From the NCBI GenBank assembly GCA_043228905.1, contig JBHGNT010000018.1, forward strand, positions 1,612,001-1,676,000: DNA of 64,000 bases, given 5' to 3'. The notes under the pieces are model-generated. The model made no database searches. It was not told the origin of the DNA and saw only the letters and a program-made list of their open reading frames with translations. Every line of letters starts with the position of its first letter. The stretch's first letter is position 1. The position numbers and the translations under genes were made by a program. The DNA comes from Azolla caroliniana. Lineage: Eukaryota > Plantae > Polypodiophyta. Shown here in pieces: positions 1-64,000 of the stretch.

Positions 1-680
1 GGTTTTTTTGAGGATGTTTCTTGTGATGATATCTCTAGACTACTCATATTGATCTTTGTTGATGATTTATCAACCGATTTTAAGACTTTCTTAGCTTCAA
101 TCTCTTCTCTAACAGGTCCACCTTGTTGCATTTCGTTCACAAACTCTCTAATTCTTTCCAAAATCATAGATTTCCCTGTAGACAAGAATGCTTCTCGAAC
201 CTTCTTTCCAAGAGGATTTTCATCCGCCACTGAAACCCTAATTTCGGGATCTTCATTGGCATTCTCATCAGCGAGATAAGGTATCAACACCTTACCTTTC
301 ACTTGTTCCACAGGCTTTCCATCTCCATCTCCATCTCCATCTGTCACCTCTCCTTTCCATGAAAGAGTAATGGAGAGTTCATACCCAGGAATGATCTTAC
401 CTTTTCTTATGTTGACATAAGCTTCGCCAGAGACAGTGTCAAGGTCAGTGGTGCAAATGGAGATGGACGACGATGAAGAAGAAGGAGACGGAGAAGCTAG
501 CTTTTCATCTTTTCCTTCTGAAGCTCCAATTGGAACTGTAAGGTTCTGTAAGAGCTCGGCGAGCCGTTTCTTGGCCCACGGAAGGCAATCCTTCTCCGAC
601 CAGTGCCAGTTATGGACGTTGGCTCCGTCTGCTCTCTCTTCGACGATCCAGCGCCTGTCTCCTTCGCCGTACTTGGCCAT
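1..680 (-). CDS. AHA1: Activator of Hsp90 ATPase (Aha1), N-terminal part; runs off the left edge of the window
   Basis: Manual translation from ATG 680 gives MAKYGEGDRRWIVEERADGANVHNWHWSEKDCLPW...GEAYVNIRKGKIIPGYEL...PYLADENANEDPEI...EMQQGGP, open to position 1. The NxNNWHW-type motif and RKGK motif are typical of plant Aha1. Confidence 0.95.
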   Translation of the reverse strand, partial: MAKYGEGDRRWIVEERADGANVHNWHWSEKDCLPWAKKRLAELLQNLTVPIGASEGKDEKLASPSPSSSSSSISICTTDLDTVSGEAYVNIRKGKIIPGYELSITLSWKGEVTDGDGDGDGKPVEQVKGKVLIPYLADENANEDPEIRVSVADENPLGKKVREAFLSTGKSMILERIREFVNEMQQGGPVREEIEAKKVLKSVDKSSTKINMSSLEISSQETSSKK

Positions 681-2569
681 GGGAACTCGCAGAGAAAAGC
701 TGCCAGTATTTAGGGTTTCAGGCGCTCGGCAGAAACCACAGACAGAGAGATTGGGAAGGTCAAGAAGGAGAAATGGAGAAAGGAAGGATTCTAGAAGGTT
801 CGGTGGGTTTCTCTAAATTTCCACGAATACCCCCCCCCCCCCGAGTTTACTAGAATTACAACGAATGCCCCTAGGAGCCTCTAGGGGACCCCTCTTTGTC
901 AATAATATTGTCCAGAACCTTTGACATGTTCGTGCGTCTTGCAAGAGTTGGATGGTCCCACACTTTCGGACACCTAAAACACATACACCCACTTGTTAGA
1001 ATTAGAATTTTTATGGTTCATAAAGAGGCCAATTTTGACCTATGGGACCAAAGTATACATGTGTTCTTGATATATGTCTCCTTCCTAAGAAGGGGTATTC
1101 ATACATTGAAGCACAAAGTCTCTATGTGTGAATAAAGCATACACATATGAGCTCAACCTTCTCGGTGGTGTCTTAAGTATGGCACTTAAGTCATCACCCC
1201 CTCTTAGTATAGTATGTCAGCATATCTTGAACGAATTACACTATATGTCAAGCATGTGAAAAGCAAGTGACATTCGTCCTTTGCCATGCCTTCATTGCAT
1301 ACTTTGCATGTTGAGAGAGAGAGAGTTAGGGTCCTCAAGGATTTTAGTACATTCTATTCCTATATGGATTGTGGACCATAACCATCCATAGTCTCTAATC
1401 GCCTTACTCACGTATACTCCCTTCCCTCCTTATGTTCGTCACAAACAACACCAATACCCTCCTTACCTGACAAGGAGGATTTTGGAAATTCCAATTGGTT
1501 TCCTCTAGCTCACTTGAAATACCCACATGTCCTCTAAATCCTATACCCCTTTTGCATACCCCTAGATAAGAGGATCCTTTAAATTTCTAGTACCTTTTTT
1601 GAATTGCCGCACTTCCAAAAGCTGACGAGATAACCCTAGGAACATGCAAGGAGAACTCTATTATAAATCTTAGTGCTTTTTCAAAGTAGGTCTAGGTGAT
1701 GCAAAAGTAAACGTTTGTGATCATGCAAAAGTAAATTTGAATTTGACAGCATGATTACTCTCTTAACAACATATAGAACTCAATTCAAGACAATGAACTT
1801 TAGATTTGATATGTTATTTGTTTGACATGATCATTGTTAATATGGAATTGTGTAGCTTGGGTTGGAAGGTTGAGATGCATTATCTTGAAAGGAGGTTAGA
1901 ACCATACAAACCATAGTACATAATATACTGGAATGCATTGACCAACATTCTTTTTCATATGAATGCAAACGAATGCGTATGTTATCAAAATACTCTTATG
2001 TTTTTTTTTACATTTTGTAGCTTACCTTTCTTACCTTCAAATAAATTGTACCTTTTAATAAATAATGAATACAAGATTATGGTATTTACTATACTTTTGA
2101 GGGTGTTTCCCATACCCAAATGATTGAAAATATTCTCGAATGCGAATGCACGTATGGTATGTATGGTTCATACTATGATACAAACCCTTATAACTTACTT
2201 ACAGCATAGTTCACCATTTGTATTTTAAATGTCATACATAAACTAGCAGAGTGTTTCAGTTGCAAAGTATGGTGCCAAGTCTAGATCAGATTTAGTACAA
2301 TAGAATCTAAGTTTATGCAAAATATAAAAAGCTCGAAATAACTCGCCAGATTAGAAAACTCCCAGATTCCTTACCATCAAACAAAACCCATGCATACACA
2401 ATGTATGGACACCCTTGGACATGTTATATATACTGGCTCTATAGTAATGAGATTCATTTTCACACGTTTATTCACCTGTAGTTACGATACGGAGATGACA
2501 ACAAGGACTCAATAAAATGCCACATACATTAAAAATGTCTTCCGATGCAAATGGTTGTATACCAGTATT

Positions 2570-5500
2570 CTACTGTGTGTAAGACATCATAATAAAATTT
2601 TGGAGATCAGCCTCATCCGATGATTCTGACTCACACTCCGAATCTGACAAGTAATCAATAAGGTATGGCATGGGCAATGGCTTTCCAAAGCTCCTCACAT
2701 GCTTCAAAATCCCAGATTTTCTTCCTTGCAAAATTTTTGATTCCTCCTCTTCAGTAAGATCTTCACCCAAAAGCTCAGTTACAGATGCTCTTCTTCCATT
2801 CCCATCACGATGATCGTTATATATTGTCGTCGGTATCTCCCATTCTTGAGCTGTCAGTATATGTGAAGAAACACGATCAATGTAAGGATTTCAGAGATGT
2901 GATTGCATCCAGCACAAGCTTAATCAGTGTTACAATTTAATCAAATCATCAACAAAGAGCTTTCCTTAAGATATTTTAGTTCCTGTAAACCTAATCTTAC
3001 ATAGAAAAATGGAAGGAATGAGCTAAAAAAATGAAATTTCAATTGTCATATTAATGTATCCTAATTTAAATTGACACTATTGTGTAAGTCTTCGGCTTTT
3101 ATCATATGTAATTTGACACTATTTCAACATGAGATTTTTTGAGAGTTAGCAACATTTGTTTGCTGAACATGGTCACTTAAAATTACATAGGTGGATCTAG
3201 AGAGCACTTTATTGTTCATTATATTTTAGATAATAGATACAATCAACCGTATTCAATCAACCCCAAGAATTTCTAGTCGAAACTTAATTTCATGGGAGCC
3301 ATTACTAAATGCATTTTAACTGCTGTTATTCACCTGGGTCATTGGACCTTCTCCTGTAACCAGCTGAACTAACTGGAATCACATCAAAGTCCTCAAATGG
3401 ACCAAGAATTGAAGTTCTCCAGTTCCGTTTGCTTTCCAGTTGTAAATTGTCTGCATGAAAAATGGATAAGGCCTAAGATTTTTCAGTCTCCAATGTCATT
3501 TAAAACTTTTTATTGTGATGGAGTACGATGAACACATGATGTTCTGTTTATTCGATGCAAGTTTCATCTCTCAGCATACAACAAATCTTTGATTGTAAAG
3601 GCATATGCCTGAGTGGATGTGTATGTATTCAACCCCCCTCCTCATCCTTGAGAGAGCATTAGTGACATCGATTAACTTGTTGTGCCCAGGTCACAAGGTT
3701 GGTGCAAAAATGCTTAGCAACTGTTTGAGGTCTTCATTGACAGATATTATACAATATTTGCTCCTTTCATGTCCAATGGAAAGACTTCTGTGATCCTTTC
3801 CATCTATCATCAATACTTTCAAGTTGACGATACTAAAGTTTATACTTCAAAACTCTCTTTAACTAGTTCCAGAATTTTGCATCTTCAAAAGAGAGGAATT
3901 CAGGGAAGAAAATTGGCATACCTTCATGGTTATATACAACGCTGACATGCTGATTTTTGCTGCTCTTAATAATCTTTATATACACAATCACTCCAATAAT
4001 GATTACAAGAAATACCAGCAACAATATTAGCATCCCAATATATGCATATGATGGACTTTCTTTTCGTGGCATAGATGAACTGTGCAAATTATGAGAGCTA
4101 GTAAATATCAGGTAAAGTTGTCTCAATGTGGATGGATCTGGAAGTTTGATACAAAAACCATCTGCTGTAGCAGTCCATCCTTCAACACATTCCGAACAGT
4201 CAGGACCTCCATGCCCTATATAACACCATAAAATCTTTAGTAGCTCTATGAAATATATGTAATTTCAAAAATAATTTTCATAGTAAAACATTCCTGGTTA
4301 TTCTAATCTTCCTTGGATCAGAGTAACATTGGTTTCTCTATCTATCACATGTCTGTCTACAAACAAGGAATGAAGAATATCATTCGCAGCCGGACCTCAT
4401 TTATGGGACACATAAGCTAATTGTCACTATTATAACCACAATAAATTGCAACTTGCATAATGTTTTGTATTTTGACATAAGACTGTACAGTTCTAAAGGA
4501 ACTACATAAACAAGAATTGATAAAATATAGTTTTTGAAAGAATTCCCCAGGTTAATTCTTGAATATAAAGAAGAGTCGACAATATTATTTTGAAAGAATT
4601 TTGATGTCTTTACCTTCAAAGCAACTACACTCCCCAGTGGTGTCAAAGCAAATGCCATGTCCACTGCAGACTATTTGTCTATTTGCTGATTTTGTCAGAC
4701 AACTTGAAGCCACGTATGGACAGTCATCTTGGCAACATGATGGAGAATCTGTAGTAGCACTCTTTCCATCCCAAGTACATCTTTCTCCTATCTCACATAT
4801 CCCATTCCCACAAACACCTGTCCTCGTTACCTCTTTTATTGAAGAAACATTTGCTTCCACAACTTCCTGAGGAAGTAAAACTTTTCAGAAGACCTGTTTC
4901 TCTGCTTCGAAATACAACTTAATTTTACCATGAATATACCACGGAATTAGAAGGCCCCATGATATTGAGCATCCCAGGACGAAGATGTTGCTTTATGATG
5001 GTTGATGTCATGTTAATCGAAGGCTGCTCTGATCAATAAAACTGAAATTTAGAAGATAATCACAATAATATTGAAGAATGTAAAGATTGTCTTGTTTGCA
5101 GACATCGAGCATGGTTCATGGAAACTATGTACTTACACTGTTTAACAATATTCCAACTGTCACATTCATATGCTGCAAATATCCTTTTTCAGCAAACAAA
5201 TTACTCTGATTTTTAGCCCCTTTCGAGCTACTATTATCAACATGGACATTTACAACAGACATGGAATCTTGTGAGGCATGGATATGAGAGGAAATCTGCA
5301 AAAAACGTTTTATGTTTCAATTCCTTAACATACGTTTAAACCTTAAACCCTAAACCTGAAACTAGCCATGCATCAGCATCTTTTATGCATATAAAAATGC
5401 ACTCAACAATTTGTGAAGAAAAAGAGGGGAAATAACAGTTTCAATTAGTTAAAAATAAGAAAAGTGAACTGTTTTTGAACTTACATATGCGACAGCCTTT

Positions 5501-8500
5501 TGGATCAACAATGATGTAAGCATATTATCCTTTGATAGTAAAGAGCTCGAATTGACATTTGCAGATAGGGATAATGTTATGGCAGTAGCACATGTGCTAT
5601 CATTTCCATCACAAACATGGCATTCATCCACATTCCCACTCTCGCAACATACCCCTTTTTCATCTCGTATGCTTGAACAACATTTGTTGTGAGAATCAAC
5701 TGCACTACTTATTCAAACAACAAAGTGTTAATTTAATCTATTTTTAAGAATCAAACAAAAAATGCAACCTAAGTAGATACTCACATGGCATCACCGTTGC
5801 ATATGCCACAAGCATCGAGTATACCACTTTCACAGCAATTTCCATCCTGCCAAAGATGAAAATAGAACAATATTGATATAGACAGTAAACCATCAAGTTC
5901 AAGTTCACTACAATATCAAACATAAAGTTGTTACGAAAATTCTGAATTGTGAATTGAGAGCCAAGACCAATTAGCAATTAGGTAGATTATGGTTTCACTG
6001 GCTGCCACCACGGACATTATTCAATATTGCTTTCAACAGAATATGGATGTCTGCCACCAGCGTACCAATTGAACTGACTCCTGAGTTCCACATTTCACTT
6101 CTAAGAAGAACTAGCTGTTTTTATGTTGGTACAAAAATTGTGGGAAGTATTGGAAAATTAACAAATAGAACCTTGCATTATTCCAATACCAAGGATAATG
6201 TGTTTTCCACATTCCTTAATTAATTCACGCTTTCTATTTTCACAGTAGTGTGAGAGAACCTTGTCAAGCTTTGCTGTTGAATTTCTGCAACATGTTTGTT
6301 TAAAGTCCACAAGTTTGCAACAATTTACAGTGTTATTAGTACTATAACCAAGAAACCCGCTGCAATTTGTCAGCTTTTCACAGTTCAAACCTTCCCAGCC
6401 ATCAAAGCAAATGCATGCATCATCCTACAAATGGGAATCACCAAAAATTTCAACATACTTTGTAAAAATAAGATATAAGCTGACAAGGTGAAAAAATATT
6501 ACATTACTCCCTAATACCAAATCATCAGAACTAAAGAAGTTATTATCATGGCACGCATATTATATTGAAATTATGAATTAATGAAGGTTTCTTAATTGTG
6601 TTTTTTTGAAGTAAGAAAATTTATTGATTTTCTTTATTATAATAATAAATTTTGGAAGGATAAGAGTAATCTAGAAATGGCATTATTCTATATAAAGATT
6701 GTGAATTCTCTTCCTTGGGTGGAAAGACAAGAATATCCCACGTTTTATTTTCATCAAGTTATACAGTCTCGATGCCTTCTTCTCGGTCTGTTAAATATCA
6801 TTAAAGTTCATCATCGTCTCCCTTTTGGCTCTATGCATTGGGTATATTGTGAAACCCTTCTTAAACACCATTTGTTTGAGATAATTGCTTTACTCAGTCT
6901 GAGATGTAGCATTGATTAGCTGACTTGGTCTACTCCATGGTTGACAAGTGAACATTTCTGCTCCCAAGTTCGAACTTTTGAAAATCCCTTGTTTGGCTAC
7001 AATCGTTGAATCGGATTGCTCGCCCACCTCGTCAGAGCAGGTACACTATACTCAATCTGAGATGTAGCATTGATTAGCTGACTTGGTCTACTCCATGGTT
7101 GACAGTTGAACATTCTGCTCCCAAGTTCGAACTTATTTGAAAATCCCGTGTATGGCCACAATCGTTGAATAGGATTTCTCACCCACCTCGTCAGACCATG
7201 TACACTATGTCATGAATGTATTGACACTCCAAACTGCTATGGTATTCCTAGCCAACCTGTATCAATGTATCTTCTCTTTCAACAATCCCCGTCCAGTGAT
7301 CATTCTATGACAATCTTTCAGGTCTTCCAGTACAGGACTGAAACTGTTTGAACGTCACTGTTTTAAGTCTCAGTGCCCTCTCCATCCTTCTCCATCATAA
7401 CGACCAACACCTTGCCATTCCCATTTCGTCGGGAGATAAATATTTCCATCTCCATTTGGTGCACCTCTATCCATGCAGAGGCTGCAATAGCTTGAACGTT
7501 GAGGCCATCAATAAGCCCATTCTCCCGTTTCAGAGGTTGTTTCCATTGTTCTTGCACAGAAGTGGTCTATTGAGATGGTACCTGTGCCAAATATGGTCTT
7601 AAATATCCTTCAAAGATCTTCTGTCTAATTCCACATCCCATCCATGATTCTCACTGGATGAAAAGTGTCTGTCAACCTTAGCTTTCTGGATGTATCTGCT
7701 ACAGATACCTTTCTTGTTCTTCGCATCGAATTATTGGCCTATCTGCCTGATTTAGATGCACATAACTTGAAATCCAACTGTCCAAAAATGATTGCAGTGG
7801 AATCATACCATCCAATAAAGAAGTGAATATAGTCTGTGGATACTTACATCCCACTATGGATCCGGGAGGCTTGCTCCCTTTAGGATGAATAGGGATTTTT
7901 ACAACTCTCAGCCTTTCCACCTGCCCATTCAACGGTCAGAAATTTTATCTCCACAATGCTTGAAATACCCTTCAAACTTACATAAGTGAAACTCTCCTCC
8001 TGGATCAGCCCTTGGTTTTGCTTTGCTTTTTTATCAGGGTATCCACACAGATGCGATCAGGATCAAGATCTAACAGAAGTCCAAGATACTCGATCAGTGA
8101 ACACTTTTGTCAGTAGTTTATGTACTTGCCCACCAACAAGTGTTTTGCTTCCTGGCAGAATCCAGAAAGGAAATCACATGCCCATGGTTGGGTGTTGTTC
8201 TCAGGTGGCATAACAACTTCTGGAGGGAAATGTCATATCCATAGTTGTACATTGGTTCTTGACCTTCGTAAGGGAATGCCATACCCAGTATCAGGCATCA
8301 GTTCCGGCATATCCTCACAAATTAGGATACAAAATGCCATACGCATGGTTGGGCATGGGCTTTAAGATGCTCAGTTTCCTTCACTATCGATTTCTTCCCA
8401 AAAGCCAGAAAGTACACCCAGATCATCCTACTATATAATCAAATGTCAGAATGAAGTAGGTTGAATCCATGGTTCTTTTGCAAATGTCCATGATGCAAGT

Positions 8501-11500
8501 TATCACTTCCCAACACATCAGTTACTACTGCTAAATTACTCTTTTGTTACTATTGGTAAATTACTCTCTGAACTTATCCCCATGAGTGTCAAAAGCTCCA
8601 GTGGCTGAACCACTGATGCCAAATCTTGTCATGGAAAGATAATCAATACATAGACCATACTAACCAGCCAATACACCACGTGCAGAATATATTTTGGTGT
8701 TCAAATTGGAAAAAAAAGATATATTAACAAACTAATTGCATTCGTTAACTGGTCTATGCACAATCACTACCAAGATGTAATTCCTTCATTTCTTGAGATT
8801 ATATCATGTAGACTTGTGGTATGTATACATGTGAGCAATATTGATCTATCTCAGAAGGATAGATAGCTTGGATACAGTATACTTTGAGCTTTAAATCATT
8901 TCTATACTGACAATTCTTCTATGATGCACCTTATACTAACTGGCATTGTGATAGGTAGCATTAGGCTCTTGTATGAAATTGTAGCCTGAAATAATGAGCT
9001 GACCTTATATGAAGCTTGGTAAATATTTGACTGTTTTACATGTTTCTAATCCTAGAAAAGGAATGCTGATGCAAAAATTAATATTTGCACCCTTCAAAGC
9101 ATCATATGCACACAATTGTAGAAATCATATAAAATCCTTTCACAATATTCCAAATCAGCAAATATTCTAATTAAACTTCATTAAGTTACCTGACATATTC
9201 CATTCTTTGAGCATCCATTGCCACAATATGTTTTTGAATTGTTCGCCCTTGTAAAAGAAGATTGATTGAGTGGCTTCTTTGGAAGACAATGTGAATCATC
9301 CACTTTCATACCAGCTCCATCTACACACTATTAACTTTTTTCTCTCTTCTCTCCTCTGTTCTCTCTTCTCTCTTTGAAGGACAACAATGCAACCACAACA
9401 GCTCATCAACAAAGAATCATCACAGTTTTCTGTCATTCCATCACTTGATCTCATGCTATAAGTCAACAGCTACACAAGTAGGGTTTCAGAATAGGTTACA
9501 ATAGATAGGAACTAGCAATTTTTGTTCACGTTGGCCAAGTTGATATGAACCATGACTCTCAACCTTTGTCATCAACAAATAAAGGCCATTATCACCCAAT
9601 AACATAGGTGCTTCGGTCACTTGGAGAGTTTCCCATCTTGGATGAGGCCATATTCGAAATCCTTTGAAGGCAGACATTTCAATCTATCTAAGTTCAGAAT
9701 CTTATGCGCTTAACAAACAAGATTCTTGGTACTTACATTTAATTATATTTATTTTAGTTTACTGTTCTCGAAGATGAGACAACATTTTAGGATGTAATCA
9801 TTTTTCGGTCTCATAGGCTATTTCAGCTATTTTGGCCTCTTTCTTTCTAATGTCAAGGGTGTGATTTAACCTTGCTTCTCTGGACCAACAGACAACCACT
9901 CTATAGCAGGGTTTGGAACACAGTTGCAGTCCCCATTTACCAATAATCTGATCAGTACTTCGTTCTCTCTTGCTAACTAGAAGTAAACCCACTCCACTGT
10001 AGAATACCTGCTATATTTGATAACCCTACGGTCAAGACAAATGTCACAAGAATAACTACTTGAAGAAAGTGAATGCTTTGAAGAATACTTGAAGATCAGC
10101 ACCAACACTTGAACACAGCTATCAACAATGTATAATCAAATACAGGAAAGAAGGTATGTATTTGAGAAAGAAGAATGTGAATGATTTGAAAAAATTCTTG
10201 AAGGTCAGCACCAACACTCAGACATAGCAATCAACAATATATAAACAAATACAAGCAAGACAGTATGCACTCTTTCATAAACAAATTGTGCCAGATGTTA
10301 TTGCCAAAAATAGAGGAAGAAACGTAACGATAATTATGAATTCAAGATTAGTTTTGGTGGGGCTGTTGAAGACTAGAAGGAAACAGTTGTCCCACAGGCC
10401 ACGGATAAAGAGTTCAAGAATGATACCCATCTTCTTGATCATCAAATACACGAAAAAAGGCCAGTCATGCCATCCATTTCATTGGCATAGTGATACAGTT
10501 CACATTAAATTCTGATGGAGAATAAGTCCATACAAAAATGAATTCATCTATCTAAGAGGAGAATAGCAGGAGGGCCTGTGTGCATTCACATGGATTGCCA
10601 ATATTGATAGTAAGTATACCCTCCCATATACATTACCTCCACTGGTGAATGCTGGAATTTAAAGTCAAGTATCAATGTGAAAGATTTTTCTTTCTTTCCT
10701 ATTATTCTAAGAAGGCGGGGTGCCAGATGAAAAGGAAAAATACTTGCTGCCATATAAGGGCCTGCAATCTTGTAAACATTAGCAGTGAGCAGAGGTGCAG
10801 ACAAATGGTAATCAGGGATCCAACTTTATGAATCCCCTCTACGTAAATTTCTAGCTGATTTAGACATTTCTATTGCAAAATAATAATAAAACTTCATCTT
10901 GCAATTTCCTAATGAGTGCATAAGATTTGGTTCTTTTTAGTCATTTATTTCAATGGTGTACAGCATGCATTCCAGATTTTACTATAATGTTCATAAACGG
11001 TGTGTAGATGCATGTTCTATGAAAGAAAGAGCTACACAATCACCTGAACAATCCTCTCACTATAGGGACTGCCTGATGTCCACGGTCCAACAAGCCAAGC
11101 ATAGTCTTTGCAAGGCTGCAAAATAAAGATGTGAAGACATCCAATAAATTTAAAATGACATCTTGTAGATAATACATTTCTTTTATTTCAATGGTATATT
11201 ATACCTTTGGACATGAGCAACAGGCATTGCTCCCTTAAAAAACCAATAATGAACATTTAAAACAACCATGTTTGTAATGACATACAGACAGCATGCAGAA
11301 GATATATTTGTTGTCATCTCAATCAAGAACTAGAAGAAATGTGTCAGTTTTACCCAGAATTTGTTAAACCCCATTATCTTCATCCAGGATCCATGAGAAT
11401 ACATTAAGCATCTTTGGGCAAAATTCAGAATTAGATATTTTCCAGGTACTTGTCACCACTTACATAGTTGTATATATGCATGAGTTGTCCACTTTCAATG

Positions 11501-14500
11501 TATAGGATAGACTTATTCAAGGTTGAGGAATTATATTAATTTCCTTTTCACACATTTCGACCAAGGTTTTAAGAAGTCTAGGAAACCCTGCATAACACTA
11601 TGCATTATATTATAAAGAGCAAATAGATCCACGTGGGTGGTAATTGACATGCCTGATACTGTTTTCCGAAAGGGGATAGACAGATTTGGGATTACTCAGC
11701 AAGGGAACAAAGATTCTCCCCACAGATTATTCACAGGACAATGCCAGTTTTAAGTACATACATGAAACTCCTTTATGAATCAGATGCAGAGCCTAGGAGA
11801 AGAAAGAGCACAATAATGAAAACACAAGTCACCAGGGATTCAGAAATGGATAATGGAAAATATTCAAACCTTCATTGTACAATAAAGATAAAAATGTGTT
11901 TTACAAATTCGTTTTTCACAATCAAATGTTGAAAACAGAGTTGAAAACGTTGCCTTGCTATTAAGAGATTATCATGTGTGCAACATTAAAAACAAAGTGT
12001 TAAGGCAACACTGCTTTCAGAAAGTGCATAATAGCGCATGGAAGATAATGACATAGTTGTATACTAGGCAGTAAAATTTCAGGAGTACCAATTCAAAGTT
12101 AAAAACAGTTCTTTAAATATAACATAAAGAAGATAAGAACATTCAAAGAGAAATAGATGTCCTCAACTTTAAGGAATGTTTTCCAATGACAATTATGAAA
12201 ATCATGTGTTGCGCAATCAAAATGATATTGTCTAAAACAAGCTGGTTATTTTGTACAATCTAAAAGAAAAAATTCTGAATATCTACATCTTGAACTTTGA
12301 TAAGAAACGTGTAAATTGTATGCAGTTAAAAATGAAATGTTAATGATGTCACATATATCCAAACGTAATATTAGGAATCAAATTAATGATCGGTATATAA
12401 TAAGAGTAAGGAAAATAATGGATTAAGGGTGCTTGACCACACTACCCAGCCCCAAGAAGGACATGAGCTCAGACATAGAATATCATCAGTGTTCCATACC
12501 ATCGAGTATCACCTTACGCTATACACTGGTAGTTGAAGAATGAATGATAAAAAGAGAGCTTAGCGTCATCAATAGAGTCTCAATGACATTTTAAGAAGGG
12601 AGGGTGGCTAGTCCCCTTTATATTTCCCAGCATTTAGCACTCCCAGACAACATGATCCTACATGTCATGGATCCTTTCGGAGTTTGTCCCAAGCCATAGG
12701 ATAGTTGGTTTCCTACTTATCCTACCCGTTAACAATTAAAATTAGCTTCAGATTTCGTCCTTAAGGGTATAGCAATAACATGTAAAGAAACAGAACATGA
12801 AGATTCTTATATGGAAGAAATGTTATAACTAACAAAACCTAACTGCCCTAGAAGAAAACAAGAAACAGAAAAAGAATCTCACTATTACAAATAAAAAGAT
12901 GGCATAACATTGAAAGATACCTTGATAAAACCTTTAGATTTATATGAATCGTGATCATTTTTAGGTTTCACAAATTAAACTGCAAGACGCTTGATAAGAC
13001 TTTTGAACAGTCATAAAAAACTCTGATTGGCCTCAAAACATGGTGCTCTTCATGGTATTTGTCTACTTTTATTCTTATCCAATAATTATACTAAGGCGAA
13101 AACAAAATAGGAATAGAATGAACCTCTTTCAAGAATGTTTCCAAAACAAAAAACCTCTGACTGAAACAGTAGCATGGTATTGTCTACTTTTATTATTATC
13201 CAATAATTATACTAAGGGGAAATCAAAATAGGAATAGGATAGACCTCTTTCAAGAATGCTTCCAAAACAAGAAACCCCTGACTGAAACAGTAGACCAATA
13301 TCAGATTAAGTCACAAATAACAGCTAATGAACACAAGGAATATTATTAAAATCTCATGCAAAACAGAGAGAATATTGATTTCAGCTTAAAGAGAGCCAAC
13401 TGGTCATAGTTGTCCAATTTTGCCGTCATGATGCTTTAGGAGGCAGCAGCCTTAAAAGCTAAGAACCCAAATATCAAAAGCGTATCAGCCAACATTGGGT
13501 TCTCCTTGGTTATTTTCTGCATATGAAATTCATTTTCTGCAATAATGTGTTTCAGCTCCATGTTTCTGTTATCTTATTATTAATAGTGCTTCCAACAAGA
13601 TGAGACACAAAAAGAGTTCTTCTAGACCTGTGCAAAAAGATTTATTCTTTTATGTAATTCTAGTATAAAATGGCATTATAAAATACTAACTGGCTTTCAA
13701 ACTGGGCATATTTATATTTTGTAAGGCCCTGCTTTAAAAAGGTGAGTCCCAACTCCCACCCTCACAATTCACTCAATTATATAGTCGACTTATTGCCCTG
13801 TAGATATCTGATGGGTTTTAATCAGTGCACTTAGACTAAGGTATTCTTTCATTCTGTCTTTGGGAACTCGTTTCCAATGTTTAACTTAATTTAAGAATAA
13901 GAAAATGTTCCTGTGGGAAAGGGTAAATATACTTTGGATTAGCATTACAATAAATGTCATTATCTGAACTTTATGGGATATATGTCCTTGTAAATATGCT
14001 GTTAGAATTTTAAGAAAGAAAGAAACTTTATTTACTTTAAAACTCTCGTACCTGAGAATTGCACGGTTCTTCATGCTTCAATTGTGGTTTCAGACAATGA
14101 TCGACTATTTTCCCTTTCTGATTGCACGTTACGTTTCTGACCCTCTTGCTTCCACCACAAGTCTTAGGACAAGCACTCCAGCTGGAAGCATCCCAATATG
14201 AAGCATTGCAAGCTTGTACAAAACAATTTCTGATCTCTACCAGTCCACCTGTTTCACAATAACTAGGCTTCACAAGATTTCCAAGACTGTCAACGCAAAC
14301 TTCTTTTCTGCAATGAAAATCACTAATTTAAGTATCAGATAAAAATGCTGATTAAAATAATGATGAAATTATGATCAGTTTGACCATTGTCTTCTAAAAG
14401 GATAAGTGAGTACCTTGTCTGATAGCCCCATCCACAACTTTCACTGCATTCATTCCATTGAAGAGGATGGATTTTATACGTCATACAGGCAAAATTACTA

Positions 14501-17500
14501 CAAGTCTACAAGAAAGAATATATAAGTAATGAACTCTCTCCTCTCCAACTGTCTTTAGCTTGTACATTGATGAATTGGAATAAATGGTTGAGTTTGTACG
14601 ACAAGAAGGCATTGAAGAGGTTACCACTGGGAATGATCGTGAAGACTCTGAATAACGATAAATCATGCATTGTTTATGACAATGAGGCAATAGAAACCAT
14701 ACAAAGATTCAAATAACTTGGGCTTGAAATTTCCCCCAATCACAGATAGAATGAATGTGCTACTCACTGCTTCGGAGACAGAATGAGTGCTTACTATGCA
14801 TTTGTGAACATATAAAATGAAGGAAAATATAAATATGGGGGTTTCTCATGAAGTACCTCTTTGACACTTGGGTGACACTTCAAGTGATAGAGTGGTATAA
14901 TGATAAAAAATGTTCAGCGCTCTTACTTCTAGAGATAAGGAGACACAAAGAGGGCCTCAAGGGAAAGCTCGTCATTGAAATGCTCTCCATAGGCAGAGAA
15001 ACATAATAGATTCCTTCCATGTGGATACTACTAGGAACACTCATCGTGGTGTATAAGCAAGCAGCCCAGCAAGAGTGGATTCACAATTTAGAGGAATCAC
15101 AAAAACTAGATCCATGTCATTGTACAAGCATTAAAGCTATGGAATCCTGTCAGAGCTCAGACAAGCCCCGCATAATGAACCACTGGGGGCGAATGTACCA
15201 CCACACATTATCTCTGAGAGAAATATCCAAGCAGCAGGGGATCCAACAGACAACATAAAGTTATACTAAAAACTTTACAATTGATGATGTCTATGATAGG
15301 CATCTATCTCTTCAGAAGTGAACATATCAAAGTGCTTCTTGAGTATCTTGTAATCGTGAGCATAAAGACCAGACCCAATGAAGCCAGCCCATATAATAAA
15401 TATACGCCCTATTAATGATATCACTAGAGAACTGCTCCCTAAGAGATATATAAATATTCTATAACCCAGCACATGAAAGCCATAGACTAGGGTACATCAC
15501 AGATCACAAGCATACAAATGAAACGAGAAATGAACTAGAGACTACAGCACAAGATCCTCAAACATGGGCCAGTGCAGCTGCTAAGGTATCTACAATTAGG
15601 CCTACATCAACAGTTTGGCACTGAAAATAAACAAACTGGAAGATTGATATGATGCGATCAAATAGAGGTTCAAAGTTGACTGAGAAACTCTGATTGTTTC
15701 CAGCATGCAGCCAATGGTATAACTGAGTCAGTACAGCATCCTGCTGATTATTTTACACAAAATATGAAAAGAAAGATACATTTATCATCTGGTTGTGCTA
15801 GATTCAAGGGACTCAAACACCCTCTCAGATCCAAACAAGGAAGCAGATCTAAAATTTCTAAAAACACCAAGCTCGAGCATCTGTCGAGTCATCTGACCCA
15901 GAAGACATGTATTTTCACACTTGCCCACAATTGATGTAGTGCCTGCAGGGGGCGGGGGGAGGGAGAGAGACAAGGTAGACCTGGTTATCCACAAAACAAC
16001 AATCTGCATGTGATAAATGCATAGAGGACCAAGGGCAACTTCACACTCACCGGTGAATAAGTGAGGGACTTTCCGCCTCTATGTAAGATCCAGCAAGAGG
16101 TAGTGTACCAAACCGTATTGAATTACAGCTGGTTAGACTATAAGAAACAACAAGCAATTAATAGATGCATAAGGAGACATCTTTGAGATGTTGGCCAATA
16201 GATCCATGCATATAATTGCATATGTCTATGCGCTCCAGTACAGGGATCTTTAATTTGCTGATTATTTAAATCATATTTCAGATCTAGTGGAAATCCTCTC
16301 ATTGACGTGTTTTCTCGTGTTTCATGATAAAGGATGAGAGGTACCACCCTGATTGTCTTCACACCCATTCAGATTCCAAGGACAGTTTCATCTGTTCCAT
16401 TCCCAATAAGAGCCTCTCTATCTCCAATAACCCTACAATGGAAAAGTTGAAGAAAATATCCATTGATTAGTTTCTACATTTTTCAGCCACATACCTGGTT
16501 CTAAAAGGAGGCCGCATTTCAGAGAAACATTATTCTAGTAGTCTTAATAATTTTGTATTTTGTCTGCCCTCATTGTTATTCCTAATGAGAAGTAAATGCT
16601 TTTTGTATTCATCAGATGTGCACTATAGGTATTTATGGTAATGTCGATGCAATCAACTATGAAAGGTAGTGTTTCCTTTCAATTGTTCAAGGGAAGGTCG
16701 AAAAAATGGTTTGATCCAACAGTTGATAACCTTATATCGCATGGCAATGTTTCCTTCCAAGTTCTAAATGTTCAACAGAATGCAGGATTTGAATGATACG
16801 CACACCCTTCAATTGTGACACAAGACAAATTGGGATTTTTAGCGATCAATCTACCTCAATATTCATTCTCATGCAATTACTATATATAATTTTGCACATT
16901 GCAGAAGAAACGTCAGACTGAGTAAGAAAGCAAACAAACTTGCAATCAGAGATCAACCTGTGAAGTTTCTGGAATGCCCAAATGGAGGCAATTCGAAATA
17001 TTAACTGCAGTCAAATTTCTATCGAAACAGGATATGCCTTTTAATTTCTGTAAACAGTACAAAAAGCTTTTAACTTCCTGGTGAGCATCTAAATTACAAA
17101 ATGCGCATGTTTACATCTGCAGGCAGAAAAAATGCATTGCAATATTGCAATATGTTCATGAATGCATATTATACAGAAGAGCAGAAGCCAATAGAAACCT
17201 TGCTATCTCCACATTTATGGTTACAAGATCCTGGTACAGTAGGGTACCAAAAGTATAACGAAGAAAACTTATTCACATATGTAATAGTTGGCTTCAATCT
17301 GCAATTTTTAGTTTTCCAATTGGTGCAAGTTTCCCCACCATCTGGTCACACAAAGACCATCATCAATAGATGTCTAAAACTTATTTTCTCTAAAAGATGT
17401 TCTAACAATCCATGCTGCTATTTGAATAAAAAGTTGATTCTAATTTAATGTTTCCTGAAGTATTTATATGCAGTGGCATGTTCAAAATTTACGTAACGCA

Positions 17501-18363
17501 AACAATCCTACATGCTTATATATAAAATATACTTAGACTCAGTCTGTATGCTCCTGACTGCATTAAGTGGCTTACTAGTGAGCCCATTTCTAGGTTCTTG
17601 TTCAACCATCAAATCTGATATCTGCAATAATCCTTGAACAATCTGCAGTCACACAAATATTTTCAAATGTCAAGAGTGTAAGCGCAATATCGTCTATGCA
17701 TCAAAAACTTTCACGCGGATGGTGTAAAATTCTTCACATAACGTATAATCTTTCATATGTCAAAAGACTGAAAATTCAAAACATATTTAAAGTTACGTTT
17801 ATAAATCGTTTTGTATCCATGGAAAGAAAATCTCATAAGAAATAAATGTGAAACAACCTATGACATCTTTATTGAACTGTTAGAGGTTCGTATGTCAAGA
17901 CTGAGAACAAGTTGTGCAAACAAATTCCTATGTAGGAAAAAAAATCGTACGTAGAAAACCACAAAGTTGATTAAAATAACAACATTGAGAACAAAATGTG
18001 CCAAAAAAACCTACGGATTGGAATACAGAAATATATAGATAGATAGATTTTTCCATTATAACTGTTAATAGAAATATTACGTAAATCACTAACTAATATG
18101 TACTATCAAGGATAAAATAATCATTAATCGAGAGATATGATCGAGTAAAATATAAAGATGACATAGTCACCAACCCGGAGATATTAGAAAAGAGAGAAAA
18201 AAACACAAGCAAATAAATACTGACCAAAGAACAAATATTCATTAAAACCAGGAGATATCTAAGCCGAGAAAGTAAATTCACTAACCTGGAGGGATGCTGG
18301 GATCAGAAACGCAATCAAGAATGTGAAGTCGTGTAGCAGCTTCATCTTCATCTTTTTCTCCAT
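2570..18363 (-). CDS. 17-exon type I membrane protein (~856 aa): signal peptide, ~4 ADAMTS-type TSP1 repeats, EGF-like, CC..D.CG.C.GD Cys-rich repeats, spacer, Cys-rich/EGF-laminin-like module, TM helix, cytoplasmic tail
   Basis: Exons: 18363-18286, 17642-17576, 17341-17199, 17047-16958, 14505-14414, 14307-14052, 11115-11044, 9327-9190, 6424-6260, 5846-5785, 5704-5485, 5295-5137, 5023-4940, 4866-4614, 4215-3922, 3450-3334, 2850-2570. All are GT-AG with matching phases, totalling 2571 nt with no internal stop. Motifs: MKMKLLHDFTFLIAFLIPASLQIVQG (signal); WNECSESCGWGYQTRKEVC and YWDASSWSACPKTCGGSKRVRNVTC (TSP1); CSKNGICQDDACICFDGWEGLNC and CSGHGICFDTTGECSCFEGHGGPDC (EGF); YIGMLILLLVFLVIIIGVIVYI (TM). 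Confidence 0.88.
6700..8420 (-). mobile_element. Decayed coding-like relic (probably transposon-derived) in intron 8 of the TSP1 gene
   Basis: Higher-GC block with several broken minus-strand ORFs (7699-7932, 7363-7557, 6997-7182). The host gene model does not need it. Family not recognised. Confidence 0.35.
6892..7209. repeat. Tandem duplication, ~159 bp x2
   Basis: ctgagatgtagcattgattagctgacttggtctactccatggttgaca...cccacctcgtcaga...tacactat occurs twice head to tail. Confidence 0.9.
10065..10267. repeat. Diverged tandem duplication, ~110 bp x2
   Basis: gtgaatg.tttgaa.aa..cttgaag.tcagcaccaacact...caacaat.tataa.caaataca is repeated. Confidence 0.8.
13051..13293. repeat. Tandem duplication, ~122 bp x2
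   Basis: catggtat(t)tgtctacttttatt.ttatccaataattatactaagg...ctgactgaaacagtag occurs twice. Confidence 0.9.
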
Positions 18364-18470
18364 CTTCTTCTCCTTCTCTGGTGATGAATGTGCTGTCTTT
18401 GAGAGGTCCCTGTAGATATAGAGGGTTTAGATGCCATGGAATCCTTTCCTTCTGGCGATTGAGCTTCCAT
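18348..18470 (-). promoter_or_regulatory. Putative 40-codon upstream ORF overlapping the TSP1-gene start
   Basis: ATG 18470 gives MEAQSPEGK...HHQRRRRRWRKR*. It spans the first main ATG (18363), and its TGA overlaps the second in-frame ATG (ATGA). The TSS is unknown. Confidence 0.4.
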
Positions 18471-18577
18471 AGCGAACGAACTGACGAGGAAGAAACGCTG
18501 AAGTGTACTGTGTATATATGTACATACATACATACATACACATTATACATATATGTGCATGCGTTAAAAACGAGGGA

Positions 18578-19108
18578 AATGGTTAATTCCTAAATTACCC
18601 CTCGTACTTTCTGCTAATATCAGAAAATGCCCCCCCACGTATAAAATACTGAGGATTGGTTTTATACGCGGTAGTATTGAAACTATGCATCTCCGTATAA
18701 ATACAAGGGGGTAATATCGAAATGACACGCCTTGTATAAAAATACGAGGAATAGCATAGAAAATACGCCCGTTGTATTTATACAAGGGGGGTGACATATC
18801 GAGACTTCGCACCTCGTATGACACGAATGGCCTTTCCGAGATTGCCCCTTGTAAGAGGGGTATTTTTCAAGATTACCTCCTCATTTATTACCGCAAGACA
18901 GATGTGTATAATACAAGGGGTGGTGATCCCAATAAGCTTAGGTAATGCCGGTAGAGCCCCTCATATAACAAAGGTTAAAATCTCAAACGTGTGCATATAA
19001 GGTGGTATGTCTTAGTGTTCCACTTCAATATGTTGGTAGATGAATAAAAGAGGTTATATTGAAAACACCCCTTGTACAATAACATGGGGTAATATCAAAT
19101 TAGCCCCT
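18578..19108. mobile_element. Possible Mutator-like MITE relic upstream of the TSP1 gene
   Basis: The ends are imperfect inverted repeats (ggttaattcctaaattacccc ... ggggtaatatcaaattagcccc). acaagggg/ccccttgt motifs recur internally in both orientations. No clear TSD. Confidence 0.35.
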
Positions 19109-22100
19109 TCAAATGTATATGTATGTGTTTCCACTACGGTATTCTCATGTGCATAATATGCTCAAAGAAGAACGATCGTCAATAGTCATAATATCGTTGT
19201 AATAGCCCTCGTTATACCCCTGCTAATCAAAACATATGTTTTCACTCCCCCACTAATCCATAGCAACAAGTTTAAAATGTTTGTGTTTTCCCTTAACCTA
19301 AATGGTGGGGCTTCTAAATCAATTTTGTTCTCGTAATGCATGATTGCATCACGTGTCTCCATCTAGTTACTACGTTTTATAATGCAATTATGAGAATATC
19401 CTAAACTCAATGACATGCCACCTAGTTATCGTAGTGAATTCAACTCACGTTGCTTCAAATAAAAATATGTCCATAACCCCATAATTATCACAGTTGTTTC
19501 ACTTCCAATTAATGATGCTTAAAAAGGTGAACTAGTTATTAATATTTAAACTCTTATTTTAGGTAAATGGGAATATCTTTGATTTTAAAGCTACACATGG
19601 ACAAGTTTACATGAATTGTCCTCATAGAGACAAATTGAATGTTATCATGTACTAGGGCATGTTCATTATTGGCATCGTTTAGGATGAGGTGTTGCGAGGT
19701 TTTCGTATCATTGGTTAAGTTTAAACCCTCCATAGAATAGGACATATTGAAAATATATACCAAAATATAAGTGTGTCTTTGCATATGACATGTTGAATTG
19801 AATATTTGTTTATTCAAGGGTAATCCTCCAACCATCAAACTACAACACGATGCAATAAATCCAAATTTTGTCTAGATATTCGCAAGAACCTCGCTTAATA
19901 TTGTCACACTTAAGATTTGGGAGGCCCACTTAAATTAAGAGGAACTTCATGTGCACAATCATAAATGTTGTGGCTTAGATGATAGGGCATCATCTAGAAA
20001 GAGACATATATGATTGGAGACAAAAAAATATCCATCCACTTGTTAGAGATTGTGATGTAGCAACTCTTGATTTGAAAACACAAGATTAAAAGCATGCATG
20101 GTAGTTGACTGTGATTTAGTTAATTATTCATGACCTAATCCATTAAGTTATTCTTAAACATATTTCCTTTGTCTTTCGTGGAAAACTTCCACGTCAATTA
20201 CTTCTACTCTTAATGCATATCAAATTTAGGTTGTCGGCTATAACCTTTGATGATCATATATATTTCATTCAATGCTCCTACATAACATTTTCTTATATTC
20301 TTTGTCGAGAGAGGACCAATTGTTGCCATTCCTCCCAAATTCTACGATTTTTGTTTGTTATGCAAAAAAGAAGGATTTGTTCTTTGAATTGGTTTTGTCA
20401 TGCCTAACGTGCTTACGATGAACAATAGATTGACAAAGGTCACAATTTGTGAATGTTCATTTCATGTGATTGTATTAGAATATTTGTCTGGTTGCTTCTT
20501 TGAATTTACTCGTAGTGGATGGATGAGACATGTATCAATGTAATTATGTATGTATCCATACATGTAATAAGGAAGTGTGTGCATGTGTGATCCTAAACGA
20601 TTAGAAAGAGTAAGAAGCAAACCTTTTGTTAGCGTTCCCTAACATTAAACAATTGCATTATAGAATGTATTTCCTTTCGTGTAGAATATGTTTCTTGATG
20701 CAACAAATGAAAGATAAGCATCGTATATCACACCTTGATAGATAGGAAGCATGTATAGGGTCTAGGGATACAACATGCACGCGAAAGATTTTAGAACACC
20801 ACCAAGGAAGAGCAAGAGTGGCATCACATATGATCACTTTATGTTGACAATGATAGGTGATCAGTGACAATTATGTACTTTATTGGAGAAGTGAATGGGC
20901 CCACAAAAGAAATCTCGACTCAAAAGCATTAAAAGACAATTGAAGAGCATCATGGCAACATTCACAAAAGCCTATCACGTAATTGTTATGTCTATAAATC
21001 AATAATCAAATCTTATCTACCATGTTCAAAAACCATATGTTGGCATTGACTTTTAACTCTTTGTTTCGTGGAAAAGTTGTCAATGTTGTTTTGATGCCAT
21101 TCCACTTTTTATCACCAAACTAGTAGCACCCGTTCACTCCGTGTTGGAAAAGACATCATTGTCAATGTTGTAATGTCATTTTCCAGGAGCAATCTAGTTA
21201 TATTTATATGATATCCATCTAGAAATGTGAAGAGTTCATATATCTATCAAACCTATTGTGCGCTCACAATTATTGGCTACTCATGGTTTAGTTTGATTGG
21301 GTAATGAATGAATATTAAGTACATTGAGATTGAATGGGTAATGCAACAAACCTTATTATTGCGTGTTTTACAACCTAGGAATGGAAAATATCTCATTAAA
21401 AAACATATTATCACACTTATTATTTTTCGTCAAACCTTCCTCGTTGGAATGGTCAATAAGTACTTGTAGATGCAAAGTATTCTCTTGTTCATACCAAATT
21501 TACACTTTCAAGTTCAATGTGGTCCCGAGCCATAATCTTGGGATATCTAAGGAAATGCAATGCATTATCTTACTAATATCAGGTTAAAGAAAGAACATTA
21601 AATATAGTGTTTCAAATCTAATGGACAATCAAGAAATTGGTCCAAAACCAGAATCTTGGGAGATGCAAGAGAACACAATGCCCTATCTTACTAATGTCCC
21701 ATTGGAAAAACAAACATTAGATATTTTTGAAGTGTTTCAAGTCTAATGGCTAATTAAGAAGTTTCAAATATGTAATCTTCGTGAATGTTTGTGTACATTC
21801 ATGCATTTGAGAAGTTCCACAAGAATAGCATTCTTTTTTTTATATACTCGCATAATGTCGTTCAATTGTAGGTTATCCTTATTCTAATTGCAAAGATAGC
21901 TTTCCAAATTTGCATGCACAATATAAAATGAGCAAGAAACCACCTTATGTTGCCCCTTTGACTCTACAAACGAGGCATAGGTGTTTATAATATGGTCTTT
22001 ATAAGAGGTAAATGAAGACGTACGATTTTATCTTTCTCTCTCTTTGTACATATTGGCTCACCATTTGTCCAATAAAAAACTCAATCATTGAAAAGAGTAT

Positions 22101-23290
22101 TTATCTTTCTTGATTGTTCATGCAGAGAAATGGAGGAGAGTAAGAACACTGTGTAAAACGGTAAGTAGTAAAGAGAGACAAGCAAGCGCAACAAGTGTAT
22201 TTCCTTCTACATTCAAATTACTCAAAAAGTGTAATTCGTCTATTATAGTGAAAGGAGCATCAAACAACCCTTTAAATCCAAAACCAAATACATCGTCCAC
22301 GAGATGATTTCTTTCACGTTCCTATGAGATAATGCAATGATGTGAGGTTGGTGGCAGGAGAGGATCAAATCCAAACAGATCAGAGTGATCTCCGTTTGTT
22401 GTACAACGAAAAAGGATGATGCGAGCTTTTACTATGTAATCTAAAAGGAATGCTTGTTATTATTGTCGAGAACCTAACACGTGACAATGTTTTGGGAACC
22501 TCGGATGCTCGACGATATATTTACGTTCTCGTGTGCCGGAAACACGTAGTTTCGATGGGTGTGAGAGACTAGAGGACAGAAGGACAAGGCGAGTCGAGTC
22601 GAGTCTACGGGTCACAGTGCGAAAGGAAGGAGAGATTGTCGTGTGAGGGGCACTATCTAGCAGGCCGTGGGGCAAGAGGGCGGTTCGGACAATGGCGGGC
22701 GGAGCCTATCGCTCGCGTGACGATGCTTCTTGGGGGAGGTGAAGAAGAAGGGTAGTTGGGATTGGGGTGTCCCACACGAGACTACACCCAACAAAAAGTA
22801 AAGCTAAACTTAGAGGTTCACCAAAAACAGGAGAAGAAGAAGAGAGGGACCTTCCATTGGGCTTTGGCTTTGGCTTTGGCTTTGGCTTTTTGCTTCTTCA
22901 ACAGAAGATAAGAGAAGAGAAAAGAACTCAATTCACTGCGCGTGTGAGCAACTGCTTGAATGCAAGCGAATCTAAAAAATCAGAAGAAAAAAATAGTCAA
23001 AAAATAAAATAAAAATAAAGCAGCCAATAAAAAAAACACACACACACAAAAGGATATTATGATTTTCCTGTAAAAAAAGGGAATTTTTATTGGATTGATT
23101 CCCCAAACCATCCGAAGATTCTCTCTGAATCTGTACTCTCTTCCGCCTCAAAGATAAACCAATCCGAGAATTAGCGCTAATCACACGATTAGAGCTCCCT
23201 AATCACGGATTAATCCGTCTTACCCCCCCCTCTGCCTCTGCAGTAAAGAAACCTTTCTCTTAATTTGGGCAGCCATTAGGCTTGCCATCC

Positions 23291-23722
23291 CTTAATTAGC
23301 GTTCCATCTTTTCCTGCGCTTTCTGTTTCGTTTGTTTTTTTTTTCCCTTCTTTCTTTCAGAATCCATCTAATTAATTCTTCTTCTTCTTCTTCGTCTCTG
23401 ATTCTTAATTAGCGTTCCATCTTTTCCTGCGCTTTCTGTTTCGTTAGTTTTTTTTATTGTTTTTTTTCCCTTCTTTCTTTCAGAATCCATCTAATTAATT
23501 CTTCTTCTTCTTCTTCAGCTTCGTCTCTGATTCTTCTTCTTCTTCTTCTTTAACTTCGTCTCTGATTCTTCTTCTTCTTCTTCTTCAGGTTCGTCTCTGA
23601 TTCTTCTTCTTCTTCTTCTTCTTCAGGTTCGTCTCTGATTCTTCTTCTTCTTCTTCTTCAGCTTCGTCTCTGATTCTTCTTCTTCTTCTTCTTCTTCAGC
23701 TTCGTCTCTGATTCTTCTTCTC
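23291..23722. repeat. Compound repeat: ~115 bp duplication followed by ~7 copies of a cttcgtctctgatt(ctt)n(cag) minisatellite
   Basis: Directly visible; ends about 15 nt before ATG 23736. Confidence 0.92.
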
Positions 23723-23735
23723 TTTCCATACTTGA

Positions 23736-24885
23736 ATGGGCTTCTCCTTCCACAACCTCCAAACCTGGCTATGGAGAAACCCTAGCTCCAAATCCTCCTC
23801 CGAATCCAACCCTAACTCTCACCCTAACCTTCGCACAGGGCAGGCGCGGCTCCCTCAGCCTCAATCTCGGTTGCAGAGCATCGACCTCGACGACTCAGAC
23901 ATGGTGATAGTCACATCTACTGCTCATGACCATAGCTACTGCTCGAGGTCGGACTCTGAGGACGGCTCGACAGGGTCCGAAGATTGGTCAGTCGGATGGT
24001 TCGAGCCACACGCGCCCGATTTCTCCTGCACAGATGATGGCACAGGCGGAGAATGCGAAGAAGATGCAGAGAATAGCTTCGCGGTGTTAGTACCTTGTTA
24101 TGGTGGTGCATCCAAGGGTTTTGATCATGGATTGAAGGAGCAGGAGGAGAAGCAGAAGAAGCAGAAGAAGGATGAAGAATCTGAGGCCCTTACAGTGTTC
24201 GATTCAGGCTCTAAATCCCAACTCTGGGCTGCTGTTCTCTCCACCATTGCAGCAAACCCTCGTGCAGGTAAAGGTAAGAGCCATGAATACATACTGATAC
24301 AGGCATACATGATTGCATCTACATGCATGCTTACACAGGCCTAGGATTCATGGTTCAAGCAGTCTTATACACATGGAAGAATTAGGGTTTTAAGCTGTCA
24401 TTCATCCATTTTTTCTGAATGTACACTTCACCATTCAGACCTCTTTTTAATCAGAAATCTAATGAAGCAGACGAGGAGACTGTTTTCTTTAGATCCATTC
24501 CCATATAAATCCCTGAAAAAAATAAATATCAAAATGCAGAAGAAGTAGCTACCGTGAAGCATGACTATAAACCCAAGTAAACCCTAAACCCTAATCCAAT
24601 GAAGCAAATGAAGAAAGTGTTTAAATTAGTGCAGCAATCTGCAGCAAAAAGAAGAAGAGATCCATGTGCAGATGTGGCTTTTTAGAGTGTCTGAAAGAGA
24701 GATAGAAATCAACAGATTGGATTTATCCAGAAAGTAGAGCATTTTTTTGGGATGATCCTTCCATGGTTTTAGCACACATAATTTATAATATGAGTCTCAT
24801 GGTGGTCAATTTGTGTGTGTGTTTTTTTTGTCTTGCAGAGACAAATCAGTACTTGCTGCAATGGATTTCCTCCTTGGAATCATAA
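23736..24885 (+). CDS. Uncharacterised conserved plant protein (2 exons)
   Basis: Exon 1 23736-24273 (or -24267, tandem donors); exon 2 24839-24885 (ETNQYLLQWISSLES*). Contains the DWSVGWFEPHAPDF...ENSFAVLVPCYG motif, which I recognise from an unnamed land-plant family. Confidence 0.8.
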
Positions 24886-26096
24886 CATAAGCTTCCAGAT
24901 TAGATCGCAGGTCCGATCCGATCCGTTTTCCGAATTAATCGAAGTCACAAGGAGGACGGCAAAAAATATGGTGCAAAAACCAGAGTTAAAACACAAGAAC
25001 ACCAAGTAAAATTATAATGCCAAGAGTCATATGAAAATCACAAGAAAAAAAACAAAAAACTTAATTGTCCATAGCCTAGATTGATGATGGTTTACGGATT
25101 TTCTCATGATGTACACAAATTACTATAACTTTTTGTACATAGGATCGAAGATCATGGGGAGGAAAATTCGAATTTTGCTCATGTATGTGCATGTATATAT
25201 CGATGGAAGAAAATCGAAATTAGGATAGAAACTCGATTAGTAGAGTATATCGATAAGTTGTTGCCATTATTAAGCACAAAGGATTCATTAGAGTGATGGA
25301 CGGATTGACTTTTGTGGCATGGAATGTGTCATAAGTGTAAGATACAAGAATAACTCATTAGGTTGATGGATTTGTTATCACCTTGACCATGTACCTTCCT
25401 CTAATCTCACCATTCTTTTGTCATGACTTGCTTTATTTGTTGTAACTTGTACATATTCGCAATTATTCAAATAACAGACACTGTTTGATAAGTCTTCCTT
25501 CCTCTCTCTTCGTGTTTTCTGGGGGGAGTCATTGATTGATTGATTGCTTCAATTGTAGTTAATGTCAATCTTCATAATTATTCAAGAAATTTTTATTTAC
25601 CGAGTTTCCACACGAAAAAGTACAAAGAAAAAGTCATGGATCTCTCTTGAGTAGGAATGTTTTAGAAAAATGACAAAAGGTTAACAATGATGGAGGAAAT
25701 AATGCAAAATTATCTCTTCGAGGGGTTGATCATGTGTGTTTAGAGAGGTAACTGAAGTCAGGGACATGTTGCGAAATAGCTTCACAAAGGGGTATTTTGG
25801 GGAATAACATAAGTTAGAGACGTATGAGGGAACTGTTCATGCAAAATCATGGGTTCTATACTGGGGGGCATGATCGAAGGTGTTTTGGTAGACAAAAAGA
25901 AGCATAACAACATCTTAAGAAATAAGAGAAAAATGATGGGATTTGTTTCAAGCAATTTAGGGTTTTAAGAATGAAGATGGTGTTTGGGGCGATCAACAAA
26001 AAGTTAGGGACATGTGAGGAAATAACGCAATAGTAGGCACTAGGTCTTTCAAGAAACTCATTATTATCAAAGGATTGAGTTGAAAGCTTCAACTCA

Positions 26097-26179
26097 GCTG
26101 GTTTGCCCGAGTGGTTAAGGGGGGCGACTTAAGATCGCCTGCACTCAAGTGCGCGTGGGTTCGAACCCCACAGCCAGCA
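26097..26179 (+). tRNA. tRNA-Leu-TAA: tRNA-Leu (anticodon UAA)
   Basis: GCTGGTT/AGCCAGC acceptor stem with discriminator A, D-loop GAGTGGTTAA, anticodon arm GGCGA-CTTAAGA-TCGCC, long variable arm and GGTTCGAACCCC T-arm. Confidence 0.96.
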
Positions 26180-26959
26180 CTCCATTTAAAGATTAATTAT
26201 TGCTTGTAATTTTTCATTCGATTGCCTTGTTTTGCTTTCCATATGCATTTCTTTCAATCATACGAAAATAAGTTTTTTTTTAATTCATCAATTGAATAAG
26301 TAAATAAAACCCTTGAAGTGGACACGAATCGGTCAGGTCTCACATTCGCAATGGTACCTTCTGTTCTACTTCTAATCTGTGCGAAAGAGAGGGAGTGGCG
26401 ATTCCACACAGAACGATCACAAAACATTCCGAACTGAAAAGTGCAACCTTTGGATTCAAATTGTCCCTCTTTCATGCCTTAAAAATGATCTTGAATGCAT
26501 GAGTTGTTGTTGATTCATTCCAATAAATTGTAATTACGATAAGCAGTTGGTCATCTTCATGGTGATGTTTTTCTTATGAAACAATACATTTGCATGCAAT
26601 GTGAGCATGCTCCATATAGATATATATATACATGTGTTCACAATTTTTATGTTCCGACACATATTTGTTCATACATTCGTGAATAGATAGTTGATAGTAT
26701 TGTGTTATGGACATAATGGCTTGCTTAAAAAATGTCTATATTTGTGCAACAAACACATGCTAGTTTTAGGCCACGCATAAATTGGTATGCTTATATGAAA
26801 ATCATTGAAATTATTATATATATTGTGATTCGTGAAATACTCAAAAACTTGTCTATATCCATTTCCATGCTTTTACTTTTATAGCTTTAGTTGGACACTT
26901 ATGTTTGGTAGTTATTGGTTAGTTACTGGTGATTCTTGGTTAGCTATGGGCAGTTCTTG

Positions 26960-27026
26960 GTCTTGTTGTAACCGGCTTTGGGCATCTTTCCATTAATACC
27001 AAGGCGAATATTTAAAATAAAAAAAA
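26960..27026 (+). mobile_element. 3' end of a short poly(A) retroposon (SINE/LINE tail)
   Basis: gggcatctttccattaataccaaggcgaat...A-tail is nearly identical to the TSD-flanked copy at 35026-35088. Confidence 0.6.
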
Positions 27027-28644
27027 GAGAGTGTTGCTAAGGAAAATGAGATTATGTAACGCAAATGTTTATCATGGTCAAGAAGCAAAAATTATGGTTA
27101 GCCAATGGTCTCCATTGAGCATCACGGAATTGGAATGTTAATGCATGAAATGTTGACACCTAGCGTTGAGTTTTTATCATTGATAACATAACTTCTATCT
27201 AGTTTGATGTTAGGCATCAACTTGTCATGGATTTGGAACCAATACATAACAAAGTCAATTCATAACATTAGATTCACATGCACTGGTAACTAGAAGTAGA
27301 GCAAATTGTTGGCTAACATTAGGTTCCCATGCACTAATAGTCCAAAACAAAGCAAGTCAATGTTAGGCATCAACTTGTCATTCATTATTAGGATTTTGCT
27401 ATTCTGATGTTTCTATTGGTTTATATTGAAACCTCGATTGTGGAAATTTGATGGCATGAGAGCGGTATCACAAGCGGCCTTATTTTTTAATAGCAAACAT
27501 GCCTTCCAAGATCACAAGTGTCACATACATGGCCTTAGATATGTGAGGTGCATCCTCGTCATCCAAATAAGCAAATATATTTTGCGGTTATGTACGAAAT
27601 CTACTATTATATTGATGACTTGACATATGGGTTTGTAGAATGTTGCCTAGGCAATGCAATATATAGCTTTCATGAGTTGTTTAAAAAATGGTAGTGTCTT
27701 GAAAATGGAATGTTCTAAAAAACACATCATTTTTAGAGATTTTTCAAGGAATCATGGAACGGAAGTTGGCATTTCGTTGTTCACAACGATGAGTGTGTAA
27801 AGGAGCACTCACTAAATAATAATGGATAAATTCAAAATTGTATCAATTGAACCAACAAAGACCTGTTACTTTTGCACGCGCGTGTGGGGGAACAAATAGA
27901 GGGTGTTTTCAAGGGAAATATTTAAAGAAAACTCGGGGGCATTTTCTCATTGAAGAAAAAACCATATTGTGTTAACAAAGGCATGTTTGAGGCAGTAAAG
28001 AAAATAACTGTGTGGAGGGGTTATTTTCAAGTAAAATAAGGTTGGGTCAGAGTGGTCATTGTTAGGAGTTGAGATAGTTGTTCACGGCTTGAGATATCGG
28101 GTGGGTTATGGCGAAATATATATTGGGGTATTGCTCGAATCAAATACATCTTTCAATGCCCCGAGTTTGGGGGTGCAAGAGAGCTATCCAGAGGTCATCG
28201 ACAAACAAGTGTTGTTTGCTCACGCGATTCTCGCTGTTTAGAGGAGACTTGTGCTGATTGTGACTGAGATGGGAAGCAATTAGATTAAGAGGGAAACATG
28301 AGGGTATATTTTGAATCGTCCGAAATCAACAATAAAAAACGAGTAGGGAGACATTACGTGAATGCAGGTTTCCGGATGAAACTGGGAGGTGATTTTGTCT
28401 TTGCATTGGGCAAAAAGGGCCCAAAGGCACATTTCTGTGTTGACAAGGGCAGGTTTTGGGGAATAATAGAAAAGCCATTGATGGGATGGATGGATGGGGA
28501 GGGGTATGCCCAGTGAAATTAAAGAAAACTCAGGGGTGCACCTCTGCACCAAATTGGAGCCAAGCAGGAAAAACCCATCTCCATTTCTCTCTTTTAATAG
28601 CTCTGTTTCTCTTATGATGGCTTGCTCTGACTAACACACACAGA

Positions 28645-28645
28645 T

Positions 28646-28679
<34 letters not shown>
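28645..28679. repeat. (AG)n microsatellite in the mannanase 5' leader
   Basis: Directly visible. Confidence 0.9.
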
Positions 28680-28689
28680 GTGTGTAGCC

Positions 28690-31600
28690 ATGTTGGGCTC
28701 TCAGAGGGCCGCCCCTGTGGTGGTGGGGATATCTTTGCTCTGCTTCATACTCATCAATATGACCCACTGGGAATTCTTCTTCCAGCGACCCTTGAGCTTC
28801 GTGGAAAGAAATGGAACCCGTTTTGTTCTGGATGGGAAGCCTTTCTATGTCAATGGATGGAACTCTTACTGGCTCATGGCTCAGAGTATCGACTACAATG
28901 GTAGATCTGATGTCGCGACTGTTCTTCGCAATGGTGCTGAGATGGGTCTCTCGGTCTGCCGGACATGGGCTTTTCACGATGGGTTAAATGGCCTCCAATT
29001 CGAACCCGGTCATTTCTCAGAAGATGTGTTTCGGGTCAGGAATCCATTCTACTGCCACTATTTATTACTATTTAATTTTCTTTTTAATATTGCATTTAAA
29101 GGAATACATACCATAAGGAAGTATCTTCACATTTAATTTTCTTCCTATTTTTTTAAGCATTGTATTTCAAAGGAAAACATGAGGGAGAATTTTTACTACT
29201 CTTTTTTTGCATTGCCTTTCTAAGGAAAATTCTCGTTGATATCATTTTCAACCCCTGGGTTGTGGAAACAATGTCAAGGTCAATTTTGTAATGCCATTTT
29301 TTAATAGCAAATTGTTAGTGTAGGCGATCATAAAACCAAAATTATCAGGACTTCTTATTTGAATGCAAAATGAAACCCATAATATGTCAATTTATGCACA
29401 AACAAGTGATAGTTATTTTGTTTCAGAAAGTAGTCTTGATTTCCCCATTGAATAGCAAAGAAGAACTTGACAGAGGAATCTAATGGTAGATCATGCTGAT
29501 TATACTTGCCTATGTTTAAAGATGCAACTTCATCCTAATGACATTTGCGTGAAGCAGAAAGCTGTTTCAATTCCAAAAAGATGGATGCAATGTTATGTTC
29601 CTTGTAAAAAGATGTTAACACTTCACGGCCCCATTTTCCCTTAAAATTGGCCTTACATAATCCACAACCTCAGGTATGAAAAGCATACCATTCCCTGAGG
29701 TTCCAAAAGCGGCATATAAGCTCTCACGATTTGATTTCCCTATGGATAGTCTTCCTATTGGTGATTGTAAGGAAAAAAAAGGGTGGGTTTAGAAGAAGAG
29801 GACAATAAGTCCTTAGTTAGAGTGTGAAATGGAAGTGGCACAATTTCATTGAAGCATATTCATCCTACCCGTGCTTGCTAGTGTTATTTGAACTGCTTTT
29901 GATTGGAACCTAACAGCAAGGGGCTTTCATTACATATCTTCTTCCTTATGATGATTCTAAGTTTGAATGAGGTTCGGTTTGCATTGCAAAATAGCGTGGC
30001 ATAGAAGCTCCTGTAGGATGTGAAACTGAAGTGGCAAGATTCAATTGAAATCTTAAGATAAGGGGAGAGCACTATGCATCTGCTTCTCAATGGTGGTTGC
30101 AAAGGAAAAAAAGTCAGGGCTCACAAGAAGAGGACATAGAAGCTCTTATAGGGACATGAAAATGCAGTAAATGCAGTGACATGATCAATTGAAGTCAAGG
30201 CCAGTATGAAAGCTTCCAGGAGATAATGGGTGAGCAGGAGAGGGAATAGGCCATCTTGACAAGTTGGAATATCAACTTCCACGAAACAAGGATAGATCTT
30301 CAACTCAAAGTAACCTTTTGGCCATTGTAACCTTTGTTTTGCCTGCATTCCCATTCTGAATGTGATCACTAATTAATATCATCCAAGCAATTCCAATTCC
30401 TATCTTATTTGCTTAAAGAAAGAATATATGCATGATGTCAACCTCTGAATCCTTGATGGATAGAACTTCTATCGGCAATTAAGAATGGAGTCAATTTTAG
30501 ATGGGAAATGGAATCATTTGCATTTCACAGGCATTGGATTATGTGATTGTGGAGGCAAGGCGCCAGGGTGTCCGATTGCTGCTGAGTCTTGTAAATAACT
30601 TGCCTGCATATGGTGGGAAGGGGCAGTATGTTGAGTGGGCTCGTAATGCAGGGGATCATGTTAGTTCTTCAAATGACTCATTCTTTTCTGATCCCATTAC
30701 CCGTGGCTATTACAAGAAGTACATGAAGGTATACTCTTTAATTTCTTAACTCCATATTGCTATTGGATTTGGATACCATAATATTGTATGCATCTCATTA
30801 TAGCATTGCAAATTCATAATATGCTGGTTTTATGCACCTGCAGCTAGTTAACAACTATCTTTTGGGAAGTTTAAAGTATTCATCTGCTAATTTCTTTGCT
30901 GATGTTATTTTAGTTGCACTTATTCCCCTGTGATTATCCATGTTGAGGAAAGTAGGAAATAATTGATATGAACATGTCATGAATGATGGCTGTATACTCT
31001 TTACATACCGACTTTGTGGATATGCCAAAAATAGTAAGTGAAAACATTTCAAGCCAATGTGGAGTGATGTCTCGTTTTGGGGCATCCAAAGTAATATAAT
31101 TTCCTCGAGAGAGAATAAAGATGTTCTCTATGCTACAATGTGAATATATGTGGGTTGCATTCACTCATAGAACCTATGCCTAGCAATGGGCCCGGTTCGG
31201 TTTCTTTGCCTTGAAACCAAACCATTTATATAAAACAAAAACCAAACCAAACTATTTAGGAACTCTCAAGCGATTTAAACCAAACCATTTAAGAAAAGAT
31301 AAACCAAACCATTTAAACCCAAACTGTTTAGGGAAAAGTTGAAACCAAACTGAACCATTTAATAAAAAATTTAAACCTAACCACTTCAGTCAAACTAATT
31401 ATAAAAACTAAATAAACAAAAATGTATTAAATTAAATAAAGATTAAGGTTATATTTATTAAATCAATAAAAAAACATTAATTAAACCATTAAATTAAATA
31501 AGCATTGATTAAATCAATAAAAAAACATTAATTAAACCATTAAATTAATAAACCATTAAGTGGGGTAAAAAAAAGTTTAACAAAAACCTTTAAACCAATA

Positions 31601-34207
31601 AACTCGAGTATTAGAACCAAACTGAACTAAAACCAAACCGTTTATTTATAACCCAAACCAAACCAAACGATTAAATGTTTTTGGAATCGATAAACCGTTA
31701 AACTATGGCTTAACGGTTCGGTTCGGTTCGAGCCGAAACCGGGCCCATTGCTACCTATGCCCTAAGTTGTTCATGATGCTTGGATGTAACACACATTTGC
31801 AAGTCTCATTCAGAGCATTATTTAAGGCTTTGAGATACCATTTTGGTGTTCAACACACTTTCGGAGTATAGACATTAAAGTGTTTCTCTATGAAAGAAAG
31901 AACATTTATATTCTATAGAAAAGCTTATTGCAATAGAAGTTCTTCTTTACCTCCTGTTCTCCAAGAAACTGAAAACTACTAGCCCCTGATATAGAAAAAC
32001 TGTGAATTTAATGTGAATACTTAAACATGAGCAGAAAATCATGACGAGAGTTAACAGCTTCAGTGGAATTCCTTACCATGATGAACCCACCATATTTGCA
32101 TGGGAGTTGATGAATGAACCTCGGTGTGCATCAGATCCATCAGGTGATACTTTACAGGTGCGATACCTCATTTACTTTCTTTCTCTTGCATATTTTACCA
32201 CTTTTTGGGTATTCCTATTTCCCTAAATGATAAGATTCTCTTTTGATACATATGTTTTGTACAAAAACACGCATAACTCTCTGGTTAACCATAAGTGAAA
32301 TGACTAGGAGAAATAAAGTTCTCATCTTTGCTTACTTATGTATCAGATTTTGGACACTCATTTGTGACCAAACATGGCATGAAGAAAATTTGTTAGCCAG
32401 ATCATGTGAGGTTTGAGAGATGATGATGTGAAGGACCTTATGTTAACTATGCTGAAGGTAAATAAAGTGAAAGATTTCATTTTGTAAGTCATAGTGTGAT
32501 GACCTTCTGTTTGAGAGGCAAAAAGAGAAAAGGCTCGAGGCATGATATAGCATCAACAGGAAGTTTTATGCCCCAAATTTGAGTCCAAGAACGGCAAGTT
32601 TCAGATGAAGATCTTAGCATATTAATATAGATTGGCTCCATTCTCCTATATCTTGAGAAGCAATGGCAGATGAGTCAAGAATAGTAGCAGCTGAAGACTG
32701 GAATAAACACAAACCATAATAAAGAGAAAGATATAATGATGTGAGATCAGGCATCCTTTCTTCCCATTGATGGTGCTTGTGGTGTCTTTTGACCCGCTGC
32801 AATACTTGGAAATCTAACTCATAGCAATACTTGCTTGTATGATGTAGATATTGCACATGTCATGTCAGAGGCGATCGTGAATGCTCATAGTCTATATAGA
32901 AGAGGTCTAGTGGAAATCCACAAATCATCCATACTATCTTTCTTTTGTACCTCTGTCTGGTTCACGAAGGAGCTTAATGTTAAGCATGTGGTCAGTGGTA
33001 GAGAAGGTGCATCTGAAACTTTCTCGACCTTGCCATAAGCATTCAACTGCTACAAGTTGCAACATCATCTAGTAAAATTAGTGAGAGTAGGAGGTTTGTA
33101 CTCAAGTGTACAGGCTAATAAAACATGGCTTACCACTAGAGTATAGCCCATATTTGACAACGAAAGTTAGAGAGAATGGAGAGACAGCTATATAGATCAA
33201 AAGGAGAATCTTAACTAACTCATGGATTTATTTTGTATGTAAATACATCTGAAAAAGAAAGTCTTCTGTTTCCTGTTTTTTGTTAGCAAGGAAATGTATT
33301 CCTTGTTTCCCATGTTTCTTATCGTACGTGCAACTATGCTCCTAGCAGCAGATACTTGAACTAGTGTCCTATGTTGTCTACAGGATATAGGCATCAGTGT
33401 GTTGAATGTTTGTTGACCTATTTCTCATTTTCTTTCCTTCATGGTTTTTTAGTTATTATGCTCTTTGTAATTAGAAAGGTGTATATGACCATTCGACTTC
33501 ATTGAATCAACAGGGTTGGATTGAGGAAATGGTCACTTATGCCAAGTCTTTGGATCAGAAGCACCTTATCACTGTTGGGCTTGAAGGTTTTTATGGCTCA
33601 TCTTCACCAGAGAGTTTGGAAAAGAACCCGGGGGACTGGGTCAAAAACCTAGGTTCTGATTTCATCAGGAATTCAAAAACAGACCTTATTGACTTTGGTT
33701 CCGTACATTTATACCCAGATATGTGGTATGTGTGAATGTTTTAGTAATCGTTATATGTGTACTCTTGTTAAGTTGTTTACGAGAAATATGAAAATGTTAA
33801 ATCATAGGACTTCGAATCTTCAAATGGAGGATAAGCTAAAGTTTGCAGAAAAGTGGGTAACGTCCCACATTGAAGATGCATCACAAGTCCTAGGAAAACC
33901 AGTTCTCTTTACGGAATTTGGAGTATCGAACCAAGTAAAGAACTTTGAGTTTAAGAATAGAATTGACATGATCAAGATGATTTCGGGAAAGATATACGAA
34001 TCAGCTAAAGCTAATGGTGCTGGTGCTGGAGCATTGATATGGCAGTTTGTAGTGGAAGATCTCGAGAGGTTTCAGGATGAGTTTGCAGTTATTCCATGGC
34101 GAGAGCCCTTGCTTTATGATGCTATTATTGAACAATCTTGCAGATTGTATAATGTTACAGGGAACTACAATCCGAAGCATTCAGTATGTTTGAAGTACAT
34201 CACCTGA
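28690..34207 (+). CDS. MAN: GH5 endo-1,4-beta-mannanase (~425 aa, 5 exons)
   Basis: Exons 28690-29034, 30531-30728, 32035-32157, 33514-33725, 33808-34207 with consistent phases. Motifs [32 protein letters not shown] (acid/base Glu), HLYPD and LFTEFG (nucleophile Glu), plus an N-terminal hydrophobic segment. Confidence 0.96.
31181..31753. mobile_element. Non-autonomous hAT element (MITE) in mannanase intron 2
   Basis: Perfect 17-bp TIRs tagcaatgggcccggtt/aaccgggcccattgcta, perfect 8-bp TSD cctatgcc (31173-31180, 31754-31761), and many AAACC subterminal motifs. Confidence 0.95.
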
Positions 34208-34864
34208 TTGGGTGGAAGTGTTTTGAAGCGCATTTTGTCGATATTGGTTTACTTGGCTCAATTGTAAGTAATACTTGGATTTCACCATTCTTTTCTTCAT
34301 TTGTAATAATCTATTGAAGAATATTAATAAACAGTACATTTACGAAAAGAGATGTCAGAATGAGATCTTCATTCTTGCTGATAATGGCAACCTCCAGTTT
34401 GTAATTGTTTGGGTTACTTCTTCCAATGTATTTGTTTTAGCAGGCAAATTAAAGATTTTGAAGAACTCAAGGCCTAATTTAAGGTCACATGGTGTGTATT
34501 TTGTGATGAAGGTCGGAAAGACTACTATTTATCAAGATATATTCTTACATAATTGTAGGTTTCATGGGAATGAATGAATACGAAATACACCCAAATCGTC
34601 CATCAAAGTGCTGAGTGGAAGTTACCTAATTTGAACTCTATTCCGTGTCAAAATTGTAAGAAAATCTTCGCACAAATGTATTTGCCTTGCATTGATAATC
34701 TTTATGACATTGCATTATACACAAAATTGATTTTAAACGTGAAACTAATGGAACTATTTTGACATGCAAATGCAAGCATGGATATTTCTTTTCACTCACA
34801 CCCATTTTTATTTTCAATTTATTGATGCTTTCCCTCTTTCCGAGTCTTTTATTGTTGGTTGAAA

Positions 34865-34867
<3 letters not shown>

Positions 34868-34904
<37 letters not shown>

Positions 34905-34920
34905 GTATGTATGTATGTAT
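34868..34920. repeat. (AT)n / (ATGT)n microsatellite
   Basis: Directly visible. Confidence 0.9.
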
Positions 34921-35025
34921 GTGTTTATTTTCTTCAAATTGGTATATTAGTTTTTATGTTGCCTTTTTAAGAACTAAACCAAGTCTTTATAACAAGAGTA
35001 CTCAGATGAAACTTGAGTGATTATT

Positions 35026-35088
35026 TGGGAATCTTTCCATTAATACCAAGGTGAATCTTAAAAAAAGGCAAAAAAGGTTTTAAAAAAA
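35026..35088 (+). mobile_element. Heavily 5'-truncated retroposon insertion with TSD
   Basis: Flanked by gaaacttgag(tg/ca)attatt 18-bp direct repeats and has an A-rich tail. The core matches 26980-27010. Confidence 0.75.
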
Positions 35089-37831
35089 GAAACTTGAGCA
35101 ATTATTATACAAATATATTTGTGCGTTCAAATAATTGTATATGTAATCATTCCTTTTCTAATGTAATTCTCATTGTTCATGCTCAATAAAGAAAAGATAA
35201 ACTGAATCGAGAGTTCCAATTATTGTTTTATATGTTTTGGTTGAACTTACATACCTCTTTATGTTTCAATTTGGTTTTTCCAAGGGACTTTCAATACTAT
35301 CAATGAATGGGAAATGTGATTAGTGTAAGCTAATCTTCTAGTATGTTTACAATGTAAGGTCATTCCCACAAGAGAAACTCGACAAGACCCATATTTTAGT
35401 TCTTTGGTTAAGTGTTTAGTAGTATACATATATGATTGTAGAAATATCAAATATGTCAAGGATAGAATTTATCTAGTAATGAGTGAATCCATAGAATAAA
35501 AGCATACTTGAATACCCATGGAAAGAAATCTAGAGCAATGCTTTAGCCATGGTATATGACAAACGAAAATAACATATTTGTTTCCCATGTGTTGGATGCA
35601 CCTTGCATATAGTCGTCACACATGAAAGTTAGTATCAATCACTACATCAGTTATACAAATAACTTAGGCATCCTTAAATGTGATAATGTTTCACCAAATT
35701 ATGATCACGATGACTACGAAACCTAATCTTTACAAATGCAAATGAGTTTACAATTCAAAGACTTTAGACGGGGGAATGCATCTTTAATGGGTTCGTATCA
35801 AATCTCAGATTTTAAAAAAAGGTAATAAAAATCATTACATAAACATTCACAAGCACACTGTACAAACAAAGAATTTCAACACTCATTTGTATGTTTTACC
35901 TTTATGTCCACATTGTTAAGTGATTTCTACTTTCACTACACGACAAAACATGTTATGTTGATGTATGCAGTAGCGGAAAGGTCATAGTAGCTTTAACACA
36001 ATCATTTCTATATACATGGAAAGCATACAGAGGGACATTAAAAAAAGCAATCCAATATAAATTGGGAGTATCATGTTAGACATATTGAATTTTTACATTT
36101 ATGCATCATGGGGAGATTCTAATTGGTAACCAATCCAATATGTGTGTTGCCTCTATGCATTATAAGCTTGTTGCTTCTCACACATTATAAGATTGCATCA
36201 ATAAAATAAAGCATGAAACCATGGCATGCAAACACACAGACCAAATCTATACAAGAAATTCTTGAGAAAAACTTTGTTATTCCAACGCATGAGTGCTCAC
36301 ACAAACACACCCCCACCCATTGCCCCAGCCGAATCAATAGTTGCACGTAACTTTACAATTTCATTCTAGGTGGTCATTTTCTTTTGTTCTGGATATGGAT
36401 GCCCAAAGGACATCATTATATGGTTGTTAAACAATCGACATGATGTACTTGATGATAGAAAAACCATGTGTTTGTGAATATGACAACTCATATATGCACA
36501 TACCACATCACCTCCATAATCTCTTACTCGATTCAATCATCTTGATACTCCTAGGTTTAAAGACTTTGTGCGTATGCTTATGGACAAGATCGGGTGTGGG
36601 CTATATTATCAAATCGCAAAGGAACACATGGGTAAATTTGTTCGAAAAGAGTGGAATATCATCATGAATTCACGAACCCACCCCCCAAACGCTCCAAACC
36701 GAAAATCCTAGTTTCACTTAATTGGAGAGTTTATATGGAATCCAATACATATATTGAAGTTGGTATGATTGCATCACGTTGGAGTTGTCCCTTTAACAAG
36801 AATGATAGAAACTAGAACAAGAGATTGGTGGGGCGAAAAGACATATAGAAACCTTGCACAATGTTACGAATTAATTCCTCCACTTCACTCTTATAAAATT
36901 AAGACATTGGTCAATTGTCAAAGTAACTTTGTTACTTTCATGTGTGATTTGATTCACTTTCAATCAACTTGTTGGCATCATGCAAGTGGCAAGTAGCCAC
37001 ATATTCCCATTTCTCAACGTGATAATCTCTACTACTTTGAGATGTTATGCTTTCCCAAATTTACTTTGTTCTAGAGTAATCAACAAATGACCTGAAAAGC
37101 ATCTTTGAAGTCTTATTGCTCTCGTGAATCACTTTCTCAATACTATGATAGGACCACAAAATCATTGGATTCTTTTGCATCATATAATCACATACGTGTC
37201 CCTATCAATCTCTCGCTAAAAATTGGTGTGCCTTAACTTGAGTATTAATTAGCTTATTTTACACTTTGGGAAACCAAAATCCCTCTTGAACCCACTCACT
37301 CACTCACTCATTAAAGTATTGAATTAAAGCATTTCAAGGGAAACTTTCTTAGATCGTTCATTGGATTAGGATTCTCGACATTGACCAAGCATATTTGAGT
37401 ACAATTTTCAATATAAATGGATGAGCCTCTTGTAACTTATAACATGTTTCCGTAACTTTCCCTCATTTACACATTTTGATCCAAGTGGTCAACACACATT
37501 GTGGACATTATATTATGTGCTCCTTTAATAATTTTGGGTATCTATCCTTTCCATACAAAAATAATGTTGCACCTATCTAATCCATTGATAAAGTAACACA
37601 TGCATATGTGTTGCCCCCATTCGATAACAAAAACCATCGGGACGTTGATTTTATTACATTGATCGAGCAACATGAATAGGTTGTCCAATCCCTAGTAAAT
37701 TTGTATTGTGATAAGACATGGTTCTTTTATGGTATGTGATAAAGGTCATCATGCCAAAGTGTAGTTAAGCTTCACTAAAATTCCTATATACCTTCACCCA
37801 TTATGTGATGAAGGTACTCAGATCAAAATTC

Positions 37832-40036
37832 TTATGGGCAAGAACCCCATAGATCATCCAATTGAGTTATACTGTTTTCTACATTACATGGGGAAGAGCT
37901 AATCACTATTGCATCTCCTTCTAATCCATGGAGCATATCGATTTGATCCCATATAAAATCATTCTCTAAGATGCCCCATGTGCTATAAGAAGATGGATCG
38001 ATGCTTGACATGATTGGAAATGTACTAGTCCATTCGCCGGTTTGAACTTCATGGACTCCTCCGAGACTAGGAAAACTGGTACAATGCAATGGTCTTGATA
38101 GTAGTCCATGATCATTACAATCCACTTCAGATATCTCTTTTGTTGACCCAATCTTTTGAATCTGAGGCATTTCAATGTTATTAATGCATTCTCGAGTTTG
38201 GCTACTGTCCAAGCAATTCGCTGTTATAATGCCACCATTAATATTGGAATGCATTAACAAGCATGGACTCTCATGATTTTGTGTAGTATAGTTTTCAAAT
38301 TCATTCATTCCTTTCCCAAGAATAATGATTTTTGGGTGTCTCAACGAAGATTCAAATACATTAGCCTTATTACTAGCACATGTTTCCAAATTACATCGAG
38401 CATTTCTTTTAATTTCTCTATCGAATCCGTTGGATCTTGGGAAAGGTTTATGTGTCTTGGGGTCGATCCCCAGTGCATACAATCTTTTCTTGAGATGGGC
38501 ATTCCAATGGTTCTTTATCTCATTATCAGTTCGACCTGGTAGTTTGCTAGCAATGAGGGACCACCTACACATATTGAACATATGTTTAAAAGGTTAAATT
38601 CATGATAGGGAACATTGTCACAGATAAAAGATTGCTAGATGCAAATTTCCTATTTAATTAAACCCATTCTACATATAACCTATTCAACTCTAATATTAGT
38701 TCGAAACAAATTTTGATTGTGCTTGATTTGATCCATAAACTTAGATTGTTAATTTTCATGCCAAATATGTAAATAAATGTAGGTATTTGATTGTTCTTGA
38801 ATTATTGATCTGGCATAAAGATTGTTAATTTTCATGCCAAATCTGTAAATAAATGTAGGTATTTGATTGTTCTTGAATTATTGATCTGGCATAAAGATTG
38901 TTATTTTCATGCCAAAGCTGTAAATGAATGTAGGTGTTGTCCGTGTGAATTTCTCAGAACATGAGCATTGTTGTGCATTAGGAAACTTTCCATGAGTCTA
39001 ATTATTCAAGTTGCATTGTATTATATGCTTTTAGAGCAGATTAACTGTTTGATTATCAGGTGTTTCAAAGCGCCATTTTTAGTTCAAATGTGCTTCATCT
39101 GAAATTCATAGTTACTAGATCAATTCGTGCTCGAAGGGGCATGATTCTAGGTGCATTTTTACCTGTTGCCTAGAATGGAATGGAGCTTGATGATGAGGCT
39201 CTCTTCATCTTTGGAGATGTTCCCTTTCTTTATGTTGGGCCGAAGGTAGTTCAACCAACGTAGCCGGCAACTCTTGCCGCATCGAAGCAACCCTGCTTCG
39301 AGAAAATTTTCAATTTAAGAAAGATTAAGGATTGTTAATTTCATAGAAAAGTATACTATAATGGAGGATTAACTTGATATATAGATATCCTTGCTATGGG
39401 GAATTAACTTGACATACACTATAAGGGGGGGGGGATTAACAATCCTTATCAAAGAAAGATAAGGATTGTTAATTTCATAGCAAGGTATAGTAGGGGGGGA
39501 TTAACTTGACATAATACTATGGGGGATTAACTGTAATCCTTATTCAAGAAAGATAAGGACTGTTAATTTCATAGCAAGGTATATTATGGGGGGGATTAAC
39601 TTGACATATTAATACTATGGGGGATTAACTGTAATCCTTATTCAAGAAAGATAAGGACTGTTAATTTCATAGCAAGGTATATTATGGGGGGGGGGGATTA
39701 ACTTGACATATTAATACTATGGGGGATTAACTGTAATCCTTATTCAAGAAAGATTAAGGAGTGTTAATTTCATAGCAAGGTATACTATAATGGGAGATTA
39801 GCAATCTTTATCAAGGATTGTGAATGCTCTCAATAATGATCCATGTATTTGATTTCCAAGGCTTATCACGTTTCAGAACAAAAAAAAACTAAATGGTTGG
39901 TACCTGCTTCCTTGGGCAAGGTGCGCCATGCACCTTCACCATGCTTCTTGATATGAAGGATTAGTCGCATGTCTTCGCAAGATGTCCATGGCCCTCGCTT
40001 CAGTCCCACCTTCTCGCAGCACGGAGCTCGCCCCAT
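37832..40036 (-). CDS. R2R3-MYB transcription factor (~331 aa)
   Basis: Canonical 133/130-nt exons 40036-39904 and 39292-39163, then 38564-37832. Reads [17 protein letters not shown]...[19 protein letters not shown]...[24 protein letters not shown], followed by GIDPKTHKP. Confidence 0.97.
38742..38936. repeat. Tandem repeat, ~77 bp x2.6, in MYB intron 2
   Basis: agattgttaattttcatgccaaa..tgtaaataaatgtaggtatttgattgttcttgaattattgatctggcataa is repeated. Confidence 0.9.
39317..39820. repeat. Tandem repeat, ~95-135 bp x5, in MYB intron 1
   Basis: Units of aagaaagat(t)aagga.tgttaatttcatagcaaggtata...gggggattaacttgacata with variable G-runs. Confidence 0.9.
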
Positions 40037-42134
40037 TAATATATTTAGACTTGTATAATGCCGGAATGTCGTCCAGATTATAACTTATTCCTAGCCAAAT
40101 GATTATAATCAACAATTCATCAAATTATGCCCAAATTCATAAAAATATAATCATAAAAAAGCACCAAGCATCTTTGTTGATTGGATAGATCACACATTCA
40201 TTGGGTGTATTGTTTAGTCCATTTAAGTTAGTTCAGCATTCGAGGGGGTGCAATGATAGAACTTTAGCGTCCCTGTTCAATTAATTGTCATTAATATCTT
40301 TTAGTACTTAATAATCTATGATGACTAAGACTCGCTCTAATCCAGTCGATTTAATTTCTTATACAAAGTATCAGCTAGTTAGTGTGTGGTATGAAATGAT
40401 TATCCAGTTACATTAATGACTTCATGATTGAGAAATGACCAGAATTGGTTTGATTAATCTAGTTAATGTACTTGTAAAGCTAATACCATACCATCTTATT
40501 ATCATGATTAATATGATCACCAAAATCTGATATTAATACCTTAAGATTTACTGGGTATTCAACCTACAATTAATTTGAGCTAGTAGTATTTAAGCCTCTA
40601 ATATATACCTTGGAATTCTGATCGGCCTCTTGGCACTAGATCTGACTCGATTTAATACCTTCGCACTTGATTCCAGTAAGATTGCTGCTGGGATCATACA
40701 TTGTAAGGAAATAAAATTTAAAACCCAATCATATATAATTAGCTTTCGATCATCGTTTGAGAGGCTAATAAATCAGATAAATATCGTCCTCTACTAATTG
40801 AATGAATGGATTATATCTTCTCTTCAGCTACGCATATATAGTTTCTGTGACGATCAAAAGGTATAAACAATTAAATTGCTCATTCTTTTTGAACATTCTA
40901 AAGGCATATATTATATATATATTTTGTATAATTGTATACTTTTGCATGTTATTATATTTTGGAATTATTCCAAAATTTTTAAAGGCTATATATATAAACA
41001 CGCACACACAATTATTATTCCGATATATCTATATCTGATGTCGTTTCCATTGGCTTGATCCACTTTAGTCTACTTTTTTGATTGATTGGCTGATGGTTCA
41101 CATGGCTTTTCGTTCATCCTTACGGACTCGTAATAATAACGAAAAGAAGAAGGGAAAATTTACATCACTTTTCACGGAATTAAATTATTCCCGAGCCATC
41201 TGTGTTTCGTGTACCCCCAACAAGGAAGCAATTTGTGATGATACATGTTTGCAATATCCACACTTTTTATGTATAAATTAATCAATCAATTTGGAATGGT
41301 AAATCAATCATTGATCCCCATCACATTATTACCTGGAATCATGTTAGATCTTCATCATCATCATATTATTCATGATTTTGGATTTTCTTTGTCGATCACA
41401 CCGTCCATACAATAATTTATTTCTCAAACAATATATTTAAGATCATCATCCAAATGTGATCATTTGTAATTCGCCAGTCGTCGTTCCTTCAAAATATTTG
41501 AAATGATTCAAGTGTAGACAAGTTTACAAAAGAGTAACACTTTCTTTTAAAGATGAGGATCTTGTGTACATTAATGATGTCCAATGGCAATTACTTTAAT
41601 CTTAAGCATTAACTTTGCTTGGGAGCTTCCAGGATTATCATGATATAATCATATATTCCTACTAGCACCATGCAGTACCAATCTTAAATTTCGACACAGG
41701 CTATTGCAGTAGGAGAGCAGCTGCAAATTGCAATGTGAAGATTTATTGTGTACACAAAGCACAATGCGCCTATCATGATGACTATTTTTTTTTCCATTCA
41801 CAAATTTGACATTAGCAGCCCTAACTAAGCACTCAAATGTTCTCAACACTGGGATTAAGAAATGAGAAGAACATGTCCATCGATCAAAAGCCATTATGCA
41901 AAACAGGAGCATCAAAACACTACATCCATATTATTACTGAGGTATACAACTCCTTATCACACATGGAGCAATTGTAATAAAAATGTATGTGCTCACATGC
42001 CAGCATAGCATCTCTTCAGCCTCTCCTTGGTTTTTTCTTTTCTTTTGCTCTTTCCTTGCCTGCCTATTTGATATATAGGGCCTCCAAAGGCTGATCTTCC
42101 TGTGATGATATGATGGTATGAAGACCCTTCTTCG

Positions 42135-42632
42135 CTTAATGCTCGGAAAGACGGGTAGCACAGTGTCGGTCACATCATGGAACCTATTTACCGAGCCTTC
42201 ACCTTTCGTGTGCATGCACTCATTGTCAGATAGTACCCTTAATGCTCGGAAAGACTGGTAGCGCAGTGTCGGTCATCATGGAACCTATTTACCGAGCCTT
42301 CACCTTTCGTGTGCATGCAATCATTGTCACATAGTACCCTTAATGCTCGGAAAGACCGGTAGCACAGTGTCGGTCATCATGGAACCTATTTACCGAGCCT
42401 TCACCTTTCGTGTGCATGCACTCATTGTCACATAGTACCCTAAATGCTCGGAAAGACCGGTAGCGCAGTGTCGGTCATCATGGAACCTATTTACCGAGCC
42501 TTCACCTTTCGTGTGCATGCACTCATTGTCACATAGTACCCTTAATGCTCGGAAAGACCGGTAGCACAGTGTCGGTCATCATGGAATCTATTTACCACTT
42601 CAACTTTAATGTGCATACAATCATTGTCACAC
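42135..42632. repeat. Tandem repeat, ~101 bp x5
   Basis: cttaatgctcggaaagaccggtagcacagtgtcggtcatcatggaacctatttaccgagccttcacctttcgtgtgcatgc... starts at about 42135, 42238, 42339, 42440 and 42541. There are no spacers. Confidence 0.95.
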
Positions 42633-43282
42633 ACCCTTATTGTAATCTCCACACTTCTCTTGGATTTCCTTTTATAGGGTCTCCACACTCAGGTGCTCTT
42701 GTCATTGAGAGTGATGGCAACGAAACCTCTACAGCCCCAGGACCCTTGATTAGCCTATATGACTAGCTTGGTCCACTTCCACAGCTTCCACTAACTTGGG
42801 CTCACAACTTGTCAAGCATTTCTTCCTTTCTTTCCCCTTACATCTGTTTCTCCAGTACTACAACAAGTTTGCTAATTTATATCCATTCTAGGTGCTGTCA
42901 ATAAATGAATAAATTCCATCCACACTACAGCTGCACCTACTTCACCTCAAATGGTATTTTGGTAAAGAAACAATTCTGCCCCTTTACATAGTAATCCGTT
43001 ATTGTTTTGTATACAATATTTTTACACTGTCATGTTCATACTATTTCACTTCCATTCGAGCCATCATTATGACTTTGGCACGAGACTGGGTATCCTTGAA
43101 ATGAACCAATCAAAGCATATTGATTTTTGAACCCTATACAAGACGCACAGTTAGTGTAGATTTTCCTTGGTGATGTCTCCACAATGCCAAAAGTGGTGAT
43201 TATAACAGGCTATACGTAATTTACGATCACTTATTGTAATACTGTACAATAATGACTAAAGATGTACCTTCAAATGTCTCTA

Positions 43283-44705
43283 TCATTCACTAGAATTTCC
43301 ACAAATCATGGCCATTAACTGATATGCTGCAATTTGACAATGATCATCATCATCACTGATTCTCAGCATAGAGTTAAATGCTTTCCATCCAAGATCTACA
43401 TTACCCCATTTGTCACAGGCACCTAACATGGCATTAAATTTTACAGAATTAGGTTTCACAAATAGGTCTCTCGCGAGCATTGCAAAAGCCTCATCAAGCC
43501 GTCCTACACGGGCGACTAGGTCAAGCATACAATTATTGTGCTCAATATCAGCAACAATGCCATATTCCCTCATCATAACCTCAAAATACTTCTGTGCAGG
43601 ATCCAAAAACCCTGAATGACTACATGCAGTAAACATACTTTGAAATGTAATTTGATCAGGATTTATATTTTCATCTTTCATTCTATCCAGCACATCGAAG
43701 ATAACTTCACTTTCCCCATGATATGCATATCCTGATATGAGTGCTGTCCATGACACCAAGTCTTGAACTTGAATCTTATCAAATACTTGATGAGCTTCTG
43801 TAAGTGATCCACAATTTGCATACGCATCCACCAAAGCACTACCCACAAAGCTCTCCCTTTCAAATCCTTGCATGATGGCCATTCCATGCATTTCATGGAT
43901 CTTTTCTACAGTGGTTATAATTCCTAACACTTTGAATATGGAAACAAATGTGATAGCATTAAATGGAATACATTGTACTTGCATTTGTTCAAGACAGCTT
44001 AATGCTTTCTCATATGACCCATATTTGGCATAATTCCCAATCAAGGCATCCCAAGAGACTATATCCTTCATCTCAAGTTCATCAAAGATCGATTGTGTAT
44101 CTGTAAACACGCCAAATTTTCCATACATATCAACAAGAGTATTACCGATATGAGAATGTCCCTCAAATCCTTCTTTGACAATCTCCAAATGTAGTTGAAG
44201 CCCATGGTTTAGGTCTCGTACACTACCAAAAGCCTTAAGGCAGCAAATAATAATCGTCTCGTCAAGATCCACAGGCATATTTTTTATGCAATCCCATGCT
44301 TTTGAACATGGCAACTGCAAGGTTATGTTCACCACATGAGATATGGCTTTTCACAACAAAAGCCAAACAAAATTCATTGCAAATGAATAGTCTTTGAAAT
44401 AACACTCTCCGAGAATCATGCAAATCTCCGCATTCACTTAGCATAGGGATAAGGTGATTCCCCACCACAGGATGCGAATCCAAACCATGACAGCATATCT
44501 CATGATGCAAAAACTTTGCAAAGCCACCATGGCCTCTTCATTTTCTGCATTCTTGTAGACTGTAGATGAGTTCTGCTACAAGGGGTAAAGTTTGAACTCT
44601 TACCCGTGAGTTTGTTGAGTTCCATAGCTGTTGAGGAGGCATAGAAGCTTCGGATCCATGAGGAAAAGCATGACATAGGTTGTCATTGATGATTTTTTCT
44701 TCCAT
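43283..44705 (-). pseudogene. PLS-class PPR gene with truncated E domain, disabled at the 5' end
   Basis: The reading from ATG 44705 hits an in-frame TGA at 44540-44538, then a frameshift near 44285 into the 350-aa ORF. That ORF has VGSALVDAYANCG/DLVSWTALISGYA PLS motifs and ACSHSG...HNNCMLDLVARVGRLDEA, and ends at AYQLMAMIC. No DYW domain. Confidence 0.8.
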
Positions 44706-46135
44706 TTCTGATGCCGAAACAACAGGACATGAGATGCAGAGCAGAGGAAATACCGCACAAAGGCAAATGGGTAGTCCACAATTTTGTCAAAAAACGATCA
44801 CAGCATTCAGAACAGGGTAATGGAACCCATCTCATATAATATGTAGTTACATGCTACATAGTTAATTATAGCTAGCAATAGTGGCACACTCAAGACTCTA
44901 CATAGTCTTTGGTTACTACCCATTGGACTCTCGCTACTAGCACAAACGGAAAAAAAAAAACTGCCATGAATGTCGACGAGAACGGATCAAGAAGCCACAG
45001 CAAAATCAAGTCATCTCTGCGGAAGCTTAATCCGTTTGTCCTTCATAAACAATTGGATTACAAAGTCAGTACTAACCCATAAGGCTCTGATTCAGATTCG
45101 CTCCACCGAGTTACCTAGACTCTATTTAATCATAGGTCGTACCTCGCCCCTATGTATAAAGTTACTAGCATTTTTGGCTGTTTCTCTTGCTCTTCCATGG
45201 CCTGATCTTTTTAGCTTTTCTTAATGTTGTCTTGATTGATGGGCTTGATTAAATTAATCAGTTTCTAACTGTCTATCCTCTGTTCTATTACTTAGTTAAA
45301 AATATTTTAAGGTCTTAGAAGTTGGGTTTGCTCAATTGTAAAAATGTTGATGTGCACGAGGGTCCTGATGTTAGAGACATTAACAAGTTATTTGGGGTTT
45401 GCAAGTTTTAGCATCAAGACATGCTCAAAAACTTTTCAAACCCTGTAAGAAGTAGAATGGTGAGAAAAAAACAAAAAGTCACTTTTGTAAGAGTTGATGA
45501 AGTGTTTCTTCATGTCTGGAAGAATCCGAAAGTCCTATAACTATACTAATTGTTGAGGCGCCCATGCATATCGAGAACAATGTGCAGAAACTAGAACTAC
45601 CATCACAACCATATTGACTCAAAATGTATCCTAGTTCCTTGCAAGAACAGCACATATCACCATATGTGGAAACAAGATCTTGCTAATTGGATGGTATACA
45701 CCTAAAGAAGATTCTATCTGAAATCGTTTGTAATTTGATGTAGAAATTTCCCACTTCTTTTGTTTAGGAAGAAAATTATTTCCAAGGAAGGAAGGAATGC
45801 TCACAACAAGGGTTCTAGAATGTATAACATAGGCAAAGTCTAGGTCGTAAAATCTGAAAATAACAATTGAAACAGCCTTCGAGCATGATGTGTAAGCATC
45901 GAAATTGAAAATAAGTGTATACATTGCTCAAGTTTGAAGTAGATACTCTATGAGAAATGCTAGAACATAAGAGTGACGATCGTCTACCAAAAGGATCATA
46001 TAGAGCAATTTTGCTCATTATTCGGTAAGTTCAGCACCGATGAATGGAAATAATATTGTCAACCTGCCTTTACACAAATTGTAGTCTCGTATTTAGTTTG
46101 GCTTCCCTACATTATTAAAACTTTTCTTTCCGTCT

Positions 46136-48450
46136 TTAACTCGCAGTGACGCTTCCTGAGCAACACGTCGGGAAGCTCTTCTGAGAATCTCTATAATCTG
46201 ATGAGAGAACTATCTTCTCGCTTTTGCTTACGAGCTCGGACTTGTTGGAGACCGAGGAAAGTGTCTTTCTATTGAAACTATTGTAGATCTCCTTCATCAC
46301 ACTATGAAAAGCCGTGTTCACATTGGTCGCATCCAATGCAGATGTCTCGAGAAACATGAGACCCTCAGCCTCTGCATACTGTGTTGCATCTTCTACCGAT
46401 ACTTCCCTCATATCTGCTAGGTCTTGCTTATTCCCCACCAGCATTGTCACTAGTATCGTATCCGAATGCACTGCCAAATAAACAAATTTTAGCAAAAACA
46501 TTGTACTCCCATGCCCTCTTGACATATCCGAGTTTTAGACACACAAAAACACTCCACGTCCATATCTTAAACAACTATTAGTGTACCGAAAAGCATGAAT
46601 TCACAAAAGAAGTCCAAGACCTAACCCACTTTTCCCACATGTTTCCCAAAGCTATTCAACATTTCCCCTCAAGAGCTTTTCGAAGCCTCTCTTAGAGAAG
46701 CAATTTGGGATGTGACAAACATAGTGGGGAAATTTACAACAATTACTTGAGATGACAAAGGGGAGACAATCCCCACTATAATATTTTTGGCAAAAAAAAT
46801 GGTAAAATGACATAATATTAGCAGAAATGGACCAAGAAACTGGAAATACGGCCCCTTAAATATATGTCAGTCCATGGTACTTCAACCATCATCCTTGAGA
46901 TGGTAGTACATATCACTTTCTCAATATATGAGAGTCCTACACCACAACACTCAATTAGACCAATGTTACCACCACACCATCATCTAGTAGACTCAGCAAA
47001 ATAACCTAACCACCATCATCTGTGTATCCGAGAGATTGAAGCTCCAATCAGCTTACGATACGTGACACATGAGATCCAAATGTCCTACAATGAGAGACTT
47101 ACTACCATCATGTCAATACAGAGAGGTTGTGAGCACTGTTTGGAGATAGTGAAGTCATTACTTCAATACACCTATATGTCATGGTGTAACCAAAATGTGT
47201 GAAATTATATGGATTTCAGTCCACAATGTTGTTTGATAGTCTAGAATAACTCAACACTAGGCTAGACCCATTAAGAGAGCAACCAGGCAAACATTATTGA
47301 AGGTGTAGTGTTTGGTCATCCATGAGAACCAAAACAAAACAAAAGCTATCAGTTTTTCTATAAGACAAATATGAAGATAGCTGTTTTTCTATATAAGACA
47401 AACATGAACATTATTAGCTGTTTTTCTATATAAGACAGATAGAAAAGAGCTCATACAAAGCTAGCTACCTGGCTAGAAAACAAATACAACAGCTCTAGCT
47501 GTTCTTCTATGAGACAAATACAAAAGCTGGCTCTCTCTCCTCTTGTATAGAAAATGAAAGGCCATCCATACATATATCAGAATTCTTTGAGTCATCAGGC
47601 GACATTATCCGAGATGCGGCATCAAGAACAGTGATCCCCTTACATAGAGAGGTCATCCATACATACACATCTGAGGGGGCTCTTTGAGCCATTGGGCAAC
47701 ATTACCCCAGGTGTGAGGCCAGAGAAATACAAGACTAGCTAGCTCTCTATAAAACAATACAATATCTTGCCTCTTTGAATAAAGAACATACATATAGATA
47801 TCTCAGTGTTTTTGAGCTATTGGGCGACATTATCGAAGGCGTGACATCGGTGATAACAATGGGAACCTGAAAAAAAAAAACAATACAAAGGCTATAGATG
47901 TAGGCCTGTGGCACAATATCAATGCTTTCTCTCTATTGCACAACAGACTTGCTAGGTATATCTCTCTATGACACAATACAGAATCTAGCTATGTCTTGAT
48001 AAACAAATACAAAATCTAGCTATGTCTTGATAAACAAATACAAAATCTAGCTATGTCTTGATAAACAACACAGGATCTAGCTATGTCTTGAGAAAGGGAG
48101 ACAAAGAGATGACAAAGAAAGAGCGTACCTCTGAGCTCTTCGAGCCATCGGGCGACATTATCAAAGGTGTCTCCTCGGGTGATGTCGTAAACAATCAGGG
48201 CTCCAACAGCGCCACGGTAATAGGCAGATGTTACTGCTCGGAAACGCTCTTGGCCGGCAGTGTCCCAGATCTGAGCTTGGACATCCCGCCCATCGATCTC
48301 CAGACTCTGTGTCTGGAATTCTACTCCGATCGTCGCCTTGGAATTGGGTTGGAATTCGTTCCTCGCGAATCTCGACAGAAGGTTCGATTTTCCGACAGCC
48401 GAATCGCCGATCAACACTATTTTGAATAGGTATTCATCCCTGCCCATCAT
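46136..48450 (-). CDS. RABA5: Rab11-family small GTPase, RabA5 subclass (~218 aa, 2 exons)
   Basis: Exons 48450-48129 and 46470-46136 (phase 1). Motifs [19 protein letters not shown] (RabA5-type effector loop), WDTAGQE, NKQD, ETSA and a C-terminal CC. Confidence 0.95.
47977..48090. repeat. 31-bp minisatellite x3.5 in the Rab intron
   Basis: Units of tacaaaatctagctatgtcttgataaacaaa. Confidence 0.9.
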
Positions 48451-51325
48451 ATCTCTTCCTCTTCACCTGCTTCTCCTCTAAACCCTCTCTCTATCTCTCT
48501 CTTCCTCTCTGTTTTTAGTTCTTCACAGGTGTGTTTATAGCTAGCTAGCTATCTATCTATCTACATGTATGTTCCTTCTGAGTATATAGAGTGCTTTGGC
48601 AAATGATGCTTTTCTCTTCACTTCTTTCTCTTTCTGCAACTCTGCTAACAGCAGTTATATAGCAGAGGAGTTGGTGGTTAGCTCTCATTACTCTTCTTCT
48701 CTTACCCTGCTTTCAACTTTCCCTTCCATTCCTTTGCTTTTTCTCGGATTTCTTCTTGCTTTTCCACTTTATTTATGCCTTTTGCTTTTTGCTTTTTGCT
48801 TTCTTGCTTTTTGCTTTTTGGCTTTTGGCTCTTGGCTTTTGGGTGTGTGTGCATATATGAATAATGAGACCATTCGCTTACATGCAAAACAAGTGTTTTC
48901 CAAGACCATGAGAGGCCCGAACTAATCTAATCATATGGCTTTATGAATAAATGCTTCCCATCTACGTGCGTAAATCCCCTCCTCTCTGACCTTGCCAGCT
49001 CTGATAATAATAGCAAGCGAAAAACGTCACACGGTTATTGACACATGACCTGACTCTCGACGATTTGTTGGTTGGCATTTGTCTTTCCCATGACAATCAA
49101 ATGTAAAGCCATGGCCTTTTTTGCGCCGTTTTGAAAGGATCTTCATGTAGTGGGATCGTCTAGCTTGTCCCTTGCTTTGTGCTTGGATTCTTCAAGGCAA
49201 TGTAGCTTTCCTTGGCATCGAGACTCTTAGCTTGGGCAAATATAGCTTTGTGCAATACATGTTCATAGCCTTTTTTGAGTTCATTCCATATCAAGTTAGA
49301 TTTTCGATTTGGGCACCCGACTTGGACCCAACCTATTGAAATCCTATTGGTGCATTAAAAGAACATGCAACATCACAATATCCATCGATTCGGAAAATGG
49401 GATATGATTAGTGGGTTGCATCCTTTATCTCTCATTGTTCTCTTGTTTTATTGTAGAGATGGACAGATGTATGGATTTATTTTTAGAGTCCAAGGAAGAC
49501 CAATTGTGATATATGAGAGAAAGAGAAAATATTCCAATAGCATTTCACCGTAAATTAGCAACGGATTCTCAAACTTGAAAGCATATTTTAGGGTGCCAAA
49601 TGAACCCCATAACTTTTGAAATGCCTCCAAGCCAAGGCTCATTTGAATACCCAAGGTTACACAAACAAGACATATAAACAAAGTAAACATGCAATAAAAT
49701 ATGCTTAGTTCTACATGGGAATCGAAACTTGGCCATTTTGTCCAAAGTTTGGTGTGATATAGGAAACCTTACATGGGACTAGGGAGTGAATCCTCTTACT
49801 AAATCCAAACAATAAATGACAAGGCTTCATATTGAAAGGTAGATCATGGATATATCTTCCCATTGAATGTTACTAGAAAAGTTATTATCCTTATAGATCT
49901 TAACAATATCAAACCATGTCTTTTTCTCATAAAAAGAGAAGTAATTCTTGTTAACTCGAAAGTGTTTGAAATACGTGGCATTCTTCATAAATTTCCTTGC
50001 TTTATGTGTTGTTGACTATTGTTGTCCTTAAAATGAGTGTTTCATTAGCATCGTTGTGGATAAGTAACACAATTACCAGTGGACGTTATTAATATTCATA
50101 AGGGGTCATTAGAATTTGGTAGTAACACGTTTCACGTTATCATGGTGCAATTAAAACATATGTATACTCAGAAAAAAAATTAATGTTATTGCTTGAAGCT
50201 TCTAATCATACATCATGTATTCTTAAACCTCTTTGGCGATAATCAAATTACCTATGTCAATCAATATCTACCCTAATGACATATTTACGATAAATAAGTG
50301 GTTGTGATACCTCTATGTGCATCTCTTACATGTGATTCTATTTTTATGACATACAATATTGGCAAATCAATATATTGATAGTTTATAGTGGCAATGGGCA
50401 CTCTATCATATCATTCAAATTGAATCTATTTACTTGGAAGAAAGTATAGAGACAAATCTCATCCAAATTGAAATCACTTTATGAAAGCCAACAAAGCATG
50501 TATCTTTGTCGGTATAGGAGAGATATTAATGCATTAGAAAAGTTTATAAAGGAAGATTCTTGGAATAAGAGAGAACGACAACTAGAAAGGCTATAAAAAA
50601 ACTAATCCATAAAACCCATTGCATCATGTACTCTACACATGTGGTCATATACTAACATCTCCTTGAATTGATGATAAGTTCCATCCCACGTTGTCTTTAT
50701 ATGAACAAGTTGGTGATAGTGTTTCATTGAAATCCGTGAGAGGAGATGGAAGTTTGTGGTAGAATAATCGAGAAGCCAACTCTTAGTAGAAGGAACATTG
50801 TTTGTCCTCATGCCCATTCAATTGTTTCAAGCATTGTTGGAAAATCTATTTGTGTCCAAACAAATAGTTAGCACTTCATATACTAAATAAAGGTAAACTT
50901 ATAAGTGTGGAGCTAGCTATATTATTTAAAACAATTGTCCCATAACTTATGTATAATTTTAATCCCTTAGTGCAATTGGTCCTCGAGGATTGTATATATT
51001 TGTGCTTGGCATTACAATGATGTCATGATATTCATGGATTTGTTGTAAACATAATATCAAATGAATAATTCGTTGAGTGCTCACTTAATATCCATAGTGT
51101 CCACGATGTAATCCAATTGTGTCGTACTTCCAGTACTTCCAACACATGTTGCATGAGAAAAAAGTGAGTGTGCACCAACAATTCAAGTACTTGACATTGT
51201 ACATTGAACAATTGAAGTTCATTGAATCCATAGTTATGAGTATTGCAGGAATTAAGTAGTGGCATACATATATAACCTCTTCATTGCACATTCTTTTGTA
51301 GACTCGACTTTGTTTGTGTACACAT

Positions 51326-51414
51326 TAATCTACTTTGCAAATTAGACATTAACCCATGTTTAAATACTCTTAATCTACTTTGCAAATTAGACATTAACCC
51401 ATGTTTAAATACTC
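51326..51414. repeat. ~44-bp direct duplication at the LINE 5' junction
   Basis: taatctactttgcaaattagacattaacccatgtttaaatactc occurs twice. Confidence 0.85.
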
Positions 51415-52353
51415 AATGGACATGGCGTGATCCCTACGCGGGGCAAGGAAGCAAACCCATCCCTTTCTTCCAATTCACAACTAGATTGGGTCGCCACATT
51501 CTAGCTGCTCAAGCCGCCCGAGAACCGGCTGCTGCGAAGGTCTGGCACACATTTCAAGTTCCCTTCGCAATAATCACCAAGTTTTGGCAGAAAATCTGGA
51601 AGCAACAACACGCAAGGCGAATTACCATTTTCCAATGGTTGTTAATACATAAGGCCCTACCGGTGGGAGCATGGCAACGTGGGAACCTTAACTCTCTGAA
51701 TTGTGTAGAGTGCCCACATGTAGTAGAATCCATACAACACGCTCTGTGGGACTGCCCAACGTCCCATAGAACATGGCGGGGGGTTTGCCGCTTGTTGCAA
51801 TTATGCTAAGTGCAAGGTTCAATCAAGTGGGGAAATATATGTTGGCTATCATGGCAGGCTGCAATTGGCCGATACGAGCATCAGGAGGAGGGGATGACTT
51901 TGGTGATAAAAGCACAAGAGGTTCTTTTCTCCTCCAGCGACAATGTCCACTATTTTCCTCTTAATGACAAATCTCAAGAGGTGTTGGAATTGGTTAGCCC
52001 AATAACCCTTTGGATTCTATGGAAACAACGATGTAGGCGAGTCTTCTCCAACCAAACCACCCATCCAACAAGGTTACTGCAAGAGATATGGAGTGAAATT
52101 GTAGCCACTCTGAAAAGCCAATATGATGGCCTTAAAGGTGGCTCCGAGGGAGTTGAAAGACAACGCATAGCCTTCATCCAACAATGGTCGTCCTCTCCCT
52201 TTCTTGAGTCAGCGGGCTTCCACATTAGATGGAACTATCGCGTCCCTTTAGGGATTTGTACATAATCGCCTCATTTGTAAAATTTTATAACTAATGGAAG
52301 GAGTTTTTTTTTTGGAAAAAAAAAACAAATCTAATTTTTGGAAAGAAAAAAAA
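51414..52353 (+). mobile_element. 5'-truncated L1-like LINE (ORF2 C-terminus with zf-RVT)
   Basis: One reading frame with a single TAA at 51807-51809 gives FWQKIWK...FQWLLIHKALPVG...CVECPHVVESIQHALWDCP...LWILWKQRCRRVFSN, followed by T/A-rich tails. Confidence 0.88.
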
Positions 52354-54020
52354 ACATATCTAATATCAAATAATGGCCTATTCATTAAGTGGTGAACCAC
52401 ATGACGATAGCCTTGACATGATGGGTACAAATATAGTATGCCATTGATATTTGCACAATTTCTTTATGGTTGTGTATTATTATTATTATCATGTAAACGC
52501 AAACATTCCACTCCTGTAAAGGTCAATTAGACCAATAAACTTACTATGAATGTTCAAAATAATGCATGTTTCACAAACTATGTGCACGGTTGGCACATAA
52601 GCAAATTGATTCTAACTAGTATTGTTTGTTATGGCAATTTGGAGTTTCAAAGCTTTAGTTTCATTGATTTCCATAATTGTAAAAAAAAACATATTTAGTG
52701 GCTTTGAACATAGAGGCCAATTTAAGTTGGATTATCTTAAACTAGCTCATAAATGATAAAAATAAGAAGTGAATCACATGGTAAAAGGTGACATATTAAG
52801 TCAAAATTGTGAGAGGGCATGGATTAAACACCCAACTCCCCAATGAATGAGGATGACATAATTATGTCATAAACCTAGGGGAAGCAAGGAAAATACTCAC
52901 GAGATTGTCAAGAGATCTAATATACGATCAAGGATCTAGAATATTGTAGCTTGAAGAGCAAGCAATAATACGTGACAAAACGCAAGGTCATGCTTAGAAG
53001 GCAATAGATTGTCATTGCATTTAAATGGTTCAACAAGAATGAGGGGCATCTATGTTTAGGTCATGCTTTTAGACTAATGGTCAAGGTCATGACCACACCA
53101 CTCTAAATGATGACATCATGCCAGGTGTGACACATGTGTGCGTTCTCTCGAGTGTTTCAAAACCTTCAAAAAGTATATTGGTTTTGCGACTCAGTACCAA
53201 TTTGTCCTTAGTCTATAGTAGAATGAATGATAGTCTTTCACATTCTATAAGTGTTTCAATGAAGAACTCTATAAAAGTAGTGGATTTCCGTCACAAATTC
53301 CAGCCAAAAGAACTTTATTGGGATCATGTTTCAATGACTTTAGCCGCACTTTAAATAGTAGAAAATGATAGACAATGAGATAGCTCCAATTGCTCGCCTC
53401 TAATACAAAACTGTACTACAGGAGTTTGGGTTCAATGTGGCTCTAAGTCATTCAATCATTCTGGTATTACAATAGAAAATGGGTTTACGTTTTGCCAAAA
53501 GAAAGTGATTGCTCTTGAATCTATTGCTACCTCCGAGCTCTTTCAAAATATGAGTTTATTAATTGTACCAATTTGTTTGCCTTGCCATAATCATCCTTGT
53601 TGTAAGTCTCAATGCTTGGAAATAAAGGTACAAAAAAATCAACAATCTTCATGGGTTATCTCTGGTTCTTACTCCAATGACACCAATATACCAACTCATA
53701 TTCTTTACTAAATTTGAATGAACCTAAATTCATTAATATTTTTTTAGAATAAATTTTGTGATTCGACTTATTGTTGGGCCAACATCCAAACCATCCATGG
53801 TTGCGTTATTCGATTTCAATTAAATTTACTCCCAAAAGGCGAATATGATCAATGCTACCATGATACATCCTTCCTTTACCCAACATTGAGTGATTTTGGT
53901 AAGAAGATGAATTGCATGAATTACTGAAGTCACTAATGCCAATGCATAACGATAAATGTCACACTTTGCTAAATCAAGGGAGATTGTTTTTTAACGGTTG
54001 ATCTCCAATGGTTTAGTGTT

Positions 54021-54181
54021 TTTTTTTTTGTTTTTTTTTTTTATAAAAGATTTTCTTCAATAGTATTAAGAACAAAATGCCCGAAGGCTACAACTTGAAC
54101 CTAGCTACCAAGGAGGTTACAAACTTTCCTATACAATGTTGTAAAATACAAGGATGTTTACATTTGTTTACTCAAGAGCCT
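54021..54181 (-). mobile_element. Short retroposon (SINE/truncated LINE) insertion with 15-bp TSD
   Basis: TSD caatggtttagtgtt at 54006-54020 and 54182-54196, with poly-T at the left end (poly-A on the minus strand). Confidence 0.85.
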
Positions 54182-56202
54182 CAATGGTTTAGTGTTATTG
54201 TTGCACTCTTATAGATCCTTCTATCCTCATACAAGACATATGGCGGATTAGAGAAGATGGAGTGTAGAGTAGTAAAACTCTTGAATGGTTACCCAAATCA
54301 AGACAATCTATGAGCCCAAAAAGTATTCATCCTACTCAACATTGTCTTCCAAGCAAGTATCAAAGACAATAGAATTGACAACTTTGATCTAAACATTGAA
54401 GGATCGTCCATGACTAAATACCATAATGGGCATATAACAAATTTAAGGAAATTTGAAGAAAGAAATTATAACATAGAGAAAACTAATGATTGTACCACAC
54501 CATATTGTTAGATTAGGAATCATGAGCTTATTATAGACCATCTCCCCATTTGTAGGGGGTCTTCATTTTGATTGGTTGGTTTCACACGTTTGCACCTCCA
54601 TCCTCTTGAACCAAAGCCATGTAGCACCACCTTATCAAGCAATGACGCTCATTGATTAGGTTTTGGGTTGACTGAGGTTGGTTTGGTGGTCATGATGAGG
54701 GTGTTTAAGTATTAGGGATTGGGATCCTAGTTTACAATTCTTTATTAAAAATCATACATACGTGTAACGTGGATATGTTTTGATGTTAGATTCTTGGGTT
54801 CTTGTGTTTTTTTAATGCCTATTATAGCTTTATTTTTATCTCATTGTTTAATAGATCATGCCTAATTCTAGTTCTTCGTCAAATTATGAAATAATAGCTT
54901 AATGTTGAAGATTGCTTGCAACTGCACTCGTGACTAAGACTCCACCCCCCCTTGAAGACCTTACCAATGAGCTCTCTTGTGATTAGATTCTTGCAACATT
55001 ACACATGCAATGCTTGTCGATGAGTTTTTCTGCATAATGCTAGCGGATGCTATGGAGCAAGAGTGTGGTTATTAATAAAAAAAGCAAACAACATCATGCA
55101 ATGGGCGGTTGATAAATATGTTACTCATCAAGATGAGGTAAACACCACACTTATGCGAGGATTGAGAGAACTAAAGTTCAAAGACCACATTATGCAAGGA
55201 TAGAAACCATCAGAAATAGATTCCCTAAATGATCAAAATAGAGACCACTCATTGATAGGGGCGATTTCAAAGAAGACGACGACGACAAATGAGAGGTAGA
55301 GGAGAAGTATTCTTGTCAATTTTTGAAACATAACATCGTGTGTTGTAAACAGTCGGGGAAGCACCAAATGCTTGAGTCAAGACGCCTCAAGCATAGAAAT
55401 ACAACTACTAGGGCAGAACTTTTTGGACGAGTCGAAACATGACTAGTCTCGTCTCCACATACTCGTTTATCCGTATCGAGGGTTTTTATCGTTTCTAACT
55501 TCTCTAAGAAGATACAAGGCGTATGTATAGCTGTTTAATTGCAATGGTCACGAATTATACCATTATTCCGCGGTGGAGAGAGAGATGCGGAGGCTCTCGT
55601 ACCACGACGCCATACGTGCAGATGATGTGAGCGAGAGCCCATCGGTTGGTCTGCCATTCACACACGAGATGCTTTGTCCGGAGATCACTTGGCCGGCCGC
55701 CCACGCGAATCGGCCCCGCACCGACACGTTAGCTTTAGGAAATCCAATACCAGGCAATAATGGAAATGGAAGAAAAAGAAGAAGAAGAAGAAGCCATAGC
55801 TTTGTACAAGACAAACAGAATGTTTCCAAAGTAATTGCTTGTGCAGGTGATGGTGATGGTGATGATTATTATTATTATTATTATGATAATGATGATGGTG
55901 CAGGCGATCGTGAAGAAACCATAGCTTGCCTATGCAGAGATCGATTCGAGGCTTCACTTGGCGGAGCAGGCCGCCTTCTAGGTATAATCACTCGGGCGAC
56001 TGCGTTGGATGAAAGCCATGGATTTTCTGAGTTTCACGAATCGGGTTTCGAGGTCGTCTCGCAAATGGAGGGACTCTTGAGAATCTCGAAGACGATAGAC
56101 GGCTGCAGACAGAGGAGGACGAGTTTTAAAGGCCTGATGGAGAAGTAGCGGATGAGAAGGAGAAACGCAGCAGCCGAGATTGAGAATGGAGAAGAAGTAG
56201 CG

Positions 56203-56247
56203 AAGAAGAAGAAGAAGAAGAAGAAGAAGAAGAAGAAGAAGAAGAAG
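56203..56247. repeat. (AAG)n microsatellite
   Basis: Directly visible. Confidence 0.9.
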
Positions 56248-56399
56248 GGGAAGGAAGAATGCTGCAATAGCCTCGAAGAAGTACAGATCTATCCAGCAGC
56301 AGAATGAAGAATCATGCATGAGTGAAATTTGCATATTTGAGAAGAATTAGAAACCTGCACAAAACAGCTCAAAGACGAAGAGGATATATATCAATTGAA

Positions 56400-59300
56400 A
56401 TGGAAGAAGATGAAGAGGTAGAGCCATTCTTAGAGTTTATGGCCAAAGATGGAGCATGGTATGCTGGCACCGCTACCTTAATAGGCCCATCGTCAAGTGA
56501 CATGCGTGTTCATTTCTTGCACTATTCTGAGGATGAAGACGAGACATGGCATCCTCATTCTTTCAAATCCTCTTATCATGTTGATGCCATGATCCGCCCT
56601 GTCTCTGAACCTATGCAAGATTCTGACTGTGGAAAGCTCCGCAGAGGTATGATTCTCTGTGCTGCATGTAGAAGACCTGATTCTGATTGCTTTGAATACT
56701 ACGATGCTCGGCTCGAACAGGTAAACCTTTCCTAATCTTCTTAATATTGTTTTATTAGTTCTTCATTAATTTACATGCTTACGCCTGCAGTGCTGGTTTG
56801 AGCACGTTTCTAATCTTCCACTTATCGTTTCTATAACTTTTTCCCTTCTAATTTTCGACTTATTCTTTTCCTGTTTTTATATTAGTACATGCGTTTCCGG
56901 GATGGGCGATTGATTATCCTCCCACAATTGCATAAGACAAACGTGGAATCTTGCCTGAATTGAAATTTGTGTTTTCGTTATGGAAGGTATAGGAATCACA
57001 GTCTCTTGGCTATTGAGGGGAATAATTACCTCACAATAAAATGAACCATTTTACTTGGACATTCCTGGAATCTCACTCACATTCTTATTTCAAATCAAGT
57101 CGAGTCTTTGACCCAGGTTTTTGGTCACTTTTTTTTATTTGAAATTAAAATGAGACATAGATCAAAGGAGCATGCTTGAGGTATTCAGATGTGTAGGTAT
57201 TCCTATTCATAAGTCCAGCAAGAAAACTCCGCAAATTTGAGAATGGGTTCTGACAGCTGATGAACCCAGCATAATCTTTAGTGCTTAGTCCTGTAAAGTT
57301 ATCTAACTGAAAGCATTAGAGAATTTCATCATATTATATCTAGAGAAAATGGAGATAATAAAATGAATATACAAAAGGTGGAAAAAACATGCATACATAT
57401 AAATATTGTAACTGAATTTGTGTGTGTCCCAAACTGGTTTAAGAAGGTGTCTCGTGATGGAGGAATAGGAGATTGAGAAGTAGATAGAGGGATTCCTATA
57501 ATTCCTCCATGACAACTCATTATCAGGTGTTCAAAAATAAACATTAGCTTCAGGAAAGTATGCTTCCATATCCATTTTCTTGGAGGTTATGCTTCAAATC
57601 TGGAACATAAAGAACCAGATGTGGACAACACTTTCAAATATTTCTTTTTCTTCTAAGGAGTTTTAGTCATAGTTCTTCTTTTTATAGTGCTTGAACATGT
57701 TTCCAATCTTCTTTCCTTTTGTTTTCATAGCAATTGTTGATTTCCATACTTTTCTGTTTCCTTATGGAAGTTATCAGCTATCTTCATCTTATATTTGTCA
57801 TAGTGCTTAATTATTGCTTGCTTTTCTATCTTTTTCTACAATAGTTTCTAATAGTTCTTGAATAATGCATTCTTTTCCATCTGCTTTTACTATGTGACCT
57901 CACTTGAACAAGCATATTCTTTTTGTTCATATTGCTAGTACTAGTAACTAATAACTATATATTTGATGGCACAAAAAATTACTACTTGGTCTCTGAATAT
58001 GTAGCCAAGGCATAATGCTTTACTTAGCAGAAAATCTTTCTTGATCTTGATGCATTTGTGTATCCCCCTCCCTTTCAGAGGTACCAGTGACAAATAAACA
58101 CATAGTGTATGGTATATAGGTTACTACTTGCTTTCTTTAAATGTAACTGACACAATATTTATTTGTTTAGTTGAATAGGTATAAACATCGTGGCCAAGAT
58201 TGCTGCAGATGCCAATTTGAAGTTGAATGGCTTGGCGGACCTTTGAAATGTCAACGACAATTTGTTACATGTGGAGACATATGTTTGTTAAAACCTGGAG
58301 ATATTGAGGATGATCCTGTAGTTAGGCAATTTATCAAGAATGTCAAAGATTCTGTACGAAACTCAAGCAAAAGATTGCGTGTAACAAAATCTATTTCTGC
58401 CAAAGATGGCAACTTGAGTCTAGGCTACAATTGTGAGGAGAGTTTGCCTGACTTGATTGATTCTGCTAAACAATCAAGTATCTCTGAACCTAACCAAAAT
58501 GTGACTTGTAAAGCATGTGTTGGTGTAGAAGAAAGATGTCTAAAGGTTGCCTCAAGCGTACATGAAAGTCTGACCCTTCAAGATTGGGCTGAGCAGAAGA
58601 AAAGTGTTAATGGAAACATCCAGAAAAGAAAAACTGAGGATCCTAGTAATGATTTAAGTATGGCTGAGGAAACAATCGATAAACCTGTTGAAATGAACAG
58701 ATCTCAGTTTGATTCAAAAATGAAACATAGCGAAATCATAAATCTTGATTCAGATGATGAGAATGATGAGGAAAATAAGAAGCTTCCAGCATGCAAAATG
58801 ATGGAACCCCAAGAAGGAAAAACTAAGGAAGTTTCTCTAGAAAAGGTGATTCTGGAAACAAATTCTCATTATCAGGGTTTGAATTATATGGAGTCGGATA
58901 CAGCGGAGAAAACAAAATCATACCCACTTGAATCCAACATTATGGAACATGAAGTTTCTGTCAAGGAAGGTAAGAGTGACTTTGTTACACAAGCTTCAAA
59001 TGCACTGAAGACTGAAAACTTTGATGGGAATCCTCCTTTAGAGGATCAATCTGTTCCACTTGAAAGGTCTCCCGGGTCAGTGGATAATACTGTGTATCAT
59101 ATTACTGATGATATTTTGCCAGATAGATTATCACAAGTGAATACATCTATGCAGCGTCTTCCATCTATGTTGTGCACTTCCCTTCCAAGTAATTCTCATG
59201 AGTGTGGCACGATGGATTCCATTTTGATCGCACCCTTGCATTTGCAAGCAAATATGTGTGGTCACGGATCATCATTCTCTTGCAATGATCATTGCCTTGA

Positions 59301-59798
59301 TGGTTGTCAGTTCTCAAATAAAGGTAGTAGGAAAATCAAGAATTATTCTTATCCAGAATCAAGTCAAAGTGATAGCAAAATCTCAGCCACAGAAGAAAAT
59401 AGCAAAATGTCAGCCACAGAAGAAAATGGTGATGATTGTGTAAGGAAGCTCAATGCAGGTGTTCTAAAGCAACATCAAGCTATTTATCAGCGTAGTGATG
59501 GTGATGAAGATGATATTTCAAAGAGAGATATTTTACAGTCATCTAAAGAGAACTTCAAGGCATTGGATAAATCACAGATATTACTTGTTGAAAATCTCGA
59601 GATGGATCTAACACCTTCTATGGCATTGAAAATTCTTTTGGAAGTCTCCTCTGGGGCATTGATGGTGTATATTTGGCCTCATTTGGAATATGAGATAACT
59701 AAAAAAGCGTATATACTGTATGAAGATTCTCAAGCTGCAAATATTGCGTACTCAACCTTTCATAGTGATAAATTCATGGTTATTTCATCTAAAAAAAG
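56400..59798 (+). CDS. SAWADEE-domain protein with C-terminal ASI1/IBM2-like RRM; 3' exon(s) not found in the window
   Basis: Exons 56400-56720 and 58171-59798. SAWADEE motifs LEFMAKDGAWY, MRVHF, RPVSEPMQDSDC, YYDARL and KHRGQDCCRCQFEVEWLGGP; then a long low-complexity linker; then the RRM-like ILLVENLEMDLTPS...AYILYED...VISSKKR. Confidence 0.85.
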
Positions 59799-60382
59799 GT
59801 ATGCGCAACCATCTCTTTTCAACAACAAATAAAACAAGTAAGGAAACTTATCTAGAATAAAACATATAGGTCACACATTCGATGGAATTGTTTCATGAGG
59901 ATTAGACTTTGGTGACTCCTTTCGATTGTATAGAAAAGCTATGAGGAGAAACATATACTTATTAATTAGTGATGTTCTTTTATCATGGGTGGTACCTCTG
60001 GTTACATGGTCAAGTTCATGTTAGAAGTTGATGTGGAATGCAAAAATTTCTTGATTCAAATGCATGGTTTTCTGTGTCCTCGAGTCTTTAACATTGTTCT
60101 CCTTTTACATTTAAATGAAATTTACAGTTATTTAAATATTGATTGTTTTATTGGCCTGATGTGGAGATAGTTTGAAAGCTGGTTAACTATGTGGAAATAG
60201 TTTAAAAGCTGGTTGTCTTAATAGAAATACATTGGCAGATGCACATAAGATGCAAAGACATACAAAGTATGTAGCACAAAATTTCATTATGTTCCTTACA
60301 AGATCATGAAAATATTTGTGCTCAACTTTAGGAACATTGTTGCATTATCTTTAATATCATGGCTCTATTGAGATGGGAGTTT

Positions 60383-61014
60383 TGTTAGATATAATCAATG
60401 ATCAGCCCCAAGTTGTAAATCTATCCCCATATGTGCTCTTAGAGTGCACATTTTGTGATAGTGCCCCAAATGAGGAGTGGCTGGTGTGCAACTCGACCAT
60501 ATGGATCGATAAGGTGTTAATCTAGGAAACCGTAGATGCGTAGGACACAATGGATTTAGGAAAGAGCGAAATAGGTAATAGGATTGGCTAATCAGTCAAC
60601 TAGATTGTCAACTAGATTATTTTGTGGGCAAGTTACAATGTACTTAGTCTTGAAGTATGTGCCATTGACTTCAAAATAAGTACTATCTAGCACTAGCCCG
60701 TATCTAGGGAGTTGGGTCATATTAAATGACAAGTCAGTTGACAGAAAAGGAATATCTCCACTACTATCAACTGACATGCACATTTAATGTTACACTCAGA
60801 CCAAACAGAGAATATAATCCACTCTCTTACACAGTGGTGTGTTGATCATCAGTCCCCACTGGTCCAGATCCCATCTAAGCTCTAAGGTGTGAGCGCATGG
60901 GTGAACTACCATTGTGAGCTACTCTCATATGTAATAGAAGTTTTGTTTTCATATATCCATCTCCGTGGTTGTAACTCTATATACCTATCTAATCGATTCT
61001 CAATATTTCTAACA
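60383..61014. mobile_element. Solo LTR (632 bp)
   Basis: Begins TGTTAGA and ends TCTAACA (inverted termini), with a perfect 5-bp TSD AGTTT (60378-60382, 61015-61019) and no internal coding region. Confidence 0.88.
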
Positions 61015-63052
61015 AGTTTGACACACTAAAAGTAGAATCTTTCTTCTACATTTGGTAGTAAATTTCAGCATTTGGTGGCTTGTCTTATCAATCAGTCCCG
61101 AGTCTTTATTTTGTCATCCTTTCTGTTTTAACACCATTGGCTTTATTTCTGGTTCACTTAGGAGGCCACAACTTCCATGAAGTAGATTACATGTTTGGTG
61201 TTATCTAGTTCGTCACACAGATACATTGTTTTTTGTAGAACATTATATTACTAGCTGGAAATTTCAATGGAATGATCAATAGATCACTATGTCTGTCTTC
61301 AAACTAGGAACATTCAAAATAGAGGGCATGTATGTTGTCCTCTATATCAATTAAGACATAGTGAGAATATAAAGATTGCCCCATTGGAAGCCTAAAAGTT
61401 CAATACTTGTCAGAAGTAGGTTGACCATTATGCAGTTGATTGTGATATGTCCATATTGTCCAAAGACAATAAACATTCTAAGAAGAGGGAAGATTTCTGA
61501 TCTATCTCTTTTGAGACATAGCATAATGTAAAGGTTGCCCATTAAAAATCAAAAGGCTCAATTTGTATCAGATAAAGGTTGACCGTCTTGTAGTTGATTG
61601 CGAGGTATCCATCCATGTTAAGGAAGACTAATATCTGAGCCATTCAAACAAAATGCACAAGAGCCTAAAGGAAAACCAAATAAACCTTCCACACTGAGTA
61701 GGAAACTGTAACAGTAGATAATATGAGTCTTATGTTGTAATGAAGTGATTGCTTATTTACAAGTTCATAGAAGATGAAGATGAAACTCCATTTCATCGTG
61801 TTACAATCGTATAGTGACCCCTTTGTAGCCACATGCAGACATGCACACAGAAAAATGTACATATATAAATTTAAATGTAGAAAGATATATATAAATTCAA
61901 TGTAGAAAGATATATATAAATTTAAATGTAGAAAGATGCATACATGTGCTTACTCTGGGTTTTGTGTTGTGTTTGGGTATTATGTCCATGATAGAGTTTG
62001 CCTTGACATGTATCATTGATAGAGTTAATTCAACATACACAAGTTGAAACTGGAGTGGCAGAAAGAAAATAAGCTATATTGGAGAAAGAAGAAAGAAAGA
62101 AAGAAAGAAAGATATATTAACATCTTTTGAGACCAAATTTGGCCCATGAGACAATTGGTTAATGGGATGTGTACCCAATCATTGAAAATAAAAATAAATA
62201 AAAACATAAATAAAAAAAGTTTTAGTGTGGTGTAAAAGATGTTATGGGGTGTAACATGTTATATAAAGGAAATGGCTTTGTGACTAGTTTCATTTCCATT
62301 CAAGTCTCTTGAAAAGGAACAAGATGTCAAAGGGTTTCAATGCAGGTGTGGCCCGTGGTCCCGATGTAAATGGTATCCCAATCATAGCTTCTAAGCTGGG
62401 TGACTCATGTTCCCTTATCTTCTTAACTGCATCTGCACAACAAGTGACTTTGAGGCCCAGTATCCGAGGGCGTTTGGTTGTTCTTTGGTTTTTTGCTTCA
62501 TCGAGGGAGAGGCTGAGTGGTGCAAGCGTGTCTATGTTCATCATCCCCTCCCGTCCCTGAAAAATTTCAATGGCCACATGCTGGTGAAAATTAGAAAGGT
62601 TATGGTTAACATTTTGTAGCTTATTCTCACTATGTCATTTTAGCTCTACGATATACCAACCTAGTGTCATTATATTCGGAGTATCCAATAGTTGGGAGAG
62701 GGTGAGAGAGGGGAGAGATTGTAGCCAAGTGGCGACATGCAGTTGCCACTATCTAAATGAAAAACGATCATTTTCAATGCAGCTAGATCTACGGTTCTCT
62801 CAAAGCTTCTATTACAATGTTTTGATACAAGTGAACAGGAACAAATGTCTGTGGATATTGCGGATGTATATGTATACATAAATATATAAATATATAAATA
62901 TTAAGAAAAAGATATCTCTATCCATTTCCCTGTTTTACTCGTACAAAATCAGTCAGACAAACAAAATTCTGGTAGATTGTCACGAAATGCACTGCTATAT
63001 GAAATTTAGAACTAAGTAAAGAAAGAATATGCCATTCTTTGGTGAGGACATT

Positions 63053-63197
63053 TTACAGGGTTTGTTTCATGTGTCACCCGTTTCTTGTTTTATACATGAT
63101 CCAAATACTCTCTGAGTGACACTGTTACAGGGTTTGTTTCATGTGTCACCCATTTCTCGTTTTATACACCATCCAAATACTCTTTGAGTGACGTTGT
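63053..63197. repeat. Tandem duplication, ~72 bp x2
   Basis: ttacagggtttgtttcatgtgtcaccc...atccaaatactct.tgagtgac occurs twice. Confidence 0.88.
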
Positions 63198-63319
63198 TCC
63201 TAGCTTTCAAGATTAAGAGCATAATCATCGTCCTTAAAACAATCAGATTTGTAGTAAATGAAATCTCGATATTATCTGATGAGTTTCATTGGAAGCTGTA
63301 GTTGTTTTTAGGGGCCAGG

Positions 63320-63775
63320 GGTAATAAGGTGGACATTTAAGATAGATCAAAGAAATCTCCAGAAGAATAGAACAAGAAGAGGCCGGGAAAGATGTCCTTT
63401 CTATCAGTAAACTGAGTTCCGTAAGTAAGACTTTGAAGGCCTATGATCAGCTGGTTTGGGGCGACCAGCTGGTTCATCAGGGGTGAGGGGAAGATTGTTA
63501 CTTAGATGATTTATTGCCAGTAGTATGGCATTAATAAGTATTTTCTCTTAAACACTGGAATCAGGCAAGAAGCGAGCGACAGCGAATGGTCCCTAGATCG
63601 GAAGAGCCACTGTCGTTGAGAGCCGGGATCAGCATTGGGTTTTGATGTGTGCTTCCAGTGTTAAAAGCTGTGCCTTACAGGACCCTTGTGAATGCTGCTG
63701 GCTCGATGCTCAATGCGAGTAACTTACCTCATAAATTCTGGGAGGAAGGTCTTGCAACAGCATACTGTGTAACTA
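63320..63775 (+). mobile_element. Decayed Ty1/copia pol fragment
   Basis: 63678-63765 reads RTLVNAAGSMLNASNLPHKFWEEGLATAY, matching the copia integrase C-terminal consensus RTL...ARSML....LP..FW.EA..TA.Y. Upstream is broken protease-like sequence. Confidence 0.65.
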
Positions 63776-64000
63776 CCTCTGTTTACATCCTCGTCAGTTT
63801 ATCTCTTTGGGTTTAGTTCATGATTGATGATATTTCAGAATAAGAGTGGTCTGGGTAGAGAGATCATGGGTGCAATCCTTACCTGATCTTGGATATTCTA
63901 GAGGGAATTATTATATAGTCAAAATTTGTCATTATTTTCTTGATGAACTTATCATATTCTTCAATCCATATTTAGTTGTGTATAGTCTACACTTATGTTT

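Follow-up and report, generated by a model that had tools for sequence, protein, structure and literature searches.

Introduction

The bryophyte proteinase-K-like subtilases Mapoly0050s0101 of Marchantia and Pp1s87_136 of Physcomitrella were reported by Xu et al. (2019; PMC6713707) as S8 proteases only, in a main text that does not mention TSP, EGF or transmembrane segments, and the proteinase-K-like group was stated to be absent from vascular plants. Over 400 letters compared by eye, their motifs agree with those of a protease gene of Azolla caroliniana and of the N-terminal half of a moss-like orthologue, L005. The protein encoded in the window (the whole stretch of 64,000 nucleotides analysed here) lacks a protease domain and would be the C-terminal partner of such a protease.

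The tandem ADAMTS-type TSP1 repeats of the window protein resemble those of ADAMTS, and in the fused form described below a protease is carried on a TSP1 array. However, the system of the window has a serine protease (partner domain, Peptidase_S8) instead of a metalloprotease, a membrane helix at residues 686–704 (hydropathy 3.51), unlike the secreted ADAMTS, and EGF and SEA-like units, and it has no ADAMTS spacer. Pfam gave no match to an M12B metalloprotease on exons 5–12 and 14–17, and exons 1–4 and 13 are too short to hold one. Judged from its sequence, the window protein is a parallel design and not an ADAMTS.

The tail of TRAP/MIC2 proteins is short and acidic, with a Trp near its end. 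Like them, the window protein has type I membrane topology, TSP1 repeats and a tail with an acidic patch, but it has no vWA domain (no Pfam match on the scanned segments), it carries EGF and Cys-rich units, and its 150-aa tail has no terminal Trp, the last Trp lying about 87 residues before the C-terminus. By these sequence features it is not TRAP/MIC2. The SEA surface proteins (TMPRSS6, GPR126, MUC16, dystroglycan) are similar in predicted fold, at Z < 8, to the spacer of a homologue, P0053, to which the plant spacer shows no sequence link.

To our knowledge, the surface proteins involved in sperm exit, archegonial neck passage and egg contact in mosses, liverworts and ferns are poorly known. 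We consider it an even call that the window gene encodes a stalk without its head, derived from a membrane-anchored protease that was split in the Azolla lineage and now works as a stalk with a secreted protease on male gametes.

Gene structure and transcript support

The gene lies on the minus strand (18363–2570) and has 17 exons, all of whose introns are GT-AG (Table 1). The spliced model has a coding length of 2,571 nt, corresponding to 856 aa and a stop with no internal stop; in 20,000 random chains with the exon lengths of the gene, the first stop appeared at residue 193 at the latest. The in-frame form is listed for 14 of the 16 junctions in spliced contigs that come from related organisms (runs X1–X5 and X8 from three studies, mostly 90–99% alike and taken as RNA solely because GT-AG joints are present). 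At junction 12 (5137/5023) the in-frame form was worked out from the lengths of the pieces in run X5, and junction 1 (18286/17642) is absent from the spliced contigs listed. The stop-free frame of about 856 aa in 17 exons, proposed in a preliminary description of this DNA, was borne out by this comparison of its junctions with RNA-like contigs, and the gene is confirmed as real.

A frameshifting splice form occurs in four of the six RNA-like runs (X1, X2, X4 and X8), and X3 has a retained intron. In X1 and X8, the acceptor of exon 13 lies 5 nt upstream, at 5028; it was dropped because of its stop at 520 aa, and 5023 was used. The acceptor at 5026 is also in frame. Two exon-like segments, 15800–16470 and 7700–8050, were rejected because the contigs splice over both and Pfam is blank there.

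Table 1. Exons of the TSP1-EGF gene, with window positions and type of support.
Exon	Residues (aa)	Content	Position	Strand	Support
1	1–26	start codon, most of predicted signal peptide	18286..18363	-	sequence, hydropathy; exon 1-2 junction absent from contigs
2	27–49	signal peptide end, linker; phase 1 end	17576..17642	-	contigs, model
3	49–96	first Cys pair common with orthologue; decayed TSP1 repeat 1 begins	17199..17341	-	contigs, orthologue alignment
4	97–126	remainder of repeat 1	16958..17047	-	contigs, orthologue alignment
5	127–157	canonical TSP1 repeat 2, first half	14414..14505	-	Pfam, contigs
6	157–242	repeat 2 end, canonical repeat 3	14052..14307	-	Pfam TSP1_ADAMTS and TSP_1 above cut-off; contigs
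7	243–266	decayed repeat 4, first half; CxxxC pair lost	11044..11115	-	contigs, orthologue alignment
8	267–312	repeat 4 end, EGF-like unit 1 start	9190..9327	-	contigs, model
9	313–367	EGF 1 end, first CC motifs of Cys-rich region	6260..6424	-	contigs, homologue comparison
10	368–388	Cys-rich repeat 1 (CC...DxCGxCxG)	5785..5846	-	contigs, homologue comparison
11	388–461	Cys-rich repeat 2, start of Cys-free spacer (aa 427–558)	5485..5704	-	contigs, homologue comparison
12	462–514	spacer, likely SEA-type by position	5137..5295	-	contigs; fold of homologue
13	515–542	spacer; alternative acceptor 5028 gives frame shift, 520-aa protein	4940..5023	-	contigs, model
14	543–627	CGNGxCExGE module, EGF-like unit 2	4614..4866	-	Pfam EGF_2 above cut-off; contigs
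15	627–725	EGF 2 end, Ser-rich stalk, predicted membrane helix (about 686–706)	3922..4215	-	contigs, hydropathy
16	725–764	cytoplasmic tail	3334..3450	-	contigs, model
17	764–856 + stop	tail with acidic Ser-rich patch	2570..2850	-	contigs, model

Domain organization

The predicted order of the domains is a signal peptide, four TSP1 repeats, an EGF-like unit, Cys-rich repeats, a spacer, a second EGF-like unit, one membrane helix and a tail of 150 aa. The suggested Pfam searches returned TSP1_ADAMTS (PF19030; 27.7 bits, cut-off 23.8) and TSP_1 (PF00090; 26.4 bits, cut-off 21.6) on exon 6 and EGF_2 (23.8 bits, cut-off 22.1) on exon 14, and the TSP1 scores on exon 5 were slightly below the cut-offs. 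The hydropathy peaks at residues 14–32 (1.86) and 686–704 (3.51) agree with the signal peptide and single helix predicted earlier. Pfam gave no kinase match on the exons of the cytoplasmic tail, as expected from the earlier description, and by this feature the protein is not a plant receptor-like kinase.

A TSP1 repeat is characterized by six Cys and WxxC. Repeats 2 and 3 are canonical in this respect, whereas repeat 1 has five Cys and one Trp and repeat 4 has two Cys; the earlier count of about four ADAMTS-type repeats thus holds for two of them, the other two being decayed. In the moss-like L005, WxxC is found in all four repeats, and the CxxxC pair of repeat 4, lost in Azolla caroliniana, is retained. 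The CxxS/TC motif occurs in two of the four repeats in Azolla caroliniana and in none of the four in L005. The enzymes of TSP1 O-fucose and C-mannose are placed in animals and alveolates in passages of PMC8724618, and a genome search for Dpy19, run without a positive control, gave no match. Exon 6 had no match among PDB sequences, a Foldseek search returned nothing under E 0.001, NCBIfam matched none of seven sequences, and feature searches of the ESM Atlas ended without a usable match or with nothing but clusters under 0.9.

The spacer is likely of SEA type, a modelled assignment made by position. The predicted fold of the P0053 spacer is ferredoxin-like, beta-alpha-beta-beta-alpha-beta (model pLDDT 60), and its five best structural matches are in the SEA proteins TMPRSS6, GPR126, MUC16 and dystroglycan and in SorCS2, with Z of 6.2–6.9, all below 8, and rmsd of 2.5–8.0 over 84–109 aligned residues. 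A weak Atlas row for SEA was mucin-13 (TM 0.33). The plant spacer scored no better against the protist spacer than 60 shuffles, and it gave no profile match.

Predicted fused orthologue and separate protease gene

The orthologue in L004/L005 is 35% identical over 695 aa (E 1.5e-120), and 10 of 14 introns lie within one column and in the same phase, two others being two columns off. As L004–L008 are 97% alike where compared, they were counted as one lineage. Peptidase_S8 exons lie upstream of the moss-like TSP1 block on the same strand, and a 24-exon GT-AG model runs in frame from the protease through to the tail, giving at least 1,501 aa with no stop; it starts after the N-terminal approximately 190 aa, which it omits, and the exon ends at the joint were picked with homology as a guide. 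Exon 2 of the Azolla caroliniana gene ends in phase 1, and the junction with the protease half in the moss-like gene has the same phase. The GTAAGT donor and in-phase acceptor are kept in all four loci spanning the joint, the tail that reading through without splicing would give shows no conservation (26 vs 2 aa), and a signal-peptide-like sequence begins at none of the 15 ATGs in the moss-like gap. According to this model, the moss-like gene is very probably one transcript.

In Azolla caroliniana, the protease half is a separate and intact gene on another contig (G000:C1:33838221-33833388), with 13 exons, 699 aa and a signal-like N-terminus of its own. It is 59% identical to the N-terminal half of L005 and ends three codons beyond the position of the L005 donor; the two halves together come to about 1,507 aa. 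It has the catalytic triad D191/H237/S390 and the oxyanion N325, and the closest solved structures are of the aqualysin/proteinase-K type (top PDB matches 8c4z, 5wsl, 4dzt (aqualysin-1) and 2b6n (proteinase K)). Classified by sequence, the gene encodes a proteinase-K-type S8A subtilase. The genome contains one match for each half; the protease model had no match in the 64-kb window or 10 kb beyond, and the window protein has no S8 triad domain. Word-based searches for similar proteins, in which exon 6, exon 11 and a two-exon protease alignment served as queries, yielded 28, 43 and 56 candidates with no relative among them, which is weak evidence.

An alternative is that two genes are ancestral and that the chain of the moss-like lineage and liverworts is a later fusion, or neighbouring genes joined by the model. 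The moss-like joint was read from a DNA-based model, the DNA-level comparison covers one non-fern plant lineage, and the Physcomitrella entry in Table S3 of PMC6713707 has only 562 aa. Against this, the splice sites are conserved in phase, the TSP1 part has no signal-like start in L004–L007, and the Marchantia protease, whose first 400 letters show the same motifs, is listed at 1,604 aa (PMC6713707 Table S3). Furthermore, an Ig-like repeat of the protease half resembles repeats of the protist chains P0053 and P0127 (17.4 and 12.0 bits, against at most 6.0 in 1,500 shuffles), where such repeats share one chain with the TSP1 block, which favours one ancestral chain. Two-gene ancestry is accordingly rated as quite unlikely, and the split state in the fern is probably derived. 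Mosses and liverworts may, however, have a single fusion in common, which counts against this direction.

The preliminary description had regarded the protein as an adhesin or receptor. In a stand-alone version of this view, whatever the origin of the protein, its two intact TSP1 repeats would now bind a ligand of the wall, mucilage or partner cell, and the protease would be unrelated. By origin the protein is probably not a stand-alone adhesin, since it corresponds to the C-terminal part of a predicted subtilase anchored in the membrane, the protease portion of which is encoded elsewhere in the genome. A signal-peptide exon, a membrane helix and a tail in the gene itself, and the purifying selection that persists without a protease head, would suit an adhesin, as would four non-plant relatives in which the stalk is the same but the heads are Ig/PKD-like and a subtilase motif is absent. 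However, both halves are intact and single-copy in one genome, half of the TSP1 repeats are decayed, and the tail, barely alignable with that of the orthologue, argues against a conserved signalling output. We regard a stand-alone function as unlikely.

Relatives outside plants and selection

The EGF-Cys-spacer-CGNG-EGF-TM block is also found in the stramenopile Platysulcus tardus (P0149) and in three eukaryote-like proteins (P0053, P0127 and P0114), with E of 4.5e-38 to 1.3e-14. Like the window protein, these have TSP1, EGF, Cys repeats, spacer, CGNG module, EGF and membrane helix in order (the P0114 model lacks the second EGF and the helix); unlike it, they have more repeats, Ig/PKD-like heads and an RRRL loop in the spacer, and no subtilase. 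None has a described function, and none of the four has a vWA domain. No relative was found in prokaryote genomes or viral contigs.

TSP1 and EGF are domain types typical of animals and apicomplexans, as contamination or a recent animal or protist transfer would explain. The gene, however, sits amid plant genes on an 18-Mb contig and is spliced in related organisms, and the 10 of 14 introns common with a distant plant refute this scarcely credible alternative. The sequence supports a type I membrane protein that is old and was inherited vertically, in a dynein-bearing plant (19 matches to axonemal-type dynein genes in the genome). The earlier proposal of an ancient green-lineage adhesin therefore stands as to age and vertical inheritance and fails as to confinement to the green lineage, given the block in the stramenopile and the three other proteins.

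The differences listed comprise 26 synonymous and 23 non-synonymous changes with no stop (dN/dS about 0.23), and the sequence comparison indicates that the stalk gene is under purifying selection. Slow decay, or a general vegetative role with no gamete link, would fit the decayed repeats 1 and 4, the frequent frameshifting splice forms, a dN/dS of 0.43 on exons 5–6 (against L003), and spliced contigs from three studies whose tissue is unstated. It is very unlikely in view of the absence of a stop or frameshift across 856 codons, dN/dS well below 1, and a divergence of 14/348 in exons vs 135/1,844 in introns.

Link to male gametes

In PMC12851517, the Physcomitrium gene Pp3c7_11150 has counts of 1210, 10320 and 0 in sperm packages and 0, 0 and 0 in eggs, and its best SwissProt match is the Thermus 'Extracellular serine proteinase'. 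This is also the molecule name of the top PDB match of the Azolla caroliniana protease; we infer that Pp3c7_11150 is probably the Physcomitrium member of the family. The neighbouring Pp3c7_11170 is highest in late antheridia (23.6 RPKM), has values close to zero in gametophore apices, egg, embryo and sporophyte, and reaches 11.1 RPKM in mature archegonia (PMC12851517). The one zero replicate of three, the archegonial value and the 4,126 of 32,458 genes that are up in sperm vs egg in the same study count against the gamete link. Through these inferred gene identities, the Physcomitrium tables indirectly support the earlier idea of a gamete role, and the system may have a function in swimming sperm or in setting them free. 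Mapoly0050s0101 was not found in the supplements of PMC6290024 and PMC8792609 (thallus wall proteome) or in the text-searchable supplements of PMC8699743, which are weak blanks.

Conclusions

Orthology, the separate intact protease with its triad, the single copies and purifying selection lead to the reading of a stalk and protease pair. The decay of two of the four TSP1 repeats and the frameshifting or intron-retaining splice forms in five of the six RNA-like runs weigh against it. The ancestral form would be a single membrane-anchored chain, with a proteinase-K-type protease on a TSP1-EGF-Cys-rich stalk, and fission would have produced two genes in the fern; the two halves likely arose in this way and still cooperate as a membrane stalk and a secreted protease. 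The stalk might keep the protease, or its substrate, off the membrane so that a wall or mucilage glycoprotein is cut locally, a step proposed only tentatively. Its probable site of action is the surface of male gametes or of cells of the antheridium, and that the cutting would occur while sperm are released or on their way to the egg is somewhat short of an even chance. The broadest form of the proposal is rather doubtful: a sperm-surface protease machine of plants with swimming sperm, parallel to ADAMTS/TMPRSS, with a proteinase-K head on a TSP1-EGF-SEA stalk, as one chain in mosses and liverworts and as a secreted protease with a membrane dock in the fern, which disappeared together with the flagellum from most seed plants.

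No earlier description of the architecture was found in the literature searched, and the pair is likely a surface-protease system not previously described. It would represent a membrane protease naturally split into head and stalk. It also shows that TSP1 repeats have been passed down among land plants, and it places a proteinase-K-type protease in what is probably a vascular plant, contrary to the published statement of absence (PMC6713707). For knock-out and catalytically dead rescue, the system offers a single-copy candidate for which a Marchantia gene, Mapoly0050s0101, is already named.

Gene Model and Protein Domains

The window gene comprises 17 exons, all with GT-AG boundaries, which encode 856 aa followed by a single stop. 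Fourteen of the 16 junctions have in-frame listings in contigs from related-organism runs; the lengths of the pieces in run X5 imply junction 12, and no contig shows junction 1. The stop-free 17-exon frame of about 856 aa proposed in the preliminary description is thus borne out. Unproductive splice forms occur in most RNA-like runs, which counts against a clean gamete story. One of the sites concerned, the acceptor at 5028, is present in two studies and is predicted to yield a 520-aa product without the membrane anchor. The other intronic features observed, including exon-like stretches rejected as exons, are listed in the table.

The TSP1 and EGF units read earlier from the sequence match Pfam profiles above the cut-offs, exon 6 for TSP1_ADAMTS and TSP_1 and exon 14 for EGF_2. 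About four ADAMTS-type repeats had been described; repeats 2 and 3 are canonical, and Trp or Cys residues are missing from repeats 1 and 4. By hydropathy, the N-terminus is signal-like and a single membrane helix lies at about 686-706. Genome searches with exon 6, the TSP1 family and exon 14 each returned the window locus only, besides one stretch with E 0.07 that contains a stop. Among the best-supported differences from run X1 (40 rows per table), 49 fall in the gene, 26 synonymous and 23 non-synonymous, giving a dN/dS of about 0.23; the value is 0.43 on exons 5-6 against the genomic locus of a close relative (L003).

The neighbours of the window gene are plant gene types (Aha1, MYB, PPR, Rab and SAWADEE). 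Elsewhere, 19 dynein heavy-chain matches were found in the 523-Mb genome. Together with a MIR172-like hairpin, these markers suggest a fern.

Features in the window and elsewhere in the Azolla genome (G000)
Feature	Location	Strand	Remarks
TSP1-EGF gene	window 18363-2570	-	proposed stalk
Splice variants	window 5023-5028, 9320-9327, 17199-17248, 13914-14052		frameshifting sites or kept intron, frequent in related-organism contigs
Exon-like stretches (three)	window 15800-16470		inside intron 4; splice-like ends; no Pfam match; skipped by spliced contigs
Short tandem duplications	window 6888-7208, 10081-10267, 13059-13293		intronic
Dispersed repeat (probable)	window 9340-9950		intronic; matched by many contigs with loose ends
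Aha1 gene	window 3-686	-	ordinary neighbour
Presumed GH5 mannanase-like exons	window 28654-34207	+	no Pfam match on two pieces scanned
MYB gene	window 37835-38593	-	ordinary neighbour
PPR gene	window 43286-44350	-	ordinary neighbour
Rab GTPase gene	window 48019-48462	-	ordinary neighbour
Retroelement remnant	window 51276-52262	+	ordinary neighbour
SAWADEE-domain gene	window 56322-59829	+	ordinary neighbour
Protease half	G000:C1:33838221-33833388	-	13 exons, 699 aa, signal-like N-terminus, intact triad
MIR172-like hairpin	G000:C6:20409115-20409284		long loop insertion; below Rfam cut-off; both arms near consensus
Dynein fragment	G000:C53:62977-152170		four identical-scoring copies about 30 kb apart, either tandem repeat or assembly artefact; also on C12

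Predicted Fused and Separate Forms

The metagenome scan yielded six loci: one belongs to a close relative, and the other five, 97% alike where compared, belong to a distant plant. The distant plant is called moss-like because its protease sequence is nearest, by eye, to the Physcomitrella entry in the available part of PMC6713707. The moss-like and window genes are collinear (35% identity over 695 aa), and all four TSP1 repeats are intact in the moss-like one. Ten of 14 introns are common to both at identical column and phase, a count that is not fully independent because the window model guided the placement of the moss-like exon ends, all of which are AG/GT and keep the frame open.

Upstream of the moss-like TSP1 part lie subtilase exons, an Ig-like repeat and one further domain, which we take to resemble the pre-peptidase C-terminal fold, without a profile match. 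The 24-exon model is stop-free over 1,501 aa, starting inside the protease and reaching the tail. At the protease-stalk joint, the donor and in-phase acceptor are conserved in all four moss-like loci that span it, the unspliced alternative tail is not conserved, and no signal-like start was found in the 412-bp gap. The protease orthologues of Marchantia and Physcomitrella are given as 1,604 and 562 aa, respectively, in the portion of Table S3 considered (Xu et al. 2019, PMC6713707).

In Azolla, the C1 gene is a predicted intact proteinase-K-type subtilase, whereas PMC6713707, in the text considered, describes the group as lacking in vascular plants. It is 59% identical to the N-terminal half of L005, one of the moss-like loci, and its stop lies three codons beyond where L005 has its donor. 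No TSP1 part was found after it in the 50-kb stretch covered, and no protease part in the window or 10 kb beyond. The two halves sum to about 1,507 aa.

Relatives Outside Plants

Among the best 150 of 749 proteins matching exon 6, four (P0053, P0127, P0114 and P0149) match the region following the repeats as well, with E 4.5e-38 to 1.3e-14; P0149 belongs to the stramenopile Platysulcus tardus. All four share with the window protein the order of TSP1 array, EGF, CC and DxCGxCxG repeats, Cys-free spacer (115-162 aa), CGNxxCExGE, EGF and membrane helix; the P0114 model stops before the last EGF and helix. P0129 and P0172 come from a third plant-type lineage. Both are exon-like fragments that stop at the intron position where exon 6 ends, and the metagenome scan recovered no locus for them.

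In the predicted structure of the P0053 block (mean pLDDT 60), the spacer is a ferredoxin-like fold, whose five best structure matches lie within GPR126, SorCS2, TMPRSS6 and MUC16 (Z 6.2-6.9). SEA is named in the structure titles for the MUC16 ranges, and we take the other ranges to be SEA-type. The window-protein spacer is alike in position and length with no detectable sequence link to the protist spacer, and is therefore only putatively SEA-type. An RRRL loop, likely a cleavage site, occurs in the predicted SEA-type spacer of all four relatives and is absent from both plant proteins.

Origin and Possible Function

Repeats matching the Ig-like repeat of the protease half occur in P0053 and P0127, on the same chain as the TSP1 block. 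A single ancestral chain followed by fission in the Azolla lineage is therefore favoured, on moderate evidence because such repeats are mobile.

In design, the fused form resembles the surface proteases ADAMTS and TMPRSS; by membership tests, the window protein falls outside ADAMTS, TRAP/MIC2 and the receptor kinases. All the component parts are already known. The combination of protease and stalk and its split appear new, as neither was described in the literature searched; the accessible portions of PMC9029284, PMC9159632 and the supplements of PMC6290024, PMC8792609 and PMC8699743 held nothing relevant.

The fused protein would be directed to the surface by its signal peptide and prodomain; there its serine protease, broad in specificity, would be kept clear of the membrane by a disulphide-bonded stalk. 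In Azolla, the stalk would be the membrane-bound part and the head a secreted protein; because both halves are conserved, the simplest reading is that they may still cooperate. Because the cytoplasmic tail lacks conservation, it seems unlikely to have a conserved role in signalling. Animal sugar modifications of the TSP1 repeats are probably absent here, partly on the basis of sections of PMC8724618.

In the supplements of PMC12851517, as far as covered, Pp3c7_11150 of Physcomitrium takes its annotation from a Thermus "Extracellular serine proteinase". It is higher in sperm packages than in eggs, with one replicate zero; between these samples, about 13% of genes are likewise raised in sperm. 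Pp3c7_11150 is probably the orthologue of the Azolla protease half, because this group's rows in the part of the PMC6713707 table considered contain a single Physcomitrella entry. The neighbouring gene, Pp3c7_11170, peaks in late antheridia and is co-expressed (r 0.78) with the first query gene of the PMC12851517 table, taken from the text consulted to be flagellar CCDC39.

The earlier interpretation as a green-lineage adhesin or receptor holds in part: the membrane protein with TSP1 and EGF stands, a matching protease half is added, and relatives extend beyond the green lineage. In the boldest reading, which is tentative and rather doubtful, the two halves would form a protease system on the sperm surface of seed-free plants.
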